Both the position numbers and the translations under genes were made by a program. The notes beneath the pieces are model-generated. The model ran no database searches. It worked only from the letters and a program-made list of their open reading frames with translations, and was not told the origin of the DNA. From an uncultured Alphaproteobacteria bacterium (GTDB lineage: Bacteria > Pseudomonadota > Alphaproteobacteria > Rhizobiales > Xanthobacteraceae): a stretch of 64,000 bases of DNA. The stretch covers positions 72,467 to 136,466 of the forward strand of contig CAWBUO010000005.1 of the NCBI GenBank assembly GCA_963791955.1. The letters run 5' to 3'. Below, one piece after another: positions 1-64,000 of this stretch. Each line of letters opens with the position of its first letter. Within the stretch, counting starts at the first letter, position 1.

Positions 1-1
1 C

Positions 2-115
2 AGTCAGTTCGCCGCTTTGCATCCGAGAGCACCAGGCGGCTGTGTTCGGGCCGGTGGTGAGGATCGTGTGCCAAAGGTTCCATTGTTCGTAGGCCGAGAC
101 ATGCTGCGCCAATAG
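2..115 (+). CDS. 3' end of a conserved hypothetical gene that continues upstream of the window; paralog of 27381..27848
   Basis: In-frame translation ...SQFAALHPRAPGGCVRAGGEDRVPKVPLFVGRDMLRQ* (stop 113-115). It aligns without gaps to the C-terminus of the 27381..27848 product. DNA 1-115 vs 27728-27842: 94/115 identical by hand count. Confidence 0.5.
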   Translation, partial: SQFAALHPRAPGGCVRAGGEDRVPKVPLFVGRDMLRQ

Positions 116-416
116 CATTTGAACGGCTGTCCAACCTGCGGGACGTTGTTCAAAATGCCGAATAGAATCTCGACAACCGGGCGCGTGTTTTGAGGGATAG
201 TTGGAGAGATCATCCGACAGCACGCTTCAGTTCTCCAAAACAGCAAGGGTCGTCCATTCACCCGTCCGAGACCGTTAGCGCGGGCGACTTCGAATTACAA
301 TCCAAACACGTTAGTAGTCGCAATTTGTTCACTAGGGGCGTCGTGTAACCAGGATCACTAACCGGCGGGATACTTGTAAAAGGAAAGAGGCGCATCAGAC
401 AATAGGGACAAATGAC

Positions 417-1328
417 ATGCCGAATTGGTGTTTAAACAGAGTGACGGTCTCGAACCGGAATGTGCGGATTATAAATGGAATCATCAGAGCTTGGTACAGC
501 GGAGATCTCCTGGAAGAATTTGTACATTGCTTAGAAAATGATGCGGTTGCGAATGAAGCGCCAAACGCAACTGCCAACCGTTCTCGGACCTTTCATTTCA
601 CTTCTCATCCAGAGTACTGGCGACGTTGGGGCGTCCAGCACTGGGGAAGAAGTTGGAATCACTTTGTAGAGGACAACCACCTAGAAATTGTTTCACCTAC
701 GAAGGTACGGCTTACCTGCGAGACTCGTTGGTCACCTCCGTTGGATCTGTTTGACCGTTGGGTCGATCTGAAATGTAATGTGCGAGCGTGGTTTAGCGTA
801 TTTGAGACCGGCCTAACAGGTGGTTATCCTGCACAGCCCAGTCACGCGAACCCGGCGAAGTGTTGGAATTGGTTTCGCCCGAACGACCAGCGCCGGGACC
901 GCGGTGAACCTTCGCTCATCGCGGGCATCACACGCCAAGTCATGCACGACTATTCCGTCGATCCACGACGCGTCTACGTTGGGGGATTGTCAGCCGGAGC
1001 GGCTGCGGCCGCCGTGATGGGGGCAACTTACCCGGATCTATATGCCGCAGTCGCAGTGCATTCAGGTCTGGCCTGTGGGGTCGCCGACGATCTTATTTCT
1101 GCATTTGCCGCCATGAGGCAAGGCGATGCACGATACTCTTCCGGGCCCTGGGAAGATACAAACGTTCTTGACGACCAGCAGCCGTTTGTCCCGACCATCG
1201 TTTTCCACGGAGATCGTGACACCATAGTGCACCCCCGAAACGCCGATCATGTCATCACCCGTTCTATGGGAACCACCAACTTGCAGAAGAAAATACGTCG
1301 CGGGCAAGTACCCGGTGGTCATGCCTAG
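417..1328 (+). pseudogene. Chimeric ORF: DUF1281 (Api92-like) domain fused to a 5'- and 3'-truncated PHB-depolymerase-family esterase (LpqC-like)
   Basis: N-terminus MPNWCLNRV...WGRSWN...[14 protein letters not shown] is typical of DUF1281. From about aa 140, [22 protein letters not shown]...[11 protein letters not shown]...[12 protein letters not shown] is the esterase core without its N-terminal third. It ends GGHA* where family members continue. Confidence 0.55.
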
Positions 1329-1677
1329 CCGTCGCCTCGCTCGGCCCGTCTGATATTTCGATGATCATGCTTGTCGTCGTCGCAGCCCAGGAGAGCACGC
1401 CGATCCTTCCGTGTTTCCCGGCAATCCCGTGTCTCAGCGTATTTTCTCGCGGCGACATTGGAGGACGCTTTCGCGCTCCAGAGCCCTGCGCCTTGCGATA
1501 ATTGAGCCTGCTCATTTTTCTATCAAGCGCGACCTTCAACCGACACCCACAGGAACGCCGCCGGAACTGTTCGAACCGCGCGAGCCGGGCTTTACGGCAC
1601 AACGCTTCACTTCAGGGGTAATCGCAGCTAAGAAATACCTGCCCAAGGTCTGCGCCACTGGATGGATTGTTTGCTGC

Positions 1678-2331
1678 ATGGATGGCCCGGTGTCATCAAT
1701 TCGTCGGGACAAGGCGTTTGGTTTGCGTGAGCGCAACAAGCGGGACAAGCTCCGTAGGATCAAGGACGCTGCTACCGAACTATTCTTGGAAAAAGGGTTT
1801 GATGATACGACCACGCGGGCCATTGCCTCGCGTGCCGGCGTCGGATTAGGCACGGTCTTCGTTTATGCTCCCACCAAGCGCGATTTGCTGTTCCTCATCA
1901 TCAATGAAGAACTCCAAACAGAGGTCGACCGATCCACTGCCCTGGTTCAAGAACGGCGATCACTGTTAGATAACTTGATGCGCGTCTTTCGCGCACATTA
2001 TCGCTACTTTGGGCAACGTCCGGCGCTTTCTCAACTCGCGCTCAGAGAAATGATGTTCTATGCCGCTGGCCCCCAGGCTCAAAAGTTTTTGAACACGCGT
2101 GAGCGCCTCATCGCTCTGATCGAGACTGCCGTAACGATTGCCATCGATAAGAAGGAGATCGCTCCACGCGAAGACGCGAAACTGGTCGCGTGGGTGATTT
2201 TTTCGATCTATCAGATTGAGATTCGCCATTGGCTTTCCTCCAATGATCTCGACCTTGCCAAGGGGGCCGACTTTTTAAAGCGGCAGCTAATTCTGTTCGT
2301 GGAAGGTCTGGCGCCCCGACGCGCCTCCTAA
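1678..2331 (+). CDS. TetR/AcrR family transcriptional regulator
   Basis: HTH region LRRIKDAATELFLEKGFDDTTTRAIASRAGVGLGTVFVYAPTKRDL. An internal ATG at 1678 gives the usual ~217 aa; the longer upstream ORF extension lacks similarity. Confidence 0.8.
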   Translation: MDGPVSSIRRDKAFGLRERNKRDKLRRIKDAATELFLEKGFDDTTTRAIASRAGVGLGTVFVYAPTKRDLLFLIINEELQTEVDRSTALVQERRSLLDNLMRVFRAHYRYFGQRPALSQLALREMMFYAAGPQAQKFLNTRERLIALIETAVTIAIDKKEIAPREDAKLVAWVIFSIYQIEIRHWLSSNDLDLAKGADFLKRQLILFVEGLAPRRAS

Positions 2332-2727
2332 ATCCGTCGCGCGGATGTTGGTGCCGCTGCGGACGACGGTCTGGTGGCAGGCGAGCGATCGCTGACATCT
2401 TGACAAAACTGAGCATACTCAATTACGAACACAGTTAATAATGACAATTTTGCCCCGCCCATCCCGGACGGTGCATGCGAGAGGATCAGATGGAATGTCC
2501 TTGCGGGCTACACGGGATGCGTTTGCACAGGTCCCAAAAGTTTCGTCGGATCGGGGGCTAAGCACCAGACTTGGGGGCTAAGCAACTGTCCTTGCCACTA
2601 ACAGCCTCACGGTTTCCCCTTGGTGGGTGTTGCCGCTCTCGGCCTTACTGGCCCGCGGTGACGCGTTCGGCCAGCTAATTGCAAATACGCGACCGCCACA
2701 ATAATGCAGGCGGCATGGGAGGAGAAA

Positions 2728-4062
2728 ATGTCGGACAGCACAACGTCGGGAAAGAAGTCGCAGCGAAGCAAACCCGGGCTTTCGCGCCGTAGTTTTATTG
2801 CAGCCTCAGCCGCCGGCGCGGCCTTGCCGTTCGCAACTGGCGGACGCGTGTGGGCCGCCGACTCTGAAAACGTGATCCGAGTCGGATTTGTCAGTCCCGT
2901 CAGCGGCAACCTCGGAACGTTCGGTGTCGGTGATGGATACCTGACCGCTCAGGTACGTAAGGCGCTCGATAAGGGTCTGCGGGTCGGCGACAAGACCTAC
3001 AAGGTTGTACTGCTCGATCGGGATTCTCAATCTGACCCCGCGCGGGCTGGCCAGCTGGCCAAGGCCCTCATCAGTAGCGATAAGATCGATTTTATGCTCG
3101 TTACCTCGACCCCCGAGGTGGTGAATCCAGTTGCCGACGCCTGCGAAGCGGCGGGCGTGCCTTGCCTTTCGACGGTGATGCCCTGGGAGGCTTGGTATTT
3201 CGGTCGCGGGGGGAAGCCTGGCCAACCGTCGCCTTTCAAGTGGACATACCACTTCGCCTTCGGGGGCGCCCAATTTGCGGGATTGTATCTTTCATTGTGG
3301 AAGCAGGTACCCAACAACAAGAAGGTCGGGGCTATGTTTCCGAACGACGCCGATGGCAACGCCGTCCGTCCGCTCCTCACGGAGGCTTTCAAAAAGGGCG
3401 GATACACCGTGATCGACCCCGGTCCGTTCGAAGACGGGACCAGCGACTACTCCGCGCAGGTCGCGCTGTTTAAGAAAGAGCAAGTTGACCTCTTTGTCGC
3501 GCTTGTCCTTCCGCCTGACTTTGCCACCATTTGGCGTCAGGCAGCGCAGCAGGGTTTCGCGAAGACGACGAAGATTGCCACCCCCACGAAATCGGGAACC
3601 AGTCCGTCCGAAATCGAGGCGCTCGGCGCTCTGGGTTACAACCTCACCACCACCTCGCCCTGGGTCCCGGCAGCGCCCTACAAGTCACCGGTTCTCGGAG
3701 TCACCAGCCAGCAACTCGCGGACGGCTACGAGGCGGCTTCGGGCAAGCAAGTGACGCAGCAGTTGGGAGCCAGCAACGCCGTTTTCGACGCCGGTATTCA
3801 AGCGCTCCAAATCTCCGGCAACCCATTGGACAAGGCTGCCCTGGCCAAGACGCTGAGCACCTTGAAGGTCGAAACTACGGTCGGTCTGATCGACTTCAAC
3901 ACCGGCCCGATGCCGCACGTCATCGCTGTCACGCCGTTGTTCGGCACGCAGTGGCGAAAGGCGCCGAAAGGCAGCAAGTGGAAGGTGGAGCAGGTGGTCG
4001 CCGAGAACGCGGCCGATCCGAACTACAAAGTGACCGACAAGCTGATACCCTACAACGCATAG
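2728..4062 (+). CDS. ABC transporter substrate-binding protein (LivK/Peripla_BP_6 type) with Tat-like signal
   Basis: SRRSFIAASAAGAALPFATGGRVWA signal; GGGAGGAG SD just upstream of ATG 2728; followed by Liv-type ATPase and permease genes. Confidence 0.85.
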   Translation: MSDSTTSGKKSQRSKPGLSRRSFIAASAAGAALPFATGGRVWAADSENVIRVGFVSPVSGNLGTFGVGDGYLTAQVRKALDKGLRVGDKTYKVVLLDRDSQSDPARAGQLAKALISSDKIDFMLVTSTPEVVNPVADACEAAGVPCLSTVMPWEAWYFGRGGKPGQPSPFKWTYHFAFGGAQFAGLYLSLWKQVPNNKKVGAMFPNDADGNAVRPLLTEAFKKGGYTVIDPGPFEDGTSDYSAQVALFKKEQVDLFVALVLPPDFATIWRQAAQQGFAKTTKIATPTKSGTSPSEIEALGALGYNLTTTSPWVPAAPYKSPVLGVTSQQLADGYEAASGKQVTQQLGASNAVFDAGIQALQISGNPLDKAALAKTLSTLKVETTVGLIDFNTGPMPHVIAVTPLFGTQWRKAPKGSKWKVEQVVAENAADPNYKVTDKLIPYNA

Positions 4063-4385
4063 CGGAATAAGGTCTCTTCCGGACGCATAGGAAGCGCGGG
4101 CCGCCGTTACCACGCTTCTTTCGGCCACAAGATTAAGTGGGACCGCGACAGTCCGAAAGCATTTACGCAATGAAGCGTCCTGTGAAGAATCGCGGGACGC
4201 TTCCCTCAGGCCGCACTATTCTAGATGACGCGGCCGATCAAATCGCCTTTAAATCAATCGCGATGCTTCAAAAGGTCTCGCCGTCGAGATTGCAGAGATC
4301 GCCGGGTGAATCGATGCGAACTTCGGGCTCAAAGGCTTCGGCGGCAGCGCCTCACCGTGGTTCAAGTCGAGGGAATTGAAAAACG

Positions 4386-5126
4386 GTGGCTTCCGAGTCG
4401 CAGGTAGCCGTTTTATCGGCGACATCGGTCGACAAGCGTTTCAACGCGCTCGTTGTCTTGAACCAGGTCAACTTCACTGTTGGCGAACGCGAGGCGGTCG
4501 GCATCGTCGGCCCGAACGGTGCCGGCAAGACAACGCTGCTCAATATTCTGGCGGGTGCCTATGAGCCCAGTGCTGGCACGGTGTTGTTTCGCGGTCAGGA
4601 TATTACCAGCCTTCCCATAGAGGATCGCTGCCGCAAAGGGATTGCGAGGTCACATCAAATTCCGCGGCCGTTCGGCGGGATGACTATCTTCGAAAATCTT
4701 TTCGTCGCCGCAGCCAATGGCGGAGGGTTCGGGCGTGACCAGGCTTACGATCGCTGCATCAACTCCTTGAAACTTTGCGGCATGCTGCATGTCGCCAATC
4801 GCCGAGCCGAGACCTTGGGCCTTTTGGATCGCAAGCGTTTGGAACTGGCCCGCGCCGTGGCCACCGATCCGGTCGTGCTGTTGTTGGACGAAATTGGCGG
4901 CGGTCTGACCGATGCCGAGGCCTCGGAATTGGTCGAAACGATCCAAACGTTACGCCAGCGCGAAATCGCGATTGTATGGATCGAGCATATCGTTCACGTC
5001 CTGCTCCAGGTCGCTGAGCGGCTTGTCTGTATGGACGCGGGCGTCATTCTCGCCGATGGCGACCCGCAGAAAGTCATGTCCGATCGTGCCGTGATCGATG
5101 CCTATCTGGGTGGAGGCATCAAATGA
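4386..5126 (+). CDS. Branched-chain amino acid-type ABC transporter ATP-binding protein (LivG-like)
   Basis: Walker A GPNGAGKTT, Walker B VVLLLDE, and a degenerate signature region (LDRKRLELARA). Confidence 0.85.
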   Translation: MASESQVAVLSATSVDKRFNALVVLNQVNFTVGEREAVGIVGPNGAGKTTLLNILAGAYEPSAGTVLFRGQDITSLPIEDRCRKGIARSHQIPRPFGGMTIFENLFVAAANGGGFGRDQAYDRCINSLKLCGMLHVANRRAETLGLLDRKRLELARAVATDPVVLLLDEIGGGLTDAEASELVETIQTLRQREIAIVWIEHIVHVLLQVAERLVCMDAGVILADGDPQKVMSDRAVIDAYLGGGIK

Positions 5127-5851
5127 GTCTGCTTTCGATCAATACTCTCGATATCCGGCATGGACTGCTGCAGGCCGTGCGTGCGGTCAGCTTTCAAGTC
5201 GATCAAGGAGAGACAGTCGCTCTGATAGGCGCCAACGGAGCCGGCAAAACGACCCTTCTCCGGGCGATAGCCGGCGCGCATCGAGCCTCGCGTGGCGAAA
5301 TTCGTCTCGATGGGTCAGACATTACGAGAATGCCGACCTACCAGCGTGTGGCGATGGGGATCGCGCTGGTGCCGGAGGGACGGCGCCTCTTTGCCGCGAT
5401 GACGGTCGAGGAGAATCTGCAAATTGCGCGCGCCAGCGGACGCAAAGGAGAATGGACAGTCGATCGCGTCATGGAAACCTTTCCGATGCTGAAGGCGCGG
5501 CGTAAGGCGCGCTGCGGCACGCTTTCAGGCGGCGAGCAGCAGGCAACTGCCATCGGGCGCGCCCTGATGACCAATCCGCGCCTGCTGCTGCTCGATGAGG
5601 TTTCTCTTGGATTGTCGCCGTTGGCCGTCGACCTTGTTTACAAATCCGTCGAATCTCTCATCGCCTCCGGAGCGACCATCCTGCTTGTCGAGCAGGACCT
5701 CAACCGGGCGCTAAAAGTTGCGAACAGAGTCATGTGCATGCTGGAAGGGCGCATCGTCGTCGAAGGCAATGCCAAAAGTTTAACGCGTGAGCAGATTACC
5801 GACGCATATTTCGGCCACCAGAAGCGCGCTCGATCGGAGACGGCACCATGA
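5123..5851 (+). CDS. ABC transporter ATP-binding protein (LivF-like)
   Basis: GANGAGKTT, LSGGEQQ, LLLLDE; 4-nt overlap with the upstream ATPase gene. Confidence 0.85.
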   Translation: MSLLSINTLDIRHGLLQAVRAVSFQVDQGETVALIGANGAGKTTLLRAIAGAHRASRGEIRLDGSDITRMPTYQRVAMGIALVPEGRRLFAAMTVEENLQIARASGRKGEWTVDRVMETFPMLKARRKARCGTLSGGEQQATAIGRALMTNPRLLLLDEVSLGLSPLAVDLVYKSVESLIASGATILLVEQDLNRALKVANRVMCMLEGRIVVEGNAKSLTREQITDAYFGHQKRARSETAP

Positions 5852-6753
5852 GTTTTGTCGGCGCCGTCATCGATGGAGTTTTACTCGGCGGTTACTACGC
5901 GATAATCGCCTGCGGCCTCTCTTTCATGTTCGGCGTGATGAAAATCATCAACCTCGCCCACGGGAGCCTCGCCATCGTCGCGGGGTTCGCACTTTGGCTC
6001 ATTGCGGACAGGCTGGACTACGATCCTTTCTTGGCATTGATCGTTGTCCTGCCGGCAATGGGTGCTCTGGGATGGCTTCTGCAACGCGGCGTCTTGGAGC
6101 GAAGTGCGCGATCAGGCGAACTGGTGCCGATCCTCAGCACGTTCGGATTGGCGATCGTCGTCGAGAATGCTTTGTTTGAGTACTTTGGAGCCGATACTCG
6201 CTCGCTGGCGCCTTACGTCGGATCCCTTTCCTACGACAGCCTGGGACTCGGAGGCGGATTGTACGTCGGCGAATTGGCCATTCTGACGTTTGCTGTCGCG
6301 ATCCTGTTATTAGGTGGGCTGCAAATATTCCTCACCTATACTTCCCTCGGGCGCCAAATTCGCGCCACGGCAGAGGATCCCGATACCGTCGAGTTCGTCG
6401 GCGTCAATTCCCGGTTTGTCAACGCCGTCGCCGCGTCAATTGCGCTTGTTACCGTCGCGCTCGGAGGTCTGTTTCTCGGCTTGCGAGCAACCTTCGACCC
6501 GTACTCAGGCTCGTTGCAGCTTATTTTCGCGTTTGAAGCGGCAGTCATCGGCGGCACTGGAAGCCTGTGGGGTACATTGCGCGGTGGAATAGTTCTCGGC
6601 GTTGCCCAGACTTTCGGCGCGCATCTTCATCCACAAGGTTTCTTGCTGGCCGGGCACGCGGTGTTCCTTCTGGTTCTTGTCGGACGCCTTTACGTCCCCG
6701 GACAGTTTTTTCGCGTTTTCCTCAAATCAAAATTATTCGGGAAATTTTCGTGA
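5848..6753 (+). CDS. Branched-chain amino acid ABC transporter permease (LivH-like)
   Basis: Multi-pass hydrophobic protein with the LivH-type N-terminus GVLLGGYYAIIACGLSFMFGVMKIINLAHG; ATGA overlap with the upstream gene. Confidence 0.85.
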   Translation: MSFVGAVIDGVLLGGYYAIIACGLSFMFGVMKIINLAHGSLAIVAGFALWLIADRLDYDPFLALIVVLPAMGALGWLLQRGVLERSARSGELVPILSTFGLAIVVENALFEYFGADTRSLAPYVGSLSYDSLGLGGGLYVGELAILTFAVAILLLGGLQIFLTYTSLGRQIRATAEDPDTVEFVGVNSRFVNAVAASIALVTVALGGLFLGLRATFDPYSGSLQLIFAFEAAVIGGTGSLWGTLRGGIVLGVAQTFGAHLHPQGFLLAGHAVFLLVLVGRLYVPGQFFRVFLKSKLFGKFS

Positions 6754-7790
6754 GCGCTTATTCCAATATTTCGATCCAGCGCTGGACCAATCTGTCGATC
6801 GGCGTCGCCGTTATTGTCGGCCTTGCGCTGGCCCTATTGTTGGCCGGTCCGGCTTTCATGCCGGATACGATGCTCGACAAGCTGACGGTGCTGTTCATCT
6901 ACGTTTTGCTCGCGGCGATGTGGAATGCGCTGGCGGGATATGGCGGGATGATTTCAGCCGGGCAACAGGCATTCTTCGGAATCGGCGGATATCTCGCTAT
7001 CCGACTATCCGAATGGGGCGTCGAACCCTATTTGGCGCTGATCATTGCCGCGCTGCTGGCGGGGCTCTCGGCCCTGCCCATCTCCGCGATTGTGCTGCGG
7101 CTTCGCGCCGGCGAATTTGCCATCGGTATGTGGGTGATTGCTGAAGTTGCCCGGCTGCTCGTCAACCTCGACCCGATTATCCAGGGCGACACCGGCCGCT
7201 CGCTGATTGCGTTGTCGAGCTTTGACGCCGCCGAGCGACGCGAAATTACTTACTGGATTACGCTCGCGTCGATGACCATCATGCTCGGCGTGATATTCGT
7301 GCTGCTCCGCAGCCGACTAGGTTCGTCAATTCAGGCCATACGAGATAACGAGGAAGCCGCAGCGTCGGTTGGCGTACGAGTACTCTTCGCAAAACGCATT
7401 ATCTTTGTTATCGCCGGAATAGGTTGCGCGCTGGCGGGGGCTTTGTGGCTAGCGACCTTTACGACTTTTCAGCCGCGCAGCTTTTTCGGCATCCAGTGGA
7501 GCGCCTACATGATATTCATGGTCCTGGTCGGCGGCATTGGGCGCTTCGAAGGACCGATCCTCGGTGCCATAATTTTCTTTATCATCGAGACTTGGTTTTC
7601 GGCGGCGGGCGTCTGGTACCTGATCGTTCTTGGATTCACCGCGCTAGTCTTTTCGCTGTTCCTGCCCAAGGGCATCTGGGGTTACATCGAGGATCGCTTT
7701 CACGTGCTGCTGCTGCCCATTGGCTATCACTTGCGCGTCTCAGCTGACAGTCCAACCGCCAATCAGGGCGAAGCACCGCGGCAGCGGTGA
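6750..7790 (+). CDS. Branched-chain amino acid ABC transporter permease (LivM-like)
   Basis: GTG 6750 overlaps the LivH stop (GTGA). Hydrophobic LivM-like sequence follows (AGQQAFFGIGGYLA). The 61-codon upstream extension in the ORF track is Arg/Ser-rich and overlaps livH. Confidence 0.8.
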   Translation: MSAYSNISIQRWTNLSIGVAVIVGLALALLLAGPAFMPDTMLDKLTVLFIYVLLAAMWNALAGYGGMISAGQQAFFGIGGYLAIRLSEWGVEPYLALIIAALLAGLSALPISAIVLRLRAGEFAIGMWVIAEVARLLVNLDPIIQGDTGRSLIALSSFDAAERREITYWITLASMTIMLGVIFVLLRSRLGSSIQAIRDNEEAAASVGVRVLFAKRIIFVIAGIGCALAGALWLATFTTFQPRSFFGIQWSAYMIFMVLVGGIGRFEGPILGAIIFFIIETWFSAAGVWYLIVLGFTALVFSLFLPKGIWGYIEDRFHVLLLPIGYHLRVSADSPTANQGEAPRQR

Positions 7791-8132
7791 TGGACTTAAG
7801 GCGGGCGTATCTCAGTTATCTAGCTTAAGAATTCGCCCGCAAACCTCGAGGCTGCAACCGTGCATTCGGCAGCTTGGCCGCAAGCTACAAATTCTTCTTT
7901 GATATGGGGATGGCTGCACCCGTTGATCATCGTCGGTGCTCTTGCCGATCACCTTGATAGGTTATCGACTAGACTCTCGGTCGAAAACGAGCGCTTCGAG
8001 ATTGGCCTTTGGGGCAACGACGCCGCACTGGCCCTGTCCGAATTGGGACCCGTAGCCGACATCGGTCATCTCCCACTCCGGAAGTCGGGTGGCGTATTTT
8101 GCTGTGATGCGCAACGTACTTCACGCTGGTAG

Positions 8133-8804
8133 GGTAAGGGGGCCACCTCCACGATTCCAATCGTATTCGGAATTGGTGGCGACCCGGTAAAGCTCGGCCT
8201 CGTACACAGCCTCGCACGCCCCGGCGGAAACATCACCGGCGCTAGTCTGCTGACGCCGGGGCTGGAACGGAAACGGCTCGAAACAATTCATCAATTACTG
8301 CCCAAAGTCACAACGGTTGCCGTGCTGGTGAACTCTAAAAATCCGTTGGCACAGCTTTACACAGACGAGATCCAAGAGGCAGCGCGCGTTCTTCCGGTAC
8401 AGCTTCGTATGTTGAGTGCGGACGATGACCAGGCAATCGAGGCCGCATTTGCGACTATAACCGAAGAACGGATTAAGGCACTTGTCGTCACGGCCGATCC
8501 ATTCTTTTACAGCCGTGGCAAGGAGTTCGCAGAACTAGCAATCAAAACCCAAGTGCCCGCCATCTTTGCGTTCCGAGAATTTGCGCTTGATGGTGGCCTC
8601 ATGAGTTACGGAACAAGCCCGCTATACATCACCCGAATTATAGGCACCTATGCAGGACGAATCCTCAAAGGTGAAAAACCCGCCGACTTACCCGTACAGC
8701 AGGCAACCGAGGTCGAGTTAATTCTGAATTTCAAAACCGCTAAGTCGCTTGGTGTCACATTTCCTGTCACGTTGCTCGGGCGTGCCGACGAAGTGATCGA
8801 ATAG
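8133..8804 (+). pseudogene. 5'-truncated ABC_sub_bind (PF04392-type) solute-binding protein gene
   Basis: The open frame starts right after a stop at 8130-8132 and reads IPIVFGIGGDPVKLGLVHSLARPGGNITG...LILNFKTAKSLGVTFPVTLLGRADEVIE. The signal peptide and first ~90 aa are absent, and there is no ATG before the internal GTG at 8322. Confidence 0.7.
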
Positions 8805-9169
8805 CGGAGGCTTTTGGTGCGATGCACTTAGTCCGGAATTGGCACTAAAGCGAAGTGGAGTTTGTCCGCTTTGACGGTCGCTGTCAGAGGTCAAGCGGAC
8901 TAGCCCCGCTGAGGCCGAAACCAACTCCTGACCCGCAGCCGACATCGGCAGCTGCAGCTACAACCAGTCTGGACCAAATCGGTCCATCCTCCTCGCTGAT
9001 GACAATGGCGCGGGTTCGGTTCTGATAGCGTCGAGGTGAAAAGGAAATGACTTGGGCCCTGTTCCACGCGCGGCGTGGCGCCGGGATCAATCCGGAAATT
9101 AATCCTCCTAAACCTGCCCGGGGCCGCGAACGACCCGACATCGATCCTGCAGTGCCCTTACCCTTGCCG

Positions 9170-9706
9170 CTAATTTTTCTTTTGTGCGCCGATGAGGACG
9201 AAGGCGATTTTCACCGGCTTATCGCTTTTGTTGCGCCAGGCATGCCGGGTTCCATTCTGAATGATGACGTCATGCGGCTTGAGATGAACTTGTTTGCCAT
9301 CATCAAGCTCCGCCCAGACCTCGCCCTCGAGAATAATGCCGTAATCGACTGTTTGCGTCCGGTGCATGCCCGGATTGTCGGGCTCCATGGCTGCCGCCAA
9401 ATCCGGCACGTGTTCGGCAAACTCCTGAAAGCCGGCGACAGGATCGATGGTGGCAAAGACGGAATCGGGGGCGAACGTCACGATCATCAACCGCGTCTCG
9501 CCGGGAGCCAGCGGGACGTAGGTGCTTTTCTCCGAGACGACATCGCTGCCGTCAATCGGAAGCGTCGGCACCCCCGGCGTCGACCAGATCAGCGTCGCCG
9601 ATTGCCCCGGAATATTCTTGAAGGCTTTGCTTCGGCGGGTACCGCCGTCCGACACGATTTTTGATTTGCCGCCGGAAGTTCCGGTGACGACGCGACGCAC
9701 GCTCAT
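9170..9706 (-). CDS. Cupin domain protein
   Basis: C-terminal cupin barrel: HRTQTVDYGIILEGEVWAELDDGKQVHLKPHDVIIQNGTRHAWRN. Same strand as and 63 nt downstream of the luciferase-like gene. Confidence 0.7.
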   Translation of the reverse strand: MSVRRVVTGTSGGKSKIVSDGGTRRSKAFKNIPGQSATLIWSTPGVPTLPIDGSDVVSEKSTYVPLAPGETRLMIVTFAPDSVFATIDPVAGFQEFAEHVPDLAAAMEPDNPGMHRTQTVDYGIILEGEVWAELDDGKQVHLKPHDVIIQNGTRHAWRNKSDKPVKIAFVLIGAQKKN

Positions 9707-9769
9707 AACATCCTCCCTTTTTCTCATTTGCGAAAGCGACGAACGGTATACGGCAAGGCTCGACGGCGA

Positions 9770-10837
9770 TCAGACGTTCGCCATGACGTCGGACCATTGC
9801 TGCATCATCTCCTTCTCATGGCCTGGCACCATGTTGACGCCGATCTGGTTGTAGCCCAGCGCCTTGAGGCCCTTGACCCGCTCGACGAGTTCGGCGCGCG
9901 TGCCGGTGAGTGTCAGGCCGCGAACGACGTTGGCGGTGACGTGCTTTTCCTCCGGCCGCAGAAACATTAGATGGCCGCGATGATTGGTGAGATAGCGTGC
10001 ATCTGGCGGTTCGTAGGTCTCATACACTTTGCGATAGGCTTCGAGTTCGGCTTTGAACGGAAAGCTGTCGCCGACCGGAAACACCGAGCCGAACTGGTCT
10101 TCTTCGACCAGGTTATGAAATGCGATGGCCGCGTAGGGCCCCGCCTGCGCCATGGCGCGTGGACTGTCGGCAGCCTCACCGTCGTTGAGCACGCAGCCGC
10201 CAAATCCGCAGACCGCATAAACATCCTTGACGTCGCGGCCATGCTGCCGCCAGGCGGTGCGGAATTCTTCAAGCTCCGCCTGCTCGCGCTGCGGATAGGT
10301 GGCGCTACCGATCCATCCGGCGCCGAGCTTGGCGGTCAGCGCCCGGGCCTTGGGACCAAACGCGGAGAGGAACGTCGGTATCCGGTCCTTGATGTTGATC
10401 AGGCCGAGATCTGGATTGAGGAAACGGATCTTGTGGGTGCCGCCCTCCTCGGACCATTCGACGGTCTTGCCCTGCAAAAGGCCTTCGACGGCTTGCACGT
10501 ATTTTTCCAGCCGCGCGAGAGTGACCGGCCCGAGCCCCATTGTCCGGCGTCCGGTATAGCCGGTCGACGTGCCAAATACGACACGCCCGGGCGCAAGCGC
10601 ATTGAGCGTCGCAAGCGCATTAGCGGCGACGGCGGCATTGCGATTGGAGGGAATGAAAACACCGGCGCACAGTTTGATGCGCGAGGTTTTCAGCGCGGAA
10701 GCGCCCATGGCCACGAGCACATCCGCGCTCAGCAATTGCGTGTCGTAGAACCAGACGTGGCTGCAGCCCAGCTCTTCCGCGCGCTGCGCGTCTTCCCATG
10801 ATTTGGCTTTGGTTGGCAGGAAAACGCCGAGATCCAT
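9770..10837 (-). CDS. Luciferase-like (LLM class) oxidoreductase, probably F420-dependent
   Basis: TIM-barrel LLM pattern (MDLGVFLP...WFYDTQLL...FGTSTGYTGRRTMG). Lies 27 nt downstream of fbiC on the same strand. F420 dependence is inferred from context only. Confidence 0.75.
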   Translation of the reverse strand: MDLGVFLPTKAKSWEDAQRAEELGCSHVWFYDTQLLSADVLVAMGASALKTSRIKLCAGVFIPSNRNAAVAANALATLNALAPGRVVFGTSTGYTGRRTMGLGPVTLARLEKYVQAVEGLLQGKTVEWSEEGGTHKIRFLNPDLGLINIKDRIPTFLSAFGPKARALTAKLGAGWIGSATYPQREQAELEEFRTAWRQHGRDVKDVYAVCGFGGCVLNDGEAADSPRAMAQAGPYAAIAFHNLVEEDQFGSVFPVGDSFPFKAELEAYRKVYETYEPPDARYLTNHRGHLMFLRPEEKHVTANVVRGLTLTGTRAELVERVKGLKALGYNQIGVNMVPGHEKEMMQQWSDVMANV

Positions 10838-10864
10838 TGTTGACTCCTCCCGATGGCGCCGGAC

Positions 10865-13300
10865 TTAAGCGTCCGCACGCGTTAGATCGGCCGTCTGGCG
10901 GTCGCGTTTTTGTTGAGAGACCGGCGTTACCGGCACCGGCCGCAATGGCGCGGCGCCGAACGAAGCCGCGGTCCGCTTGGCCGGTGCGCCGGCGTACAAA
11001 GTAGTGCGCTGGCGCGGGCGTCTGCCACAGGAGTTGATCGCCTGCTCCATCGCCTCAGGCGACATTTCCTCGCCGTGCAGCGCGCCGGCGGCGCGCGTGA
11101 TGCTCTCATTCATGAGCGTGCCGCCGAGATCGTTGGCTCCCGCATGAAGGCAAGCGGCGACCCCGTCGCCCATCTTGACCCACGAGGTCTGGATGTTGTT
11201 GACGAGCGGATGCAGCGCAAGACGCGCGATTGCATGCATGAGCACGGCTTCGCGGTATGTGGGTCCGAGCCGGCTCAGCCCGTGAAGATGCAACGGCGTC
11301 TCCATCGGCACGAACGGCAGGGGCACAAACTCGGTGATGCCGCCGGTGCGGCTCTGCAGATCGCGCAGCCGCAGCAGGTGGCGCGCCCAATGCCGATAGC
11401 GGTCGACGTGGCCGAACATGATCGTCGCGGTCGATCTGATACCGAGGCGATGCGCGGTCTCGACGATGTCGAGCCATCGCGCCGTCGTCACCTTGTCGGG
11501 GCAGATCACGGCGCGGACTTCGTCATCGAGCACTTCCGCCGCCGTCCCAGGCAACGAGCCAAGCCCTGCCTCTTTCAATGCGGCAAGAAACGTTTCCACG
11601 GAAACGCCGAGCGACGAAGCGCCGTGCCAAATTTCGAGCGGCGAGAAGGCGTGAATATGAATCTGCGGGCAGACTTCTTTTATGGCCCGGCAAATCGCGA
11701 TGTAGGTCGAGCCGTCATAATCGGGATGAATTCCGCCCTGGAGACATACTTCGACCGCGCCCCGGTCCCAGGCTTCCGCTGTGCGCCTTTGAATCTCTTC
11801 AAGGCCGAGGTCATAAGGACGCCCCCGCAAGTGGTCGCTCAACTTGCCTTTGGAGAAGGCGCAGAACTTGCAGCGATAGCTGCAGATATTCGTGTAGTTG
11901 ATGTTGCGCGTGACGACGTATGTTACCTCGTCCCCGCAGGTCGCGGCGCGCAGTGCGTCGGCGGCTTCGCACACCGCATGAAAAGCGCTACCGCGGCTGC
12001 CGAAGAGCGCGACGATATCGTCTTCGGCCAGGGTTTGGCCCGCGACGGCTCGCGCAACGATCCCGTCGTGCGCTGTGTGGCGCAGCGCACGTGCGGGCTC
12101 GACGGCCGGCTTGCTCAACGTTCCCGGCATCCATTGGTCGGCGCGTGCATATCCTTGGCTGTCTGAGGCGCGCGCGACGATGGTGCGCAGCCCCGGATCG
12201 AGCCACTTTTCGGGATGCTCGACGTAGGCCGGATACACCGCAAGACGCTCGACCAAAACCTTGCCGGCTCTGGAGGTCTCTTCCGCGAGCCCCTCGATGT
12301 GGGGCCAGGGCCGTTCGGGATTGACGTGGTCGGGAGTGACCGGCGACACGCCGCCCCAATCGTTGATGCCCGCAGCGATAAGCTGTTGAAGCGCACCGGG
12401 CGACAGATTCGGCGGCGCCTGAACATTCATCTCGGCGCCGAAGACAAGCCGAGCCGCCGCAATGGTCCACAAATGGTCTTCGAGGTTCGGCTCCATGTGG
12501 CCGGCCATTCGGGTGCCGGGCTTGGCGCGGAAGTTCTGAACGATGATTTCCTGGAGGTGTCCGTATCGCTCGTGTAACGCGCGCAGTTCGAGCAAAGCCG
12601 CCAAACGTTCGCGGCGAGACTCACCAATGCCAATCAGGATCCCGGAAGTGAAGGGAATGGCCGCTTCGCCTGCAGCTCTGATGACCTCGAGCCGCACGGC
12701 GGGACGCTTGTCGGGAGAGCCGTGGTGCGGACCACCGCGGGCGCACAGACGCTCGGCCGAACTCTCAAGCATCAGACCTTGCGACACCGAAGTCGACCGC
12801 AAGGCCGAAAGCTCCTCCGCACTCATCACCCCGGCGTTGAGATGCGGGAGCAGGCCCGAGTGTTCAAACACCAGCGAGGCCATCTCACGGAGGTAGGAGA
12901 TTGTCGTGGCGTGGCCGAGCTGCGCCAATTCATCGCGGGCAATGCGATAGCGCTGCTCCGGCTTGTCGCCGAGCGTAAACAGCGCCTCATGACAGCCGGC
13001 CTCCGCGCCGGCGCGGGCGATAGCGAGGACCTCGTTTGCACTCAAATACGCCCGTGTGGTGCGCCGCGGCGGATGTGCGAATGTGCAGTAGCGGCAGCTG
13101 TCACGACACAGCTGGGTGAGCGGGATGAAGACCTTTCGCGAATAAGACACAGTAGCGCCGTGGCCGCGATCCCGCAATTCCGCCGCGGCCTTGATCATAG
13201 CGGGAAGATCGCTGGCATCGTCCAACGAGGCAAACACGTCGGCGTCGGACAGCCGGCGACCGTCCACGGCAAGAGCCAACGCGCGGCCAAAATCGCTCAT
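10865..13300 (-). CDS. fbiC: FO synthase (7,8-didemethyl-8-hydroxy-5-deazariboflavin synthase), fused CofG/CofH
   Basis: 811 aa with two radical-SAM motifs, CRDSCRYCTF and CSYRCKFCAF, one in each half. Confidence 0.9.
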   Translation of the reverse strand: MSDFGRALALAVDGRRLSDADVFASLDDASDLPAMIKAAAELRDRGHGATVSYSRKVFIPLTQLCRDSCRYCTFAHPPRRTTRAYLSANEVLAIARAGAEAGCHEALFTLGDKPEQRYRIARDELAQLGHATTISYLREMASLVFEHSGLLPHLNAGVMSAEELSALRSTSVSQGLMLESSAERLCARGGPHHGSPDKRPAVRLEVIRAAGEAAIPFTSGILIGIGESRRERLAALLELRALHERYGHLQEIIVQNFRAKPGTRMAGHMEPNLEDHLWTIAAARLVFGAEMNVQAPPNLSPGALQQLIAAGINDWGGVSPVTPDHVNPERPWPHIEGLAEETSRAGKVLVERLAVYPAYVEHPEKWLDPGLRTIVARASDSQGYARADQWMPGTLSKPAVEPARALRHTAHDGIVARAVAGQTLAEDDIVALFGSRGSAFHAVCEAADALRAATCGDEVTYVVTRNINYTNICSYRCKFCAFSKGKLSDHLRGRPYDLGLEEIQRRTAEAWDRGAVEVCLQGGIHPDYDGSTYIAICRAIKEVCPQIHIHAFSPLEIWHGASSLGVSVETFLAALKEAGLGSLPGTAAEVLDDEVRAVICPDKVTTARWLDIVETAHRLGIRSTATIMFGHVDRYRHWARHLLRLRDLQSRTGGITEFVPLPFVPMETPLHLHGLSRLGPTYREAVLMHAIARLALHPLVNNIQTSWVKMGDGVAACLHAGANDLGGTLMNESITRAAGALHGEEMSPEAMEQAINSCGRRPRQRTTLYAGAPAKRTAASFGAAPLRPVPVTPVSQQKRDRQTADLTRADA

Positions 13301-13995
13301 TGTGATTCAAGGACCACGAAATTGCGGTCCCACTGGGCACGGCATTCGTCGAGCAGCCGGAAGCTGCGCGTGGCGGAACGCCGTTCCATAAATTTTGTCA
13401 GATCGGAAGGCTCGTCGATATCAAGCGCGATGGCGCCGTTGCGGACGGTCGCCGGCGTGAGGCCGCGGGCGCGCGCCGCCGCAAGGTGCGGAAAATAGCT
13501 GTCAGGGCCAAACCGTAGCGGAACGGCCTCCGCCGGCGAGCAAATAATCGTATTTGAGCCGCGCTCGTCCCACGCCGGAACAATGGTGAAGGCCGGAGCC
13601 GCAGCGTGAGCAGCCAGCACGCCACGGATGTCGGCCGCCGTTACGAGCGGCACGTCACCCGGAATTGTCAGCATCGTTCTTCCGTTCGCGGCCAAACGCC
13701 CAGCCGCCGCCTTGACGGCGCCGGTATGGCCGTCGTGCGCGCCATCGGACCAGATTTCGGCGCCAAAGCGCCGCGCGATCTCGGCAGCGACCCGGTCCAC
13801 CGTGACGAGAGCGACACCCTGCAACTCGGACACGGCGGCGACGGCTGCCAGCACGTCCTCCAACATGGCGAGCGCCAGCGCCTGTCGAAGCCGGGACGGC
13901 ATAGTTTCTGCCAGCCGTTGCTTTGCGACGGCTGTTTCCTTAACGGGAATAACGGCCCAAATGTCGCGCCGCGACGCTGGTCGATCGTTCGCCAT
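13297..13995 (-). CDS. cofC: F420 side-chain precursor guanylyltransferase (CofC/FbiD)
   Basis: IWAVIPVKETAVAKQRL N-terminus typical of CofC; ~230 aa; 4-nt overlap with fbiC. Confidence 0.8.
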   Translation of the reverse strand: MANDRPASRRDIWAVIPVKETAVAKQRLAETMPSRLRQALALAMLEDVLAAVAAVSELQGVALVTVDRVAAEIARRFGAEIWSDGAHDGHTGAVKAAAGRLAANGRTMLTIPGDVPLVTAADIRGVLAAHAAAPAFTIVPAWDERGSNTIICSPAEAVPLRFGPDSYFPHLAAARARGLTPATVRNGAIALDIDEPSDLTKFMERRSATRSFRLLDECRAQWDRNFVVLESQ

Positions 13996-14067
13996 TGAGC
14001 GCTTCCATCAGGACGCGGGAAAGATAATACGCGCGTTTTTTGCCGTGACGCGAGCCGAGCGTCTGTC

Positions 14068-15057
14068 CTATTCCTTTATGACAGCGGCCTCGGCCCAACG
14101 CTGCAAAAGATCGTCGGCCAAGGATAACACGGTTTTCGCCAGTTGTTCGCGGTCGGCTAGCGACACCATCAAGGCATTTGCCGCGACGGTTGGTATGGGC
14201 AATTTGGCGGCGAGCGAAGCGTCCCTTTGATCGACGATATAGCCGTCCAGCAGGTCGCCGTAGCGTCTCGCCACTGTTTCGGCACCGACCTCCAGGCCGA
14301 GTTCACGCATCATTTTCGCCGTCGGCCCCTTCACCGCCTCGCCGCCGATAATCGGAGCGACGCCCACAATTGGCGCGGCGCAGGCACGAAGCGCCTGTCG
14401 TATGCCAGGCAACGCGAGTATCGGCTCGATGCTGATAAACGGATTCGACGGGCAAATCACAACAGCGCGGAGCCGCGGATCTGAGATCGCGGCAACGAAA
14501 TCGGGATGCGGCGCAGCCGCCGCTGCACCGTCATACGAAAAGTCCACGACCTCGGGCCGACATTGCTGTTCAACAAAATAGCGTTGAAAGTCCAACCACC
14601 CTTCGCGCGTGCGGACGCGCGTTCGTACCGGCGCATCGCTCATCGGCACGATAGCGGCGCGAACGTCAAGCCGATCCGCGAAATCGCGCACGATCTCCGA
14701 CAGGGGCTCGCCGGCGCGCAGCCTTCGGGTTCGTTCGACGTGAACGGCAAGATCGGCGTCGCCAAGACGAAACCAGCTTTCCCCTCCCAGCGCCGCCAGC
14801 GCCGTCATGAAGGACCAGGTTTCATCGCGCCGCCCCCAGCCTGTCGCCGGGTTGTCGAGACCGGCCAGCGTATAGAGGAGCGTGTCAATATCCGGCGAAA
14901 CATGCAGACCCAGGTGCTCAAAATCGTCGCCGGTATTGGCCACGACCATGAGCTTGCCGGGAGGCACGACGTTTCTCAAACCGAGCACGAGCTTGGCGCC
15001 GCCGACGCCGCCCGACAGCGCAAGAATCCGTTCGCTCTTCAGGCTTTGCGCGGTCAT
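14068..15057 (-). CDS. cofD: 2-phospho-L-lactate transferase family (CofD/FbiA)
   Basis: ILALSGGVGGAKLVLGL...VANTGDDFEHLGLHVSPDIDTLLYTLAGL; 4-nt overlap with cofE. Confidence 0.9.
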   Translation of the reverse strand: MTAQSLKSERILALSGGVGGAKLVLGLRNVVPPGKLMVVANTGDDFEHLGLHVSPDIDTLLYTLAGLDNPATGWGRRDETWSFMTALAALGGESWFRLGDADLAVHVERTRRLRAGEPLSEIVRDFADRLDVRAAIVPMSDAPVRTRVRTREGWLDFQRYFVEQQCRPEVVDFSYDGAAAAAPHPDFVAAISDPRLRAVVICPSNPFISIEPILALPGIRQALRACAAPIVGVAPIIGGEAVKGPTAKMMRELGLEVGAETVARRYGDLLDGYIVDQRDASLAAKLPIPTVAANALMVSLADREQLAKTVLSLADDLLQRWAEAAVIKE

Positions 15058-15854
15058 CGGAACAGATCTTCAGCGGGATCGCGCAACAAGCACGCCGCCG
15101 GCGACGCCTTTGCGGACCACGTGAGGCCGCGCACGACAATGATCGGCGTTGCTTCATCCGCCTGCCCCATCAGCAGCGAAGCCGCCGCTGCGATTTCGTC
15201 CGCGAAACCCGTTTCGCTGACTTTGAGCGGGCGTCCGTAAAGATCCGTCCGGCCGCGAAGATCGGAGAGCGCCGGCAAGCCGGCGGCCCCCAGTGCCACA
15301 CCCACCGTGCCAAGCCGCCAGGCCCGGCCGAGACTGTCATTAATGATGACGGCAACACTTTTGCCGAGCTGAGAACGAATGCCTTCATGCAATCGCCGCG
15401 CCGATCCATCGGGATCCTCCGGCAATAGCAATACCGGCTTCGCGCCCTGCCGCGGGTCAACGTTCGATTGGTCGACGCCGGCATTGGCGAGCACGAAACC
15501 GAGCTTGTGCTCGACGATCAGGACGCCCGGTCTGTGCCGAAGCACGTCGCGCGATTGCCGCAGAATGACCTCCACGAGCCGCGCGTCCTTTCGCACCTGC
15601 GCCGACAGCGCCAACGCCCGCTTGCCCGGCTCGATGGTGTCGAGATCGACATAGCGTCCCTCTGCTTTCGAGACGATTTTTTGCGCAACGACCAGGACAT
15701 CGCCGTCGCGCAATGCGGGCCCAGCTCTCTCCGTAATGTCGCAAATCAGGCCGAGCAGATTAGTTCCGGGCTCGATGAGCGGCACACCCTGCAAGGGGAG
15801 GAGCCGCAAATCACGGGTTTCGGCGGCGTTGCGCGTGCAGTGTTCCACAGCCAT
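15054..15854 (-). CDS. cofE: Coenzyme F420-0:L-glutamate ligase (CofE), single-domain form
   Basis: DGDVLVVAQKIVSKAEGRYVDL, IINDSLGRAWRLGTVGVALG. At 266 aa it has no FbiB-type C-terminal nitroreductase-like domain. Confidence 0.85.
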   Translation of the reverse strand: MAVEHCTRNAAETRDLRLLPLQGVPLIEPGTNLLGLICDITERAGPALRDGDVLVVAQKIVSKAEGRYVDLDTIEPGKRALALSAQVRKDARLVEVILRQSRDVLRHRPGVLIVEHKLGFVLANAGVDQSNVDPRQGAKPVLLLPEDPDGSARRLHEGIRSQLGKSVAVIINDSLGRAWRLGTVGVALGAAGLPALSDLRGRTDLYGRPLKVSETGFADEIAAAASLLMGQADEATPIIVVRGLTWSAKASPAACLLRDPAEDLFR

Positions 15855-15962
15855 CGAAAGCGATCATCGCCGGGACGCGCGCGGCCAGCAAGGGCACACG
15901 AACGGTATGGCGCACTCAAAATCGGCTGGGCGAGCTGCTGTCGCGGTGGATGACCTGAACGC

Positions 15963-16001
15963 GACGAAAATCAAAGTCCCGGCCGCTGACGGCCGGGACT
16001 T
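15963..16001 (-). terminator. Rho-independent terminator downstream of the 16042..17247 gene
   Basis: Perfect 12-bp stem AAGTCCCGGCCG/CGGCCGGGACTT with a 4-nt loop (15974-16001), followed on the minus strand by TGATTTTCG. Confidence 0.7.
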
Positions 16002-16041
16002 CAACTTCATAAGCATTTGCCGGAATTCCAGGGAGGCTTAG

Positions 16042-17247
16042 TTACGCCCAGCTCGTCTTTACCCGCACGGGCACAAGCTCCGACGTAGGCACGCCGACAG
16101 CGGCAACCGAACGGAAGAAGCCATTCTGCCATTGCCCGACAGTGTAGGCGATGTTCTGCAGCTGAGTCCGCAGGTCGATCTCGCCAATCACGGTCTTGAA
16201 TGTATGGCTTTTCAGATACGCCGTGACGGCCTCTTTATCGACCGTGCCGGCGCCCTCGAATGCCTGCGTGAGAACCTCCCCATTTGCATACAGATAGAAG
16301 CAGGCGTTGTAGTCGGAATCGACGCCGGTGATTTCTTTGTGCAGTTTCAGGAAGGCCCGGGTCTTGTCGTTGTCGGGGACGCCGCCAAACCCGATGACAT
16401 TCTCCGCCGACGCGCCGTACTTGCCGCCGAAGCCCGCGAAAGCGCAGCCGATACCGTTGTAGTAAGCCTTCACATTGAAGTTCTCGATCTTCGCCTGATC
16501 GGTCAAGCCGAAGGTGTCGGGCGGATATGAATAGGCGATGAAGGCGTCCGGATTGCTGGCCTTCGCCGCCTTGATAACCGGCGCATAATCCTGCGTGCCG
16601 AGCGGATAGGATTTGTCGTAGACCAGTTCGAAGCCGGCTGCGGGGAACAGCTTCCTACTGATGTTGGCGGACTCGATGCCGTACTCGTCGGCGACGTTGA
16701 CCATGGCGATCTTGCCGCCCATCTGGCCGCCGTCACGCAGCTTCTTGAGAACATCAACGACCGCGGAGCTGTACTGCGTGGTTGTTCCGTTGGCGAAGAA
16801 CAGTCGCGGATTTTTCCGAACCAGTCCGGCGCCCAGGTCGGTGACGCAGGCGACGGCAAGTTGCGGATAGCCCAGTTTCGCGAAAGTGGGCACGGTGGCC
16901 ACGTTGAAACCGGTGCTATACAAGCCGACGATCCAATCGGCCTTATCGATGCTGGCAAGGCGCTCGATCGCCTTAATGGCTTCCGGCGGCTGTGTGTGAT
17001 CATCGTACTCGATCAGCTCCACCTTGCGCTGGCCATCTTTCAACTTGAGACCGCCGGCCTGGTTCACCTGATGAGCCCAAAGCCGCCACGGCGGGAAAAA
17101 CGTGGCGGCGGCGCCCGGAGCAAGCGGCCCGGTCTTTGCGCCAACTACGCCGATCTTGACAGTCGCGGACTGCGCACCGGCAGTCCGTATGAAAGGAGCC
17201 GCCAGCGCCGTCGCGCCGGCAAATTTCAGCAATTCGCGTCGTCGCAT
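16042..17247 (-). CDS. ABC transporter substrate-binding protein (LivK/Peripla_BP_6 type), orphan
   Basis: Signal MRRRELLKFAGATALAAPFIRTAGA; no adjacent permease or ATPase genes. Confidence 0.85.
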   Translation of the reverse strand: MRRRELLKFAGATALAAPFIRTAGAQSATVKIGVVGAKTGPLAPGAAATFFPPWRLWAHQVNQAGGLKLKDGQRKVELIEYDDHTQPPEAIKAIERLASIDKADWIVGLYSTGFNVATVPTFAKLGYPQLAVACVTDLGAGLVRKNPRLFFANGTTTQYSSAVVDVLKKLRDGGQMGGKIAMVNVADEYGIESANISRKLFPAAGFELVYDKSYPLGTQDYAPVIKAAKASNPDAFIAYSYPPDTFGLTDQAKIENFNVKAYYNGIGCAFAGFGGKYGASAENVIGFGGVPDNDKTRAFLKLHKEITGVDSDYNACFYLYANGEVLTQAFEGAGTVDKEAVTAYLKSHTFKTVIGEIDLRTQLQNIAYTVGQWQNGFFRSVAAVGVPTSELVPVRVKTSWA

Positions 17248-17437
17248 GGAAACCTCCCCGATCGCTTTTTCGCGCTCGCCATATAGCGCGGCGCGGGGAG
17301 GCGGTATGTCGTGAGAACTAATGACAGTGGAGTGGCGAGCTTGTGTGTCCTAAGCATTTGGGACAGACGTCGACGAGGCGGCACGCGAGGATGCCTGCGC
17401 GCTTTGTTCATCAGAACCGACAACCAGGGAGGAAACT

Positions 17438-18376
17438 GTGAATTCGGTCGCCGAAGCCGGGGCGAAGGTCGCGACATTGCGCATCGGCGGCGGTGCCGTG
17501 GGTTTCAACTGGCTGCCGGTGATTGTGGCCGATCGCCAAGGGATGTTCGCGCGGCGCAATCTCGCGATCGAGATCAAGCGCCTTGGCGCCGTCGACAAAG
17601 CAACCGCGGCGGTCAAAAACGGCGAACTCGATCTTGTCATTACACCCCCCGAGGGAGCGATCCGCGATTGCGCCGGCGGCGGCAATCTTCGGATCATCGC
17701 CGGCAATGTCAATCGCCTGCCGCTTTCGCTGATCGCCAATCCGCGCATCCGCACGATCGAGGGCCTTCGAGGCGGCCGCCTTGGCACTTCATCGCTGACC
17801 GAGGGCACCGCGCTTTATACGATGGAGGTGCTGCGCCAGCACGGCCTGCATTACCCGGGCGACTACGAGTTTGCCGTTGTCGGCGTCCACCCGGCACGCT
17901 GGAAAGCGCTGCAGGAAGGGACCATCGACGCGGCCGTCCAGCTTATTCCATTGAACTTCGTGGCCGAGGACGCCGGCTTCAATAATCTCGGCGAGGTGAC
18001 TGATTACATACCGGAAATCGTTTTCAGCAGCTTGATTGTCGATCGCCTGACGGCTGAAGACCGCCGCAAACAAATTGTCGGTTTTCTTCTGGGCATCATG
18101 GAGGGAACGCGGTGGCTTTACGATCCCGCCAATGACGAAGCGCTTCTTGCCCTGACGAAAGAATTGACCCAGGCCGAGGGAAAATACGGGCGGCAAGCCC
18201 TCGAATACATGCGCGAGAAGCGGGTATTTTCGCCTGACCTTTCCATCCCCGATGCGGCGTTCGCGAAATCGATCGAGTTGATGCAGAAGGCCGGCTTGGC
18301 GGATGAGCATCTGGCGGCGCGCGCAAAAAGCGTTCTCGACGACAGCTTCCGGCTCGCTGCGCTGAAGCCCGTCTGA
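17438..18376 (+). CDS. NMT1/THI5-like (SsuA/TauA-type) binding protein without an obvious signal peptide
   Basis: GTG start preceded by GGGAGG; ...LRIGGGAVGFNWLPVIVADRQGMF...; periplasmic-binding-protein type 2 fold pattern. Confidence 0.65.
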   Translation: MNSVAEAGAKVATLRIGGGAVGFNWLPVIVADRQGMFARRNLAIEIKRLGAVDKATAAVKNGELDLVITPPEGAIRDCAGGGNLRIIAGNVNRLPLSLIANPRIRTIEGLRGGRLGTSSLTEGTALYTMEVLRQHGLHYPGDYEFAVVGVHPARWKALQEGTIDAAVQLIPLNFVAEDAGFNNLGEVTDYIPEIVFSSLIVDRLTAEDRRKQIVGFLLGIMEGTRWLYDPANDEALLALTKELTQAEGKYGRQALEYMREKRVFSPDLSIPDAAFAKSIELMQKAGLADEHLAARAKSVLDDSFRLAALKPV

Positions 18377-18393
18377 CTTATCAAATTTGCCCA

Positions 18394-18768
18394 ATGGCCG
18401 TTCCGCCTTTCGACATGATCCCCGACGCTAGAACTGCAGTCCGCGTCGTGTGCGGAGTGTTTTTTCTGCCGCACACGATCGCAAAATTGCGCAACATCGA
18501 TCGGGCATCGATCCTGTTCGATAAAGTCGGCTTTCGGCCGCCGCATCCGTTTGTTCTGCTCACGACCAGTATGGAACTGGTCGCCGCCTTCGGCTTGATT
18601 TCGGGGTTGTATCCCCGGACAGGCGCGATCGTCGCGGCAATCGTGCTGATCGGCGCGGCTTACGCCATCGGCCGCAACCATGGCTTGATGTGGCGATGGC
18701 AACACCCGGGTATCGAGTACATGCTGTTTTGGGCGATTGTCTGCCTCTGCGTCAGCTTTCTTCCGTGA
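18394..18768 (+). CDS. DoxX family membrane protein
   Basis: 124 aa with four hydrophobic segments; RVVCGVFFLPHTIAKL is typical of DoxX. Confidence 0.65.
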   Translation: MAVPPFDMIPDARTAVRVVCGVFFLPHTIAKLRNIDRASILFDKVGFRPPHPFVLLTTSMELVAAFGLISGLYPRTGAIVAAIVLIGAAYAIGRNHGLMWRWQHPGIEYMLFWAIVCLCVSFLP

Positions 18769-18914
18769 ACGCTCAAGGCAGGAGATGATTACTTGACGGC
18801 TCCTGATACGGAGTGGCCCCGCCAGGCGACGGCGCAATGTGCTATCCTGGTTGCCAGTTTGCGTAGTCGAGAAGCCACCAAAGTGGCCGGAAAACAGTGG
18901 GGAGGAGAGCGCCA

Positions 18915-19730
18915 ATGATCGTCCTGTCTCCGGCGCGTTCGGACGAACGGTTAAACCTCAGCACGCACGATGTGTGCGCGGTTGCCAATTCAACCGGGAC
19001 CGCATCGTACGGCGACGTCTGCTTCGCGATGCTCGAAAGGGCGCTGAATGTCGAGCACTGGGCGCTGTTTCGCTTCCGCTCGGGCAATCCTCTCAAATGC
19101 GTTGCCACGGCAAGCAAGCGGGATAAAGCCGCAGCCAAAGAAAACTGCGACCGCTTCGTCGGCCGATGTTACAGCGTCGACCCGTCCGTGAAGGCCGCCA
19201 GCGCCAGACTTTCGGCGCCCACTCTGACGAAGATGGCCATCGACGACATCGAAGACCCGCAATATCGGCACTGCTTCGAACTGACCCACGTGCAGGAGCG
19301 GGTGAGCCTGTTTTCGTGGATCGGGCTCGATCTGTACCAACTCAGCATCTTCCGCGGTCCGCGCAAGGCGTCCTTTTCCGCTCCCGAAATGAATCATTTC
19401 GCGGCGCTCGCCAAACTGCTTCTGGCCACCGCACAGAAGCATGAGATGTTGATCGATCGCCAGCCGGGCTTTCCGCGGCATCTGAACGTCGAGGGCATCG
19501 AGCGCCTTCTCAAGCTGCACTCGCCCCAACTCAGCACGCGTGAGTGCGCGGTCTGCGCGCGAGCGGTCGCCGGCAAGACCATCGAGGGGACATCGCTTGA
19601 TCTTGACATCAAGCCAACCAGCGTCATCACCTATCGGCAGCGGGCCTATCTAAAACTCGGCATTTCCCGCATCAATGAGCTCGTCGCGCTTTTGAGCAAT
19701 CTGCACGCCGAGCGAGCGCTCGCTTCCTGA
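18915..19730 (+). CDS. LuxR/GerE-type helix-turn-helix transcriptional regulator
   Basis: C-terminal LSTRECAVCARAVAGKTIEGTSLDLDIKPTSVITYRQRAYLKLGI. ATG 18915 is preceded by GGAGGAG. Confidence 0.75.
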   Translation: MIVLSPARSDERLNLSTHDVCAVANSTGTASYGDVCFAMLERALNVEHWALFRFRSGNPLKCVATASKRDKAAAKENCDRFVGRCYSVDPSVKAASARLSAPTLTKMAIDDIEDPQYRHCFELTHVQERVSLFSWIGLDLYQLSIFRGPRKASFSAPEMNHFAALAKLLLATAQKHEMLIDRQPGFPRHLNVEGIERLLKLHSPQLSTRECAVCARAVAGKTIEGTSLDLDIKPTSVITYRQRAYLKLGISRINELVALLSNLHAERALAS

Positions 19731-19859
19731 TCGTGATGGAGTAATTCCGAACGCGGAGTCCCGGCGCTGCCAGCCGACGTCCAAAATTATGGGGACAGAC
19801 GACTGAGCGGCTTCGCACGTTCATCTGCGGGCAAATACGAGAGAATGTGGAGGCTTACA

Positions 19860-20288
19860 ATGTCCGCCGAACGCGATCGCCTCCATTTCGTCGGAAGCAT
19901 TCCATTGCCGAGCGCCGAGGACGTATTTCGCGACTTGAGCCGCGAGGTCGGCCCCTTCTTAAAACGCATGCCGGATGGCGAGACCGGAGAACGCACACTC
20001 TGGATCAGGTTTCAGCAAAAAATGCTGGCCGAGCATCCAGCCATCGAGCCCGATCCGACCCAGCCGCCGCTTCCAGTGACGCAATCCGACGGAACAGTGC
20101 TGCGTCACATTCAGCTCGCCCGGCTGAAACTGGATGCGGCGTGGGAGCCGAATGCGGGTTTGGCCGCACCGACCCCGAGCGCGTGCCGCTCATTCTTGCC
20201 GGGCATCGCGCAGCCGCCGAGATGCTGGCGTGAGGCAGCATTCCTCGGACCGCCTGTGAGCCATAGTGATTTTGCCGGCTTGATTTAA
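19860..20288 (+). pseudogene. Probable truncated conserved hypothetical gene (only the N-terminal ~90 aa look native)
   Basis: MSAERDRLHFVGSIPLPSAEDVFRDLSREVGPFLKRMPDGETGERTLWIRFQ looks protein-like. The tail (AAWEPNAGLAAPTPSACRSFLPGIAQPPRCW) looks like out-of-frame or degenerate sequence. Family assignment is from memory only. Confidence 0.3.
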
Positions 20289-20335
20289 TCTGCGCCCGCT
20301 GACGCCACCAACCGGGCCTATTGAGGACGCGACGC

Positions 20336-21016
20336 ATGGCAGCCCAATCTCCAACAATCGCTGTGATCGGTGGCACCGGCGCCGAGGGAAGTGCCATCGC
20401 GTTGCGTCTCGGCCAGGCCGGCTATCGCGTGACTATCGGCACGCGGGATTCGGCGAAGGGCACGCGGGTAACCGCCGAGCTCAATGACCTCCTCGGAAGC
20501 GAGGCGATCAGCTTTGCCTGCAACGCTATAGCAGCGACATCGGCCGAGATCGTGATTCTGACGGTGCCTTACGCTGCTCAAGAAGCAACCGTGGAGAATA
20601 TACGTGCCGCCCTCGACGGCAAGATTCTGATTGACGCCACCGCGCCACTCATGCCGCCTAAGGTCAGCAACGTTCAGCTTCCCCCAGGGGGCTCAGCCGT
20701 CGCTCACATTCAGCGCGTGCTGGGCGACAAGGTCAGGGTGGTGTCGGCATTTCAGAACGTCGCGGCGCACAAGCTTCGCGAGCTCGAGGCCGACGTCCAC
20801 TGCGACGTCCTCGTCTGTGGCGACGATGCCGACGCGCGAAGCACGACGCGTGAACTGATCACGCGGATGGGATTGCGCGCTCTCGACGCCGGTCCGGTCT
20901 GCAATTCGGCGGCGGCCGAAGCGTTGACGTCGCTTCTCATGTTTCTCAATCGCAAATACAAGGTTTCCGGCGCCGGCATCAGAATAACCGGGCTGGAAAG
21001 CGGCGGCAGCGGATGA
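20336..21016 (+). CDS. npdG: NADPH-dependent F420 reductase (Fno/NpdG family)
   Basis: IAVIGGTGAEGSAIALRLGQAGYRVTIGTRDSAKG Rossmann N-terminus and ~225 aa length, typical of NpdG. Confidence 0.8.
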   Translation: MAAQSPTIAVIGGTGAEGSAIALRLGQAGYRVTIGTRDSAKGTRVTAELNDLLGSEAISFACNAIAATSAEIVILTVPYAAQEATVENIRAALDGKILIDATAPLMPPKVSNVQLPPGGSAVAHIQRVLGDKVRVVSAFQNVAAHKLRELEADVHCDVLVCGDDADARSTTRELITRMGLRALDAGPVCNSAAAEALTSLLMFLNRKYKVSGAGIRITGLESGGSG

Positions 21017-21149
21017 CCACATGGGCCTCGCCAAGCCGCAGCCGGCTATTCGGCGCGCCAGTGTCCTTAGCCTTCAGGACAGACTCGCGGGGCGGCCCTG
21101 GAAAATACTGCCCGTCTGCATCGCTTTGGGAAATTGAGGTAGTCGCACC

Positions 21150-22310
21150 GTGAATCCGCTTCAGCAAGCCTCGCCCTCAGGTCCGCAAACGCAGCCGCGA
21201 ACGTCGAAACGCACGAAACCGCCGTTTCGGGCCGATCACGTCGGCAGCCTGCTTCGTCCCGGGCACTTGCTTGAAGCCCGCAGCAATTTTGACAAAGGGG
21301 AAATCTCCGCTGTCCAACTGCGAAAGATCGAGGACGACGCCGTTCGGCACGCCGTCAAGCGGCAGGAGGACGTCGGCCTCAAATCGATCACGGACGGCGA
21401 ATTCCGACGCCGCTCCTGGCACATGGACTTCATCTGCCGCATCGGCGGCGTGACATCGGCGGGAACGCAACTGCGCCCATTTCAGAACGAAACCGGGGCG
21501 GTGAAGAATGAAATTGACCTGCCGAAGGTCATTGGGAAACTCTCGCTAAAAGAGCCGATCTTCGCGGACGATTTCAAGTTCCTGCAATCGCTGACCAAGG
21601 CCACGCCCAAGCTGTCCATCCCGTCGCCGAGCATGCTGCATGGACTGGGCGCCATCGAAGACAAGAGCATCTACAAGAGGCCAGAGGACTTTTGGCAGGA
21701 TCTCGTCGGGGTCTATACCGAGCAATTGCGGGCCCTGAGCCGCATCGGCTGCACTTACCTGCAGATCGATGACACGATGTTCGCGACGCTGAGCGATCCG
21801 TCCTTTCAGAAAAAGCTCAACCCCTCGGCGGGATCGCAAGACCAGCTTTACAAAACCTACATTCGCCTGGTGAATGAGTCGGTCGCCCAAAAGCCGCCGG
21901 GAATGACGCTTTGCGTCCACACCTGCCGCGGCAATCATCGCTCTGCCTGGGTCGCCACCGGCGGCTACGATCCAGTGGCCGAGGCGGTGTTCAATGAACT
22001 CAGGGTCGACGGCTTCTTTCTTGAATACGACGACGAACGCTCCGGTACGTTCGAGCCGCTTCGTTTCATCCCGAAGGACAAAATGGTGGTGCTGGGACTG
22101 CTCACCAGCAAGAAGGGTGCCCTGGAAAAGAAGGACGATATCAAACGCCGTATCGATGCGGCCGCCAAATATATCGATCTGGATCAGCTTGCGCTCTCTC
22201 CGCAGTGCGGATTTGCCTCGACCGTGCTCGGCAACCTGCTAACGGAAGACCAGCAGTTCGCGAAACTTGCCCTCGTGGTTGAGGTTGCAACGGAAGTTTG
22301 GGGCGAATGA
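21150..22310 (+). CDS. Cobalamin-independent methionine synthase II (MetE C-terminal domain-like) family protein
   Basis: PFRADHVGSLLRP...ITDGEFRRRSWHMDF, VHTCRGN and LSPQCGFAS Zn-ligand regions; GTG start. Confidence 0.8.
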   Translation: MNPLQQASPSGPQTQPRTSKRTKPPFRADHVGSLLRPGHLLEARSNFDKGEISAVQLRKIEDDAVRHAVKRQEDVGLKSITDGEFRRRSWHMDFICRIGGVTSAGTQLRPFQNETGAVKNEIDLPKVIGKLSLKEPIFADDFKFLQSLTKATPKLSIPSPSMLHGLGAIEDKSIYKRPEDFWQDLVGVYTEQLRALSRIGCTYLQIDDTMFATLSDPSFQKKLNPSAGSQDQLYKTYIRLVNESVAQKPPGMTLCVHTCRGNHRSAWVATGGYDPVAEAVFNELRVDGFFLEYDDERSGTFEPLRFIPKDKMVVLGLLTSKKGALEKKDDIKRRIDAAAKYIDLDQLALSPQCGFASTVLGNLLTEDQQFAKLALVVEVATEVWGE

Positions 22311-22383
22311 TCGTTGCTTACAACCCTAGCAGCGATCAATTGCCACGTGAAGGCGGTGTGAATCACACGGCAATGCAAAAAGA

Positions 22384-22428
22384 TAGCGCGCCCGAAGAGA
22401 CTTGAACTCCTGATCCTCAGGTTCGTAG
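22384..22428 (-). other. 3' fragment of a tRNA-Arg(ACG)-like gene (anticodon loop to acceptor end); not functional
   Basis: The minus strand reads CTACGAA-CCTGA-GGATC-AGGAG-TTCAAGT-CTCTT-CGGGCGC-G-CTA. These are, in order: anticodon loop, 3' anticodon stem, variable loop, T arm and acceptor 3' strand. The 5' half is absent and the terminus is CTA rather than CCA. Confidence 0.45.
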
Positions 22429-22580
22429 TTTTGGTGCGTGCTGGTCAAGATGAGGCTCTTAAGTGACTTTGCGGTGGCTCACGAGCCAGCTGTCACGTTG
22501 GTGTTATGCTGTACCATCGACCTGTACCGCCAATTAGAATTCAATAGCAAAAAGTCTTTAAAATCAGTAGTATGTGTAAA

Positions 22581-22637
22581 TGGTGGGCGCTGTAGGGATT
22601 GAACCTACGACCTCTCCCGTGTGAAGGGAACGCTCTG
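22581..22637 (-). other. 3' fragment (~55 nt) of tRNA-Val(CAC); att-site remnant, not a functional tRNA
   Basis: The minus strand reads GAGCG-TTCCC-TTCACAC-GGGAG-AGGTC-GTAGG-TTCAATC-CCTAC-AGCGCCC-ACCA. The anticodon arm, T arm and acceptor 3' strand are intact. The matching 5' acceptor GGGCGCT and the D-arm are missing. Confidence 0.75.
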
Positions 22638-22729
22638 CTAAAAAGTCCAATTAAAATAGGCTCTTCCCATTTTGATTTTCGCTGTTTGTCCGCGTTTGTT
22701 CACGGGTTTCTTGGGCATTTCATGGGCGC

Positions 22730-23150
22730 TCAACGGCGTGAGAACGCAGCAACAGCACGCCGGAAATGATCCTCTGCATGATGGCCATAAGTCCGGCGGA
22801 TGACGTCCTCGCTAGTGCCCAGCACACCTGCGACGTCATAAACCGACACGCCGCGCTGAAGTAACATCGTCGCACAAGTATGGCGCAAAACATGCGGCGT
22901 CACCTCGGACCCCAATCCCGCCAGCTCTCGGGCTGTACGCCACGCCCGGCGTTCCTGCGATGCAATTGGCCTCCCCGCGTATTCGATCACGAATTGCGCT
23001 GTGAGCCGCCGCCAGCGGCGCAGGTGCGGTAATAACCGAGGAGGTATCGGCAGAGGAGGGCGGCGTTTTGTCGTTTCCACGGCGTCGGCGCCGCGCCGGT
23101 ACAGCACTTCAGACGAAAGATCGAGCAGGCTGCGGAAAAAGTCGCCATCG
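22730..23150 (-). pseudogene. Tyrosine recombinase (phage-type integrase), C-terminal catalytic fragment
   Basis: ...KRRPPLPIPPRLLPHLRRW...VTPHVLRHTCATMLLQRGVSVYDVAGVLGTSEDVIRRTYGHH (HxxR box and catalytic Tyr). The upstream part of the ORF runs into the IS5-type element. Confidence 0.75.
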
Positions 23151-23262
23151 AGACGATTTGAACTTTTGTTGGGTGCCGGATTGGAAGGCGATTTCGCGGT
23201 TGATGGGGCCGATCGCAACGGTTCGCCAGTCGCGCTGGCGCGGGCGGTCGCCGTGCGGCGGC

Positions 23263-24387
23263 TCATGTGCCGCCCAGCAGCTTGGGTATTCGCACCAGAT
23301 CGTAGGCGATGATAGCGAACAAGAAGACGGCCCGCACTTTGTCGAGGCCGCGAACCTTGACCTGAGCCACGCCGCCCGTGGTCTTGATCCAGCCGAACAC
23401 TTCTTCGATGCGTTTGCGGCAACGCTGACTGATGGCATAGCCGGGATGGCGTAGCGTGCGTTGATCGATGGCGGTCTTGCGCCGCTTTCCGGTCTTGGTC
23501 AGATGGCCGTCGATGGCGATGTGAGGCGTGACTTTGCGCTCACGCAAGGCCTGCACGAAGCTCTCGACATCGAAGCCCTTGTCGCCGCCGACAGTGATCC
23601 GCCGGTTGCCAGACCGGCGGCCGTCGATCAGGTCGAGGGCGGTGGCGCGTTCCGCGGTGCCGGTCGCCTGCGTGACATCGCCGGTGACGGCGAGCCCGTT
23701 GCGGTTCTCCATCAGAACGTGGCCCATGTAGCACAATCGGCTCTCCTGTCCGTCGCCCTTGCGATAGAGCTTGGCATCGGGATCGGTGGTGCTGCGATGG
23801 GTCTCGTTTGAGCGCGTCTCCTTGTGGAAGTTGCGTTCGGCGTTGCGCCCGCCTTCGGGTGGCGAGCCCGAACCGTCTTTGGGGCGGAAGCTCTTCATCG
23901 ATGCCCAAGCATCCAGCAGCGTTCCGTCCACCGAGAAGTGATCGCTCGACAGCAGTTGCATCACCTTCGGCAGCGCCAACAGGCTTGCCAGAAACTCGCG
24001 CGCCACGTCCGCCTCAAGCAGCCGGTCGCGGTTCTTCGTGAACACCGTCGGGTCCCAGACCACATCGTCCATCGAAAGTCCGACGAACCAGCGAAACAAA
24101 AGATTATAGTCGATCTGCTCCATCAACTGGCGTTCCGAGCGTACCGTGAAGAACGCCTGCAACAGCGTCGCCCGCAGCAGATACTCGGGTGGGATCGACG
24201 GCCGTCCGATCTGCGAGTAAAGCGCGTCGAACCGCTTCGACAGCCCCGCAAGCGCCTCGTTCACCAGCGCCCGGATCGCCCGCAGCGGATGATCCTTGGC
24301 GATCCGATCCTCCAACCGCAGATACGAAAAAAGCCCTTCCGACCCTCGTTCCTCGCCGCGCATGGCAAATCGCCTCCGTCGCCTCAA
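23263..24387 (-). mobile_element. IS5/IS1182-type transposase (DUF772 N-terminal domain plus DDE domain) inserted in the integrase gene
   Basis: LEDRIAKDHPLRAIRALV...LLFRWFVGLSMDDVVWDPTVFTKNRDRLL...HRSTTDPDAKLYRKG...GDKGFD. I could not define terminal inverted repeats by eye. Confidence 0.85.
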
Positions 24388-24746
24388 AACGACGGAATCA
24401 CGATCATACCTTGCTGTCGAGACAGTTTTTCAGCAGCCTGTTCTCATGTTCGCTTTCAAGGGGCGGCGCGCAGTTTTTCACTCCGCCGCCGCGGACTGCG
24501 CCGATCGTTGGTGCACACAGCGGGAGACAGGACCCGAAGACGCCGGTTGAACAAGCTCTCATGCGCGGGTTGGGTACCGCATGACCGTGGTTCCGTCTCG
24601 GGGCTGCCTCGCTCTAGGGTCGAGCATCGGTCCGGGGACCGGCTCATAACAGGCACGAGGGTTCCCCACCGTGGTCCTGCCTCCAGCAATGTGCACCTCG
24701 GATTTTAGCCGACCTCCTTTTCGTTGGTTCAGTTTCGGCGGCCTGG

Positions 24747-25856
24747 TCAGATGAGCTCAGGCTGTGCAACGCAGGCGATCGCCCAGATGAAGCCGACCAT
24801 CTCGCGGGCGATCGCGGTGGTGACCACGACCTTCGGCTTGCCGGCTGCAGCGAGGCGCCGATATCGCGCGCACAACCGGACCTGCGCTTTCCAGGCAATG
24901 TCCCTGATGGCCGCGGATAGTGGCTCGAGGCGATCGTGAAGTTTCCAACTCACGCGCGCCGACATGCGATAGGTCCAGGCGCCCTCGATCAGTACGCGAC
25001 GCGCAAGCGCATTGCCTGCCTTGGTAATCCCAGCGCGCCGGACGGTGCTTCCGGACGAGTGTTCGCTCGGCACCAAGCCGAGATAGGCCATCAGCTGGCG
25101 AGCATTGGTGAAGCGTCGAAAGTCGCCGACTTCGGCCACCACCGTGACCGCGACGACGAGAGCAACCCCGCGCATCGCTTGGAGCGCCGCGGCGACAGGC
25201 GCCATCGACCAGAGCGGCATCAGCTCTTCGATCTGCCGTGTCAGCCGGTCGCGTCTGAATTCGGCATCCTCGACAGCATGGATATAGTCCTGCAGCACGA
25301 TCTGCTGCGCCGGATGATCAAAGCGCACCGTGGTGAGCCAGCGTCGATATGCCAGGGTCCAGGCGCGAACTCCGTGGTAAATCCGGTCGTGGCGCAGCAG
25401 AAAGCCTTGCAGATGTTGCCGCGCCTTCGACAGCGCTCTCACCGCTGTCGCCCGAGCACGCACCAGATCGCGCATCGCTTCATGAGCAGCATCGGGTATC
25501 CAGACCGGCGTCAATTCGCCGGCACGATGCAGCTTCGCCAACATCAAAGCGTCACGGCGATCGGTCTTGACCCGGTCGCCCGCCTTCATCGGAATCAACG
25601 ATGGTGCCACCACGACGCAGTCGTGCCCCAAACCGGTCAGCAAACGGTGAAGTCCATATCCGCAAGGACCGGCTTCGTAGCAGAAGCTGAGACGACGCTG
25701 ATGCTTGCCAAGCCGAGTCACCATCTTGCGCAGGACGTCGGGGCGGTTCTCGAATACGCCAACCCCTCGTACCTCCCCACCGCGGCCGCTCTCGGCAATC
25801 GCCACGCAAACCCTCTGCTTGTGCACATCCAGTCCGACGTATGTGATATCGTTCAT
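24747..25856 (-). mobile_element. IS110 family transposase
   Basis: MNDITYVGLDVHKQRVCVA N-terminus, DRRDALMLAKL, and C-terminal LMAYLGLVPSEHSSGSTVRRAGITKAGN. Confidence 0.9.
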
Positions 25857-25954
25857 CAGGCCCGCCCTCCATGCTTGAGGCTCTGTGCCGGCAATCCAGC
25901 ACAACCCTCGACATTATGCATGCCGAGGACAGGCCGCCGATCACTCAGCGAACA

Positions 25955-26102
25955 TCGGGTCTAGAGCTTTTTCAGCTGCGCCGATATCATTTTCGCGCGC
26001 TCCCGTGCCGAACTCGGCTCCGCTGTCAAGGATGACCCACTGCGTCGGTCTTCCGGGGCGCCTTCTGAGGTACAATCTCGCGCTCTTACTGCGACGCGGC
26101 AT
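25955..26102 (-). pseudogene. Tyrosine integrase, N-terminal fragment (first ~47 codons)
   Basis: MPRRSKSARLYLRRRPGRPTQWVILDSGAEFGTGARENDIGAAEKAL is the usual N-terminus of this integrase type in Rhizobiales (from memory). Similarity ends at the IS110-type junction. Confidence 0.55.
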
Positions 26103-26314
26103 AACGCCCTCATCCGTTCGATATTCGCTAGGGTGGTATAATCTTTTCCTGCGATGCGCTCGACAACAAGGCGACCTCGGGCACACTCACGACGCAGGCC
26201 CGACGCCGTCATCGAGCCGTCCGGAAAGCCAATCGCCGCCGCAACGCCGAGGCGAAGCGGTGTGTCCGACGTGATCTGCTCACGCGGTGGGAGTCTGGCC
26301 AGTGCCATTGTCAC
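25961..26314 (-). CDS. Small putative DNA-binding/excisionase-like protein preceding the integrase
   Basis: ...FPDGSMTASGLRRECARGRLVVERIAGKDYTTLANIERMRALCRV. I recall this motif from small genes just upstream of such integrases. The C-terminus may be altered by the IS junction. Confidence 0.4.
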   Translation of the reverse strand: MTMALARLPPREQITSDTPLRLGVAAAIGFPDGSMTASGLRRECARGRLVVERIAGKDYTTLANIERMRALCRVAVRARDCTSEGAPEDRRSGSSLTAEPSSARERAKMISAQLKKL

Positions 26315-26420
26315 CCGGCCCCCACTTGTCGCGACGAGTCGTGCCGCGTCACGCTGCGAAGTAACACCGCCCTCGCGACTACTCGGCGGGCGCTAATATG
26401 AAAATATCGCAGAAGCAGGC

Positions 26421-26465
26421 ACATCTGATTGGTTCTCGTCGCAGTCGAGTTGACCAATCAGATGT
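26421..26465. repeat. Perfect 13-bp inverted repeat with a 19-nt spacer
   Basis: ACATCTGATTGGT (26421-26433) and ACCAATCAGATGT (26453-26465). Confidence 0.9.
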
Positions 26466-26533
26466 CAGGGAAAGGCGGGATTGTCCTTTGAGTTAATCAG
26501 AGAGCGTCAGAGCGAAACTAGGGTCCAGACTCA

Positions 26534-26830
26534 TTAGAGCCACCAGACGAGGGCGGCTGCAAGGCAGACGGAGGCGAGGTAATTTCGGGCGAGCTTGTCG
26601 TATCGGGTGGCGACGCGCCTGAAGTCCTTCAATCTGTTGAACGCATTCTCGATACGCCAGCGCAGCTTGTAGAGGCGCTTGCTGAAGCTGAACGGCTTCT
26701 TCCTGTTGCGGCGGTTGGGAATGACCGGCTTGGTCCCGCGCTCGTCCAACTCCTCGCGCAGTTCGGCGCTGTCATACGCCCTGTCGGCAAGCAACCGATC
26801 TGGTGCCCTAACTCGACGGATCAAGCGCTC
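26534..26830 (-). mobile_element. IS5-family (IS427-like) transposase, C-terminal fragment only
   Basis: ...LLADRAYDSAELREELDERGTKPVIPNRRNRKKPFSFSKRLYKLRWRIENAFNRLKDFRRVATRYDKLARNYLASVCLAAALVWWL*. The N-terminal DDE part is absent. Confidence 0.7.
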
Positions 26831-27140
26831 CGCGACTGGACAGACGCAACAATTCTCCGATGAACCAACGACGAAACAGGCGGGCACAGATCGGGCAGTA
26901 GGGCTTGCCGCACACGTGGTCACCGGCTCGGCACTCCTGCAAATACTCGGCGAATATCTTCTTGCCTGTCTTGAACGATCTGAGCAGCCGCTCGCTGCGA
27001 TCGCTCTCGCGCCGGGCGTCTACTAACGTCTCGAATCTTTGGCTTCTAGGAAGATCTGCAGGACGCAGAAGTGCGATATCGTAACGAGGATGCGGTGTGC
27101 CGCGTCGCCAAATTGGTGGTCGTTGACGAGTCTTTGCCAT
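26831..27140 (-). pseudogene. 3'-truncated hypothetical gene (Cys-rich motif) cut by the IS5-type fragment
   Basis: ...FKTGKKIFAEYLQECRAGDHVCGKPYCPICARLFRRWFIGELLRL, after which the frame runs into the IS fragment. Confidence 0.3.
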
Positions 27141-27380
27141 CGGCGCTATTCGGCCTATCGCTCGGCGTCCAGCGTGTCCAGGTTGCAGTTGCGCATTTTG
27201 CTTCACTGTATTCCTTGCCAACCAAAATTAGTTCGAGTCCTGACCCACGCCAAGCGTTCAGTCTTGTTCAGGTCAATGTCGCGAGGACAATTTCGCTAAT
27301 TGAACGTGTCAAGACAGATCGGATTTACCGCGAGGTCCGCAACGTCTAAAGAGAGGAAACGAGAATTGGCGTCAGACCGG

Positions 27381-27848
27381 ATGCTTCGCCAGCGAATTTC
27401 CGGTCTCAAAAAGCTCGAAGCGGGGTGTTTCTCGTCGAGGAAACGGTTCGAATTTTATCGCTATTTGGCAGCCGTTTATCCGCTATATGCGGAGTTGAAG
27501 CGGGCCAATGAAATCCAAGATTCAGTTCAACGCATCGCCGAATGGTTCAACCTTGACAGCCGGCAGCGCATTCATCCAATCCGCCTGATCATCGACGCCA
27601 GCTCGCAAGCGAACGACAAATCCAAAAGCCGCTGGACGCGGGCGTTGCGGTTTGCCTGGTGCCAACGCCGATGCTGGCGCGATCTAGGAGCTTTCTTACG
27701 AAGCAACGGCGGACCAGCGGGGTGCGCCAGCCAGTTCGCGGCCTTGCATGCGAGAGCACCTCGCGGCTGTATGAGGGTTGGTGGGGAGGGTCGCGTCCCA
27801 AAGGTCCCATTGTTCGTCGGCCGAGACATGCTGCATCAAAGGTGTTGA
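27381..27848 (+). CDS. Conserved hypothetical protein (paralog of the gene ending at 115)
   Basis: ...HPIRLIIDASSQANDKSKSRWTRALRFAW...GCASQFAALHARAPRGCMRVGGEGRVPKVPLFVGRDMLHQRC*. Confidence 0.5.
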   Translation: MLRQRISGLKKLEAGCFSSRKRFEFYRYLAAVYPLYAELKRANEIQDSVQRIAEWFNLDSRQRIHPIRLIIDASSQANDKSKSRWTRALRFAWCQRRCWRDLGAFLRSNGGPAGCASQFAALHARAPRGCMRVGGEGRVPKVPLFVGRDMLHQRC

Positions 27849-27943
27849 GGTCTCGTCGAAGTTGTAAGGTCATTGTTTAAAGGCGCTGTCATGGCGGCGT
27901 GTTCGAGATGATCAATGATTGACTGACGAGTGGGAGCCGATCT

Positions 27944-28110
27944 GTGTCCGAGCCTGATCTCATTCGCTTCATTGATGCTCAAGCCAAGGTCTATAGTCAG
28001 GTCATCGCGGACTTGTCCGACGGACGTAAGCGGAGCCACTGGATCTGGTTCATCTTTCCGCAACTCGCCGGCCTGGGGTCCAGCGCCAGACGCCGACTAC
28101 AAAGGCCGAG
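27944..28110 (+). pseudogene. DUF1810 family gene, N-terminal fragment
   Basis: LIRFIDAQAKVYSQVIADLSDGRKRSHWIWFIFPQLAGLG matches the DUF1810 N-terminus. The rest of the ORF is dissimilar and overlaps the opposite-strand Ddn-like gene. Confidence 0.55.
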
Positions 28111-28184
28111 TCTTCTGACCGGCGAACGTTCCATAGACTTTTCACGCGCCTATTCGATCACCTCGTGCTTTGCCAATCTGGAGA

Positions 28185-28616
28185 TTATGGCTCGGCGACA
28201 AAGACCGGAATTTGACGCTTCGTGCGCGCCTGATATTCCGCGTATGGCGGGTATGCCGCCACGGCCAATGTCCACACACGAGCCCTTTCCGCCGCGTCCT
28301 TGACCTCCCGCACGCGCATCGGACGTACGATGGTCTCATCGCGAAGCTCGATATGCGGATCGGCGCGCAGATTATGTACCCACGCCGGATCTTTCGGCGC
28401 TCCTCCCTGCGACCCGATGAGCATATAGTTATCGCCTTCCTTGACGCGCATCAAAGGCGTCTTCCGAATTGCACCCGTCTTATGGCCCCGGTGAGTCACG
28501 ATGACGACAGGTAAGCCGGTGTCGCGCAGAGTGGTGCCCTTGGTGCCGCCGCTGCTTTCATAGAGCTGGACCTGCTCACCCACCCAGTCTCGAGGGCTTG
28601 GAACATACTTAGCCAT
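28185..28616 (-). CDS. Deazaflavin (F420H2)-dependent nitroreductase/quinone reductase family protein (Ddn-like, PF04075)
   Basis: WVGEQVQLYESSGGTKGTTLRDTGLPVVIVTHRGHKTGAIRKTPLMRVKEGDNYMLIGSQGGAPKDPAWVHNLRADP. Confidence 0.8.
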   Translation of the reverse strand: MAKYVPSPRDWVGEQVQLYESSGGTKGTTLRDTGLPVVIVTHRGHKTGAIRKTPLMRVKEGDNYMLIGSQGGAPKDPAWVHNLRADPHIELRDETIVRPMRVREVKDAAERARVWTLAVAAYPPYAEYQARTKRQIPVFVAEP

Positions 28617-28879
28617 GAGTCTCCTCCCTCCGATGTCGGCGATCTGCATTACCCCTTGCGTAGTCTAAATACAGAGCGGCGAACGGCCATCCCGCCGCCG
28701 CCGAGCAGCGTGATGAACTGTCGTCGCCTCATGCGCACCCGTCCGTCAGGTTAGGGCCGTATGTTATCAAATGGTGGAACGAAATTCGCTGCGGTGCAGC
28801 GCAACAAACTGAACACGGAGTGGCGGCGACGGATCAACAGCGTCGCAACAGCGATGTCCGCGTCATGTCCAGCTACCGT

Positions 28880-29080
28880 TCATCTTCTTGAGCACGTCAA
28901 GCGGCCCGGGTTGGCCCGGATTTCTGCAAGCGCCACCTTGCCCTTACGGGTAGCTTCAGACATTGTTTCAAAATATTCAGATTGCCGCACCGGCTTGCTC
29001 CGACCGGCCTCGTAAATTTCCCATCGCCACGCTTTGGGTGGATGCCCTTTGTTTTTGATAGGGAGCTTATAGTCAGGCAT
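28880..29080 (-). CDS. Small hypothetical protein (66 aa)
   Basis: MPDYKLPIKNKGHPPKAWRWEIYEAGRSKPVRQSEYFETMSEATRKGKVALAEI resembles small conserved Rhizobiales proteins (from memory). Confidence 0.35.
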   Translation of the reverse strand: MPDYKLPIKNKGHPPKAWRWEIYEAGRSKPVRQSEYFETMSEATRKGKVALAEIRANPGRLTCSRR

Positions 29081-29340
29081 CGTAGAATTGTTGATGTGGG
29101 TGTCTGCATCACATTCTGGAGGTATCAATTCTGGATGCGATGCCGCAATGTCACGACAGGCCTGCCGAAAGGTTCGCAGAGGCCTCAGTAAATACGGGCT
29201 GCAAGGAACCATCAAGCCTTTCCCCTCCCGGCACATTCGAAGTGGGCGACCAAGACTTTCGTTCCCATCGTTGCATATTGCTCGCGTTGATCTAAATCAA
29301 ACGGGCAATGCTTCGCAGAGACGTCTATCGACGAAATCCG

Positions 29341-29373
29341 GAGACCGGACCTGGATTAATCAGTTCCGGTCTC
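29341..29373 (-). terminator. Candidate terminator hairpin downstream of hsp20
   Basis: 9-bp stem GAGACCGGA/TCCGGTCTC with a 15-nt loop, ~30 nt after the hsp20 stop, followed on the minus strand by GGATTTCG. Confidence 0.4.
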
Positions 29374-29402
29374 TGATCTTTCTTGCAACGCATCGTTCAG
29401 GA

Positions 29403-29906
29403 TTAAGCGGCCTTCCTCGGTGCCGTGCCCGTCTGGGGCGCAGCCCCTGTCTTGATATTGATTGTCTTAGTGGTCTTTATGGCCTTACCGGGCTTCTTGA
29501 TCGTGAGATACAGGACGCCCTTGTCGAAATGAGCATCGACGGCTCCGTCTTCCGGCTCGAAAGGCAGGGAGATTGACCGGTAGAATGAGCCGTAACTCCG
29601 CTCCTCGACATGCCAGTCCTTTTCTTCTTTCGTGCTCTCTGCCTTTTTTTCACCGGAAATGACCAGCTGGTTTTCATCCAGGCTGACGTTGATGTCTTTT
29701 TCGTCAACACCGGGGAGTTCGGCCGTCACTTCGTAGGCATCCTTAGTCTCCGCCACACTGATCGCCGGCGCGCCAGCCCCAATGTCGGCAGAGGGCGAAT
29801 TCTGACCGAAAGCACGGAGCGCATTTTCCATCTCAAGCCGCATGGCACGGAATGGATCAGCTGTCAGGTCTTGGCTCGTGGTCCACAATCTCGGAATAAG
29901 GTTCAT
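29403..29906 (-). CDS. Hsp20/alpha-crystallin family small heat-shock protein
   Basis: YEVTAELPGVDEKDINVSLDENQLVISGEKK...ERSYGSFYRSISLPF...GVLYLTIKK. Confidence 0.9.
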   Translation of the reverse strand: MNLIPRLWTTSQDLTADPFRAMRLEMENALRAFGQNSPSADIGAGAPAISVAETKDAYEVTAELPGVDEKDINVSLDENQLVISGEKKAESTKEEKDWHVEERSYGSFYRSISLPFEPEDGAVDAHFDKGVLYLTIKKPGKAIKTTKTINIKTGAAPQTGTAPRKAA

Positions 29907-30547
29907 CTGTTCACTCCATCGTTTGAGAAAAATATCAAAGGGCTTTCTTGCCCCTATTTACGTGCGTGGTCGGTCTGCGGGTGCAGACGACATCCGCGAT
30001 GCAAGCAGTATCAACTGGTTCGATTAGAAATTGTGCCTGCCGATGGGCACTGGCGCTGCTAGTTATGATAGCGGAGACTTCGGTACGTCGCCGTTTTTTG
30101 AGCAGCTCAAAGGCAAGCCGCGGCCTGCCTGTATTGTGCATCTGTGGTACCGATACCAAAGCACAAGGGCACGTCGATAATTTAATTCGCGACCGGGGTT
30201 GGCGTGTCTGCAACGGACGAGTTACGATATGATACGCTACCCCCTCAAGAGGCGGCCTTCCCAAGATACTGAAGCCCCGGCATTGCCGTCCCCAAGGCTA
30301 TCCCCGCCGAGGCTTTTTCTTTTGTGCAGATAGGTGCAGTTCGCTGGAACGCTCCCGGCGTTTCCGCCATAATAATAGGGGTCATGCCATCGTGAGCTCC
30401 AATGCGCCGATAACGCTCGTCAGGTAGGGAATGAAAAAACACTCATTGCGGTCACTTGAATTTGTGAGATTTTGTGTGATGCGGGGTGACTGCGATTACG
30501 CTAATATCTGATGGGGCTGAAGGGGCTTCCAACAAGGGAGTTCTGGA

Positions 30548-30961
30548 ATGTGTGACTTTAGCCTTCAAAGCGTGCGTTCGCGGCCCGCGAAGGTCGGCGA
30601 CAAGCTCGTGACGCGTGACTTCGGCACCGGAACACGTGGCTTTGCCGCCGCGGATGAGCTTGGACTAGCGGTGTGTGTGATGCCTGGAACGGAACTGGCC
30701 TTCGCCGGCGAAGTCGCGTGCCTGCCTACTGGCCTGTTCGGGTGGAAGACCAAGACAATCAACCACCGGACGGCAATCTTTCGACAAGTCAACAAAGACA
30801 AGTCCGCCGCACATCACGATGCGCTCGAATTTCCGGATGGGCGGACCGTATTGCTGACGCGCCTGTGCGAAGGTCAGGCGGCAGCAGTTCTTCAGCTACC
30901 TGCGCAGCCAGCGACAATGGTCGAGGCGGATGCCCAGAAGCGCGTTAATTACGTCGGCTGA
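30548..30961 (+). CDS. Conserved hypothetical protein (MCDxSL... family)
   Basis: MCDFSLQSVRSRPAKVGDKLVTRDFGTGTRGFA is an N-terminus I recognise from a widespread Rhizobiales hypothetical family. A terminator follows. Confidence 0.6.
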   Translation: MCDFSLQSVRSRPAKVGDKLVTRDFGTGTRGFAAADELGLAVCVMPGTELAFAGEVACLPTGLFGWKTKTINHRTAIFRQVNKDKSAAHHDALEFPDGRTVLLTRLCEGQAAAVLQLPAQPATMVEADAQKRVNYVG

Positions 30962-30979
30962 CTGTTGAAGATCCATCTT

Positions 30980-31010
30980 GTAGGCCGCCCGAGGAAGCGG
31001 CCTACTTGTT
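30980..31010 (+). terminator. Rho-independent terminator
   Basis: 9-bp stem GTAGGCCGC/GCGGCCTAC with an 8-nt loop, followed by TTGTT; 19 nt after the stop at 30961. Confidence 0.6.
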
Positions 31011-31119
31011 CAGGCAAGTCCGCGTGTAGCGGCTCAGGAAATAAAAATTCGCGCTTGAGAAATAAGCGCGAACTCCGACGCATGCACTGCTCAGGGCTTG
31101 GCCCATTTAAAGCCCAAAA

Positions 31120-31640
31120 TCAGGCTATGCCAGGCTTGTCGAATACCATCACCTTGGACACGAAGGCCTTGACGTCTCGGATGTGCGTCAGACCGCACCC
31201 TGTAGCGAGTAGGCTAAAGTCCTCGACGGTGTAGCTTTTATAGTAGGGCTCGTGATAATTTTGCGGAAACAGTTCTAAAAGTCCTTCATAATCAGGCTGA
31301 TCACCGCGTTGTAGCGAGTCGACGAGGACTAGACGCCCGCCAGGCTTCAGGACCCGAGCACATTCGCGAAAAACGATGCGACGTACCTTCGGCGGTAATT
31401 CGTGGAACAAAAAAATACTCGTCACCGCGTCCTGGCTTTTATCGGGTATGACCCCGCATTTCCGACCATGAGGTTCATTCGCGACCAGCGTTTGAGGTGA
31501 CGCTTGGCGTATCTGACATATGGCTTAGACATGTCGAGTCCGAGGGCTGGAAGCCGCGGCCAGGCCTGTTTGAGAAAATCGAGAAAGCGCCCGGTGCACG
31601 CGCTTTCCAAACGGTCGGCAACAACTAGTGACCTACTCAC
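31120..31640 (-). pseudogene. Class I SAM-dependent methyltransferase, frameshifted and 5'-truncated
   Basis: Two adjacent ORFs. The upstream one ends ...NLMVGNAGSYPIKARTR*. A shift of one nt near 31455-31465 restores ...VIPDKSQDAVTSIFLFHELPPKVRRIVFRECARVLKPGGRLVLVDS. The SAM-motif region reads LESACTGRFL. Confidence 0.65.
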
Positions 31641-31704
31641 GCGTTCAGGTTTTCTAACATGGAAACCGGCTTCTTTCAGCGCCCCGTGACAGCGCGCTAT
31701 CCCG

Positions 31705-32952
31705 TTACGACCTATTCAGCCGAAGTGGCAAAGCTTTGCAGCCTCTCATGACTAATGTATTGGTCCATTCCACCGGTTGGTCGGTAAGCGCCATATTGGG
31801 ATAGCGTCGGATCATTTCGGCCAGGGCTAATTCGAGCTCCAGCCGGGCCAACGGAGCACCGAGGCAAAAGTGCAAGCCGCCGCCGAATGTCACGTGCGGA
31901 TTAGGCGTTCGACCGATATCGAACGTGTCGGGATCCTTGAAAACACTACCGTCCCGATTAGCGGCGCCGATCATTAGGAAGACCCTATCGCCTTTTTTCA
32001 GTTGCTTTCCACGTATTTCATGGTCGACGGTGACCACGCGGCCAACAGTTCCCACTGGACCCTCAAAGCGCAGACATTCTTCAACTGCAGTGGGTAACAA
32101 CGAAAGATCGTTGCGCAATCTTTCCAGCTGGGTGGGGTTGCGCAGCAGCGTGCGAACACTGTTACCAATCGACAGCGCAGTAGTTTCGTGGCCTGCTACG
32201 ATCAATAGAATACAAGTTGCTAGTACCTCGTCGTCCGTCAACGGTCCACGCCCTTGATCGGCGGTCGCAAGAGCACTCAATAGGTCTCGCCGCGGGCTAG
32301 TTCGGCGATTTGTTACGATAGGCAGAAGCTGTTCCTTCATGCGGCGCGTCGCCTCCTGCGCCCGCTCATACTTGTCCGGGGCGTTTTGCGAAGAGCCTAT
32401 GAATAATGCAATGTCATTGGACCAGCGCCCGACTTCGTCGAGATGAGGCGTGGGGACGCCGAGTACGTCCATAATCACAGTCAAAGGAAGCCGGAAGCCA
32501 AAGTCGCGTATCAGTTCCGGACTAGGTTGTTGCTCCAAGCGGTCCAGCAGGTTGTTGATGATAGCTGTGATCCTAGCCGTCCAATCTTCGACCATCTTCG
32601 GCGGGAAGGCGGTATTCAGGATGCCGCGAACGCGGGTATGGTCAGGCGGGTCACGGAAAGAAGCCCACAAAGGCAGGTAACGGATCAGATCTGCCATCTT
32701 GTTACGCTTCTCTTGCGGGAGCTGTTCGAAGAATGGCTGCAGCCGACTAGCCGACATTTCCGGCGCCTTCAGTGCCTTTCGCACGTCGGTATAACTCGTC
32801 AAGATCCAGGCAGAGAGTTTTGTACTCCAATGAACCGGATCGCGTTCCCGGAACGTCTTCAAGGTCGGAAACGGGTTCGGCGACATCGCAATGAAGCGCG
32901 GTTCAAAAACCAATGCGTCTTGTTCGACTTTGTTTGGACTGTCATTGAGCAT
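31705..32952 (-). CDS. Cytochrome P450
   Basis: Heme loop FGGGLHFCLGAPLA, I-helix LIVAGHETT, and EECLRFEGP (ExxR). Confidence 0.9.
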   Translation of the reverse strand: MLNDSPNKVEQDALVFEPRFIAMSPNPFPTLKTFRERDPVHWSTKLSAWILTSYTDVRKALKAPEMSASRLQPFFEQLPQEKRNKMADLIRYLPLWASFRDPPDHTRVRGILNTAFPPKMVEDWTARITAIINNLLDRLEQQPSPELIRDFGFRLPLTVIMDVLGVPTPHLDEVGRWSNDIALFIGSSQNAPDKYERAQEATRRMKEQLLPIVTNRRTSPRRDLLSALATADQGRGPLTDDEVLATCILLIVAGHETTALSIGNSVRTLLRNPTQLERLRNDLSLLPTAVEECLRFEGPVGTVGRVVTVDHEIRGKQLKKGDRVFLMIGAANRDGSVFKDPDTFDIGRTPNPHVTFGGGLHFCLGAPLARLELELALAEMIRRYPNMALTDQPVEWTNTLVMRGCKALPLRLNRS

Positions 32953-32987
32953 GATGGTTTGATCAATGCCGTCTGATGAACCCGTCG

Positions 32988-34034
32988 TCAGGCGGCGGCG
33001 GCGTGTGTCTCGCTCGCGATCATATCGTCGATGATCTTGCGTGCGCGCGTCGAACCGGCATCGATGTTAATGTTGCGTAGCGGTGCGTCCGGACGCTCGT
33101 TGATGGCGATCTGCTGTGCCTCGACCACGACCTGATCCTCGACGAAAATATTCGCGTTCGCCTCGCGCAGTTGCGTGGTGAGCGACTGATCGCGAAGCTT
33201 ATAATTGCGCATCAGCGACCAGAAATACATACAAGTCGAAGCGGTTTCCGGCGTGATCGTGTTCAGCACCCGGCCGTTGACGCCCTTGGAGCGGTCGCCC
33301 TGCGGCGCCCCGGTGCCCGCCGGCGCAACGCCGACATCGAGCACGATAGTGCACGGGGCCTCGAACTGGATGATCTGCCAGCGATCGACATTGCCCGGCT
33401 TGCCTAGCTGCGCGCGCCAGAACGGCGGCGCGTCGATGTCGAGCATCCACCGCGTCGATGTCACCACGCGTCCGCTATGGGTCGTCGTCATCGGCGCTTC
33501 GGCAACGTGCTTGCTGCCTATACTGGTGGTATGCACGAAAGACTCGTGAGTGAGGTCCATCAGATTGTCGACGAACAGGCGGTAGTCGCACTTGGCGAAC
33601 ATCGTCTTGCCGTCGCCCGCCCATTCCGGATCATCATTCCAGTGCATGTCGGGCACGAGCGCCGGATCGGCCAGCGCCGGATCGCCCGGCCAGACCCAGA
33701 CGAAGCGGTAGAGTTCGACGACTGGATAGGAATACACCTTTGCGGCCGGGTTCAATTTTTCCTGCGAGGGCATACGCGTGCACTGGCCTTTACCGTCGTA
33801 GGCGAGGCCGTGATAGCGGCAGACGACATCATCGCCCTCGAGCCAGCCCATCGACAGCGGAAGCAGCCGGTGCCAGCAGGCATCTTCCAGCGCGGCGATC
33901 GAGCCGTCCGACTTCCGCCACAGCACGACCCGCTTGTTGCAGACTGTACGGGCTAACGGCGTGCGCTGCCCGACCTCGTAACTCCAAGCCGCGACATACC
34001 AGGCATTGAGTGGGAAAGTTCGAAGCGTTTCCAT
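32988..34034 (-). CDS. Rieske [2Fe-2S] non-heme iron oxygenase, VanA-like (oxygenase component)
   Basis: Rieske CWHRLLPLSMGWLEGDDVVCRYHG; mononuclear iron DNLMDLTHESFVH. Start METLRTF chosen because NAWYVAAW follows it. Confidence 0.85.
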   Translation of the reverse strand: METLRTFPLNAWYVAAWSYEVGQRTPLARTVCNKRVVLWRKSDGSIAALEDACWHRLLPLSMGWLEGDDVVCRYHGLAYDGKGQCTRMPSQEKLNPAAKVYSYPVVELYRFVWVWPGDPALADPALVPDMHWNDDPEWAGDGKTMFAKCDYRLFVDNLMDLTHESFVHTTSIGSKHVAEAPMTTTHSGRVVTSTRWMLDIDAPPFWRAQLGKPGNVDRWQIIQFEAPCTIVLDVGVAPAGTGAPQGDRSKGVNGRVLNTITPETASTCMYFWSLMRNYKLRDQSLTTQLREANANIFVEDQVVVEAQQIAINERPDAPLRNINIDAGSTRARKIIDDMIASETHAAAA

Positions 34035-34219
34035 GGATCGACCCTTGATAGATGTTTTTGGTTGGCAGACGGACCTGACTGCTTTTCCGTAACCGTGCAA
34101 AAAAAATAGGCTAGCGCAATTGGGCCCGGGTGTCCGCTTCACCCCCTTGAAAACAGACATTAGGCCTTTCGAAGTTTTACAATGAAAGAGGCTGCCGACT
34201 TGAGGCGGCCTTTGATCGA

Positions 34220-34384
34220 TTAGGACCTGTTCTTAATGTCTTTGTGGCTGGCTTGTCTTACCATTTCGTCAGTCAAGAGCCTCTGTAATAGCTCTCGCTT
34301 GGCTGTATCGGTTTCTGTCAACAATAGAGTGGTGAAGCGTGTTATGTTTTGGCACTCGACGAACTCGTCCATCGAAATAACCAT
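34220..34384 (-). CDS. Small hypothetical protein (54 aa)
   Basis: MVISMDEFVECQNITRFTTLLLTETDTAKRELLQRLLTDE resembles a common small alphaproteobacterial protein family (from memory). Confidence 0.4.
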   Translation of the reverse strand: MVISMDEFVECQNITRFTTLLLTETDTAKRELLQRLLTDEMVRQASHKDIKNRS

Positions 34385-34783
34385 GCAAGCCTCCGTCCGC
34401 TCGAAACCACATGAAAATAAGACCCCAGCGAGAGTGAGCGCGACTGGCATCTTACTACGCACAACAAACTCGGGCGCAGAAGCAACGGAAGCCAAAAAAT
34501 GCGTCCGATATTGAACATTGAGCCGAACGCTTTTCTAAAACTGTATAGTATAGCTCACTCCGAACCGGCGGTGGACAAGTGGACTAACTCCCTCGGATTT
34601 TGCTGCCCACTTCCGCTCTGGGCAACAGCCACGATTCGCTGGACAAGCGCGCCGGCGGAACATGTATCTGGCTAAGCTGGCGCCACATCTCCCCCGGGCA
34701 CGATATCTGGTATTCCGCCCTCGCCAAGTCCTCCCAGCCCTCGCTGTATTGACTCTAGTTCGCGATCTGTTCTCAATGCAGCC

Positions 34784-35017
34784 ATGAGCGTACTATTCGA
34801 GATAAACCGGGATTTTCCGTACCAGGTCGCGCTGTCGTTCGATGAAGCGGCAATGGACGTTTTGGATTGGCTCGAAGAGTGCGACTTCGAATGGGACATG
34901 TATGTCGATCTGTCGGAGAACACGGTCCGGTACTGCTTTCGCACCCTGGGCGACGCGGCGGCATTCAAGCGGCGGTTCGGACGTGCGGCGCAAAGGCGCG
35001 CTGTCGCCGGCGATTAA
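34784..35017 (+). CDS. Small hypothetical protein (77 aa)
   Basis: ...NRDFPYQVALSFDE...VRYCFRTLGDAAAFKRRFG resembles small Rhizobiales proteins ending ...CFxDxxxAxxFxxxF (from memory). Confidence 0.45.
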   Translation: MSVLFEINRDFPYQVALSFDEAAMDVLDWLEECDFEWDMYVDLSENTVRYCFRTLGDAAAFKRRFGRAAQRRAVAGD

Positions 35018-35231
35018 AAACGCCATCAACACGGTTAGGCGTGATGCGGCGCAAGCGTCGGCGAGTCAGGCAGAACCGGTCTTCCAATATCTTCTTGTGG
35101 ATAGCCCGAAACGTTTCCGCCACGAGCTAAATGTTTGCTGATCATGAGAACTGGACAAAAGTAGCTTGATCCCCTTCGGGGCATCACACAAACTGGAGCA
35201 GTCGAAAAGCCGCCACCGCTGAGGATAAGCG

Positions 35232-35454
35232 TTGCGTGTTTTCAATGTTGAGGAAGACGCACGCAAAGCCTTCGACGCATTGAGGGCCGGCGGCATCGCC
35301 ATAGTGCCAAATGACGTCGGCTATTCCATCTTGGGCGGCTCGGGTTCCGCGCTACAGCGTATTTTCCAGACAAAGGGTCGCGCGCCCTCCAAGCTCAACG
35401 CGATGGTCGGCAATCTGCAAATCCACCGCGAGCTGCACATCTGCAGTAAAAGGG
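35232..35454 (+). pseudogene. YrdC/Sua5-domain gene, N-terminal fragment truncated by IS21-type insertion
   Basis: ...LRAGGIAIVPNDVGYSILGGSGSALQRIFQTKGRAPSKLNAMVG. The frame then runs into the IS21-type terminus at ~35455. Confidence 0.5.
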
Positions 35455-36075
35455 TGTCATTCGGCGTGCAATTTTGACCCCCTGAGCCGGGGGATCGGCG
35501 TCCAAAATTGACCCCCTAAATATTGACCTGTTGCGCTGCTCGCTTTGATTCCAAGCGAGCGGTGGGGGAATGCTGACAGTGGAGACGATCGGCCGGATTC
35601 GGCGCGAGCACTTCATCAAGGGCAAGACGATCAAGGAGATTGCGCGGGATCTGAAGGTGTCCCGGAATACGGTCCGTAGGGTGCTACGGTCAGGCGCGAC
35701 ATCCTTCGAGTACGAACGTGACGTGCAACCTCGACCCAAGCTCGGGCGATGGACTGAAGAACTTGACGCGCTCCTGGTCGGCAACGCGGCCAAGCCTGCC
35801 CGCGAGCAGCTGACGCTGATCCGGATCTTCGAAGAGCTCCGCGGACGCGGTTATGACGGCGGTTACGACGCCGTGCGCCGTTATGCCAGGCGATGGTCCA
35901 AGCAACATGGAGAAGCGACGGCTGCAGCCTATGTCCCGCTGAGCTTTGCTCCTGGAGAAGCCTACCAGTTCGACTGGAGCCACGAAGTCGTCCTGCTGAG
36001 CGGCGTGACAGTGATCGTGAAGGTCGTTCATGTCCGGCTTTGTCATAGCCGTATGCTGTTCGTGCGCGCCTACAC
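35455..36075 (+). mobile_element. IS21-family element remnant (left end plus the first ~168 codons of istA)
   Basis: Terminus TGTCATTCGG... with multiple direct repeats AATTTTGACCCCC (35470), AAAATTGACCCCC (35504) and ATATTGACC (35520). IstA N-terminus MLTVETIGRIRREHFIKGKTIKEIARDLKVSRNTVRRVL...VHVRLCHSRMLFVRAY, after which similarity is lost. Confidence 0.75.
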
Positions 36076-36221
36076 GGGTGCAGGATATCGACATTGCCAC
36101 CGAAATAGCTGGATGCCCTGGCAATGGTGTTAGCAAAGACGGCTGTTTGTTAATAGACTACGTTTCTGAAGCTAGGCGCGTGGCACGTAAACGGCTGCAG
36201 CCTTGCAAATCATCAAGCTGA

Positions 36222-36250
36222 AGCCCCGAGCGTTCGGGGCTTTTGCATTT
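36222..36250 (+). terminator. Hairpin plus T-tract (orphan rho-independent terminator)
   Basis: AAGCCCCGA-GCG-TTCGGGGCTT followed by TTTGCATTT. No intact gene lies upstream on the plus strand. Confidence 0.5.
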
Positions 36251-36262
36251 GGTCGGACGATC

Positions 36263-36720
36263 CTACGCCCCGACGATTGAGGCGTCGTCGTTCTCCGGCT
36301 TGTTGACCTTGGTCGAGATCGGCCACATCCGCATTGGCTCTGGCAGAAAAGACCGCGTCAGGGACTAGTGGAGTAGTCAGAATGCCGAGGCGACGTAGAA
36401 CCGCCGTGGCCGTGACGTAGCTCCGGTCGGGCAGAACGTAATCCTGTGATCTTTATCACTGCAGATATATAGCGGAAGGCGTACAGGTGACTTGGCAGCC
36501 TCGGCGGAGATAACATAACGCATCCCCGCCGAGGCCCGTAACCAAGGCGCCTTTACGGCTTGGGAGCTTGGGGCATGCCTTGGCCACAACCGGCGCAGCT
36601 GCGTTGCCTAACGCGGCTGCCCTAATTTGTTTGTGCTGATTTTCGCCATAACGCTCCCCACGGCTTAAGTGTTTGCGTTGATCATGGCAGCGAATAGGCA
36701 ACATTCCGACGCAATCTGGG
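36263..36720 (-). pseudogene. Degraded SOS-response-associated peptidase (SRAP/YedK, DUF159) gene
   Basis: The best-preserved piece (36263-36328) reads MWPISTKVNKPENDDASIVGA*, the typical SRAP C-terminus. Upstream there are only scattered similarities across three frames (DKDHRI, VLPDRSY, AMINANT). Confidence 0.45.
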
Positions 36721-37470
36721 CGGTGTAAAACTCATTCGAGATTTGCTGGACCGCGGAAAGCGGACGATGGAAAAGCCTCTAGCAATAGCGTGCGCCACAC
36801 AAGACAGAATATTGCCGGGGTGCTTGGCGCGCCGAAATTGATGTCAGCTTCTGGAGTATTGCGGACGTGCCGTGCGCTCGTCGTCGGTAGGGAGATCATA
36901 GGGTTCCTGCGACAAAAGCGGGAAAAGTCGTCCCTGCCGGGACGGTGGCGGTGGTGAGATCGTCCGATTTTTTGCGAGCGTTCGAACAAAGCGACCGCGC
37001 CTTCAACAGTGATCCGCCAACGTCATCTTACGCCATCATGCGGAGGGCACGCCCCTACCGCGGAGAGAACAATGGGCCCGGCAAGGATGATCGTGAAGAG
37101 CTTGACATCCAGACCCGGAATTAGAGAACAAAATCGGCCCCATTTCGCCGTTCGCGGCGGCGCAACATCATGTCTGAAGTTGAGGGATTAGCGGACTCAT
37201 AACGGACATCACAATTCCGCAGCGATTGACCCTGGTTGTGTGAAAACGTACTCGGTTAGGACCTGCTCGCTGTTGCTCTTTCGGCTTACCTATCCGAGCC
37301 AAGACGGTAGACTACGAATTGTCCCCAATGTCCGCCGTCGATCTAGAGTGAGCAATTTTATACAGATATCGAAAATCTCTTGGCTCAAGCTAGCAAGTGC
37401 CGGGCGCTTCACTCCCCCCAGCCCCCGAAGCGTCCGAGCCTGTGTGTGTATGCGTGCGCGTGTAAGAAAT

Positions 37471-37498
37471 CCCCAAGCCCGTGGCCACGGGCTTGGGG
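37471..37498. repeat. 28-bp perfect palindrome (strong hairpin)
   Basis: CCCCAAGCCCGTGG/CCACGGGCTTGGGG. On the minus strand it is followed by ATTTCTT. Confidence 0.9.
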
Positions 37499-37791
37499 TT
37501 CATCTACACGACTACTCGCCGTAAAAGCTCCGGCAGCTAATTGGGATCGCTCGTTTGGTTGGTCGTCCTCACCTTCGTGCAACAGGGGACAATGCATTTT
37601 GCAAATCAGGGCTTTCAGTAATGGAACTAAGAACAACTCTCGAGTAAAGTGTTTTACGTTCCTACCTTCTCGCCCATGATGCGCCGGGCCGCACGAACCG
37701 AGCGGAACGACGGTTTCAGGTGTGCACTTTTTCCTTAACGCAGCTTCGCAAGCTCGTCGAGCTACCACGGGCATTTGCACCGGATGCTCTT

Positions 37792-37816
37792 GGAACAATA
37801 CCTCGATGAGGCCGTT
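37792..37816 (+). promoter_or_regulatory. EcfG-type (general stress response sigma factor) promoter upstream of csbD
   Basis: GGAAC (37792-37796), a 16-nt spacer, then CGTT (37813-37816). This exactly matches the alphaproteobacterial GGAAC-N16/17-CGTT consensus, 41 nt upstream of the csbD ATG. Confidence 0.6.
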
Positions 37817-37856
37817 ACCAAAGACACCCCAACAAATAAATATGGAAGATATGGCA

Positions 37857-38030
37857 ATGGACAAAGATCGAGTTAAAGGCTCGGCCGAGCAGGCCAACGG
37901 AGCAGTGAAAGAAGCTGCCGGGAAGCTCTTTGGCGACAAGAAGCTGGAAACTGAGGGCAAGACCGACAAGGCCGCCGGCAAATTGCAAAACGCAATCGGC
38001 GGATTGAAAGATGCGGTGCGTGGCAAGTGA
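37857..38030 (+). CDS. csbD: CsbD family stress protein
   Basis: MDKDRVKGSAEQANGAVKEAAGKLFGDKKLETEGKTDKAAGKLQNAIGGLKDAVRGK. The upstream part of the tracked ORF is not protein-like. Confidence 0.85.
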   Translation: MDKDRVKGSAEQANGAVKEAAGKLFGDKKLETEGKTDKAAGKLQNAIGGLKDAVRGK

Positions 38031-38058
38031 GGCCCGGCACCATCAAAGGAGATTTCCC

Positions 38059-38145
38059 GTGGAATTGATCCTGATCGTCGTCGTGTTAGTGCTGCTGTTT
38101 GGAGGCGGAGGCGGCTACTGGGGTCGCAGGCGAGGTATTTGGTGA
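38059..38145 (+). CDS. Unlisted 28-aa small membrane protein
   Basis: AAGGAG (38046-38051) lies 7 nt before GTG 38059. VELILIVVVLVLLFGGGGGYWGRRRGIW* is one TM helix followed by a Gly-rich basic tail. It lies 28 nt after csbD and is below the ORF-track length cut-off. Confidence 0.5.
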   Translation: MELILIVVVLVLLFGGGGGYWGRRRGIW

Positions 38146-38499
38146 TGCACGTCAGGTCGGAGCTGTGCGCTCTTTACCGGATGGGTGCATTCTAGTTTTG
38201 CTGTAACGGGTTGTTGCGCGCGCCGCAAAGCACAACAGCCACTGCTGACTCAGTACAGCGCAAGACGAGGAGACAATCGTCTCGTTTTCTTGGCGGCGGA
38301 TCGATCAAGTTTCTGCATCCATTCGGATAAGTGAGTTGGGCGGCAGCGCAAAGTAACTATGTGAACATAACGGCCAACCGCGATCGTGTCTAAAGAACTC
38401 TCGTTGGCCGCTATCCTAGAGGCATCCGACAGCACATAGGGCGTCTGGTCGGGAAGTACCACAATCGGAACGCCCTAAATCCAAAGGACGAGTGACATC

Positions 38500-38943
38500 A
38501 TGGCTACGACCACCCGTACTGCAACTTCGAAGCCCACCAGGTCCCCAATGACCGACGCTCCGGAGGCTTTGCGTGCAATTACTGAAACCGGCACCGCGCA
38601 AGCCAAAGAGGTCTATGGCAAGGTAAGCGCCGTAACGGCGAAAGCGACCGACCTCATCAGAACAAGCTGTTCGACCGCTGTAGAGGGCGCCCAAGCCTAC
38701 AACGACAAGCTCCTTGCATTTGCTCAAGCCAATTCCAAAGTGGCCTTCGACTTTGCCCACAAGCTTCTAGGCGTGACGTCGCCTTCCGAGTTCATGCAGC
38801 TGTCAAGCGAACATGCACGCAAGCAATTCGAGATTCTGACTGACCAGACCAAAGAACTGGCGGCGCTCGCTCAGCAGGTCACCCTCGTGACCACGGAGCC
38901 GCTCAAAACAGGCGTCACCAAGGCCTTTACTCGCGCCGCCTGA
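38500..38943 (+). CDS. Phasin family protein
   Basis: ...AQAYNDKLLAFAQANSKVAFDFAHKLLGVTSPSEFMQLSSEHARKQFEILTDQTKELAALAQ is a Phasin_2-type helical pattern. Confidence 0.8.
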   Translation: MATTTRTATSKPTRSPMTDAPEALRAITETGTAQAKEVYGKVSAVTAKATDLIRTSCSTAVEGAQAYNDKLLAFAQANSKVAFDFAHKLLGVTSPSEFMQLSSEHARKQFEILTDQTKELAALAQQVTLVTTEPLKTGVTKAFTRAA

Positions 38944-39539
38944 AGTTGTTGCCAATGATTTGTCGGGGAAGTGTTGCATGAAGGCGATGGGCTAGACGCC
39001 CTTTGGCGAGGCAAACCTTTGCAGCTATGGGTTACTGACAATCCTGCCGGCGCTGGCGCAACGCTCGTTACTGTGCGCGTAACGGGGACCGACGTCTATT
39101 CTGTTCCATCAGGGATCGGGAGGTCTCGTATGCAGGCATCTGAGGGCTGAAGGATCTTTTCCACGCGCACTTCTCGCGATTGTGGCGGGGTTGGTCGCGT
39201 CGATTTGCAGACGCCGATAGTGCTTCGGTTGGCTTCGTGGATAGTCGGAAACGTGGGCGACGGCTACAAGCGTTGATTGCGTACCCCAGCGCTTCGACGA
39301 TACCCGGATTTATAGGCGGTATGAATTTTTGGTCGGTTGTAGTCCGCCCAATTCGCGAAAAATCGGCTTAATGGTGACGTTATTGCATTCCTTGGGACGA
39401 CAGCCCACTCCACTAATTTGCTCAGCCGACACAATCTTCGGGTTATGATTGTCTTTGGCCCCATGCATGGTTGAGACTACCAAGTCATAGGCCGACAGGT
39501 GGTTCGGACCAGATACAAGAAAGAACGGCGAGGCAACAG

Positions 39540-40931
39540 ATGGCAACAACGGTAATTCGTGCTTCTGCAATCTGGACAGGGGGGGCACACCCTAAAACAA
39601 TTTACGACCACGATCTGGTGATCGAGAACGGCGTGGTAGCCGGAGTGGTGCAAGATCACAAAGGTTCATACGACCATGAAGTGGACGCTTCAGGCTGCGT
39701 TGTAGTTCCAGGTCTGATCAATTGCCATACCCATGCTGGCTGTACACCCCACGCACGCGGGATTTCCGAAGATCTCACCATACATGAGGAAGGGGCATTT
39801 TATCACAGTCTAATTCCCTTGCTGGGGCTCGGATACACCGAACTCACTCACGAGGAATTCGCTGCGATCATGGAGTGGGACACACTCGCGATGTTAATGG
39901 GCGGCGCCACTACGGTTGTAGAAGAAAACTTTGGCGGTGCCGATATCTGGATGAATCTGGTCGAGAGGCTTGGCTTTCGATCGAACCTCGGTTTGACCTA
40001 TCCAGGCAACGTGGGTTCCATTGGCTACGTGAAGGAAGGAAGGATCGTCATCGACGAGCCGGGGAACGTCGAAGCCGGTTTAAAAGCTGGTCTTAAGCTT
40101 CACGACGAGCACCATGGCAAATTTGGCGACCGCTTGCGCATTCACCTGTCGCCACATGCGCCGGATACCGTTCCGGAAGACCTGTTGCGCGAGACCAAGA
40201 AACAGATCCAGCAACGCGGCATCACGGCCCATTTGCACCTTGCGCAACATCTGTCCGAAAATCGCACCATCGCTGAACGCCATGGCAATAAAACCTCAGT
40301 TGAGTATCTGGAGGACATTGGCTTTCTCGGCCCAGATATCCTTGCGACACACGTGTCTTACGTCACTGAGAGTGACATGGATATTATCGCACGTACGAAG
40401 ACCAATGTGATCCACGCATCATACCGCAAGGCGAAAGAAGGCCTGAATAGCCCATACTGGCAGTTCGTTGAGCGGGGCGCCAACGTAGCGCTAGCCACCG
40501 ACTCATTTTCTCATGATCTCATCGAAGATCTTCGTCTGGGGGCGCTTCTTGGAAAGATCAGTCAATCCAAAGTTGGTACGCCGAATGCCCAGCATCTTCT
40601 GACGAGTGCTACCCACGGCGCCGCGAAAGCCTTGGGCCGACCGGATCTTGGCAATCTGAACCCCGGTTCGCGAGGTGATGCGATTGCAATCGATATTTCC
40701 AATCCTTTCAATGCGCCGGTGTTCGATCCATTGCGCGCTCTCGTCTACTACTCAAACGGCCACGACGTCCGCCATTCGGTTGTCGACGGAACGCCGATCA
40801 TGATTGACCGCAAGATCCTTAACTCCGATGTTGCTGAAGTTGGAAAGGCGGCAGGAGTGGCCGCGCGACGCATTTGGCAAATGGGTGCCGAAAAGGGTGC
40901 GCTTCCTGAAGGTGTCCACTATCACCGCTAA
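39540..40931 (+). CDS. Amidohydrolase superfamily, ATZ/TRZ / aminohydrolase-chlorohydrolase type (copy 1)
   Basis: VVPGLINCHTHAG (HxH), HLHLAQH, ATHVSY and ALATDS metal-ligand regions. ATG 39540 gives the N-terminus MATTVIRASAIWTGG. Confidence 0.8.
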   Translation: MATTVIRASAIWTGGAHPKTIYDHDLVIENGVVAGVVQDHKGSYDHEVDASGCVVVPGLINCHTHAGCTPHARGISEDLTIHEEGAFYHSLIPLLGLGYTELTHEEFAAIMEWDTLAMLMGGATTVVEENFGGADIWMNLVERLGFRSNLGLTYPGNVGSIGYVKEGRIVIDEPGNVEAGLKAGLKLHDEHHGKFGDRLRIHLSPHAPDTVPEDLLRETKKQIQQRGITAHLHLAQHLSENRTIAERHGNKTSVEYLEDIGFLGPDILATHVSYVTESDMDIIARTKTNVIHASYRKAKEGLNSPYWQFVERGANVALATDSFSHDLIEDLRLGALLGKISQSKVGTPNAQHLLTSATHGAAKALGRPDLGNLNPGSRGDAIAIDISNPFNAPVFDPLRALVYYSNGHDVRHSVVDGTPIMIDRKILNSDVAEVGKAAGVAARRIWQMGAEKGALPEGVHYHR

Positions 40932-40977
40932 CAGAATGTTCTTCCAGTGTTGTTCTTCCGGCGCATTGGGGCCTTGA

Positions 40978-41955
40978 ATGCAAGGTGGAGTTGACCACAG
41001 TAGATTCGGCCTCGGACAGTTCGTTGAGCGATATGCTCTTATCGGCGTTTGGTTGATATTGATTGCAGTTTTCTCTTTTTTGCTGCCGGATACTTTTTTT
41101 ACCGGCCGCAATTTCAGGATAATCTTTGGATCTCAGACGATCCTACTGGTACTGACGCTAGGCTTGGTGATCGCTCTGGCTGTCTCTGAATACGATTTAT
41201 CGGTCGGAGCTGTTTTGTCGTTTGCCTTTCAAACGACAGTCATCCTCAACGTTGTGGTCGGCTTGCCGGTTGGTTGGGCGGTCCTGATCGTTGTGCTAGC
41301 GGCGGTTCTGGTCGGCGCCTTGAATGCGCTGATAATTGTCTTTTTTGGTGTACACTCCATCATCGCGACGTTGGCGAGTGCGACCTTGCTGACCGGTATT
41401 GTTCAGCTTATTAGCGACAATAAGATCATTACCGGCGTCTCGGGAAACCTATTGGCTGTAACCAACACCCGTCTACTCGGTCTGCCGCTTCTCTCGTATT
41501 ACGGCTTGGGTTTCTGTTTTTTCATCTGGTACGTCCTGCAGCATACCCCCGTTGGTCGTTATCTTTATTTTGTCGGTCAGGGAACGGAAGTGGCCAGGCT
41601 GGCGGGCGTGAATGTGAAAGCAGTGCGCGCCGGTGCCCTTATCGCCGCCGCCGTCGTGGCAGCGGTTGCCGGCATCCTGCTTGCCGGTGTCCGGGGCTCT
41701 TCAACGCCGGAGAATGGTGCAGCATGGTTGTTGCCAGCCTATGCCGCTGCTTTTCTGGGGGCTACCGCCATCGTGCCCGGCCGTTTTAATGCATGGGGTG
41801 CGTTCGTGGCTGTCTATTTTCTAGTGACGGGCTTCACCGGACTGCAACTGGCGGGATTATCAAGCTGGGTTCAGGATGTTTTTTACGGCGGTTCGCTTCT
41901 CATCGCCGTTACGTTGGCGCGCCTACCGAGGAGGCGTCGCCAACAATCCTCATGA
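40978..41955 (+). CDS. Sugar-type ABC transporter permease (RbsC/AraH family)
   Basis: Multi-pass hydrophobic protein with the BPD_transp_2 pattern ...GTEVARLAGVNVKAVR... Confidence 0.85.
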   Translation: MQGGVDHSRFGLGQFVERYALIGVWLILIAVFSFLLPDTFFTGRNFRIIFGSQTILLVLTLGLVIALAVSEYDLSVGAVLSFAFQTTVILNVVVGLPVGWAVLIVVLAAVLVGALNALIIVFFGVHSIIATLASATLLTGIVQLISDNKIITGVSGNLLAVTNTRLLGLPLLSYYGLGFCFFIWYVLQHTPVGRYLYFVGQGTEVARLAGVNVKAVRAGALIAAAVVAAVAGILLAGVRGSSTPENGAAWLLPAYAAAFLGATAIVPGRFNAWGAFVAVYFLVTGFTGLQLAGLSSWVQDVFYGGSLLIAVTLARLPRRRRQQSS

Positions 41956-41978
41956 GAGCAATAAGGGGAGTGTAAGAA

Positions 41979-43058
41979 ATGCTTGTTCGTAGTTCTTTCG
42001 GCGTTGCCGCGGCCGTGCTCTGCGGCACAATGATCGTGGCCGCACAGCCCGCGTCCGCGGATGTCTCGGAGGCTAAAAAGATTGTAGCGGAGGCGATGAA
42101 ACCCCCAGCGAGTTTCGTCGCACCCGGGCCGGCCTTCGATGCAAACAAAGTAGCCGGAAAGACCCTTTGGTACATTAGCTTTTCTGAACAGTCGCCAGTG
42201 ATGGCGACGTGGTCTGGCACGATGCAGCGCCTCGTCCTGAGTTACGGCGCCAAGGTCAATATCGTTGACGGCAAGAGCAATTTCTCCGAGTTTGGGCGCC
42301 TGATTGAGCAGGCGGTCGCAAATCGTGCGGACGCCATCGTCCTGATGGGAATTCCACCGCAAGCATTCGGCGTTCAGGTGCAGCAAGCTAAAGACGCCAA
42401 AATTCCGGTGATTGTTGGCTCAAATGGTGTAGCTGCGATTCCCGATATGAACGGTGTTGTCGCAGCAGTGACCATCGACCACGTTCAGGTTGGTAAGCTG
42501 CTTGGTGCTTGGGTCGTCGCCGATACCAATGGCAAGGGCCAAACTGCTGTCGTGACCCATGATGAGGTCATGGGGACAAAGACGATTGTTGATTCGATTA
42601 GCGGGGAGGTCGCGAGACTTTGTGGGTCTTCGTGCAGTGTGAAAGCCGAAAATCTGCCGTTTGCCAAAATCCAGACCGAGGGAGAAGTTACACAGTCTCT
42701 CGCTGCGAGGAATCCCGATCTTAAGTACATCATACCTGTCTATGACTTCGAGACGCTCACAATGGCACCGGCCCTACAGGCCGCCGGCGCTGCAGACCGC
42801 GTTTCATTGGCGTCTTTCAACGCCATTCCGGCGGTCATGCAGAAGGTTAAGAAGGGTGAGGTTGCGGCGGATGTCGGTGCGCCAAATGGCTGGTTCGGGT
42901 TTGCCATGGCGGACCAGGTGATGCGTGTGATGAGCGGCGCATCGCCCGTTCCAGACATTAAAGTGCCGCTGGGGCTTTTCACGCGGGAAAACATAGAAAG
43001 CATCGACCTTGGCGCAGGCGAAGAGTCTCTGGTACGGCAAAGTCGACTTCCCGGCTGA
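41979..43058 (+). CDS. Sugar-type ABC transporter substrate-binding protein (RbsB/Peripla_BP_4-like)
   Basis: Signal MLVRSSFGVAAAVLCGTMIVAAQPASA; ...ADAIVLMGIPPQAF...KIPVIVGSNG. Confidence 0.85.
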   Translation: MLVRSSFGVAAAVLCGTMIVAAQPASADVSEAKKIVAEAMKPPASFVAPGPAFDANKVAGKTLWYISFSEQSPVMATWSGTMQRLVLSYGAKVNIVDGKSNFSEFGRLIEQAVANRADAIVLMGIPPQAFGVQVQQAKDAKIPVIVGSNGVAAIPDMNGVVAAVTIDHVQVGKLLGAWVVADTNGKGQTAVVTHDEVMGTKTIVDSISGEVARLCGSSCSVKAENLPFAKIQTEGEVTQSLAARNPDLKYIIPVYDFETLTMAPALQAAGAADRVSLASFNAIPAVMQKVKKGEVAADVGAPNGWFGFAMADQVMRVMSGASPVPDIKVPLGLFTRENIESIDLGAGEESLVRQSRLPG

Positions 43059-43098
43059 GTATCGCAAACTTTGGGGCTCTCCTAAATCCTGAACAGAC

Positions 43099-44652
43099 GT
43101 GACCAATGATGTGACCAAGGCGGCGCTGTCGTTGCGCCGCCTCTCAAAATCGTTTGGCGGCGAACGAGCGCTGAAAGACACCGATTTCGCCGTCGGCATC
43201 GGCGAAATTCATGGCTTGGTCGGCCGGAATGGTTCGGGGAAATCAACGCTGATAAAAATTCTTTCGGGGTTCCACACTCCCGATCCCGGCGCCGAATGTC
43301 GGATTGACGGGCACGTAGTTACCCTTCCCCTGGATCCCGCCAGCGCACGCGCTTTGGGTCTAGTCTTCGTGCATCAGGATCTGGCTCTCGCGCCGGGGTG
43401 CACCGTTCTTGAGAACATGCGGATAGGGCGGTATTCGGCGCGCGGGCTTGGTAGAATTAACTGGCAGCGCGAACGCGAACGCGTTTCGCAAAGACTGCAA
43501 ACTGTCGGCCTTGATATCCATCCTGAAACTCCGGTCGAGCAACTGCGTCCGGTGGAGAGGGCGCAAGTTGCCATCGCGCGGGCGCTCGATGAGGTGGCAC
43601 ACCGTGAGCGGGGCATCCTCGTTCTCGATGAGCCCACGACGTTTTTGCCGCGAGACGATGTCGAAACCCTTTTCGACGCGGTTCGCCGGGTCGTGTCGCG
43701 CGGCTTCAGTGCAATCTTCGTCAGCCATCGGGTGGAAGAGATCAAGCAGTTGACTGACAGCGTAAGCGTCCTGCGTGACGGAGAGCGCGTCGCGACGCGA
43801 CGGACATCCGACATCTCTGAAAACGAATTGATCGAACTGATTCTTGGGCAGCCGCTTAGCGAGTTGTATCCGGCACGCTTGACCGTCGGGACCAACCAGG
43901 TGTTCTCCGTTGATAATTTGACTGGCGGCGGCATCCACAATCTTTCGTTGTCGATGCGTCAAGGCGAGATTGCCGGAGTTACCGGCATTGCGGGAATGGG
44001 ACACGACAGCCTTCCCTACCTGTTATTCGGGGCCGAACCAGCCTCAGGAGGGGAGTTGCAACAAGCTAACATGGCCCCGGAGGATCTGAGGTTTATGACG
44101 CCCAAAAAAGCCATTGCGCGCGGCATCGGTATGGTTCCGTCGGATCGGTTGCGCCGGGGCGGCATTCCTGCCTTCACCGTGCGTGAAAATGTCTCCCTGC
44201 CAGACATCTGGAGGTACTTCGCGACCGGTGTTCTACGCCAATCTCGCGAACGGCTGGATATCAATCGTTTGCTTCGCACTTTTTTGGTTCGACCGCCTGA
44301 AACGGAAATCCCTCTGGGCACACTGAGCGGCGGTAATCAACAAAAGGCACTTCTGGCAAAATGGCTTCAAATGAAACCGAAAGTGCTTCTGCTGCACGAT
44401 CCAACCCAAGGGATTGATGTCGGAGCCAAGAAAGAGATCTTTGTTCAGATCGAGAACGCCGCCGCCCGAGGGGCGGCTGTGCTGATAAGCAGCACCGAGT
44501 ACGAGGATCTTGCTCACCTCTGTCACCGCGTTCTGGTCTTCCGCGATGGCCAGGTATCAGCCGAACTACAGGGCACAACCCTTTCGGAAGAGTCGATCGC
44601 GGAAGCTTGTTACCGGCAGAGCTATGCAGCTCCGATTGGGTGCCGATCATAA
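43099..44652 (+). CDS. Sugar-type ABC transporter ATP-binding protein with two ABC domains (RbsA/MglA-like)
   Basis: GRNGSGKST, ILVLDEPT and a second-domain LSGGNQQK...LLLHDPTQGID; 517 aa. Confidence 0.9.
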   Translation: MTNDVTKAALSLRRLSKSFGGERALKDTDFAVGIGEIHGLVGRNGSGKSTLIKILSGFHTPDPGAECRIDGHVVTLPLDPASARALGLVFVHQDLALAPGCTVLENMRIGRYSARGLGRINWQRERERVSQRLQTVGLDIHPETPVEQLRPVERAQVAIARALDEVAHRERGILVLDEPTTFLPRDDVETLFDAVRRVVSRGFSAIFVSHRVEEIKQLTDSVSVLRDGERVATRRTSDISENELIELILGQPLSELYPARLTVGTNQVFSVDNLTGGGIHNLSLSMRQGEIAGVTGIAGMGHDSLPYLLFGAEPASGGELQQANMAPEDLRFMTPKKAIARGIGMVPSDRLRRGGIPAFTVRENVSLPDIWRYFATGVLRQSRERLDINRLLRTFLVRPPETEIPLGTLSGGNQQKALLAKWLQMKPKVLLLHDPTQGIDVGAKKEIFVQIENAAARGAAVLISSTEYEDLAHLCHRVLVFRDGQVSAELQGTTLSEESIAEACYRQSYAAPIGCRS

Positions 44653-46022
44653 AGGGGATTGGCTTCCTCGTACGCACGTGCGGCCCGCAGGACGAGGTCG
44701 TCGCGGTACATGGCGCCGACAATTTGAAGCCCGATTGGTCGTCCGTCGGCGGTGAAGCCGCAGGGAACACTAACGGCCGGCTGAAGCGTGAGGTTGAACG
44801 GATAAGAAAACGGAGTCCAGGCCGCAAAGTCGTCTTCTTCGACCTCGGGTGGCGCACGTCGGTTGGCCGGAAACGCCGGAACCGCGGTTGTGGGGAGCAA
44901 TAGAAGATCCCAACGCTCGTGAAAGAGTTGCATGGTTTGGCCCAAGGTAACACGCTTGTTCTGCGCGGTAAGGTAATCCATTAGCGATATGGAGCGCCCT
45001 TTGCGAACAAAATCGCCAAGCCCGGGATCGAGTAGTGCGAGTTTGTCGTCGGGCAAACCGCCAAGCGCATTCGCGACACCGACAAACCAGTGGGTGTTGA
45101 AAATTGGTGTCGTGTCGCCGATCCCAGGATCGGCAAGTTCAACATGGGCACCGAGAGTTTCAAAGATTTTAGCGGCCACATCAACCGCGTGTGCTACCTC
45201 CAGATTCAGCTTGGCAAATCCAAGATCTGGACAGTACGCGATCCTGAGTCCATTGACTGGTTCCTCGATTGCCGTGTGATAGTTGAAAGTGTTTGCGGGC
45301 AATGAAAGCCAATCGCGGGGATCGGGTTTGGTTATGACATTCATCATCAAAGCAAGATCGCTGACCCGCCGTGCTAAAGGCCCGGTAGTAGCGAGCGTTC
45401 CGATCGGGTTGGGTGGATAGGCCGGTACCCTGCCGAAAGTCGGCTTCAATCCGCAGAGGTTGGTGAAAGAAGCGGGATTGCGGATCGAACCACCGCCATC
45501 GGTGCAAAGCGCCAGTGTTCCCATGCCGGAAGCCAAGGCTGCAGCGGCGCCTCCGCTCGATCCGCCGGGTGTCAGTTCCGGGTTCCAGGGATTGCGCGTA
45601 ATGCCGGCAAGCGGACTGTCAGTCGCTCCCTTCCAGCCGAATTCGGCGGTGTTTGTCTTTCCGATGAGGACTGCGCCGGCCTCCCGCAGCCGTGCAACGC
45701 CCGGCGAATCCTCATTCCACGGTTGGTTGGGGTTGATAAGGCGGGAACCGCGTAAAGTTGGCCAACCCTTGGTTAGGAGCAAATCCTTGATTGACGTGGG
45801 CACCCCGTCGATCGGGCTTAGTGGCTTGCCGGCCCGCCACCGTTGTTCTGAGGCACGGGCATCCTCCCGAGCTGCATCGGCATCGACAAGACGGAAGGCA
45901 TTGAGCACTGCGTCATGTGCTTCGATCGCTCGCAGCGCCCCTTCGGTAGCTTCGACCGGCGAGAAAGTGCCAACGGCAAATCCCTGCGTGAGTTCAGCAA
46001 CAGATAGAAATTCGATGTTCAC
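44622..46022 (-). CDS. Amidase (amidase-signature family)
   Basis: GGSSGGAAAALASGMGTLALCTDGGGSIRNPASF. Confidence 0.9.
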   Translation of the reverse strand: MNIEFLSVAELTQGFAVGTFSPVEATEGALRAIEAHDAVLNAFRLVDADAAREDARASEQRWRAGKPLSPIDGVPTSIKDLLLTKGWPTLRGSRLINPNQPWNEDSPGVARLREAGAVLIGKTNTAEFGWKGATDSPLAGITRNPWNPELTPGGSSGGAAAALASGMGTLALCTDGGGSIRNPASFTNLCGLKPTFGRVPAYPPNPIGTLATTGPLARRVSDLALMMNVITKPDPRDWLSLPANTFNYHTAIEEPVNGLRIAYCPDLGFAKLNLEVAHAVDVAAKIFETLGAHVELADPGIGDTTPIFNTHWFVGVANALGGLPDDKLALLDPGLGDFVRKGRSISLMDYLTAQNKRVTLGQTMQLFHERWDLLLLPTTAVPAFPANRRAPPEVEEDDFAAWTPFSYPFNLTLQPAVSVPCGFTADGRPIGLQIVGAMYRDDLVLRAARAYEEANPLYDRHPIGAA

Positions 46023-46490
46023 AACTTTATCCTTGCGCCTGCTCTCTGCTGTTGCGCACAGTCTGCTGGTGTTTCAACTTGGTAAGAAGTTGATCTTACT
46101 AAGCGAATACTAGTCCTGTCCGCCCGCGGGTCGGACGTGCGAGACTGCCGCGGCCGGTATTGACTGATCTTTTGTATATCTGCCTTTGTCGTAGCGGCTA
46201 CGATCTGCCGGATGAGTAGTTAAGAGTCTTCAAAAGGTTTTGGACCGAAGACATCGTTTCGGACCACGGCCGGACGTGACAGTGAGCTAATTCGGGCGGA
46301 GCGAACTGTAAACTGCGTTCGTACGTCGTGATTGACTGTGTTGCGGCTGCTCCGAACATTGACCCCTTTCGGCGTCCAACCGTGACAACAGTCGGAGTCA
46401 CATCTCCGACGACGGTTCAGATGCTCGAGGACGTGAGGAGGTCAAACTTGTGCGCCGATTGGGGGGCAAACGGCGCGCCGATTTACACCA

Positions 46491-47570
46491 TCAGCGCGGC
46501 TCGCGGGCAACGATCATTTTTGGATCAACAAGCTTGCCCTTTTCAATCACGACCTGATTGTCGAGCGTGACTGAACAATCACGGAGCGGCACATCGTAAT
46601 GTCCGCGCGTCGATCGCTTGCCGCCACCTTGCGTGTTCGGTCCGGTCGAGAATAAAAAATTCCCCGGAAAGACGCGCGCTGCAGCCCGATTCCGCTCTGG
46701 GTCATCGCCGTTGAGAGCCATCCCGTACCACCGGGCCTGAGGATTTATTCCCCACCCCAAGTGGGAGATGGCGTAAGGGTCCTGATCGCCGTCGCTGTTT
46801 TTTCCGTCTTCGAGCCAATCGCGCATGAGCTTGGCGTCGAGGCCGCCATCGATATTGACGATATGGCCCTCACGCACTTCAAGCGTCACGCGGTCGGTCA
46901 CATAACGGCAGTAGGGGAGAATGATGATATCCCCGGGAGCAAACACGACCCTGCCATTGGCGCTGCCTTCATTAGGGAAGGTGTGGATGTGGCCGGCGCC
47001 CCAGTGATCGAAATGCCCCTTTTCGTCCGCAAAACCCCATTGGGTCATCACTGGATATTCGCCACACTCATAGCTGAGGTCGGTGCCGGCTTCGCTTGTC
47101 ACTCGAACTTTTCGCGTTCGCCCATAAATACCCTCGGCATACTTCATCGCGTCCTTAAGTCCTTTTGGCGATAGAAGCTGGTCGAGATCATCCGGAGCGT
47201 CGATGATCATAAGTACGCGTGTGCCGCCATCCATCACTTCCTTGAGCCATTTGGTGAACAGCGGTACGTGGAAAATGACAATCAGGTCTGCTTCCTTTAC
47301 GGCTGCAAGCGTGCCTTTGCACTGGCCGATCGTAGGAACTCCGACCTTAGTCCATCCAGGAATGGAGTTTACGCACATTTCATAGATGTCGGCTCCAAGC
47401 TCGTCGGCCGCACCGAACGCGGACTGAATGTACTCCCGCCGCGTGCCGAGGTCGCTCACGATTGCGATAGTCTCGCCGCGTTGCACCTTCGACATTTCGA
47501 ATTGCTTCCGATAGAGCGAGGTAAGGCGTCCCGGATTGAGCTCCTGAACCCGTATCGATGAGTGCTGCAT
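46491..47570 (-). CDS. nicX: NicX-like 2,5-dihydroxypyridine 5,6-dioxygenase (M29 aminopeptidase-fold), paralog 1
   Basis: PYAISHLGWGI and GNFLFSTGPNTQGGGKRSTRGHYDVPLRDC. As I recall it, P. putida NicX has GISHIGWGL and GNFLFSTGPNTEVGGKRKTPCHLDIPLRNC. Confidence 0.75.
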   Translation of the reverse strand: MQHSSIRVQELNPGRLTSLYRKQFEMSKVQRGETIAIVSDLGTRREYIQSAFGAADELGADIYEMCVNSIPGWTKVGVPTIGQCKGTLAAVKEADLIVIFHVPLFTKWLKEVMDGGTRVLMIIDAPDDLDQLLSPKGLKDAMKYAEGIYGRTRKVRVTSEAGTDLSYECGEYPVMTQWGFADEKGHFDHWGAGHIHTFPNEGSANGRVVFAPGDIIILPYCRYVTDRVTLEVREGHIVNIDGGLDAKLMRDWLEDGKNSDGDQDPYAISHLGWGINPQARWYGMALNGDDPERNRAAARVFPGNFLFSTGPNTQGGGKRSTRGHYDVPLRDCSVTLDNQVVIEKGKLVDPKMIVAREPR

Positions 47571-47706
47571 GACCCTAGGCTCTCAGCGGTTTGAGTGATA
47601 TGCCAATAATGAATAAGGCTCGGGTTTGAAAGTCAAGAGTTCTCGTTGCGACCAAAACTTGAGCGGCGCCGGTCTTGTGCGACCGCCATAATTGACAGGT
47701 TTCGTC

Positions 47707-48510
47707 ATGTTTCCCGAAGACTATCCGCTGCAAGAGCCCTTCTCGGATCAAGCTCGGCTATATCACGCCGAGGTCATGCGGCGCGGTGCTTCGATTATTG
47801 GTGAGGAACTGCGGTATGGATCCGACCCCTACCAAAGCATGTGCGTTTTTCGTGCGGCCCAGCCAAATGGCGGGGTGTTGGCATTCTTTCACGGGGGCGG
47901 TTGGACCAACGGCTATAAAGAGTGGATGGCGTTCATTGCGCCGTGTTTGACCAACGCTGGAATTACCTTTGCGACGGTTGGTTATCGTCTTGCTCCCGGT
48001 CATCTCTTTCCATCGGGCTTTGACGATGCTTGCGCAGGTGTGGGTCGGCTCGCCGACAGCGCGGCGCAGCTCGCCGGCGGTCAACACCGTCTGTTTGTCG
48101 GGGGCCACTCAGCCGGCGGTCATTATGCGGCGCTCATGGCGCTGACTCAGCCAACTTTGAATATTCGAGGATGTCTTCCGATATCCGGTGTCTACGATTT
48201 CGGGCCGCAATCCGGGCTGTCTACCCGCCCGCGCTTCCTTGGCGCGCCGGAACTCAAGCACGAGGTTGCTGCTAGTCCGATTGAGCATGTTGGTGAAAAT
48301 CCTTGTCCGTTCCTGATCGCCTACGGCAGCGAGGATTTTCCACACCTTATGCGGCAAGCGGAGCGTTTCGCTGACAAACTTGCGGCCGCCGGCGGTGATG
48401 TCCAACGTCTCGTCCTTAATGGCTGTAACCACTTCACCGCCAGCTACGCGGCGGGCGACCCGGACGGTCCGTGGGCATCAAAGGCGATCGAGTGGATCAA
48501 GCAGCATTAA
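47707..48510 (+). CDS. Alpha/beta hydrolase (Abhydrolase_3 / arylformamidase-esterase type)
   Basis: FFHGGGWTNG oxyanion motif and nucleophile elbow GHSAGGH. ATG 47707 is preferred over TTG 47692. Confidence 0.75.
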   Translation: MFPEDYPLQEPFSDQARLYHAEVMRRGASIIGEELRYGSDPYQSMCVFRAAQPNGGVLAFFHGGGWTNGYKEWMAFIAPCLTNAGITFATVGYRLAPGHLFPSGFDDACAGVGRLADSAAQLAGGQHRLFVGGHSAGGHYAALMALTQPTLNIRGCLPISGVYDFGPQSGLSTRPRFLGAPELKHEVAASPIEHVGENPCPFLIAYGSEDFPHLMRQAERFADKLAAAGGDVQRLVLNGCNHFTASYAAGDPDGPWASKAIEWIKQH

Positions 48511-48546
48511 AACTACCGACGATGTGGACACCACGCTAACTGAGGT

Positions 48547-49275
48547 TTAGCAGCTCGGACCCAGCTCGCGCGTGCCGGGATAATATGTTCTTGCGAAGGC
48601 CGGCCGTTGTTGCAAGCGCGCGAACCAATCGATGACATGAGGCAAATCGGCCCAGAGATGGGTTAGATCGAGATCCTGCATCCTCACCACACTCGGCATG
48701 ATGCTTATGTCGGCGAGCGTGAACATGTCGTTGGCAAGCCACTGTGTTTGGCTAAGCGATCGCTCCATTCTCTCAAGCGTTTGTCGCAGCCGATCTAGCG
48801 CCGCGTCGATCTCGTCTTTTGAAAACCCGGTTCGCCCCATCTTCAGATAGAAGTGCTTTCGTAAGGGAAGCCGCTCCACGTAAGCGCGGAATTGCTCGTC
48901 TGTCATACCGGACCAGATAGGTACGAAGAACGAATTGAAAGACGGGTACCGGATCGATGTTGTCGGTACCTCGTCAATGTACTGGCGCCATGCCCGCATG
49001 TGCGCGAGTTCGACTGGATTGATCGGACGCAGCGGATGCTCTGGGAAAACATCGTCTATGTATTCGTTGATCACCGACGAATCGCCGATCACGTTGCCGT
49101 TGTGAACTAACGTGGGCACGACACCGTTCGGATTGAGTTTGAGGTACCAATCGGAGAGATGATCGTTTCGGGCGAAGAAGATAATGCGGTCCGTCCAGGG
49201 TAGGTCTTTTTCGATCAGCGCCATACGCACTTTTTGACTGCACGTTGAAACCGGTGAGTTATAAAGTTCGATCAT
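48547..49275 (-). CDS. Glutathione S-transferase family protein
   Basis: MIELYNSPVSTCSQKVRMAL...NPNGVVPTLVHNGNVIGDSSVINEYI (thioredoxin-like GSH site); last gene of the hydroxylase operon. Confidence 0.8.
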   Translation of the reverse strand: MIELYNSPVSTCSQKVRMALIEKDLPWTDRIIFFARNDHLSDWYLKLNPNGVVPTLVHNGNVIGDSSVINEYIDDVFPEHPLRPINPVELAHMRAWRQYIDEVPTTSIRYPSFNSFFVPIWSGMTDEQFRAYVERLPLRKHFYLKMGRTGFSKDEIDAALDRLRQTLERMERSLSQTQWLANDMFTLADISIMPSVVRMQDLDLTHLWADLPHVIDWFARLQQRPAFARTYYPGTRELGPSC

Positions 49276-49337
49276 GGCCTGCGCTGTAACGGGTGTTGAG
49301 TGCAAACGCGCGTTTAGATTACGCGTGTCGCCTACAT

Positions 49338-51656
49338 TCAGCTCATAGGAGCCTTCGGCTGGCCGGTTTCCAGCATCGCGGTAAGGATCCGCTCAGGTGT
49401 CAGCGGCAGCCGGCGCAATCTGATTCCGGTGGCAGCGGTAACGCCGTTAGCGATAGCGGGAGCAACCGAGCAGATTGGGATCTCACCAATTCCCTTGGCA
49501 CCGAACGGACCGTCCGGTTCCGGATCTTCTATCAATAGCGGATGGATCTGATGCGGAACGTCGAGGGTCGTCGCGATCTTGTAGTCCATCAGGCTAGGAT
49601 TGGCGATCCGGGGGCCGTCCCACACCATTTCTTCAAACAACGCGAATCCCAATCCTTGGACAAAGCCGCCCTGAATTTGACCTTCGACCGACATCGGATT
49701 AATGGCCTTGCCGACATCACAAGCCGACCATGCTTCCAGCACCGTGGTCTTGCCGGTTGCTTCGTCGATTTCCACGTCGCAAACAACCGTATTGAATGAG
49801 AAAACGCCGATCTGCGGGAACGGTAGGCCGCTGGCAATCGTACGTTTCGGATCGATTGTCGGCTTGTTGTAGATGAGGCTTTCCGCGCCGATGATCGGCC
49901 CGCCGGCGGCCCAGTGTGCGCGGAGGGAAACATCCTGAAACGTGAGTTCCTTTTGCGGTATGCCGACTATACCGACGCGCCCGCCTTGGCGTAATTCCAG
50001 ATCAGCAACGCCACATTCCAGCATATCGGCAGCATGTTCTTTGATTTTGTGCGCGACCTCGTTGGCCGCGCCGACAACCGCACGCCCGGTCATGTAGGTG
50101 ACGCGACTTGCGGTCGTGCCCCAGTTGAACGGTGAGCCATCGGTGTCAGGGCTTGCGAGCGCAACATTGGCGACCGGAATTTGGAGCGCCTCGGCGCAAA
50201 TCTGCGGCAGCACCGTATCCGAGCCCTGACCGATATCAACGGCACCGGTATTGAGCACGACCGTGCCGTCCTCCAGCAGGCGGATGATTGCGCCAGTCGC
50301 GAGTAGTCCGCAGATATGCGCCGTTGAGGCAACGCCAAGCGCGCGCCGTCGACCCGGAGCGACCGTCAGGCTTTGGCGTTCATCCCAACGTGAGGCGCGA
50401 CGGGCGCTGTGCAGGGATTTGATGAATCCGTCGGAATGGATCGCGCCGCCGCCGACCCATTGGTCGCCAGCGCGCACGGCGTTTTTCTCCCGGAGGTCAA
50501 TTGGATCAATGCCAAGCCTTGCCGCGATCTCGTCGATTTGGACCTCGGTCGCAAAGGTCACCTGCGGATTGCCGAAACCGCGGAAAGCGCCGAAGCGAAG
50601 CTTGTTGGTGTAAAAAAGCCGTCCCAATGACCGGAAATTGGCGATACGGTACGGTCCGCGCGCCATCCATAGGGAAAAGCCCATAACGCCGGGGCTATCG
50701 TCCCCGTATGCACCGCAATCGATGACCGCCTCAACCTCGCGGGCAACTAGCGTGCCGTCCCTGAGCGCACCGGTCTTGGCGCGAATTTTATAGGGGTGTC
50801 TCAGGCGTACGAGCTCGAAGTCCTCTTCGCGGCTAAGCACCATTTTAACTGGTTTGCCGGTCGCGAGGGCGAGCGCTGCGGCCATGCCTTGAACGTGCAT
50901 TTCCATCTTGTTGCCGAAGCCGCCGCCAACCCGCGGCGTGACGCAACGCACCCTAGACATCGGCAAGCCGAGCGCGTCACAAACATTTGCCTGAACCCGA
51001 AACACCGACTGGTTTGCCGACCAGATCGTAACCCGACCGGCAGCATCGATCTCTGCCAAAGCCCCACACGGCTCGATGGCTACATGGGCTTGCGCCTGGG
51101 TCTCAAATTCGTTTTCCACGATGACGTCACAGGTTGCCCAAGCGGCATCCACGTCTCCCTCAGAAAATCGGCATTCCCACGCCAGGTTGCCGCCACACTC
51201 GGTTTCAAAAATGCGGAAGTTCTTAGTGTTGTCGTCGTGGACTAGGGGCGCGCCGGGAGCCATCGCTTCCTCTGGGCTGAGTACGGCGGAGAGCTCCTCG
51301 TAGGTCACATCTATGAGCTGCGCGGCACGCCGCGCCGTCGCTTCATCTTCAGCCGCCACTAGACATACGGCTTCGCCAACGAAACGCACCTTCTGTTTGG
51401 CGAGAACGCATTCGTCCTTGATGAAGGGGCCAAATTTCCCATTTGCGACATCGTTTCCTGTGAGAACGCAGGCGACGCCTGGAACCGCAAGTGCAGCCGA
51501 GATGTCGTATGACAAGATCCGGGCGTGCGCATAGGGGCTTTTGAGGATGGCTCCGTGCAGCATTCCAGGTCGGTAAATGTCGGCGATGTAAGTCGCACGC
51601 CCGCTGGTTTTCTCAGCGGCGTCAAGACGCGGGAGATTTCGCCCGACCTCTTTCAT
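49338..51656 (-). CDS. Xanthine dehydrogenase-family molybdopterin-binding large subunit
   Basis: 772 aa with the GAFRGFGNPQ motif (XDH type). The CODH-type AYRCSFR and AYRGAGR motifs are absent. Confidence 0.9.
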   Translation of the reverse strand: MKEVGRNLPRLDAAEKTSGRATYIADIYRPGMLHGAILKSPYAHARILSYDISAALAVPGVACVLTGNDVANGKFGPFIKDECVLAKQKVRFVGEAVCLVAAEDEATARRAAQLIDVTYEELSAVLSPEEAMAPGAPLVHDDNTKNFRIFETECGGNLAWECRFSEGDVDAAWATCDVIVENEFETQAQAHVAIEPCGALAEIDAAGRVTIWSANQSVFRVQANVCDALGLPMSRVRCVTPRVGGGFGNKMEMHVQGMAAALALATGKPVKMVLSREEDFELVRLRHPYKIRAKTGALRDGTLVAREVEAVIDCGAYGDDSPGVMGFSLWMARGPYRIANFRSLGRLFYTNKLRFGAFRGFGNPQVTFATEVQIDEIAARLGIDPIDLREKNAVRAGDQWVGGGAIHSDGFIKSLHSARRASRWDERQSLTVAPGRRRALGVASTAHICGLLATGAIIRLLEDGTVVLNTGAVDIGQGSDTVLPQICAEALQIPVANVALASPDTDGSPFNWGTTASRVTYMTGRAVVGAANEVAHKIKEHAADMLECGVADLELRQGGRVGIVGIPQKELTFQDVSLRAHWAAGGPIIGAESLIYNKPTIDPKRTIASGLPFPQIGVFSFNTVVCDVEIDEATGKTTVLEAWSACDVGKAINPMSVEGQIQGGFVQGLGFALFEEMVWDGPRIANPSLMDYKIATTLDVPHQIHPLLIEDPEPDGPFGAKGIGEIPICSVAPAIANGVTAATGIRLRRLPLTPERILTAMLETGQPKAPMS

Positions 51657-52129
51657 TGGGCGACCTCACCGCCAGCGCGACAGACTGCTTCAACAATTTT
51701 GATGTAGCCTGAGCAGCGGCACAGGTTTCCGGATAGAGCTGCCCTTGCCTCATCGGCACTCGGATGCGGATTTTGGCGCAGTAGCGAGTGTGCGGAAACA
51801 AGTACTCCCGAGGTGCAAAAGCCACACTGCACTGCGCCATTCTCGGTCAGAGCCTGCTGCAGGGGAGCGAGTTCGCGGGTCTGAGCCAAACCTTCAACCG
51901 TCGTGATCGGCCGATCCACCAGGTTCACCGCTAGCGACAGGCAGCTGCGGACAGGCTGGTCGGCCACAAGAACTGTACACGCCCCGCAAACGCCCTGGTT
52001 GCAGCCCCGCTTCGCGCCGGTTAAGGCAAGCTCATCACGTAAAACGGTGAGTAGTGTCGTGGTTGGCATCGCACGGACACTGCGTCGGCGGCCATTGATG
52101 GTGAGATTCACAAGTTGTTCGCCGTTCAC
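51653..52129 (-). CDS. (2Fe-2S)-binding small subunit of the molybdenum hydroxylase
   Basis: CNQGVCGACTV and CGFCTSG...CRCSGY clusters; 4-nt overlaps on both sides. Confidence 0.9.
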   Translation of the reverse strand: MNGEQLVNLTINGRRRSVRAMPTTTLLTVLRDELALTGAKRGCNQGVCGACTVLVADQPVRSCLSLAVNLVDRPITTVEGLAQTRELAPLQQALTENGAVQCGFCTSGVLVSAHSLLRQNPHPSADEARAALSGNLCRCSGYIKIVEAVCRAGGEVAQ

Positions 52130-52983
52130 GGCTCGTCTCCGATAGCGGCCCGAGCGCGCCGGATGGTCTTTGCAAGCAGCCGGGGAATGACTCGCCGCCG
52201 GTAGTCGGCGCTGGCACGAACATCATCGACTGGATCGCATGCCGCCGCCAGGATGTCGCCAGCCGCTTCGATTGCCGCATCTTCGAGACGACTGCCTTCA
52301 AGTAATTTTTCGGCTTCGCTCCGCCGCACCGGACCCGGGGCACATGCCCCAATCGCCACGCGCGCGACACGGCATACGTCATGTTCCATCGCCAAAATCA
52401 CCGCGACCGAAACGACAGCGAAATCGCCTGCTGTGCGTTCGAGTTTTTCAAACACACCGACGGTTCCTTCGGGCGCAGGAGGAACCACGACACGGATAAT
52501 AATATCAGCAGGAGCCAGCACGGTCGTGTACCAGTCGACGATCAGCTCGTTGATCGGCACAGTTCGGGGACCGCTTGCTGAAGCCACCTCGATTGCCGCA
52601 TCGATCGCCGCCAGAGCCGGCAAATAATCCGCTGCTGGATCGGCGAAGGCGAGAGAGCCGCCGATTGTTCCCATATTGCGGACCGGTACATTGGCGATCT
52701 TTACCGCGGCCGCGGGCAACACTCTTTGGCCGCTGCGAAAGACTCTCGAGCGCGATGTTTCAACATGACGGGTCATTGCGCCGATCTGCACGGATCCATC
52801 AGGCGAAACCGTTATTCCGGTAAGGTCGTGGAGGTCAGCGAGACTGACCAGGCCAGACGGCTCTACTAAGCCCGCGTTCATCATAGCAACAAGTGTCGCG
52901 CCACCCGCTAGGCAGCGCGCGCCATCATGTTGAGTGAGAAACGACACGGCTTCGGCAACACTTGTTGGTCGGTAAAAATCCAT
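52126..52983 (-). CDS. FAD-binding medium subunit of the molybdenum hydroxylase (CoxM-like)
   Basis: MDFYRPTSVAEAVSFL...RCLAGGATLVAMMNAGL (FAD_binding_5 pattern). Confidence 0.85.
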   Translation of the reverse strand: MDFYRPTSVAEAVSFLTQHDGARCLAGGATLVAMMNAGLVEPSGLVSLADLHDLTGITVSPDGSVQIGAMTRHVETSRSRVFRSGQRVLPAAAVKIANVPVRNMGTIGGSLAFADPAADYLPALAAIDAAIEVASASGPRTVPINELIVDWYTTVLAPADIIIRVVVPPAPEGTVGVFEKLERTAGDFAVVSVAVILAMEHDVCRVARVAIGACAPGPVRRSEAEKLLEGSRLEDAAIEAAGDILAAACDPVDDVRASADYRRRVIPRLLAKTIRRARAAIGDEP

Positions 52984-52989
52984 CGGCGT

Positions 52990-53451
52990 TCACGTTACGG
53001 GGGAAGGAGCTTCGACGCGCGCCTTGAATGCCGCGGCGAAATCGCGACCCAGACTTTCAGCCTTTTTCTTCATCACGCCGAGGCCAAATTTCCCGAGCCG
53101 ACCGACGACCGAAACCTCGGAAGCATAACTGACTTCTGTTTCGTTCGGACTTCGCTCTACGAGGCGCAAGATATTCTCGGCCGAGATCGAGCTGGCACGG
53201 CTGCCTTCTTCCCCACGCGTGCGCGACCGCAATTCTTCGGGTGGCTTCTGCGCAGTCAGTTCTACGTCGACGTTAAAGTCCGCTTTGATGACCCCCAATT
53301 GCACCCGGACCTTGGCCTTGTAAAGCGTCGGGCTCGATACTGTGACGCCCTGGCATCCCGGGACACAAGGCGCGACAACGGCTGGATCGATTATTGCAGC
53401 CCAGACTCGCTCGCGCGGCGCGGCGACGATGAATCGGTCCTCAATGCGCAT
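52990..53451 (-). CDS. CoxG-like SRPBCC protein (putative fourth hydroxylase component)
   Basis: MRIEDRFIVAAPRERVWAAIIDPAVVAPCVPGCQGV...VVGRLGKFGLGVMKKKAESL. Confidence 0.8.
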   Translation of the reverse strand: MRIEDRFIVAAPRERVWAAIIDPAVVAPCVPGCQGVTVSSPTLYKAKVRVQLGVIKADFNVDVELTAQKPPEELRSRTRGEEGSRASSISAENILRLVERSPNETEVSYASEVSVVGRLGKFGLGVMKKKAESLGRDFAAAFKARVEAPSPVT

Positions 53452-53461
53452 GGTTAGGCCC

Positions 53462-54544
53462 TTACCGAGCCTGGCGCGGGACTATCATCGCGGGATCCGT
53501 TAGGCGGCCCGCTGCGATGATCGTTTTGCCGTCAAGTTCGACGGTACAGCCGCGCATCGGTACGTCATAATGGCCACGAGTCGAACGATTGCCGCCTCCT
53601 TGAGTGTTCGGACCAGTGGAAAAAAGGAAGTTGCCCGGGAATACCCGGGCCGCGGCCCGATTGCGCTCAGGCTGGTCGCCATGCAAACCCATCCAATACC
53701 AGCGAGCCTGAGGATTCATGCCCCAGCCGAGATGAGACAGCGCGTACGGATCGCGGTCATCTTCGCTGGCTTTTCCATCTTCGAGCCACTCGCGCATCAG
53801 ATTGGCATCGAGACCGCCATCGAGATCGACAATGTGCCCGTCGCGAATTTTGAGTCGGATCGGATCGGTAACGTAGCGGCAATAGGGGAGAATGATCATG
53901 TCCCCGGGGGAGATCGTGACTGTCCCCTGTGCCGAGCCTTCATTCGGGAAAGTGTGAATGTGACCGGCACCCCAAAGGTCGAAATGGCCAGGTTCGTCTG
54001 CGTAGCCCCACTGCGTCATAACTGGATATTCGCCGCACTCATACGCCAAATCCGTGCCGTCAGAACGAGTGACACGCACGCGGCGTGTTTTGCGATAAAG
54101 CGACTCAGCGTACTTCATAGCCTCCTTCAAGCCGGGCGGCGACATCAGTTCCTCAAGATCATCGGGCGCATCATGGACCATCAGCACACGCGTGCCGCTC
54201 TCCATCACCTTCTTCAGCCACGATGTGAAAAGCGGAATGTGGAAGATCAGCACCATGTCGGCCGCACAGAGTGCTTCAAGCGTTCCTTTGCAGCGGCCAA
54301 TTGTCGGAACACCCACCTTCGTCCAGGAGGGGGTCGTGCTCACTGTCATTTCATAAATATCCGCGCCAAGTTCGTTTGCCGCGACGAAGGCTGCTTCAAC
54401 GTATTCCTGCCTCGTTGCGAGATCGCTTACGACCGCGATCGTCTCACCCTTCGTCACTCGGCAGAGCTCGAGTTGTTGTCGAAACAATCCTGGCAACTGA
54501 GCAGGATTAAGTTCTTGGGGCCGCCGTGCCGCTTCGACGCGCAT
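53462..54544 (-). CDS. nicX: NicX-like 2,5-dihydroxypyridine 5,6-dioxygenase, paralog 2 (first gene of the hydroxylase operon)
   Basis: PYALSHLGWGM and GNFLFSTGPNTQGGGNRSTRGHYDVPMRGC. Long identical runs with paralog 1 (GADIYEM, TKVGVPTIG, ECGEYPVMTQWG, WGAGHIHTFPNEGSA). Start MRVEAARRPQELNP aligns with the paralog 1 N-terminus. Confidence 0.75.
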   Translation of the reverse strand: MRVEAARRPQELNPAQLPGLFRQQLELCRVTKGETIAVVSDLATRQEYVEAAFVAANELGADIYEMTVSTTPSWTKVGVPTIGRCKGTLEALCAADMVLIFHIPLFTSWLKKVMESGTRVLMVHDAPDDLEELMSPPGLKEAMKYAESLYRKTRRVRVTRSDGTDLAYECGEYPVMTQWGYADEPGHFDLWGAGHIHTFPNEGSAQGTVTISPGDMIILPYCRYVTDPIRLKIRDGHIVDLDGGLDANLMREWLEDGKASEDDRDPYALSHLGWGMNPQARWYWMGLHGDQPERNRAAARVFPGNFLFSTGPNTQGGGNRSTRGHYDVPMRGCTVELDGKTIIAAGRLTDPAMIVPRQAR

Positions 54545-54599
54545 AGCCGAAATCCTTTCCACGCAAGATACTTCAATGTACAAATCGCTCGGAACGGGT

Positions 54600-54631
54600 G
54601 TCAATAGCGAGGGTCACTCTCTTTTTGATTT
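54600..54631 (+). promoter_or_regulatory. Operator-like motif, copy 1 (nicX2 / tetR divergent intergenic region)
   Basis: GTCAATAGCGAGGGTCACTCTCTTTTTGATTT is 30/32 identical to 60738-60769. It contains the imperfect dyad TCAA..GAGGGT-N-ACTCTC..TTGA. Confidence 0.45.
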
Positions 54632-54642
54632 GGCGGAAAGGA

Positions 54643-55269
54643 ATGGGAGGCGTGGTACAGGTCAAGAAAGCTGAGGTCCGAGACGCTATTCTCAAAAGCG
54701 CGTTTCGGCTGTTCAAGCGCAAAGGTTACATCAATACGACGACCGCGCAGATCGCCGCGGGCGCGAAGGTTTCCGAGTTTAACCTTTACATTTATTTTGG
54801 CTCAAAGTTCGAGATTTTGTTCGCGATTTGCGATCCGTGGATGCGCCAGCGTGTTCAACGTCTTGAGGATCGGCTGGGGGCAGAGACCGACCCCAGGCGG
54901 CGGTTGCAAATCATTCTCGCCACGCTGTGGCGAGAAATGCCGACCGATGACAATGGTTTTCCCAACAGCCTCATGCAAGCGCTCGCGACTACGGCCCGCC
55001 GCGAGGGCTACCGACCTGACTTGCTGCGTTGGATCGAAGAACGTGTCGAAGCCTTGATTTTGGAGTCTCTGCCCGTGTCGAGACGACGGCAGCTCGCTCG
55101 GGGGGGGCTCGCCCATCTTCTGATGATGGCGCAGGACGGCTTCGTTCTTAACCACCATCTGAATCCGGATAGCATCTGCCCGGACGCCACAGTCGACCTT
55201 GTCTGCGACCTTCTGCTCGGCAATCACGTGCAGGGGCAACTGAGTCCCAAAAGCGCTTCCATGGTTTGA
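54643..55269 (+). CDS. TetR/AcrR family transcriptional regulator (divergent from the nicX2 operon)
   Basis: RDAILKSAFRLFKRKGYINTTTAQIAAGAKVSEFNLYIYFGSKFEIL. Confidence 0.8.
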   Translation: MGGVVQVKKAEVRDAILKSAFRLFKRKGYINTTTAQIAAGAKVSEFNLYIYFGSKFEILFAICDPWMRQRVQRLEDRLGAETDPRRRLQIILATLWREMPTDDNGFPNSLMQALATTARREGYRPDLLRWIEERVEALILESLPVSRRRQLARGGLAHLLMMAQDGFVLNHHLNPDSICPDATVDLVCDLLLGNHVQGQLSPKSASMV

Positions 55270-55303
55270 CAGCAATCAGTTGCCGTCACGCTAAGCTCTT
55301 TGA

Positions 55304-56047
55304 TCAAGGCGCGGATCGAAAGGTTGCGGCCAGTTCTTTCTCCAAGCCCTTAGGATCTTCCCGCAGACGCCGTTCCAGTTCGTACGAATAGTCATGGAGC
55401 CAGATATCTTCTTCGCCGGCGACGACCGCGTCCAGGGCGCGTTCCGCTACCTCGGTTGGCGACGTCTTCACTCCCTGGAATGGTCCACTCATTACGGTGT
55501 CGACGGCCCAGGGCAGCACTAGAGCCACTTTTGTGCCCTGCGCCATCAATTCCGCGCGCACACCCTCCGATAGTCGCAGCAGTGCGGCCTTGCTGGCGCA
55601 ATACGAGCCAAGGTTCGGCAATGTCACTTTGCCGAGAATTGAAGCGACATTGATGATGGCGCTTCCGCCGAATTGCCGATGCGCCGCGAGTATCGGGGCG
55701 AACGCGCGGCACATGGCGAGCGTACCAAGATAATTCGTTTCAATCTCGCGACGAGCTGATGCCATTGAAGGCGCGGCTATAAAAGGGGCCCGGAGATTCA
55801 CGCCCGCATTGTTGATAAGGAGTTGAACATCAGAGGCGGATTTCGCTGCCCCCGCGGTCGATGCCTCGTCAGTAATGTCAAGATCCACAGGAACGATGCG
55901 CGAATCTGCGACCGCGTCATCATTTCTTCCTGGCAGATCCGCCGCATAAACGCGGCGAGCGCCACGTTTTATTAGAGCGGCGACAAAGCATCTCCCGATG
56001 CCGCCGTGCGCGCCAGTAACGAAGGCGGTTGTCCCTGCGATGTCCAT
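55304..56047 (-). CDS. SDR family oxidoreductase
   Basis: TGAHGGIG, NNAG and YCASK. The internal start MDIAGTTAFVTG was chosen because the long upstream extension overlaps the ATPase gene. Confidence 0.85.
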   Translation of the reverse strand: MDIAGTTAFVTGAHGGIGRCFVAALIKRGARRVYAADLPGRNDDAVADSRIVPVDLDITDEASTAGAAKSASDVQLLINNAGVNLRAPFIAAPSMASARREIETNYLGTLAMCRAFAPILAAHRQFGGSAIINVASILGKVTLPNLGSYCASKAALLRLSEGVRAELMAQGTKVALVLPWAVDTVMSGPFQGVKTSPTEVAERALDAVVAGEEDIWLHDYSYELERRLREDPKGLEKELAATFRSAP

Positions 56048-56060
56048 CTTTCTTGGCCCC

Positions 56061-56780
56061 TCAAATTCCCATATAGGCGGAACGCACCCTCGGATCCTGT
56101 GATAGTGCGTCAGCGGCGTCAGAAAGAACAATGCGACCGTTTTCCATGACATGTCCTGTTGCAGCGAGCGCCAGCGCCTGCGGGACATTTTGCTCGGCCA
56201 TAAGAATGGTGAACCCACGTGCGGCTAAGTCCGCGACGGTGCGATAAATGGTCGAGCACATCGCTGGCGCCAGACCCAGTGTCGGTTCGTCGAGCAGCAG
56301 CAATTCCGGCCGCGACATCAGCCCGCGTGCAATTGCCAACATTTGCTGCTCACCACCGGACAAAGTACCAGCCGACTGTCGAGAACGCTCCGCGAGTCGC
56401 GGGAACAGTGCATACATTTCCTCCAGACGCTCCGATAAGCCGCTCCGCCCACGCCGCGTGATGCCGCCGAGGCGCAAATTTTCCGCTACGTTCAATCCGG
56501 GAAATACCAGCCGTCCTTCGGGCACAAGTGCGATGCCGCGTTCGACCCGTTCGTTTGGAGCGAGCCTTGTTATGTCGGTTCCCGCCACCACGATGCGTCC
56601 GGCAATCGGCGGCAAAAGGCCGGCGATGCTGCGCATCAGAGTTGTCTTTCCGGCGCCGTTAGCGCCCAGAAGCGCGGTGATACGACCTTTCGGGGCATCC
56701 AGCGAAACACCGTGTAGAATGCGGACGTGTCCGTATCCTGCTTCAAGGTTACTGATTTCAAGCATCGCCATGACTGCCAA
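56061..56780 (-). CDS. ABC transporter ATP-binding protein (LivF-like)
   Basis: GANGAGKTT, LSGGEQQ, LLLLDEPT. The exact start is uncertain (three Met codons within the first 6 codons). Confidence 0.85.
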   Translation of the reverse strand: MAVMAMLEISNLEAGYGHVRILHGVSLDAPKGRITALLGANGAGKTTLMRSIAGLLPPIAGRIVVAGTDITRLAPNERVERGIALVPEGRLVFPGLNVAENLRLGGITRRGRSGLSERLEEMYALFPRLAERSRQSAGTLSGGEQQMLAIARGLMSRPELLLLDEPTLGLAPAMCSTIYRTVADLAARGFTILMAEQNVPQALALAATGHVMENGRIVLSDAADALSQDPRVRSAYMGI

Positions 56781-57486
56781 AATAGACGCGCGATACCTCC
56801 GCCTCCTCGGCGATGATCTGGGGCGGGCCCTCTGCTATTCTTTGCCCGAGATGCAGCACTACAATTCGATCAGAAAGTGCCATCAAGGCGCGCATCACAT
56901 GTTCGATAACGATCAGCGTTAGCCCAAGATCACTCCGGAGCATGCGCACGATTTCAACCATTTCGACGACTTCGAGCGGCGTGAGCCCGGCCATCACCTC
57001 GTCGAGCATTACGAGTTTGGCGCCGGTCGCTATAGCGCGGGCAATCTCTAATCGTTTCTGTCCTGAAAGCGTAAGCTCGCTTGCCAAATCACCGGCACGA
57101 TCGAGCAAATTGACAATTCTCAGCGCATCGCGCGCGGCCGCATCGACCTGACGCGCTGCGCTGAGCGAGCGTGCGCCGAAGCGTGCGGCGGTAGCGGCGT
57201 TCTCCAAGACGGTAAGGCCTAGGAAAGGTCGGACGACCTGAAAGGTCCTGGCAATCCCGCGGCGCGCGATTTGATCGGGGCGCAGGCCGAGCAATGACTC
57301 CCCCTGCCAAAAGATCTCGCCGGCATTGGGACGCGTGTTGCCTGCGATCACGGCGAATAGGGTGGTCTTACCAGCGCCGTTTGCGCCCATCAGCCCGACG
57401 ATTTCGGCAGGTCTAACTTGGAAGCTCACGTCTTCGAGCGCAGTGACGCCGCCGAACCGCTTCGAAATGTTGCGCAGTTCCAACAT
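56758..57486 (-). CDS. ABC transporter ATP-binding protein (LivG-like)
   Basis: GANGAGKTT, LSGQKRLEIARA, LVMLDE. Confidence 0.85.
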   Translation of the reverse strand: MLELRNISKRFGGVTALEDVSFQVRPAEIVGLMGANGAGKTTLFAVIAGNTRPNAGEIFWQGESLLGLRPDQIARRGIARTFQVVRPFLGLTVLENAATAARFGARSLSAARQVDAAARDALRIVNLLDRAGDLASELTLSGQKRLEIARAIATGAKLVMLDEVMAGLTPLEVVEMVEIVRMLRSDLGLTLIVIEHVMRALMALSDRIVVLHLGQRIAEGPPQIIAEEAEVSRVYFGSHGDA

Positions 57487-57489
57487 CGG

Positions 57490-58386
57490 TCAGCGTGCTC
57501 GCCTGATTAGGCCGCTTAGACCTTCGGGAAGGAAACGAACGAAGATTAACAATAGAATGCCGAGGATCAGCATGTAACCTTGTGGTGCGACATCCCAGAG
57601 TAGTTCGGACAATCCGGTGAGGAGAGCCGCTCCGAGCACTGGCCCGCGGAGGTCGTCCGAGCCACCGATGATGGTCATCGCTATCATCGAAAACGAAATC
57701 ATGGGGTCGAAAGCGGTGCTTGGTTCGAAATAAGTGGCTCGGAGCGCCATGACGCCGCCAACCGATCCCGGGATGGCAGCCGAGATTACGAATGCGGTGA
57801 GCTTATAGCGGGCGGCGGGAACGCCGAGGGTTTCCGCGGCTTCCTCGTCTTCCCGCAGTGCGCGTAACCCATGCCCGAGCCTGTTCGACCGCACGGCGGC
57901 GCCAACGAGTGTGGCGATCAAGGCTAAGCCCAGCAGGACATAGAAGATTACGATCGGGTCGGGCGCGCCAAGGATTAGCCGGCTAGCGTGTCCGAGCGCG
58001 GCTTCGATTGCGATTAACGTGTATTTGACCAACTCCGCGATACCGAATGTCAGAATGACAAAATATGGCCCGCGAACTCGTAACACCGGCAGGCCGATCA
58101 CGAATGCAAAAGCAGCGGCGAGGAGTGCGGCCAGCATTAACGCGAGCGGCAGAGGAACTACGTTCCAGGTTATTACTACCAAATACGCGCCGAGCCCGTA
58201 GAACACCACGTGGCCAAGCGAAATGTATCCGGAGAGCGCAGACAGAACTGCCCAGCTTTGCGCCAGTGCGATCGCCGCCATCAACGATATGCTGAACCCG
58301 ATCCAGTAATCGGTGGTAAAGGCCCCAGTCACTGCAACTGCGGCAAGGCCAGCCAGGATGAGGCCGAGGTCGAGCGACAGCCTCAT
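57490..58386 (-). CDS. Branched-chain amino acid-type ABC permease (LivM-like)
   Basis: Hydrophobic; LSGYISLGHVVFYGLGAY; 4-nt overlap with the upstream permease gene. Confidence 0.85.
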   Translation of the reverse strand: MRLSLDLGLILAGLAAVAVTGAFTTDYWIGFSISLMAAIALAQSWAVLSALSGYISLGHVVFYGLGAYLVVITWNVVPLPLALMLAALLAAAFAFVIGLPVLRVRGPYFVILTFGIAELVKYTLIAIEAALGHASRLILGAPDPIVIFYVLLGLALIATLVGAAVRSNRLGHGLRALREDEEAAETLGVPAARYKLTAFVISAAIPGSVGGVMALRATYFEPSTAFDPMISFSMIAMTIIGGSDDLRGPVLGAALLTGLSELLWDVAPQGYMLILGILLLIFVRFLPEGLSGLIRRAR

Positions 58387-59276
58387 CGGGCGATCTTGCC
58401 ACGTCCAAAAAATCCTTGAGGGCGAAACAGCAGAACGCCCACGAATACGCCGTAGAGCAGGATGGAGTGCCAGGTCGACGACGTCAGTGCAACGCCGTAG
58501 GTTTCAATCAGACCGAGGACTATCGCAGCAACGATGCCTCCGCCAAAACTGCCTAGGCCGCCCATAATCACCACGACAAAGGCTGCAATGGTGAAGGGAA
58601 ATCCCATGAACGGGGTGACCTGATCGCTCATTGAGATGAGCGTTCCGGCAACGGCAGCGGACCCAAAGCCGACGACAAAGCTCGCAGTCTGCACCATGTC
58701 GATATCAACACCCACTATGGCGGCGGCCTCACGATCCTCGATTAAACCGCGAATGGCGAGGCCCCACGGGTGCCAGCGTAGGAACAGGAACACTGTGGTG
58801 ATCAGCGCAAGCGCGATCACCGCAGCTGCGAGCCGGTTTTCGGTTAGGGACACGTTGCCGACGCTGATCACTCGGTCGAGGTACTGATAGCCACGCGGCG
58901 TCGACGTAAACAGAAGGGCGACCCCGTTCTGCAAAATGATCGACAAGCCAAAGAACATCAACAACGAGTTTGATTCCAGCTGAGCGGTTCGCCGTCGCTC
59001 GAGCAGCATTCGGCGGAACAGACCCCTGTAGGCGGCTATGCCCAAGAAACTCGCCACCGCTGCGGTGAGAAAAAGTGACAGCAGCGGCGACAGACCCCAC
59101 AGCGTGAAGAGCCAGTAACCCCCGTAGCCACCGAGCATGACAAGATCGCCATGCGCGACGTTCAGCAAGCGCATGGTGCCGTAAACGAGGTTCAAGCCCA
59201 GCGCGACCAGCGCAAAGTTCGCAGCCGCTATTAACGCCGCAGCGGCAAGTTGGCCCGACAGCAGCGTGTTAATCAC
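58383..59276 (-). CDS. Branched-chain amino acid-type ABC permease (LivH-like)
   Basis: GTG 59276 gives VINTLLSGQLAAAALIAAANFALVALGLNLVYGTMRLLNVAHG. The 39-codon upstream extension is not protein-like. Confidence 0.8.
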   Translation of the reverse strand: MINTLLSGQLAAAALIAAANFALVALGLNLVYGTMRLLNVAHGDLVMLGGYGGYWLFTLWGLSPLLSLFLTAAVASFLGIAAYRGLFRRMLLERRRTAQLESNSLLMFFGLSIILQNGVALLFTSTPRGYQYLDRVISVGNVSLTENRLAAAVIALALITTVFLFLRWHPWGLAIRGLIEDREAAAIVGVDIDMVQTASFVVGFGSAAVAGTLISMSDQVTPFMGFPFTIAAFVVVIMGGLGSFGGGIVAAIVLGLIETYGVALTSSTWHSILLYGVFVGVLLFRPQGFFGRGKIAR

Positions 59277-59451
59277 GCGCGGATGGCCTCCATGCCGGGC
59301 GTTGCGGTGTGGTACAACATGCAAGCGGTCCAATTTGAAACCCCATGCTCGGATCAGCATGAGATGCAAAGTGTTCAACGAGCCGCACGACAAACGCGGC
59401 CTAACAGCTCGCGTACGTTAAAGTAGTAACTCTACCGAGAGGAGGTGTAGG

Positions 59452-60636
59452 TCAGTATCCTTTTTTAGGCTGCCACTGGGCAACGGCATCGTTCGGAGGC
59501 CAAATCTGTTGAGGCACACCGTTTTGGACCTGCAAAAAGCCAGCCGGTGTTACCAAGTTTTCGACGCCGGTAAACTGGATCGGACCGATAATGGTATCGA
59601 ACCGACCGTGAGCGATGGTATCGCGCAGCTTCTCTCGATCAAGACCGGCTACCTTTACAGCATCGGCCAGTATTTGGAGAGAGTTGTATGCCTCGATGCT
59701 GTCGAGATAGTCCGGCAGCTCCTTAACCTTCGCGATATAAGCGTCGTTGAAGGCTTGTGCCGCTGCATTGCGCTTTGGCGACCATTGCCCCATGGTGACG
59801 ATACCATCCGCGGCGGTGCCGAGCACCTTGTGGAAGAAGTCTGCGCCGGGACCGACTAGGCAGAACTGGAATGGCGAGGGGATGCCAAGCTCCTTTGCCG
59901 TGTGCACATAGGCTACAGAGTCTGGCGGATAGGCCAGCGCGATAACGCCGTCCGGCGCCGCCTGTTTCACCTTGCTCAATAGTGCTGTCATATCAGTTAG
60001 GCTTGGCGGATACTCCTCGTTAACCCGCACTTCGATTCCCTGTTCCTTCAACGTCGGTTCGAGATAGCCCTTCACCTCTTTGGTGAAGTCCAGCACATTC
60101 GAGATCAGAGCGATGGATTTAATGTTGCTTGCCTTGAGCAGCAACGGCAGTTGTTTGCCAACGTGGTCGGGGAAGTCCGCCGTGACAAACCAAATGTATC
60201 CAGGTTTTAGCTTGCGCAGCTCCGCGGACGCGGCGGAATTGCCGATCAATGGGAACTTGAAACGCTCGACCACAGGCGCGATTCCGATGTGCATCGAGGT
60301 GCCCCACGGGGCGAGTAGCAAATCTACTTTATCGTCAGTAATAAGTTTCTCGTAAATTTTGGCCGCCTGACCCGGGTTACCTTGATCGTCATACGACACG
60401 AACTCGATCGGCCGCTTTTGTCCAGCAACATTCAGGCCGCCGGCGCCGTTCACCTGGTCTTTCCAGAAATTATAGGTATCGACCTGCGACTGAGCCGCGG
60501 CGGCAAACATGCCGGTTTTAGCGATGGAAAAACCAAGCCGTACTGGCTTATCGGCGGAATAAAGAAGACTCGTACCTGTCACAGAGGCGGCGCTGGCTGC
60601 GGCGACGGTTGTCAGGAATTCACGACGGGTCGTCAT
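59452..60636 (-). CDS. ABC transporter substrate-binding protein (LivK/Peripla_BP_6 type) with Tat-like signal
   Basis: MTTRREFLTTVAAASAASVTGTSLLYSA; first gene of a six-gene minus-strand run. Confidence 0.85.
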   Translation of the reverse strand: MTTRREFLTTVAAASAASVTGTSLLYSADKPVRLGFSIAKTGMFAAAAQSQVDTYNFWKDQVNGAGGLNVAGQKRPIEFVSYDDQGNPGQAAKIYEKLITDDKVDLLLAPWGTSMHIGIAPVVERFKFPLIGNSAASAELRKLKPGYIWFVTADFPDHVGKQLPLLLKASNIKSIALISNVLDFTKEVKGYLEPTLKEQGIEVRVNEEYPPSLTDMTALLSKVKQAAPDGVIALAYPPDSVAYVHTAKELGIPSPFQFCLVGPGADFFHKVLGTAADGIVTMGQWSPKRNAAAQAFNDAYIAKVKELPDYLDSIEAYNSLQILADAVKVAGLDREKLRDTIAHGRFDTIIGPIQFTGVENLVTPAGFLQVQNGVPQQIWPPNDAVAQWQPKKGY

Positions 60637-60737
60637 CGGTAAGCTCCTCCTCGGTTGACTATTCACTCTTCCGGTGCCTTAGTTCTGCTCAGCGCGTGAG
60701 TGGCCTCTAATAACTCTACTAATCGCATTTGTTCAAT

Positions 60738-60769
60738 GTCAATAGAGAGGGTTACTCTCTTTTTGATTT
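60738..60769 (+). promoter_or_regulatory. Operator-like motif, copy 2 (between the transporter operon and amidohydrolase 2)
   Basis: GTCAATAGAGAGGGTTACTCTCTTTTTGATTT. It lies ~100 nt upstream of the SBP gene start (minus strand) and ~370 nt upstream of 61143 (plus strand). Confidence 0.45.
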
Positions 60770-61142
60770 TTTGTAATGGTGTTAGACGTAGCTCTCCTCC
60801 GACGTTCAAGTGCGCCGGCGCGTAGATTCTTCTAGAGCACTTCGACCGACCTCGTGCCCGTAAAGCTGGAGATCAAACGTATTGTCCAGGTTGAACTTTC
60901 GCTTGGAAAGTTGAGCAATGTGTCAATGGGAGATCAACGGTCGTCCGCTTTGGTACCAGACTAGGGCGATGGATCGGGGCTGAAGGCCGTGACAATAATC
61001 ACAGCAGAGAACGTGCCCTAACAATTTCCCCTCAGAAATACAGTCTCGCACAGCTAGAAGCGCGCTACGGATTTGCAATAAACTCGTCCGGCGAGTTTGC
61101 GGGCAGTCTATCAATGCACTAGCGCGCGACAGGGGATACAGA

Positions 61143-62657
61143 ATGCAACCGTCCAAAACTCTATTGCTAAAGGGCGGACGAGTATTTGATATTTCCACCC
61201 ATCCGCACGACGCGCCGGTCGCGGATATCCTAATCAGAGACGGAAGGGTGGTCGAAGTTGGAGCAGCGCTACGCTTCGACGAGCGGGCCGATACGCCGGC
61301 AATAATCGACGTTAGCGGCAAGCTCGTCGTCCCGGGATTTATTAACGCACATTATCATTCGCACGATACCTTTCTCAAAGGCTGCTTTGATCCATCGGTG
61401 CTTGAATTTTGGGCGCTCAATGCTCTGCCGCGCGCTTATCCGCCGCGCAGCAGCCAGGAGATCCGGCTGCGAACATTGCTCGGCGCTGTCGAATGCATTC
61501 GTGGCGGGATCACCACTGTGCAAGATATGCTCACGCTCTATCCGCTCACGGCCGAGCAAGTCGACGAGGTTCGCCGCGCCTACGATGATTCCGGCTTGAG
61601 GGTGATCCTTGGGCTCCAGGTCAGCGATGTGTCGCCACTCGATACGGTTCCTTACTGGCGCGACGTCATACCAGCCGAGTTGCAATCCACCTTAATGGGC
61701 GACCCGCCCGCGGCGGCAACCGATCCGATCGCGGTTATGGAAACAATTTTCGATAAGCCCGATCCAGACTCGCTTGTTCGGTGGGCGGTCTCGCCGTCCA
61801 GCCCAGAGCGCTGTAGCCGATCACTCATTGAGCGATTGTCGGATTTAGCCAAGCGATTCGATCTTCCGGTCTACTCGCATATCTACATCTCGCGCGCGGA
61901 GGCGCTTAACGCGCGCCTGAACTTCAAGGAGTTCGGCGGGTCGATGATCGAGTACCTACAAAGGGTGGGATTGCTTGGTCCAAAACTTACGCTTGCGCAC
62001 GGCGTTTGGCTCGATGAATCGGAAATCGAGAAGATCGCGGCGGCGAAGGCGAGCGTGGTTCTGAACCCGCTCAGCAATCTCAAAAACAAGAACGGCGTGG
62101 CGCCGATTCGTACGATGATTGCGGCGGGCGTCAACCTTGCGCTGGGCTGCGACAATTGCAGTTGCTCCGACGCCCAGAACATCTTTGAGGCCATGAAGCT
62201 GTTCACTTACCTCGCAGCGGTCAGCAATCCGGAAGAAGGTCCGCCGAACGCGATCGACGCTCTCCACGCCGCCACCATTGGTGGAGCGCACACGGCTGGC
62301 TTGGCGCAGGAGATGGGCGAAATCCGTCCGGGAATGCTGGCGGATATCGTAGTTCTCGATGCCAATGATCCGACCTATGTGCCGTTCAACAGCGCGGCGC
62401 GGCAGATCGTTTACGGCGAGAGCGGACGCGGCGTCGAGACCGTGATCGTCGCCGGGCGTGTCGTCATGCGTGATCGAGTTATCCAAACGGTGAATGAGCC
62501 AGCGCTACGTGCTGAGCTTGGCCAAGTCCTGCCGCAGTTCCGAAAGGATGCCGAGGTGGTGAATACTCGTACCGCTCGGCTCCGTCCGTACATCTTGGAA
62601 AGCGACCGAAAAATGTGGTCGCAGAATGTCGGTATGGATCGTTACGTTAGCCGTTGA
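61143..62657 (+). CDS. Amidohydrolase superfamily, ATZ/TRZ / aminohydrolase-chlorohydrolase type (copy 2)
   Basis: VVPGFINAHYHSHDTF (HxH), VYSHIYIS, LAHGVWL, LALGCDN. Confidence 0.8.
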   Translation: MQPSKTLLLKGGRVFDISTHPHDAPVADILIRDGRVVEVGAALRFDERADTPAIIDVSGKLVVPGFINAHYHSHDTFLKGCFDPSVLEFWALNALPRAYPPRSSQEIRLRTLLGAVECIRGGITTVQDMLTLYPLTAEQVDEVRRAYDDSGLRVILGLQVSDVSPLDTVPYWRDVIPAELQSTLMGDPPAAATDPIAVMETIFDKPDPDSLVRWAVSPSSPERCSRSLIERLSDLAKRFDLPVYSHIYISRAEALNARLNFKEFGGSMIEYLQRVGLLGPKLTLAHGVWLDESEIEKIAAAKASVVLNPLSNLKNKNGVAPIRTMIAAGVNLALGCDNCSCSDAQNIFEAMKLFTYLAAVSNPEEGPPNAIDALHAATIGGAHTAGLAQEMGEIRPGMLADIVVLDANDPTYVPFNSAARQIVYGESGRGVETVIVAGRVVMRDRVIQTVNEPALRAELGQVLPQFRKDAEVVNTRTARLRPYILESDRKMWSQNVGMDRYVSR

Positions 62658-62664
62658 AACGGAA

Positions 62665-63381
62665 TCAAACGCCGAGATACCGGTGGCGCATGTCAGCGTC
62701 GGAGCGCAAGGCTTCCGGAGCTGTGTCCAAGGCTATGCGGCCCTTATCCATAAGATAAATTCGCTGTGCAATCGCCAGCGCAAAGCCGAGCCGTTGTTCT
62801 GCGATCAGAAGACTAACGCCTTCATTGTGCAACGTGCGCAGCAGGTCCTGCAGCTCTTTGACCATTATCGGCGAAAGCCCCTCGGTCGGCTCGTCGAGCA
62901 GGATCATACTCGGGTTGCTGACTAACGCGCGAGCCGTGACCAGCATTTGTTGTTCACCGCCCGACAAGGTCTCGGAGCGTTGATCACGACGTTCGGCGAG
63001 CCGCGGAAACAATCGGTAGGCGCGATCGATGGACCAAACTTGTCCGAGTGTGCCGACGGATTTTGGGCGTGCGGCGACTTTGAGTGTCTCGTTGACAGTC
63101 AGTGAGCGGAAGATTCGACGGCCTTGCGGTACCAGCGCCATGCCGGCCTGGATGATGCGTTCGGGTGAGTGGCCGGAAATGTTCTTGCCGCAAAAGGAAA
63201 CTCGTCCGCGGGTGGGTGGGGTAAACGCAACAATGGAACGTATCAGCGTTGTTTTGCCGACGCCGTTCCTCCCGAGAACTGCGACGGTTTCGCCCGCTCG
63301 CACAGTCAGCGACACGCCCTGAAGGACGTAGCTGGCGCCGTAATAGGTGTGAATGTCTTCGACCTGCAATATCGAAGTCAT
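62665..63381 (-). CDS. ABC transporter ATP-binding protein (LivF-like)
   Basis: GRNGVGKTT, LSGGEQQ, MILLDEPT. Confidence 0.85.
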   Translation of the reverse strand: MTSILQVEDIHTYYGASYVLQGVSLTVRAGETVAVLGRNGVGKTTLIRSIVAFTPPTRGRVSFCGKNISGHSPERIIQAGMALVPQGRRIFRSLTVNETLKVAARPKSVGTLGQVWSIDRAYRLFPRLAERRDQRSETLSGGEQQMLVTARALVSNPSMILLDEPTEGLSPIMVKELQDLLRTLHNEGVSLLIAEQRLGFALAIAQRIYLMDKGRIALDTAPEALRSDADMRHRYLGV

Positions 63382-64000
63382 TCGCTAACTTCACCTAAAT
63401 AGATTGCTTGGATTTCCGGCTCGGAATGAATTGCAGCAGCATCACCCTCGGCGATGACTCTACCGCGGTTCATCACGGTGAAAGTTTCGCCGATCTCGAA
63501 GGCCACCCTCATGTCGTGCTCGATCATTATGATGGTTACGTCGCGGCCAAGCGTCTTGATCAGCGCGACGAGACTGGCGGTCTCGCTCGTGGACAGCCCC
63601 GCGGTCGGCTCGTCGAGAAGCAATACGCGTGGCCGATGAACCAATGCCATCGCAATCTCGAGTTTGCGCTGTGTGCCGTATGACAGGTCTCCGACTAGGG
63701 CTCGCCGGTCGCTGTCAAGTTGCCACTGGGCAAGCACAGCTTCGACATGGTCTTTAGCTTCGGCAAAAGTTTCTGCGTTGCGCAAGAGATTATAGCGGTG
63801 CGGCAGAATTCCCTGAACTGCGAGATAGATATTTTCCTCAACTGATTGGTTGTAGAATAGAGAAGTAATTTGAAATGTCCGCGCCAATCCTGCGCGAGCC
63901 CGCCGGTATGGCGGCCACATGGTCACGTCCTGATCAAAGAAGCTGATCTGACCCTCTCGGGGCAGCAATTGCCCGCCAATCATGTTGAATAGGGTCGTTT
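63378..64000 (-). CDS. ABC transporter ATP-binding protein (LivG-like), 5' end beyond the window
   Basis: The frame stays open to the window edge and reads ...TTLFNMIGGQLLP (end of Walker A). LSYGTQRKLEIAMAL, VLLLDEPT. Confidence 0.85.
   Translation of the reverse strand, partial: TTLFNMIGGQLLPREGQISFFDQDVTMWPPYRRARAGLARTFQITSLFYNQSVEENIYLAVQGILPHRYNLLRNAETFAEAKDHVEAVLAQWQLDSDRRALVGDLSYGTQRKLEIAMALVHRPRVLLLDEPTAGLSTSETASLVALIKTLGRDVTIIMIEHDMRVAFEIGETFTVMNRGRVIAEGDAAAIHSEPEIQAIYLGEVSE

What the first reader, a model, noticed from the sequence alone, without database searches (positions are those of the whole stretch)
9170..15854. Complete F420 biosynthesis operon co-oriented with a luciferase-like oxidoreductase and a cupin
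Seen: cofE-cofD-(72 nt)-cofC-fbiC-(27 nt)-LLM-(63 nt)-cupin all lie on the minus strand. The cofE/cofD and cofC/fbiC pairs each overlap by 4 nt. A strong terminator (15963-16001) isolates the run from the upstream SBP gene. Established: F420 is mainly an archaeal/actinobacterial cofactor. Biosynthesis genes do occur in some Proteobacteria, but as far as I know the physiological role there is largely unresolved. Inference: the two co-transcribed non-biosynthetic genes are the best candidates for the reaction F420 serves in this organism.
Basis: partly seen in the sequence, partly recalled or inferred. Interest (0 to 1): 0.65.

Follow-up and report, generated by a model that had tools for sequence, protein, structure and literature searches.

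The report
F420 operon with conserved partner oxidoreductase
A soil alphaproteobacterium carries an intact gene set for making the unusual redox cofactor F420, followed by an uncharacterised enzyme that keeps this position in many related species, so that enzyme is a good but unproven lead to why such bacteria make F420.

Summary
On the minus strand lie cofE, cofD, cofC, fbiC, a luciferase-like (LLM) gene and a cupin gene, with the stated 4-nt ATGA overlaps and gaps of 72, 27 and 63 nt. A strong hairpin terminator follows the upstream binding-protein gene. All four biosynthesis proteins pass NCBIfam equivalog cut-offs.

- The LLM's nearest sequence and structure relatives are all F420-dependent (Mer, Adf, Fgd). 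It reaches no curated subfamily cut-off.
- Among 80 species with an LLM ortholog, 25 have F420 biosynthesis genes within 10 kb and 19 have one directly upstream. This occurs in two deep clades, so the link is real.
- The cupin is a lineage-specific partner. It is missing from several otherwise identical clusters and replaced by a fumarylacetoacetate-hydrolase-family (FAH) protein in Stellaceae. It most resembles fungal "aromatase" cupins.
- The conserved unit is larger, 9170-22310, and includes a divergent arm with Fno (NADPH:F420 reductase).
- The window also encodes a Ddn-like F420H2 reductase, so LLM and cupin are not the only candidate users.
- No dehydro-F420 reductase is present, so "complete" carries a caveat.

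F420 clusters with neighbouring LLM and Fno genes are already documented, so this is a new member of a known kind, of moderate interest.

The parts
15054..15854 (-). cofE, stand-alone F420-0:gamma-glutamyl ligase (266 aa, no FbiB-type C-terminal nitroreductase domain)
   Evidence: TIGR01916 scores 275 bits against a cut-off of 181 and covers the full model. The FbiB-type model NF009810 is matched only at positions 6-243 of 449. PF01996 matches. The stop overlaps the cofD start as ATGA.
14068..15057 (-). cofD, 2-phospho-L-lactate (or enolpyruvyl) transferase
   Evidence: TIGR01819 scores 293 bits against a cut-off of 257, and PF01933 matches. An identical protein is recorded on a 343-kb ENA metagenome contig.
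13297..13995 (-). cofC, guanylyltransferase of the 2-PL/PEP type
   Evidence: TIGR03552 scores 129 bits against a cut-off of 105. The motif RFGPDS is identical to Mtb FbiD (G163...S166), with Gly where 3-PG-activating CofC has the diagnostic Ser162 (PMC8764529). The stop overlaps the fbiC start as ATGA.
10865..13300 (-). fbiC, fused CofG-CofH FO synthase (811 aa)
   Evidence: NF006687 scores 1132 bits against a cut-off of 1018. TIGR03550 and TIGR03551 also match. Two CxxxCxxC motifs are present in the translation.
9770..10837 (-). Luciferase-like (LLM/LLHT) oxidoreductase, predicted F420-dependent, substrate unknown
   Evidence: PF00296 matches at E 3.5e-33. The top 12 NCBIfam hits are all F420-LLM families, and all fall below their cut-offs. 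PDB profile hits are Mer, Adf, Fgd and fHMAD. The AF2 model has pLDDT 86.7, and the top nine Foldseek hits are F420 enzymes. Linkage to F420 genes is conserved. A GGGAGGAG ribosome-binding site sits in the 27-nt gap after fbiC.
9170..9706 (-). Cupin_2 protein (178 aa), a lineage-specific partner of the LLM
   Evidence: PF07883 scores 31.3 bits against 27.2. The nearest structures are 3es1 (function unknown) and the fungal StrC 'aromatase' cupin. It lies directly downstream of the LLM in 16 of 80 loci. Invariant residues are H115, D121, E129 and H155; T117 replaces the second motif-1 His.
15963..16001 (-). Rho-independent-terminator-like hairpin between the binding-protein gene and cofE
   Evidence: It folds at -40.4 kcal/mol with z -4.5. 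An equivalent hairpin is present in relatives.
16042..17247 (-). Peripla_BP_6 solute-binding protein, a conserved upstream neighbour
   Evidence: PF13458 matches at E 8e-40. It is present upstream of the operon at 84-95% identity in 11 related loci, and its gene cluster spans 18 loci in the ORF clustering.
17438..18768 (+). NMT1/THI5-like protein (no signal peptide) and DoxX membrane protein, the start of the divergent arm
   Evidence: PF09084 matches. PF07681 (DoxX) is the precomputed annotation of the orthologues in relatives; the window DoxX ORF itself was not scanned against Pfam. The orthologue's N-terminus has no signal peptide. Both are conserved in 13-14 loci.
18897..19730 (+). LuxR/GerE-family regulator, the candidate regulator of the unit
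   Evidence: PF00196 matches. It is conserved in 14 loci.
19845..20288 (+). Remnant of a 348-aa gene of unknown function (672-bp, in-frame-length internal deletion relative to L001)
   Evidence: blastn of L001 against the window shows L001 1843-2514 missing from the window. No Pfam or NCBIfam hit was found.
20321..21016 (+). Fno, NADPH-dependent F420 reductase
   Evidence: TIGR01915 (npdG) scores 182 bits against a cut-off of 150. PF03807 matches.
21150..22310 (+). MetE C-terminal-domain-only methyltransferase-like protein
   Evidence: NF005085 scores 405 bits against a cut-off of 313. It recurs next to LLM-cupin pairs that lack F420 genes (L003-L005, L037).
28185..28649 (-). FDOR-A (Ddn-like) F420H2-dependent reductase, a second predicted F420 user, beyond the IS elements
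   Evidence: PF04075 matches at E 8e-40. TIGR00026 scores 101 bits against a cut-off of 46.

Best explanation
The region is one arm of a conserved 'make, recharge and use' unit for coenzyme F420 in a soil alphaproteobacterium, probably of the Xanthobacteraceae.

Shown by sequence:
- FbiC makes the deazaflavin FO.
- CofC and CofD attach a 2-phospho-lactyl or enolpyruvyl linker.
- Stand-alone CofE adds glutamates.
- Fno on the divergent arm is the predicted NADPH:F420 oxidoreductase.

Inferred:
- The LLM, which follows fbiC after 27 nt with its own ribosome-binding site, is a dedicated F420-dependent hydride-transfer enzyme of an uncharacterised orthologous family. It most likely uses F420H2 to reduce an activated C=C or C=O of an imported small cyclic or aromatic-derived compound.
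- The cupin, a relative of fungal StrC-type cyclohexenone 'aromatase' cupins, carries out a non-redox follow-up step such as isomerisation, dehydration or tautomerisation in this lineage. Stellaceae use an FAH-family hydrolase in the same position.
- The LuxR-type regulator and the solute-binding protein would provide control and uptake.
- The direction of hydride flow and the substrate are not established.
For: - Biosynthesis and Fno assignments pass curated cut-offs.
- The LLM's nearest relatives by HMM, PDB sequence and fold are F420 enzymes. Mer scores E 1e-24 and TM 0.74-0.81. FMN-dependent LLMs score far lower in the sequence-profile searches and rank just below the F420 enzymes by fold.
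- Of 80 species loci with an LLM orthologue, 25 have F420 biosynthesis genes within 10 kb, 19 have one directly upstream on the same strand, and 11 have Fno.
- The linkage is found in two deep clades of the LLM tree and in different gene orders: cofEDC-fbiC-LLM; fbiC-Fno-cofEDC-LLM; cofC-HyuA-HyuB-LLM-FAH.
- The LLM-cupin pair persists where no F420 gene is adjacent (L003-L005, L009, L013-L014, L037, L090).
- Cupin homologues and LLM neighbours sit among aromatic and ring-cleavage genes: hydroxyquinol-type intradiol dioxygenase, glyoxalase, FAH, SnoaL, Amidohydro_2 and DoxX.
- The cupin's closest functionally studied homologue, StrC, acts on cyclohexenone intermediates (PMC13463297).
- Intergenic gaps are short and carry ribosome-binding sites, with no terminator-like sites.
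Against: - The LLM reaches no curated F420-LLM subfamily cut-off. The best is TIGR03842 at 100 bits against 295, so F420 use is inferred from similarity and context only.
- Most orthologues (55 of 80) have no F420 gene within 10 kb, including Sphingomonadaceae whose F420 capacity I could not check.
- The closest relative, L001, has lost cofE-cofD by deletion yet keeps an intact fbiC-LLM-cupin.
- The catalytic His of Fgd and Adf and Glu6 of Mer are not conserved, so the chemistry cannot be transferred from them.
- The substrate proposal rests on heterogeneous neighbourhoods and a 21%-identity cupin homologue.
- There are no transcription data.
Confidence: 0.55

Rival explanations
1. The LLM is an F420-reducing dehydrogenase. 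Like Fgd or Adf, it would oxidise a substrate to supply F420H2, which other enzymes such as the FDOR-A at 28185-28649 then consume. On this reading it is the cofactor's fuel pump rather than its user.
For: - Fgd and Adf are among its structural relatives.
- The review lists 'Fgd ... Alphaproteobacteria?' as an open assignment (PMC8498797).
- The family is highly conserved, with 53-94% identity across phyla, and has an invariant Arg/His-rich segment at R269-E297. Both would suit one fixed anionic metabolite.
- A separate F420H2 consumer exists in the window.
Against: - The Fgd model TIGR03554 scores only 28 bits against a cut-off of 420.
- The Fgd/Adf catalytic His position is variable.
- Fno, the usual bacterial F420 reducer, is already part of the conserved unit.
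- The partner enzymes (cupin, FAH, HyuAB) look like pathway steps.
Confidence: 0.2
2. The LLM is part of F420 biosynthesis. It would supply the reduction step for which these clusters have no enzyme, either dehydro-F420-0 to F420-0 (the job of FbiB-C or FbiE elsewhere) or PEP to 2-phospho-L-lactate.
For: - CofE here lacks the nitroreductase domain.
- No nitroreductase-family ORF was found among the roughly 60 window ORFs scanned, and none among gene clusters shared by five or more LLM loci.
- CofC is of the 2-PL/PEP type.
- The kinase proposed to make 2-PL has never been identified (PMC8498797).
- The LLM holds a fixed position behind fbiC or cofC in 19 species.
- The invariant Arg/His cluster could bind a phospho-carboxylate.
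Against: - In L056 and L084 a nitroreductase gene, a candidate FbiE, heads the same operon that also contains the LLM. The two therefore coexist rather than substitute for each other.
- The LLM pairs stably with cupin, FAH or HyuAB and often lies far from any F420 gene.
- L001 keeps the LLM after losing cofE and cofD.
- Needing F420H2 to make F420 is awkward.
Confidence: 0.06
3. The LLM and cupin are ordinary FMN-dependent or cofactor-independent catabolic genes that merely sit next to the F420 operon. On this reading the co-orientation has no functional meaning.
For: - The LLM reaches no F420 subfamily cut-off.
- Many orthologues are solitary.
- F420 genes have decayed in L001 and L006 without loss of the LLM-cupin pair.
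Against: - Adjacency recurs in 19 of 80 species, in two clades and in several gene orders. That is far more than the roughly 2% I would expect for four genes in a 20-kb neighbourhood (my own rough estimate).
- FMN-dependent LLMs score much lower in the sequence-profile searches, and no flavin reductase partner is present.
Confidence: 0.12

Closest known systems
F420 biosynthesis clusters of Gram-negative producers (Oligotropha carboxidovorans, Paracoccus denitrificans; Ney et al. 2017 as summarised in PMC8498797)
   Same: - The gene set is the same: fused FbiC plus stand-alone CofC, CofD and CofE.
- F420-related genes (Fno, LLHT, FDOR) lie beside the biosynthesis genes, as described in the legend of Fig. 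10 of the review.
- The host is an alphaproteobacterium.
- The physiological role of F420 is unknown.
   Different: - I could not fetch those genomes, so whether they carry this particular LLM family is untested.
- Here the LLM family, the cupin and the divergent NMT1-DoxX-LuxR-Fno arm are defined and shown to be conserved across many uncultured species.
Mycobacterial and Thermomicrobium PEP route (FbiD, FbiA, FbiB or FbiE)
   Same: The CofC substrate pocket motif RFGPDS is identical to Mtb FbiD. FbiC is fused.
   Different: There is no FbiB C-terminal nitroreductase domain and no FbiE in the window. How the lactyl linker becomes saturated is therefore unexplained.
3PG-F420 pathway of Mycetohabitans rhizoxinica
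   Same: The host is a proteobacterium, CofE is stand-alone, and overall CofC similarity is highest to the Mycetohabitans sp. B3 enzyme (7p97, E 4e-27).
   Different: The diagnostic Ser162 is Gly here, so classical F420 or dehydro-F420 is predicted rather than 3PG-F420.
F420-dependent LLM enzymes Mer, Adf, Fgd and fHMAD
   Same: They share the TIM-barrel fold and are the best sequence and structure matches.
   Different: - Identity is only about 17-21%.
- All curated cut-offs are failed.
- Mer Glu6 and the Fgd/Adf catalytic His are not conserved.
- The family has its own invariant Arg/His-rich insertion at residues 262-297.
Npd picrate/dinitrophenol system of Rhodococcus and Nocardioides (NpdG Fno, LLM-type hydride transferases, NpdH tautomerase). 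This comparison is from my own knowledge.
   Same: The logic is the same: an Fno that meets the npdG equivalog model, an LLM hydride transferase, and a small non-redox helper protein.
   Different: No Npd hydride-transferase or NpdH sequences were available for comparison. There is no evidence that the substrate is a nitroaromatic. This is a resemblance, not a membership claim.
StrC, VirC and PaltE cupins of fungal alkyl-salicylaldehyde pathways
   Same: They share the cupin subfamily motif (H-R/T-x-x-S/T-x-D-Y-G-I-V-x-E-G), a phmmer E of 8.5e-7 and a Foldseek TM of 0.72. PaltE works alongside an ene-reductase (PMC13463297).
   Different: Identity is 21%. The host is bacterial, the partner is an F420-type LLM, and no activity has been tested.

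Membership tests
F420 biosynthesis pathway (CofC, CofD, CofE, FbiC) | Each of the four enzymes meets its curated equivalog model over its full length | tested here: met
   TIGR01916 scores 275 bits against 181, TIGR01819 293 against 257, TIGR03552 129 against 105, and NF006687 1132 against 1018.
F420 biosynthesis pathway (CofC, CofD, CofE, FbiC) | Two radical-SAM CxxxCxxC clusters in FbiC | tested here: met
   CRDSCRYC and CSYRCKFC are present in the translation. PF04055 matches in two stretches.
F420 biosynthesis pathway (CofC, CofD, CofE, FbiC) | F420 is actually produced by the organism | not testable with these tools
   This needs fluorescence and LC-MS of cell extracts or heterologous expression.
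PEP-dependent bacterial route (FbiB/FbiE type) | A nitroreductase-fold dehydro-F420-0 reductase, fused to CofE or stand-alone | tested here: not met
   CofE is 266 aa and matches only the N-terminal half of the FbiB model. No PF00881 hit was found among the roughly 60 window ORFs scanned. The gene could lie elsewhere in the genome.
3PG-F420 route | The diagnostic Ser (Mrhiz-CofC S162) in the CofC substrate pocket | tested here: not met
   The window has Gly in the motif RFGPDS, aligned to the Ser of 7p97 and the Gly163 of 6bwg (PMC8764529).
F420-dependent LLM (LLHT) enzymes | Luciferase-like TIM barrel that is closer to F420-dependent than to FMN-dependent members | tested here: met
   PF00296 matches. 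The top 12 NCBIfam hits are F420 families. The top PDB profile hits are Mer, fHMAD, Adf and Fgd. The top nine Foldseek hits are F420 enzymes.
F420-dependent LLM (LLHT) enzymes | Reaches the curated cut-off of a named F420-LLM subfamily | tested here: not met
   The best is TIGR03842 at 100 bits against 295. Mer scores 77 against 349 and Fgd 28 against 420.
F420-dependent LLM (LLHT) enzymes | Binds and turns over F420 or F420H2 | not testable with these tools
   This needs the purified protein.
F420-dependent LLM (LLHT) enzymes | Phyletic restriction to genomes that can make F420 | tested here: inconclusive
   Of 80 loci, 25 show F420 genes within 10 kb. Whole genomes could not be profiled.
Fno (NADPH:F420 oxidoreductase) | Meets the equivalog model | tested here: met
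   TIGR01915 scores 182 bits against 150.
FDOR-A / Ddn-like F420H2 reductases | Meets the family models | tested here: met
   PF04075 matches at E 8e-40. TIGR00026 scores 101 bits against 46.
Cupin superfamily (metal-dependent type) | Canonical His-x-His...Glu and His metal ligands of motifs 1 and 2 | tested here: inconclusive
   H115 and H155 are invariant. The second motif-1 His is Thr117. D121 or E129 could supply a carboxylate.
StrC-type 'aromatase' cupins | Sequence and fold homology | tested here: met
   phmmer gives E 8.5e-7 to 8x0u. Foldseek gives E about 2e-11, TM 0.72 and 21% identity.
StrC-type 'aromatase' cupins | Catalyses cyclisation or dehydration of cyclohexenone intermediates | not testable with these tools
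   This needs an enzyme assay.
Single operon cofE to cupin | One transcript spans all six genes | not testable with these tools
   Only indirect support exists: the overlaps, the short gaps with ribosome-binding sites, and the absence of terminator-like sites on the minus strand in the gaps.

The most novel reading that the evidence does not exclude
The LLM that follows fbiC is the missing reductive step of F420 biosynthesis in bacteria whose CofE lacks a nitroreductase domain. It would use F420H2 to reduce dehydro-F420-0, or to reduce PEP to 2-phospho-L-lactate. That would explain how these Alphaproteobacteria obtain a saturated lactyl linker without FbiB-C, FbiE or the never-identified lactate kinase.
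Probability: 0.06. Interest if true: 0.75.

Novelty: new member of a known kind. Interest (0 to 1): 0.4.

Why it matters
Why Proteobacteria make F420 is an explicitly open question in the 2021 review (PMC8498797).

This locus and its roughly twenty syntenic relatives name one uncharacterised, highly conserved LLM family as the enzyme most consistently tied to F420 biosynthesis and Fno in soil Alphaproteobacteria. They also name its lineage-specific partners: cupin, FAH and HyuAB. That gives a concrete protein to express and a small set of substrate classes to screen.

The locus also exposes a gap in the pathway, since these clusters contain no dehydro-F420 reductase. F420-dependent LLM reductases are also sought as biocatalysts.

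The finding does not overturn anything. Similar cluster layouts have already been drawn for other bacteria.

Tried and rejected
- **LLM as Mer** (the JGI name for its homologues). Rejected: 77 bits against a cut-off of 349, and Mer Glu6 is absent.
- **LLM as Fgd.** Rejected: 28 bits against 420.
- **3PG-F420-type CofC.** Rejected on the diagnostic residue.
- **The 348-aa no-Pfam gene between LuxR and Fno as a second MetE-like protein.** BLASTP is not significant (E 0.36). It is also unrelated to the 331-aa neighbour in L090. The idea was dropped.
- **Plasmid origin or an annotated relative in PLSDB.** Only one weak hit, a 34.5%-identity LLM on a Mycobacterium sp. JS623 plasmid.
- **Sigma-70 promoter scan.** No sites were found in 8000-17500, which is uninformative for an alphaproteobacterium. 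The terminator scan missed the real hairpin.
- **Literature.** Ney et al. 2017 and Aufhammer et al. 2005 are not held. I therefore could not check whether the O. carboxidovorans and P. denitrificans clusters contain this LLM, or cite F420-binding residues. Searches for recent work on F420 use in Alphaproteobacteria or Xanthobacteraceae found nothing relevant, and Mascotti et al. 2018 offered no diagnostic motif.
- **A nitroreductase (FbiE) in the window.** None was found among the roughly 60 ORFs scanned.

Full report
**1. Observation**

| Gene | Coordinates |
|---|---|
| cofE | 15054-15854 |
| cofD | 14068-15057 |
| cofC | 13297-13995 |
| fbiC | 10865-13300 |
| LLM | 9770-10837 |
| cupin | 9170-9727 (ORF) |

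- The cupin most likely starts at the ATG at 9706, which follows a GGGAGGA ribosome-binding site.
- Both overlaps read ATGA.
- The cofD-cofC gap is 72 nt and the fbiC-LLM gap is 27 nt, each with a ribosome-binding site.
- All four biosynthesis proteins pass NCBIfam equivalog cut-offs over their full length.
- The LLM and the cupin pass Pfam thresholds.
- The hairpin at 15963-16001 folds at -40.4 kcal/mol, z -4.5. A counterpart follows the same gene in relatives.

Co-transcription is compatible with the sequence but untested.

**2. Organism and surroundings**

- Homologues of the LLM, the cupin and CofD are almost all from soil metagenomes and from MAGs labelled Xanthobacteraceae or Alphaproteobacteria.
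- A CofD identical to the window's lies on a 343-kb ENA contig.
- The operon is more GC-rich (63-65%) than its flanks (55-59%).
- Transposase and integrase genes lie at 22.7-27 kb.

**3. The conserved unit is larger than the finding**

In the closest loci (L001, L002/L082, L007, L008, L010, L012, L016-L021, L091) the same layout recurs. A binding-protein gene of the Peripla_BP_6 family and the cofE-to-LLM run lie on one strand. On the other strand, diverging from them, lie:
- an NMT1/THI5-like protein without a signal peptide;
- DoxX;
- a LuxR-type regulator;
- Fno;
- in several loci, a MetE C-terminal-domain protein.

In the window these are at 16042-22310. Fno meets the npdG equivalog model, with 182 bits against a cut-off of 150. 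About 18 kb from the LLM, beyond the IS elements, the window also encodes a Ddn-like FDOR-A F420H2 reductase (PF04075 at E 8e-40; TIGR00026 at 101 bits against 46). The LLM and cupin are therefore not the only predicted F420 clients.

**4. The LLM**

- Its top 12 NCBIfam hits are all F420-LLM families, but all fall far below their cut-offs. The best is TIGR03842 at 100 bits against 295.
- A profile of 22 orthologues finds Mer (E 1e-24), fHMAD, Adf and Fgd before any FMN enzyme in the PDB.
- The AlphaFold model (pLDDT 86.7) gives Mer and Adf as the top nine Foldseek matches, with TM up to 0.81.
- It is neither Mer nor Fgd. The curated scores fail, and Mer Glu6 and the Fgd/Adf catalytic His are not conserved.
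- The family has its own invariant Arg/His-rich segment at about residues 262-297.

**5. Linkage statistics**

I scanned one genome per species and kept the 80 best LLM loci, at 53-84% identity.

| Feature | Loci (of 80) |
|---|---|
| At least one F420 biosynthesis gene within 10 kb | 25 |
| F420 biosynthesis gene directly upstream on the same strand | 19 |
| Fno present | 11 |
| Cupin directly downstream | 16 |

- A neighbour-joining tree shows F420 linkage in two of three major clades, with different gene orders.
  - Xanthobacteraceae-like loci have cofE-cofD-cofC-fbiC-LLM.
  - Stellaceae and Rhodospirillales loci have Fno/cofE-cofD-cofC-fbiC-LLM-FAH, fbiC-Fno-cofE-cofD-cofC-LLM, or cofC-HyuA-HyuB-LLM-FAH.
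- This recurrence in independent arrangements is the main argument that the LLM is functionally tied to F420.
- Against it, 55 of the 80 orthologues have no F420 gene nearby. In one of these, L088, cofD lies 10 kb away.
- The nearest relative, L001, has deleted cofE-cofD, leaving a remnant of the cofD 3' end, while keeping cofC-fbiC-LLM-cupin.

**6. The cupin**

- It is confined to one subclade.
- Within that subclade it stays with the LLM even when no F420 gene is adjacent (L003-L005, L009, L013-L014, L037, L090).
- It is absent from L016-L021 and L091, which have the full operon.
- Its invariant residues keep only part of the classical metal site: H115, D121/E129 and H155, with Thr in place of the second motif-1 His.
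- Its nearest structures are 3es1 (function unknown) and StrC from Stachybotrys, at TM 0.72. StrC is the 'aromatase' cupin of fungal alkyl-salicylaldehyde pathways. Its relative PaltE feeds an unstable cyclohexenone to an ene-reductase (PMC13463297).
- A cupin homologue in L089 sits with DoxX, an NMT1-like protein, LuxR and a MetE-like protein. These lie among an intradiol (hydroxyquinol-type) dioxygenase, a glyoxalase, two FAH proteins and SnoaL.
- L061 adds an Amidohydro_2 decarboxylase-family gene.

These contexts point, weakly, to metabolism of aromatic-derived or cyclic enone compounds.

**7. Pathway variant**

- CofC carries RFGPDS, identical to Mtb FbiD. It has Gly where 3-PG-activating enzymes carry the diagnostic Ser (PMC8764529). 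Classical F420 via 2-PL or PEP is therefore predicted.
- CofE is the short form.
- No nitroreductase-family ORF was found among the roughly 60 window ORFs scanned. The ORF selection left sparsely called stretches, such as about 36-41 kb, largely unscanned.
- If PEP is the substrate, the dehydro-F420-0 reductase is missing from the locus. If 2-PL is the substrate, its source is unknown, because the proposed kinase was never identified (PMC8498797).
- This prompted the hypothesis that the LLM supplies the reduction. Two clade-B operons (L056, L084) contain both a nitroreductase at their head and the LLM, so the hypothesis is unlikely. It is not excluded for the Xanthobacteraceae-type cluster.

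**8. Comparison with what is known**

- The 2021 review states that F420 production is confirmed in a few Proteobacteria, with trace amounts in O. carboxidovorans and P. denitrificans.
- It also states that no F420-dependent enzyme from them has been studied, and that the reason they make F420 is an open question.
- The legend of its Figure 10 already shows Fno, FDOR and LLHT genes beside biosynthesis genes.

The kind of arrangement is therefore known. What is added here is a defined, widely conserved LLM family, its partners, and the divergent regulatory and Fno arm. I could not retrieve Ney et al. 2017 or those genomes, so I could not test whether the same LLM family is present there.

**9. 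Verdict**

- The best explanation is a biosynthesis, Fno and dedicated F420-dependent LLM unit, with confidence 0.55. The substrate and the direction of hydride flow are unknown.
- Novelty: new member of a known kind.
- Interest: 0.4.

Noticed in passing
window 28185-28649 (-): A Ddn-like FDOR-A F420H2-dependent reductase (PF04075 at E 8e-40; TIGR00026 at 101 bits against 46). The review lists this enzyme class mainly for Actinobacteria and Chloroflexi. It is a second predicted F420 user in the window.
   Followed up: partly
window 19845-20288 (+); L001 1746-2792: Relative to L001, the window lacks 672 bp (an in-frame length) from a conserved 348-aa gene with no Pfam or NCBIfam match, located between LuxR and Fno. 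A 147-aa ORF remains. The gene's function is unknown, and it is absent from some relatives.
   Followed up: partly
L001 6618-6746 against window 14086-16045; also L006 and L015: The closest relative has deleted cofE-cofD, with a remnant of the cofD 3' end still visible, but keeps an intact cofC-fbiC-LLM-cupin. L006 also lacks fbiC. L015, a complete chromosome, has cofC-fbiC-LLM-cupin without an adjacent cofE-cofD. Whether these organisms make only FO, carry the genes elsewhere, or are losing the pathway is unexplained.
   Followed up: partly
window 22730-26923: A cluster of mobile-element genes: a phage-integrase fragment overlapped by a DDE (DUF772) transposase, an IS110-family transposase and a further DDE transposase fragment. 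They separate the F420 unit from the FDOR-A gene.
   Followed up: no
window 8322-8804 (+): A 160-aa ORF matches only the C-terminal half (positions 138-293 of 293) of the ABC_sub_bind family. It is probably a truncated pseudogene just downstream of the cupin.
   Followed up: no
window 31705-34160 (-): A cytochrome P450 gene lies next to a VanA-like Rieske O-demethylase oxygenase. This is aromatic-compound metabolism in the same neighbourhood.
   Followed up: no
window 17438-18376 (+); L082 2375-3304: The NMT1/THI5-like protein conserved beside the operon has no signal peptide. It is probably cytoplasmic rather than a periplasmic binding protein, and its role is unknown.
   Followed up: partly
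L084 and L085 (Stellaceae); L090: ATP-dependent hydantoinase/oxoprolinase-type HyuA-HyuB genes lie between cofC and the LLM in L084 and L085, and next to an LLM-cupin pair in L090. This is a recurrent third partner of the LLM family.
   Followed up: no
window 10001-16000: The F420 operon has 63-65% G+C, against 55-59% for most of the window. This fits the horizontal acquisition suggested in the literature for Gram-negative F420 genes.
   Followed up: no
window 49338-51656 (-): A large molybdopterin-binding subunit of a xanthine-dehydrogenase/aldehyde-oxidase-family enzyme. It appears unrelated to the finding.
   Followed up: no

Follow-up and report, generated by a model that had tools for sequence, protein, structure and literature searches.

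The window, a 64,000-nt stretch of DNA from an uncultured Alphaproteobacteria bacterium (GCA_963791955.1 CAWBUO010000005.1:72467-136466), carries two divergent homologs of the 2,5-dihydroxypyridine dioxygenase NicX within a larger catabolic region (Table 1). A sequence-only reading had singled out three genes beside NicX1, namely an amidase-signature amidase, an Abhydrolase_3 serine hydrolase and a glutathione S-transferase (GST), and had proposed that they stand in for NicF, NicD and NicE in an undescribed variant of the maleamate pathway. All three ORFs are intact and as described; the start chosen for the GST is supported because its homologs are all 242 aa long. The window is also, as claimed, free of NicF and NicE folds, with no isochorismatase (PF00857) or PF17645 match on its contig.

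Table 1. Features of the two gene blocks and the junction between them, in window coordinates.
Feature	Position	Strand	Basis or remark
Block I	39471-46022		TRZ/ATZ-type amidohydrolase, sugar-type ABC transporter and convergent amidase-signature amidase; five genes
TRZ/ATZ-family amidohydrolase (Amidohydro_1)	39471..40931	+	Pfam
ABC transporter, module I	40978..44652	+	Pfam
ABC permease, module I	40978-41955	+	
Peripla_BP_4 binding protein, module I	41979-43058	+	
Two-domain ABC ATPase, module I	43099-44652	+	
Amidase-signature amidase (NicF candidate)	44622..46022	-	466 aa; PF01425
Junction between modules	46042..46489	.	blastn synteny break; gap between amidase and NicX1
Block II	46491-60666		TetR-controlled N-heterocycle cluster
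NicX1, clade II 2,5-dihydroxypyridine-dioxygenase homolog	46491-47570	-	PDB 7cn3, E 1.6e-67
Abhydrolase_3 serine hydrolase	47707..48510	+	PF07859, PF20434; divergent from NicX1
LigF-like GST	48547..49275	-	Pfam GST_N, GST_C; last gene of the hydroxylase operon
Four-component Mo hydroxylase	49338..53451	-	Pfam; order conserved in related loci
Mo large subunit	49338-51656	-	
2Fe-2S subunit	51653-52129	-	
FAD subunit	52126-52983	-	
CoxG/SRPBCC subunit	52990-53451	-	PF06240
NicX2	53462..54544	-	PDB 7cn3, E about 1e-66; NicX1 paralog; first gene of the hydroxylase operon
Divergent TetR-family regulator	54598..55269	+	Pfam; longest ORF, orthologs 194-204 aa
SDR oxidoreductase	55304..56218	-	Pfam; longest ORF, orthologs 246 aa
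LIV-type ABC transporter	56061..60666	-	Pfam; kept with the operon in relatives
LIV-type ATPases	56061-56780 and 56758-57486	-	
LIV-type permeases	57490-58386 and 58383-59393	-	
Peripla_BP_6 binding protein	59452-60666	-	

Two gene blocks and the seam between them

Alignment with related loci by blastn divided the region in two. Window positions 39540-46041 are colinear with locus L120 at 80% nucleotide identity, and positions 46490-58281 are colinear with locus L127 at 87-89%, the colinearity from 46490 onward being shared with loci L130 and L129. The segment between them (46042-46489) showed no blastn similarity to relatives of either module, and no promoter-like or terminator-like site was scored in it. 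In L127, the nearest relative of block II, a transposase occupies the place where the amidase would stand. The 4.65 kb holding the three candidate genes thus probably spans the seam of two gene blocks inherited separately, as part of an explanation that we narrowly favour as a whole.

Block I would form a unit of its own, acting on a different amide or amino compound, and the amidase would belong there and not to the NicX route. The Amidohydro_1 gene, whose matches to NCBIfam chlorohydrolase/deaminase families all fall under cut-off, is 81-83% identical in L120 and L123, where it adjoins the amidase ortholog. The gene order of the module I transporter is repeated in L120, L123 and L124 at 60-88% identity, and the whole five-gene block, from amidohydrolase to amidase, is found at other places with no NicX, again at 60-88% identity. 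Within the window, the amidase gene is convergent with the ATPase gene of this transporter and overlaps it.

The amidase belongs to the amidase-signature family (PF01425, E 1.6e-93; NF004815, 640 bits against a cut-off of 506), with its Ser-cisSer-Lys triad present in the motifs SIKD (K), GGSSGG and GGSIR; by fold it is not NicF, which is an isochorismatase-fold cysteine hydrolase (PF00857). Its orthologs, at 86, 86, 73, 72 and 69% identity, all accompany Amidohydro_1 and ABC transporter genes, three of the five in exactly the layout of the window, and none of the five lies next to NicX. A survey of 120 genomes from the same family gave a best amidase match of 55% identity, and none near NicX. 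Among 80 related NicX loci, none has an amidase at ≥40% identity within 9 kb of NicX, and matches of 28-37% occur in three. With orthologs that travel with the amidohydrolase-transporter block and DNA synteny that breaks before NicX1, the proposal that the amidase replaces NicF is not supported. The gene nevertheless adjoins NicX1 on the same strand, which could allow opportunistic use of its product, a point against the two-block explanation. The separate module was recognized because the context of the amidase's close orthologs showed it, and nothing else did. Genome mining should allow for this: lying next to a pathway gene does not by itself place a gene in the same module.

A divergent NicX clade and its hydrolase partner

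Block II combines the NicX paralogs with a Mo hydroxylase of HpdA-type architecture, in which a separate SRPBCC/CoxG subunit and the FAD, 2Fe-2S and Mo subunits are encoded in one operon. The TetR regulator is conserved beside NicX in 50 of the 80 loci. The SDR oxidoreductase is conserved only in the operon subtype that bears a GST (70-91% identity in L127, L128 and L130).

NicX1 and NicX2 are 71% identical to each other and belong to a clade, here termed clade II, that is only ~35% identical to canonical NicX; their orthologs carry the NicX family signature PF26233. The Fe(II) ligands His265, Ser302, His318 and Asp320 are invariant in both paralogs and in 11 relatives. The substrate site, with its contacts His105, Glu177 and His189, is not conserved in the same way: three residues are changed (H105F, E177Q and E308Q), with Phe105 and Gln177 found throughout the clade, and His189 is kept in NicX1 and replaced by Leu in NicX2 and its L130 ortholog (360 aa). 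Compared with canonical NicX, the clade also has an 8-residue deletion and a 4-residue insertion. In Pseudomonas putida NicX, E177A retains 2.7% and H189A 6.9% of activity, and the H105F variant stays active (PMC7910607). With these three substitutions in the substrate site, 2,5-dihydroxypyridine cannot be taken as the established clade II substrate; judged by the P. putida mutant activities, changes at residues that contact it mean that the product may not be N-formylmaleamate.

These changes raise an alternative that we regard as fairly unlikely: clade II NicX would act on a related substituted dihydroxy-N-heterocycle supplied by the Mo hydroxylase, the product after the Abhydrolase_3 step would not be maleamate, and equivalents of NicF and NicE would be unneeded. 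The low identity to canonical NicX, the fixed substitutions and the two indels agree with it. So does the gene content of the 80 related loci, among which NicE has no match, NicF-like genes occur in L067 only (33-37% identity) and NicD-like matches are partial only (25-34%), while canonical nicE and nicF are missing altogether from three of five further carriers. In genome L112 a canonical-like NicX lies 3 kb from one of clade II, a hint that the two have different jobs. However, Gln177 can still form hydrogen bonds with the pyridone N-H and C=O, P. putida NicX remains active with H105F, and the separate CoxG/SRPBCC subunit matches the architecture of HpdA, which makes 2,5-dihydroxypyridine (bioRxiv 10.1101/2020.01.08.898148). 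No search result indicated an alternative substrate.

On the sequence evidence we lean, by no wide measure, towards the two-block model taken as a whole, with the Abhydrolase_3 protein doing the job of NicD. The Mo hydroxylase (CoxG, FAD, FeS and Mo subunits) would make a ring of the 2,5-dihydroxypyridine type. The two divergent NicX paralogs, to judge by their kept Fe ligands, would open this ring between C5 and C6 to give an N-formyl amide. The Abhydrolase_3 serine hydrolase, an enzyme from an unrelated α/β-hydrolase branch, would then take off the formyl group. Block II, in the window as in most of its relatives, would encode no dedicated amide hydrolase or maleate isomerase.

The evidence for the hydrolase step is its near-invariant gene linkage. 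The Abhydrolase_3 gene lies directly behind the Mo large subunit gene in 32 of 33 related loci; in 12 of the 13 loci without that hydroxylase ortholog it is adjacent to NicX (10-770 bp), and in the thirteenth it is 4.8 kb off. Of the 46 loci that carry it, 44 show this linkage, to NicX or to its hydroxylase, and at ≥45% identity it occurs within 9 kb of NicX in 32 of 46 loci with full flanks. It tracks the divergent NicX clade. The protein retains the HGGGW oxyanion loop, the GHSAG nucleophile elbow and the Asp and His of the triad, so that a Ser-His-Asp triad is combined with tight NicX linkage, as for NicD. It is not a NicD ortholog of the Abhydrolase_1/6 type (BLASTP against NicD, E 0.05): canonical NicD proteins match PF00561 and PF12697, and the window hydrolase matches PF07859 and PF20434 instead. 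Its closest solved relatives are lipases and esterases, not formamidases; an α/β-hydrolase with a Ser-His-Asp triad is documented that acts both as an esterase and as an N-formylmaleamate deformylase (PMC13230308).

The suggestion that this protein stands in for NicD is thus well supported by conserved gene order, with no sequence kinship to NicD. It is the probable hydrolase of the ring-cleavage product and a likely non-orthologous replacement of NicD. Among the three candidates, this esterase-type hydrolase is the only steady partner of the ring-opening enzyme. The same linkage would also fit action before ring cleavage, for example de-esterification of an imported compound.

The GST and the lower steps

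The GST is a real member of one subtype of the hydroxylase operon. At the loci of its orthologs (93, 84 and 83% identity) the gene is always the last of a TetR|(NicX)-CoxG-FAD-FeS-Mo operon, and the local arrangement differs in each of the three. Part of this conservation reflects common descent, as protein identity to the relatives that carry a GST is fairly high (70-95%). Homologs at ~70% identity occur in hydantoinase or other operons, and most NicX-related operons have no GST at all.

The cis-trans isomerization invoked for the GST is a reaction of the zeta/maleylpyruvate-isomerase type, to which this GST does not belong. Against maiA (TIGR01262) it scores 62.9 bits, under the cut-off of 171.05, and aligns over residues 14-109 only, within the N-terminal domain; the match to zeta GST 1e6b (E 3.5e-10) is likewise confined to the N-terminal part. 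Its best PDB match, over the full length, is LigF (4xt0, E 4e-27). Nor is it NicE by fold, as it does not belong to the Asp/Glu-racemase superfamily (PF17645). As a proposed substitute for NicE, it keeps its standing as the conserved last gene of the operon, with some pathway role likely; an isomerase role is no more than a possibility, and the ~70% identical homologs sit in quite different operons. The GST would carry out a glutathione-dependent step, for which cis-trans isomerization and protection against a reactive diol or aza-quinone are candidates.

We searched the 97%-complete genome with canonical NicD, NicE and NicF queries from two textbook nic clusters, those of Pseudomonas sp. BYT-5 pBYT5-1 (L093) and an Azospirillum oryzae plasmid (L094). 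No query matched in the window, and the genome yielded no convincing ortholog of NicD, NicE or NicF. NicD-like matches are ≤27% identical. Only two proteins belong to PF17645, at 25% identity to NicE; they and the best NicE-like proteins (25-27% identical) miss the second catalytic Cys. The genome does encode 23 isochorismatase-family genes, four of them 36-46% identical to NicF over the full length. NicF-like paralogs at 38-46% identity match N-carbamoylsarcosine amidase 26st (224-236 bits) better than NicF 3uao (133-157 bits), and they lie in unrelated contexts, in hydantoinase or luciferase-type clusters.

Such paralogs could serve a route, improbable in our judgement, in which maleamate is formed and finished by unlinked promiscuous enzymes (N-carbamoylsarcosine-amidase-like paralogs for the amide, a hydratase or other route for maleate), with the GST only protecting against reactive diol oxidation products. 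PDB matches place NicF and N-carbamoylsarcosine amidase in one subfamily clade, and most related operons manage without a GST. However, the clusters in which the paralogs lie suggest other substrates, and no maleate isomerase with both catalytic cysteines is encoded in the genome.

We regard as very improbable the complete non-orthologous pathway from 2,5-dihydroxypyridine to fumarate, in which the Abhydrolase_3 protein, amidase and GST replace NicD, NicF and NicE. Consistent with it are the missing canonical genes, the intact catalytic motifs of all three candidates, the amidase gene following NicX1 across a gap with no scored terminator, the GST's place in the operon and a chemical precedent in biuret hydrolysis (see below). 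The amidase nevertheless lies in a different conserved block, beyond a synteny break, has no counterpart at ≥40% identity near NicX in related loci and a transposase in its place in L127, and the GST fails the maiA model with LigF as its nearest solved relative. The proposed three-part variant is partly supported: gene order favours the Abhydrolase_3 component, the amidase as NicF finds no support, and the GST is at most a possible isomerase, not of the zeta type.

A bolder view, which we hold only tentatively and consider unlikely, is that the operon of clade II NicX, Abhydrolase_3 and Mo hydroxylase is an undescribed, widespread pyridine-ring route needing neither NicF nor NicE, in which the LigF-like GST, in the operon subtype present here, isomerizes the ring-cleavage product (N-formylmaleamate or maleamate) to the fumaryl form in a glutathione-dependent reaction. 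If true, pyridine catabolism would have its first glutathione-dependent step, and GSTs outside the zeta/NagL group their first isomerase.

Comparison with known systems

Vitamins, alkaloids, pesticides and industrial chemicals include compounds with pyridine rings, whose breakdown is annotated almost wholly by analogy with nicX-D-F-E. Among Alpha- and Betaproteobacteria from soil or associated with sponges, the separate NicX clade is common. Because it pairs consistently with an unrelated hydrolase, usually without an amide hydrolase or isomerase, current annotation would miss or misread a widespread route. Cultured carriers exist (Variovorax sp. YR216 and Sphag1AA, Bradyrhizobium sp. dw_411 and Falsiroseomonas oryzae MO-31), so bench testing is feasible.

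With the maleamate pathway of the Pseudomonas putida KT2440 type (nicX-nicD-nicF-nicE), the cluster shares a NicX-family Fe(II) dioxygenase with four metal ligands, an upstream Mo hydroxylase and a NicX-linked Ser-His-Asp hydrolase. It differs in its divergent NicX with altered H105, E177 and E308, in a hydrolase of the Abhydrolase_3 (PF07859) rather than the Abhydrolase_1/6 type, in the lack of an isochorismatase-fold NicF or two-cysteine NicE in cluster and genome, and in the lack of a NicC monooxygenase in the cluster. AtzE and BiuH, which hydrolyse biuret with unrelated folds (PMC5806882), show that amidase-signature enzymes and isochorismatase-fold cysteine hydrolases can be interchangeable in lower pathways of N-heterocycles, as had been proposed here; the window's amidase-signature gene, however, is unlinked to the pathway in any relative, and the analogy is chemical only. 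The GST shares the two-domain cytosolic fold of LigF (Sphingobium sp. SYK-6) and the zeta/NagL isomerases, and its N-terminal Ser-rich motif resembles Ser-type GSTs. Unlike LigF it has no lignin-ether context, and unlike the zeta-class maiA/maleylacetoacetate isomerases it stays below the maiA cut-off.

The closest functional parallel to the upper step is the 3hpd cluster of Ensifer adhaerens HP1, which encodes the four-component 3-hydroxypyridine dehydrogenase HpdA1-A4 plus hpdBCDE. BLAST searches with canonical maleamate-pathway genes led to that cluster, which has deformylase, amidase and isomerase genes (bioRxiv 10.1101/2020.01.08.898148). Its regulator is of the GntR family, whereas the window cluster has a TetR regulator, and the likeness to HpdA is one of architecture. 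The best plasmid-borne homolog of the window Mo subunit is 38.6% identical. Common to both are a Mo hydroxylase with a separate SRPBCC/CoxG subunit, an adjoining 2,5-dihydroxypyridine-dioxygenase homolog and an ABC transporter.

Gene arrangement and the clade II NicX operon

The source genome is a soil metagenome-assembled genome of 5.56 Mb (14 contigs, 97% complete). Among public runs, the stretch occurs in soil and wetland DNA metagenomes only, and no RNA run is listed. The sequence-only reading had proposed that an Abhydrolase_3-type hydrolase, an amidase and a GST may replace NicD, NicF and NicE, respectively. It placed all three genes correctly, and each is intact with its catalytic motifs. 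Orthologs of the hydrolase have 267 aa and homologs of the GST have 242 aa in all cases. A site scan of 44400-49500 returned no promoter-like sites and two weak terminator-like sites, both intragenic.

Coordinates and strands of the genes considered in the window
Feature	Coordinates	Strand
TRZ/ATZ-type amidohydrolase	39471-40931	+
ABC permease, Peripla_BP_4 binding protein and two-domain ATPase	40978-44652	+
Amidase-signature amidase	44622-46022	-
NicX1	46491-47570	-
Abhydrolase_3 hydrolase	47707-48510	+
GST	48547-49275	-
Mo large, 2Fe-2S, FAD and CoxG subunits	49338-53451	-
NicX2	53462-54544	-
TetR regulator	after NicX2 in map	+
SDR oxidoreductase	between TetR and LIV transporter	-
LIV-type ABC transporter, five genes	56061-60666	-
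Second TRZ/ATZ-type amidohydrolase (504 aa)	61143-62657	+

The second amidohydrolase, located between the LIV transporter and more ABC ATPase genes, is not conserved in related loci.

Using NicX1 as query, we obtained 80 related loci (69-90% identity) from Alpha- and Betaproteobacteria, whose NicX proteins form one clade (clade II), ~35% identical to canonical NicX. The common gene order is TetR/NicX-CoxG-FAD-FeS-Mo-Abhydrolase_3-LIV ABC transporter. The hydrolase, present in 32 of the 46 loci whose flanks reach 8 kb or more on each side of NicX, lies directly behind the large Mo subunit in 32 of the 33 loci having both. Where that hydroxylase ortholog is absent, it lies 10-770 bp from NicX (12 of 13 loci). 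Because it is linked to the ring-cleavage enzyme across two operon architectures, the hydrolase is most simply an enzyme acting on the ring-cleavage product, and this linkage supports a putative activity in place of NicD. Its similarity to NicD is not significant, and its best 60 matches among PDB sequences include lipases and esterases and no formamidase. We take its likeness to kynurenine formamidase to be an analogy from the shared HGGxW and GHSxG motifs only. In a protein atlas, the entries for the hydrolase and GST gave no more than family names, and a literature search found no Abhydrolase_3 deformylase.

A metagenome contig (L127), ~90% identical to window 46490-58281, carries a decaying copy of the cluster: its NicX2 is broken into three ORFs, and the hydrolase is truncated by an IS block (rve, IS66-type) inserted at the point equivalent to window 48321-48329. 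In two relatives of the GST-bearing operon, the gene directly after the GST or NicX (L130:9682-10569 and L129:6904-7721) is a second Abhydrolase_3/BD-FAE paralog, only distantly related to the window's hydrolase (28-33% identity); it could provide a further hydrolytic step absent from the window. A second operon architecture around clade II NicX (L019:16036-19693, similar in L014 and L047) combines NicX-TetR-Abhydrolase_3 with a sugar-type ABC transporter, a CoxL-like Mo subunit and a cupin that resembles gentisate-1,2-dioxygenase (227 bits, below cut-off). Two ring-cleavage-type enzymes are thereby encoded in a single operon.

Genomic contexts of the amidase and the GST

None of the 80 related loci has an amidase of at least 40% identity within 9 kb of NicX, and in 120 same-family genomes the top amidase match (55% identity) is never near NicX. 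Metagenomes yielded five closer orthologs, at 86, 86, 73, 72 and 69% identity, each accompanied by Amidohydro_1 and ABC transporter genes and none beside NicX; three reproduce the arrangement of window 39471-46022 exactly. In nucleotide comparisons, window 39540-46041 aligns colinearly with L120, one of these ortholog contigs, and window 46490-58281 with L127; the intervening 46042-46489 has no match among the compared relatives. The place of the amidase is taken in L127 by a transposase, which follows NicX1. The amidase downstream of the Variovorax operon is an indoleacetamide-hydrolase equivalog and not an ortholog of the window's amidase. The ortholog contexts, which we consider decisive, together with the synteny break and the L127 transposase, place the amidase in a separate module that adjoins NicX1 by chance. 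A literature search found no amidase-signature maleamate amidase.

The GST had been likened to the zeta/maleylpyruvate-isomerase type. This assignment is refuted by its score against maiA (62.9 bits, N-terminal domain only; cut-off 171) and by its closest solved relative, the beta-etherase LigF. In species-representative genomes the GST had looked unlinked to NicX, but metagenome contigs reversed this view for its nearest relatives. Orthologs at 93, 84 and 83% identity each end an operon of the order TetR/(NicX)-CoxG-FAD-FeS-Mo-GST, with NicX and an Abhydrolase_3 gene downstream in three differing local arrangements. This GST-bearing subtype also has the SDR as a conserved member. Across the wider clade the majority of operons lack a GST, and at ~70% identity the family occurs in other contexts, including the head of hydantoinase operons. 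The GST is a genuine member of this operon subtype; activity as an isomerase is chemically plausible yet unsupported. The proposed three-enzyme substitution stands for the hydrolase by linkage and is wrong for the amidase, and the GST is a candidate for the place of NicE.

On the Hydrogenophaga sp. BPS33 chromosome (L133:7920-11881), a 70% GST homolog lies behind a TRAP transporter. The genes there run SGL-GST-cyclase (PF04199)-fumarylacetoacetase, and a NicX-family gene is located 9 kb off. This GST and the fumarylacetoacetase are possibly a glutathione-dependent isomerase/hydrolase pair of another ring-cleavage route.

Canonical lower-pathway genes in the genome

We searched the whole genome with NicD (Abhydrolase_1/6), NicE (Amdase), NicF (Isochorismatase), NicC and NicX from the canonical clusters on plasmids of Pseudomonas sp. 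BYT-5 (L093) and Azospirillum oryzae (L094). The top NicE matches (25-27% identity) both lack the second catalytic Cys, which ruled out two Amdase-family genes on contig C14 as maleate isomerases. NicD had no full-length match above 27% identity. NicF had four full-length paralogs (36-46% identity), the two best of which match the solved N-carbamoylsarcosine amidase far better than NicF and neighbour hydantoinase A/B or luciferase-type genes. By this context and these stronger matches, the two best (C1:302.7k and C9:56.7k) were excluded as NicF orthologs; the other two (C1:287.8k and C2:422.8k) were excluded on low identity alone (36-40%). The genome-wide search therefore favours the sequence-only reading, in that the canonical lower pathway was not found in this genome.

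A NicC-like gene with an adjoining isochorismatase at C6:802-804k was rejected as a hidden nic cluster because its isochorismatase and nearby hydrolase are unlike NicF and NicD. The genome is unusually rich in amide/N-heterocycle hydrolases, with 23 isochorismatase-family genes and several hydantoinase A/B pairs. Among five further operon-bearing genomes that were searched, a canonical nicX/E/F set lies elsewhere in two and is absent from three.

NicX residues, substrate and known pathways

The Fe ligands and Leu104 (P. putida NicX numbering) are invariant in clade II NicX, Phe105 and Gln177 occur throughout, and Gln308 in all sequences except one. In P. putida NicX, His189 hydrogen-bonds the substrate; H105F is still active, and E177A and H189A keep 2.7% and 6.9% of activity (PMC7910607). 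All NicX1-type sequences keep His189, whereas NicX2 and its 84% ortholog (L130:3710-4792) have Leu. Because only the NicX2 type carries this replacement, NicX1 and NicX2 may differ in substrate.

A third clade II protein, NicX3, is encoded on contig C1 (L095, G000:C1:373000-392999, at 9743-10804, minus strand) and is 62% identical to NicX1. Its cluster comprises a large Mo subunit, a cupin, an ABC transporter, an FMO-type monooxygenase, an Abhydrolase_1 hydrolase, an SDR, a dihydroxy-acid dehydratase and an unrelated GST. The copy common to same-genus genomes is this cluster, not the window's.

A serious rival explanation is that clade II NicX acts on a substrate other than 2,5-dihydroxypyridine and that its product is therefore not maleamate. 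The separate CoxG subunit in the window appears to resemble the arrangement of the Ensifer adhaerens HP1 3-hydroxypyridine dehydrogenase, an enzyme that produces 2,5-dihydroxypyridine (bioRxiv 10.1101/2020.01.08.898148). In a search of plasmids toward HpdA, the Ensifer 3hpd hydroxylase, the large Mo subunit had a best match of 38.6% identity. Unlike the window's, the HP1 3hpd cluster has canonical lower genes. The putative pathway of the window's operon is widespread and uncharacterised.

Follow-up and report, generated by a model that had tools for sequence, protein, structure and literature searches.

One of the closest described counterparts of the locus studied here is the four-component 3-hydroxypyridine dehydrogenase HpdA of Ensifer adhaerens HP1 (WGS record VHKK01), an enzyme that the initial annotation of our locus had mentioned and that does exist in the literature (bioRxiv 10.1101/2020.01.08.898148). 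HpdA converts 3-hydroxypyridine stoichiometrically to 2,5-dihydroxypyridine (2,5-DHP), requires a separate SRPBCC protein, and depends for its activity on adjacent PEP-utilising and pyruvate-phosphate-dikinase (PPDK) genes; the 3hpd clusters have diverse layouts across Alpha-, Beta- and Gammaproteobacteria, including Variovorax (bioRxiv 10.1101/2020.01.08.898148). The picolinate dehydrogenase PicA and the 3-succinoylpyridine dehydrogenase SpmABC are likewise molybdenum (Mo) hydroxylases with an SRPBCC module, acting at pyridine C6. Their module is fused to the FeS subunit (bioRxiv 10.1101/2020.01.08.898148), whereas the SRPBCC protein of our locus is separate. A NicX-type enzyme can open the rings of their products only after a further monooxygenase or decarboxylase reaction. 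NicX converts 2,5-DHP to N-formylmaleamate. The 2,5-DHP 5,6-dioxygenases NicX, Hpo and NdpE (PDB 7CN3; PMC7910607) share fold, family and His-Ser-His-Asp iron ligands with the NicX proteins reported below, but are partnered by NicC, NicD, NicF and NicE, in contrast to the Mo hydroxylase and HSL-type hydrolase found here.

We analysed a 64,000-nucleotide stretch of DNA (the window) from an uncultured Alphaproteobacteria bacterium (GCA_963791955.1, CAWBUO010000005.1:72467-136466). The ORF list contains six tightly packed minus-strand genes, which encode, from first to last, a NicX-like protein (NicX2; ORF 53462-54604, true start ATG 54544, hence 53462..54544, 360 aa), a CoxG/SRPBCC protein (52990..53451, 153 aa), an FAD-binding medium subunit (52126..52983, 285 aa), a small subunit with two [2Fe-2S] clusters (51653..52129, 158 aa), an XDH-type Moco large subunit (49338..51656, 772 aa) and a GST (ORF 48547-49305, true start ATG 49275, hence 48547..49275, 242 aa, with GST_N and GST_C domains). 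A TetR-family regulator (54643..55269, plus strand, alternative start 54598; PF00440, 5e-12) diverges from them. This co-oriented arrangement, led by NicX and closed by the GST, is as first annotated, and Pfam and NCBIfam searches back the domain assignments. The two 4-nt overlaps noted at that stage can be read directly in the sequence, as GTGA (52129-52126) between the FAD and FeS genes and as ATGA (51656-51653) between the FeS and Moco genes; the remaining gaps are 6, 10 and 62 nt. The span originally given, 48547-54631, takes in the whole operon, but its end lies past NicX2, within the 98-bp NicX2-TetR intergenic region. This region holds a predicted sigma-70-like promoter on the minus strand (54575..54604; TTGACA, 18 nt, TACATT), the sole promoter-like match between 46300 and 56400, scoring 10/12 against the consensus. 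Because the upstream TTG (54604) belongs to the -35 box of this match, and because gene calls on identical contigs give a protein of 360 aa, we place the NicX2 start at ATG 54544. Judged from the sequence, the operon joining a Mo ring-hydroxylating enzyme to a pyridine-ring-opening dioxygenase is real.

The Pfam domains agree with the earlier assignment of four of these proteins to a hydroxylase of the XDH family whose SRPBCC component is a protein of its own. The large subunit comprises an alpha/beta-hammerhead and two Moco-binding domains (PF01315, 5.6e-32; PF02738, 1.3e-80; PF20256, 8.6e-73); the medium subunit carries FAD_binding_5 and CO_deh_flav_C domains (PF00941, 6e-43; PF03450, 1.6e-23); the small subunit matches PF01799 (5.7e-29) and PF00111, with both [2Fe-2S] Cys motifs visible in the translation. 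The locus thus has the complete large-, medium- and small-subunit (L-M-S) domain set of XDH-type aerobic Mo hydroxylases, together with the FRGFG and GxGE motifs. The latter occur in the large subunit as GAFRGFGNPQ (residues 356-365), invariant in 19 homologs, and GIGE (residues 722-725); in line with XDH structures, we take the first to be the XDH-type motif and the glutamate of the second to be the catalytic Glu. CoxG (PF06240 COXG, 6.3e-20) is encoded as a separate ORF beside the Moco, FeS and FAD subunits, and inspection of its 153-aa translation revealed no hydrophobic or membrane stretch. Values of dN/dS for the Moco subunit, CoxG and both NicX paralogs of the window lie between 0.02 and 0.08.

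The presence of a CoxG gene, partial scores against CO-dehydrogenase models and a match of the large subunit to CoxL of PDB 8uem (1.3e-99) raise the question of whether the enzyme could instead be a CO dehydrogenase or a general aldehyde oxidoreductase that neighbours NicX by coincidence. We consider this very improbable. GAFRGFGNPQ stands where the active-site loop of form I (VAYRCSFR) or form II (AYRGAGR) CO dehydrogenase would lie, neither loop nor the CO-dehydrogenase Cys loop was found in the large subunit, no CoxDEF-type genes are present in the window, and the NCBIfam scores of 350 (TIGR02416) and 339 bits fall far under their cutoffs of 991 and 950. The motif-based reading of the initial annotation, XDH type and not CO dehydrogenase, therefore holds, and the coincidence is further contradicted by NicX synteny in 51 genomes. 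Among structures and NCBIfam models, the three core subunits score best against 4-hydroxybenzoyl-CoA reductase (4-HBCR; PDB 1RM6), whose alpha subunit is the best PDB match of the large subunit (1.1e-110), and E. coli-type XdhABC, always well under the equivalog cutoffs. The FAD subunit of 4-HBCR has a Cys-rich insert for a [4Fe-4S] cluster; that of the window differs in being of ordinary length, with no obvious insert of this kind. The cluster also contains no CoA ligase. Since the NCBIfam search of the large subunit returned no equivalog at cutoff and there is no close characterised relative, homology does not reveal its substrate.

The same four-protein architecture, an XDH-family Moco, two-[2Fe-2S] and FAD enzyme with a separate SRPBCC protein beside a NicX-type dioxygenase, is shared with HpdA, as is the predicted logic of hydroxylation next to the ring nitrogen followed by direct cleavage, with no flavin monooxygenase. 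Given the diversity of 3hpd layouts, already recorded in Variovorax, the locus might be simply an ortholog of the Ensifer HpdA1A2A3A4 system. The differences make this a long shot. The order is SRPBCC-FAD-FeS-Moco in the window versus Moco-FeS-SRPBCC-FAD in HpdA. HpdA3 exceeds the window protein in length and has a predicted signal peptide, a membrane segment (216-233) and a C-terminal signal-like region (138-233), none of which is present in the window's SRPBCC protein. The regulator is TetR here and GntR in 3hpd. PEP-utilising and PPDK genes are absent from the annotated window ORFs, and the 51 syntenic loci leave no room for them. Whereas 3hpd has canonical HpdC, HpdD and HpdE, the window has an HSL-type hydrolase and no canonical NicD, NicF or NicE. 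HpdA subunits are closest to Ndh/Qor, unlike the window large subunit, which scores best against the 4-HBCR and XdhA models, and the NicX clade of the window is a distinct one. This comparison covers gene layout, model scores and the published description of HpdA.

The gene set extends beyond that first annotated, which had missed a conserved hydrolase and a transporter. An Abhydrolase_3 protein of the HSL type, with an HGGG motif (PF07859, 1.8e-22), is encoded at 47707..48510 on the plus strand, and a Liv-type ABC transporter, identified by Pfam as a Peripla_BP_6 binding protein, two permeases and two ATPases, lies at 56061..60666 on the minus strand. Among 71 assessable related loci, 51 have the order NicX-CoxG-FAD-FeS-Moco-alpha/beta hydrolase-ABC transporter; they span Alpha-, Beta- and Gammaproteobacteria and include Variovorax and Ruegeria as well as Rhodospirillales and other MAGs. 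In these 51 loci the hydrolase is directly downstream of the Moco gene. CoxG adjoins the FAD gene, TetR keeps its position and the transporter follows the hydrolase in most orthologous clusters; in the window the transporter has been relocated beyond TetR. NicX and the hydrolase occur together or not at all, both being present in 51 loci and neither in 18, where the hydroxylase and the transporter have no such genes beside them; the two discordant loci reflect positional artefacts. The same gene order in about 50 independent genomes is far beyond chance, which upholds the link between hydroxylase and NicX that had been proposed from the window alone. The window carries a rearranged version of a widespread, uncharacterised cluster, in which NicX has been duplicated. 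Given its recurrence in around 50 other proteobacterial genomes, the gene set probably degrades a common small nitrogen heterocycle.

Searches for canonical pyridine-pathway enzymes were negative. In tblastn against the whole window, NdpF, NdpG and NdpH and Rhizobium NicC, NicD, NicE and NicF gave no match at E <= 1e-3, and no NicD-type deformylase, isochorismatase-type maleamate amidase or Asp/Glu-racemase-type maleate isomerase was found. Equivalents of PicB and PicC are also absent from the window. The initial annotation had seen no NicC-type flavin monooxygenase or decarboxylase, and Pfam searches of the large ORFs and tblastn for NicC gave the same answer. With neither present, the product of the hydroxylase would itself have to be the ring-cleavage substrate. 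These absences make it most improbable that the locus is a nicotinate or picolinate cluster, despite NicX-type genes being typical of nic and pic clusters: NicC, PicB, PicC, NicD, NicE and NicF are all missing, and the hydroxylase differs in type from the NicAB enzyme of nic clusters, for which a canonical Rhizobium cluster served as comparison. Furthermore, conversion of 6-hydroxynicotinate to a para-dihydroxy ring requires decarboxylative hydroxylation.

We favour the reading, at a probability of roughly 0.55, that the window carries a catabolic cluster for a small pyridine-type N-heterocycle, which would be hydroxylated, cleaved by NicX and then deacylated. We infer all of the chemical steps, and the substrate, from the gene content, operon-like packing, synteny, NicX-hydrolase co-occurrence, catalytic-residue retention and purifying selection that we observe. 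The Liv-type transporter would import the compound under TetR control. The CoxG-FAD-[2Fe-2S]2-Moco enzyme would then hydroxylate the ring carbon next to the nitrogen, with water, to give a 5-hydroxy-2-pyridone (2,5-dihydroxypyridine-type) product, for which the simplest substrate would be 3-hydroxypyridine or a close analog. Ring opening by a NicX-family Fe(II) dioxygenase would follow. The Abhydrolase_3 protein, which shows no kinship to NicD or NdpF by tblastn, is a predicted N-formyl or N-acyl amide hydrolase acting after ring cleavage, where it would remove the corresponding group. In the window organism only, an amidase and the GST may carry the product towards maleate or fumarate. Ensifer HpdA, with its separate SRPBCC protein, offers a precedent for the hydroxylation. 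Several observations count against this reading: the large subunit has no curated equivalog at cutoff, the NicX clade is of low identity to proven enzymes and altered at substrate-contact residues (see below), the canonical maleamate-pathway enzymes are missing, the orthologous clusters conserve neither an amidase nor an isomerase, and in 18 related loci the hydroxylase and transporter stand without NicX and hydrolase. In addition, 3-hydroxypyridine has no known abundance that would explain so broad a range of marine, freshwater and soil habitats.

The lead gene of the operon, annotated as NicX-like, does belong to the NicX family (PDB 7CN3, 1.6e-65; PF26233:NicX in the precomputed annotation), but it is not the typical copy. 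That role falls to a second gene outside the span first described, NicX1 (46491..47570, minus strand, 359 aa), which is 71% identical to NicX2 and carries the clade consensus signature CLFMQHHRSQHD, common to 50 of the 57 cluster NicX proteins; NicX2 is a lineage-specific diverged paralog. The Fe(II) ligands His265, Ser302, His318 and Asp320, and Arg293 (P. putida numbering), are kept in NicX1, in NicX2 (as H291, S329, H345 and D347, with R320) and across the clade, and Cys76 and Leu104 are conserved in cluster NicX. The substrate-holding network His105/Glu177/His189 is not kept, reading F/Q/H in NicX1 and the clade and F/Q/L in NicX2. The clade-wide changes are H105F, V175M, E177Q and E308Q, to which NicX2 adds H189L; its F126, Q198, L210 and Q335 replace H105, E177, H189 and E308 of P. 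putida NicX. In the P. putida enzyme, His105, Glu177 and Glu308 hold or guide 2,5-DHP, and the exchanges E177A and H189A leave only 2.7% and 6.9% of the activity, respectively (PMC7910607). The cluster-linked proteins form their own monophyletic clade on a long stem and are 32-39% identical to characterised enzymes, including proven 2,5-DHP dioxygenases. Both window copies are under strong purifying selection (dN/dS 0.020 for NicX2, against a 96% relative, and 0.026 for NicX1). Given these substitutions and the missing maleamate-pathway enzymes, the proposal that 2,5-DHP itself is the cleavage substrate is a tentative one.

A tentative alternative is that the cluster handles a different heterocycle, such as a hydroxypyridine that bears a carboxyl group or another substituent (3-hydroxypicolinate or a vitamin-B6-type ring, for instance), a pyrazinone or a pyrimidine, with the hydrolase removing an acyl group other than formyl and NicX1 and NicX2 taking different rings. 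The altered residues are those named as substrate-holding (PMC7910607), on a long-stem clade; both window paralogs are constrained, the hydrolase does not belong to the NicD type, and neither NicF nor NicE is present. Sister clusters additionally encode an amidohydrolase and a homolog of 2-nitroimidazole nitrohydrolase, and the broad range of environments points to a metabolite that is common in nature. The Peripla_BP_6 family includes binders of aromatic acids, which fits the same view; the PDB matches of the binding protein are weak. Against this, F105 also occurs in the ndpE product of the Sphingobium ndp nicotine-degradation cluster, annotated as a 2,5-DHP dioxygenase, and a Q177-type homolog in Thioclava adjoins an isochorismatase-family (NicF-like) gene, so that Gln at this site is compatible with a maleamate-type route. 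A Gln could also still pair with the lactam N-H/C=O. Nor does the cluster conserve a decarboxylase or any further enzyme that would deal with ring substituents. In its boldest form, which we regard as possible but doubtful, the alternative describes a new and environmentally widespread pathway for an N-heterocycle common in nature, other than 3-hydroxypyridine and nicotinate, with a PEP-independent family of four-protein Mo hydroxylases, a distinct E177Q/E308Q NicX subfamily cleaving some ring different from plain 2,5-DHP and, in this organism, two paralog specificities set by His or Leu at 189.

If the favoured reading of a pyridine-type catabolic cluster is right, the locus would represent a second family of four-protein hydroxylases for pyridine rings, distinct in architecture and linked directly to ring opening by a NicX-type enzyme. 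A 'CO/xanthine dehydrogenase-like' gene set that is common but now annotated only generically would gain a function, and a pyridine-type metabolite would turn out to have a natural flux that has gone unrecognised. The cluster would also provide natural NicX variants for studying substrate selection by this unusual His-Ser-His-Asp iron dioxygenase. Dozens of Proteobacteria from marine, freshwater, groundwater and soil settings carry it, and cultured carriers (Variovorax spp. and Ruegeria lacuscaerulensis) make the hypothesis directly testable.

The GST, originally counted as part of the operon, is a clade-specific accessory gene and not a core component: it is absent from most orthologous clusters and confined to close relatives, apart from a 31-33% homolog that sister clusters carry behind the ABC genes, and its best PDB match is the beta-etherase LigF (4xt0, 4e-27), not a zeta-class isomerase. 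An amidase-signature protein encoded downstream of NicX1 (44622..46022, minus strand; PF01425, 1.6e-93) is a possible maleamate amidase, but its linkage to the cluster is weak; the gene is present on two of three identical-strain contigs, is replaced by an IS21 element on the third, and is absent from the 96% relative. An SDR oxidoreductase gene (55304..56047, minus strand; PF00106, 4.7e-31) at the end of the transporter operon is confined to the window clade, where it occupies the same position in loci L001 and L081-L085.

Six open reading frames (ORFs) running in the same direction occupy the minus strand at ~48.5-54.6 kb in the ORF listing of the window. The first in transcription order encodes the NicX-like protein NicX2 (53462-54544), followed by five genes assigned by Pfam and NCBIfam: a CoxG/SRPBCC protein (52990-53451), an FAD subunit (52126-52983), a 2x[2Fe-2S] subunit (51653-52129), the molybdopterin (Moco) large subunit (49338-51656) and, last, a GST (48547-49275). 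Two junctions are 4-nt overlaps, GTGA and ATGA, and the remaining gaps measure 6, 10 and 62 nt. The ORFs, Pfam and NCBIfam all confirm the arrangement described in the initial annotation, namely six co-oriented genes with 4-nt overlaps and a divergent TetR gene. The 98-bp intergenic region between NicX2 and TetR yielded no inverted-repeat operator. By consensus matching, the sole sigma-70-like promoter found in the region is TTGACA followed, after 18 nt, by TACATT. The longest NicX2 ORF opens at TTG 54604, the first base of this TTGACA -35 box; since the opening TTG belongs to the -35 box, the mechanical ORF call lengthens NicX2 by 20 codons. The true start is ATG 54544, and identical and near-identical contigs likewise have a gene call of 360 aa here.

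The operon sits inside a larger island. An amidase and a second NicX copy, NicX1, lie at 44622-47570 (minus strand), an Abhydrolase_3 hydrolase at 47707-48510 (plus strand), and an SDR gene with a five-gene Liv-type ABC transporter at 55304-60666 (minus strand), beyond TetR. The contig derives from soil-type metagenome assemblies, and among named relatives a Stellaceae MAG is the nearest. The region had no megablast match among PLSDB plasmids. Neither a NicC-type monooxygenase nor a decarboxylase is present in the window, as originally noted and now confirmed by window annotation and by tblastn: canonical NicC, NicD/NdpF, NicE/NdpH and NicF/NdpG, drawn from the Rhizobium nic and Sphingobium ndp clusters, found no match.

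As first proposed, the large subunit is of the xanthine dehydrogenase (XDH) type and not a CO dehydrogenase. The motif GAFRGFGNPQ is invariant across 19 homologs and the CO-dehydrogenase Cys loop is absent. Homologs number in the thousands; no NCBIfam equivalog cutoff is reached, and the protein is most closely related to 4-hydroxybenzoyl-CoA reductase and XdhA-type enzymes.

NicX2 aligns over its full length with Pseudomonas putida NicX (PDB 7CN3; E = 1.6e-65) and carries the precomputed annotation PF26233:NicX; a local Pfam search gave no match, the Pfam copy presumably being older than that model. NicX1 (46491-47570) is 71% identical to NicX2. When mapped onto the residues named in the NicX structure paper (PMC7910607; P. 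putida numbering), the iron ligands His265, Ser302, His318 and Asp320, along with Arg293, Cys76 and Leu104, are all retained. Four positions are substituted (His105 to Phe, Val175 to Met, Glu177 to Gln and Glu308 to Gln), and His189 is Leu in NicX2 but not in NicX1. The P. putida E177A and H189A mutants keep 2.7% and 6.9% residual activity, respectively (PMC7910607). By neighbour joining, the cluster-linked NicX proteins fall into a single long-stem clade. Identity is 66-77% within the clade and 32-39% to P. putida NicX, NdpE and Rhizobium NicX, and 50 of 57 members have the signature F105, M175, Q177, H189, Q308. Between the window and its 96% relative, dN/dS is 0.020 for NicX2 and 0.026 for NicX1, so both are kept by selection; the values for the Moco subunit and CoxG are 0.083 and 0.064.

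Eighty genome loci with large subunits 60-85% identical to that of the window were fetched and searched with all window proteins. The prevailing layout is a divergent TetR gene, then NicX, CoxG, FAD, FeS and Moco genes, an Abhydrolase_3 hydrolase, a binding protein, two permeases and two ATPases. Where the flanks extend far enough, 51 loci have NicX together with the hydrolase and 18 have neither; the two exceptions to this pairing are artefacts of position. The cluster is carried by Variovorax species, Ruegeria lacuscaerulensis, Burkholderiales, Gammaproteobacteria and many Rhodospirillales, Dongiaceae and Hyphomicrobiales MAGs, among others, and cultured strains of Variovorax and Ruegeria allow a direct test. 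Clustering the ORFs of the 80 loci returned no extra conserved family, the output being mostly antisense shadow ORFs. The operon is real and non-random. The proposed direct coupling of an N-heterocycle hydroxylase to NicX-type ring cleavage finds support, and the synteny much strengthens it.

The window lineage (the window, L001 and L081-L085 among the fetched loci) carries a rearranged form, with the hydrolase inverted and out of its usual place, the transporter relocated past TetR, a GST after the Moco gene and a duplication of NicX. The initial annotation placed a NicX-like gene first and a GST last. Both positions hold in the window, but NicX2 is a derived paralog, confined to the window lineage among the loci compared, and the GST, absent from most orthologous clusters, is not a core member; the true conserved partners are the hydrolase and the ABC transporter. 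The 18 loci with the hydroxylase and ABC transporter but no adjacent NicX or hydrolase (L075, L076, L038, L043, L053, L055, L073 and others) are spread across the large-subunit tree, several with CoxG on the other strand. The pattern points either to loss or relocation on several occasions or to a core unit made up of hydroxylase and transporter. On contigs with an identical large subunit, gene calls are truncated or split (L081 7112-8092 and 9531-10001; L083 8935-9531 and 14086-15166), with NicX shortened to 326 aa and FAD to 198 aa, no call for the FeS gene and NicX1 in two pieces; apparently these are frameshift errors from long-read assemblies, not real pseudogenes.

XDH-family enzymes hydroxylate electron-poor ring carbons beside nitrogen. 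Since no monooxygenase or decarboxylase is present, the hydroxylase product would itself have to be the dioxygenase substrate. NicX enzymes break the C5-C6 bond of 5-hydroxy-2-pyridone rings, yielding an N-formyl amide (PMC7910607). The simplest case would be conversion of 3-hydroxypyridine to 2,5-dihydroxypyridine (2,5-DHP), the reaction of HpdA from Ensifer (bioRxiv 10.1101/2020.01.08.898148). The hydrolase, of the HSL/HGGG family and unrelated to NicD by tblastn, would act as a deformylase or deacylase, a role that fits its constant travelling with NicX. We give this route from hydroxylase through NicX to hydrolase, acting on a 3-hydroxypyridine-type substrate, a probability of roughly 0.55. 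Less probable, though possible, is the same scheme with another or a substituted heterocycle as substrate; this reading rests on the altered NicX pocket, the lack of every other canonical maleamate enzyme, the accessory genes of sister clusters and the very wide environmental distribution. The weight of the residue changes is reduced, however, because Phe105 is also found in an annotated 2,5-DHP dioxygenase, the ndpE product of the Sphingobium nicotine-degradation cluster, and a Thioclava homolog with Gln177 adjoins a NicF-like gene. Homarine catabolism, considered because of the cluster's marine distribution, was rejected; the hom operon has neither a Mo enzyme nor NicX.

The closest known system is the 3hpd/HpdA cluster of Ensifer adhaerens HP1, whose hydroxylase likewise consists of four proteins, a free SRPBCC protein among them. 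Judged from its published description, it differs in every testable architectural feature: gene order, regulator type, downstream enzymes and SRPBCC length, the window protein having no membrane segment. The PEP-utilising and PPDK genes essential in 3hpd are missing from the window cluster. HpdA is said to resemble the Ndh/Qor group (bioRxiv 10.1101/2020.01.08.898148), unlike the large subunit described here. Two proxies for 3hpd were discarded, a Halomonas 'plasmid' NicX locus that looks NicAB-like and a Rhizobium locus that is a canonical nic cluster. Literature searches for exactly this gene set found no paper describing it.

The GST has an N-terminal STCSxKVR that looks zeta-like, but its top structural relative is the beta-etherase LigF (4e-27) and TIGR01262 matches its N-terminus only (63 bits against a cutoff of 171); a zeta-class maleyl isomerase was therefore rejected. 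In a sister clade, a GST 31-33% identical, also with STCSxKVR, is located after the transporter, often accompanied by a homolog of 2-nitroimidazole nitrohydrolase (PDB 9azg, 5.7e-36). This 346-aa protein of the guanidino-modifying superfamily (L004 18441-19481; also L005-L007, L072, L030 and L032) often adjoins a GST or an Amidohydro_1 protein. It has no counterpart in the window, and its presence in sister clusters could mean that the substrate is a substituted heterocycle.

Even near-identical strains differ in whether they have the amidase downstream of NicX1. The 96% relative has other genes at this site, and in L082, an otherwise identical contig, an IS21 element (IstB and transposase; 15331-17646) just after NicX1 stands in place of the amidase and sugar-type ABC region. 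This strain-specific replacement indicates that the island is under active rearrangement between strains. Upstream in the window (22730-25904) there are also an integrase fragment, an IS5-like element and an IS110-like transposase.

Two Amidohydro_1 proteins flank the island (39471-46022 and 61143-62657), the first followed by a sugar/BMP-type ABC transporter. An Amidohydro_1 gene 35% identical to the second lies within the orthologous cluster in L030 and L032, and a tie to the pathway is possible. An adjoining cytochrome P450 and VanA-like Rieske oxygenase (31705-34160, minus strand) may form an O-demethylation or aromatic-oxidation module unconnected with the operon. The window also holds a full gene set for coenzyme F420 biosynthesis (9770-15854, 20321-21016 and 28185-28649), comprising a fused CofG/H radical-SAM protein (10865-13300), CofC, CofD and CofE, with a luciferase-like monooxygenase, an F420-dependent NADP oxidoreductase and an F420H2-dependent quinone reductase nearby. 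These genes share the contig with catabolic genes of alphaproteobacterial appearance.
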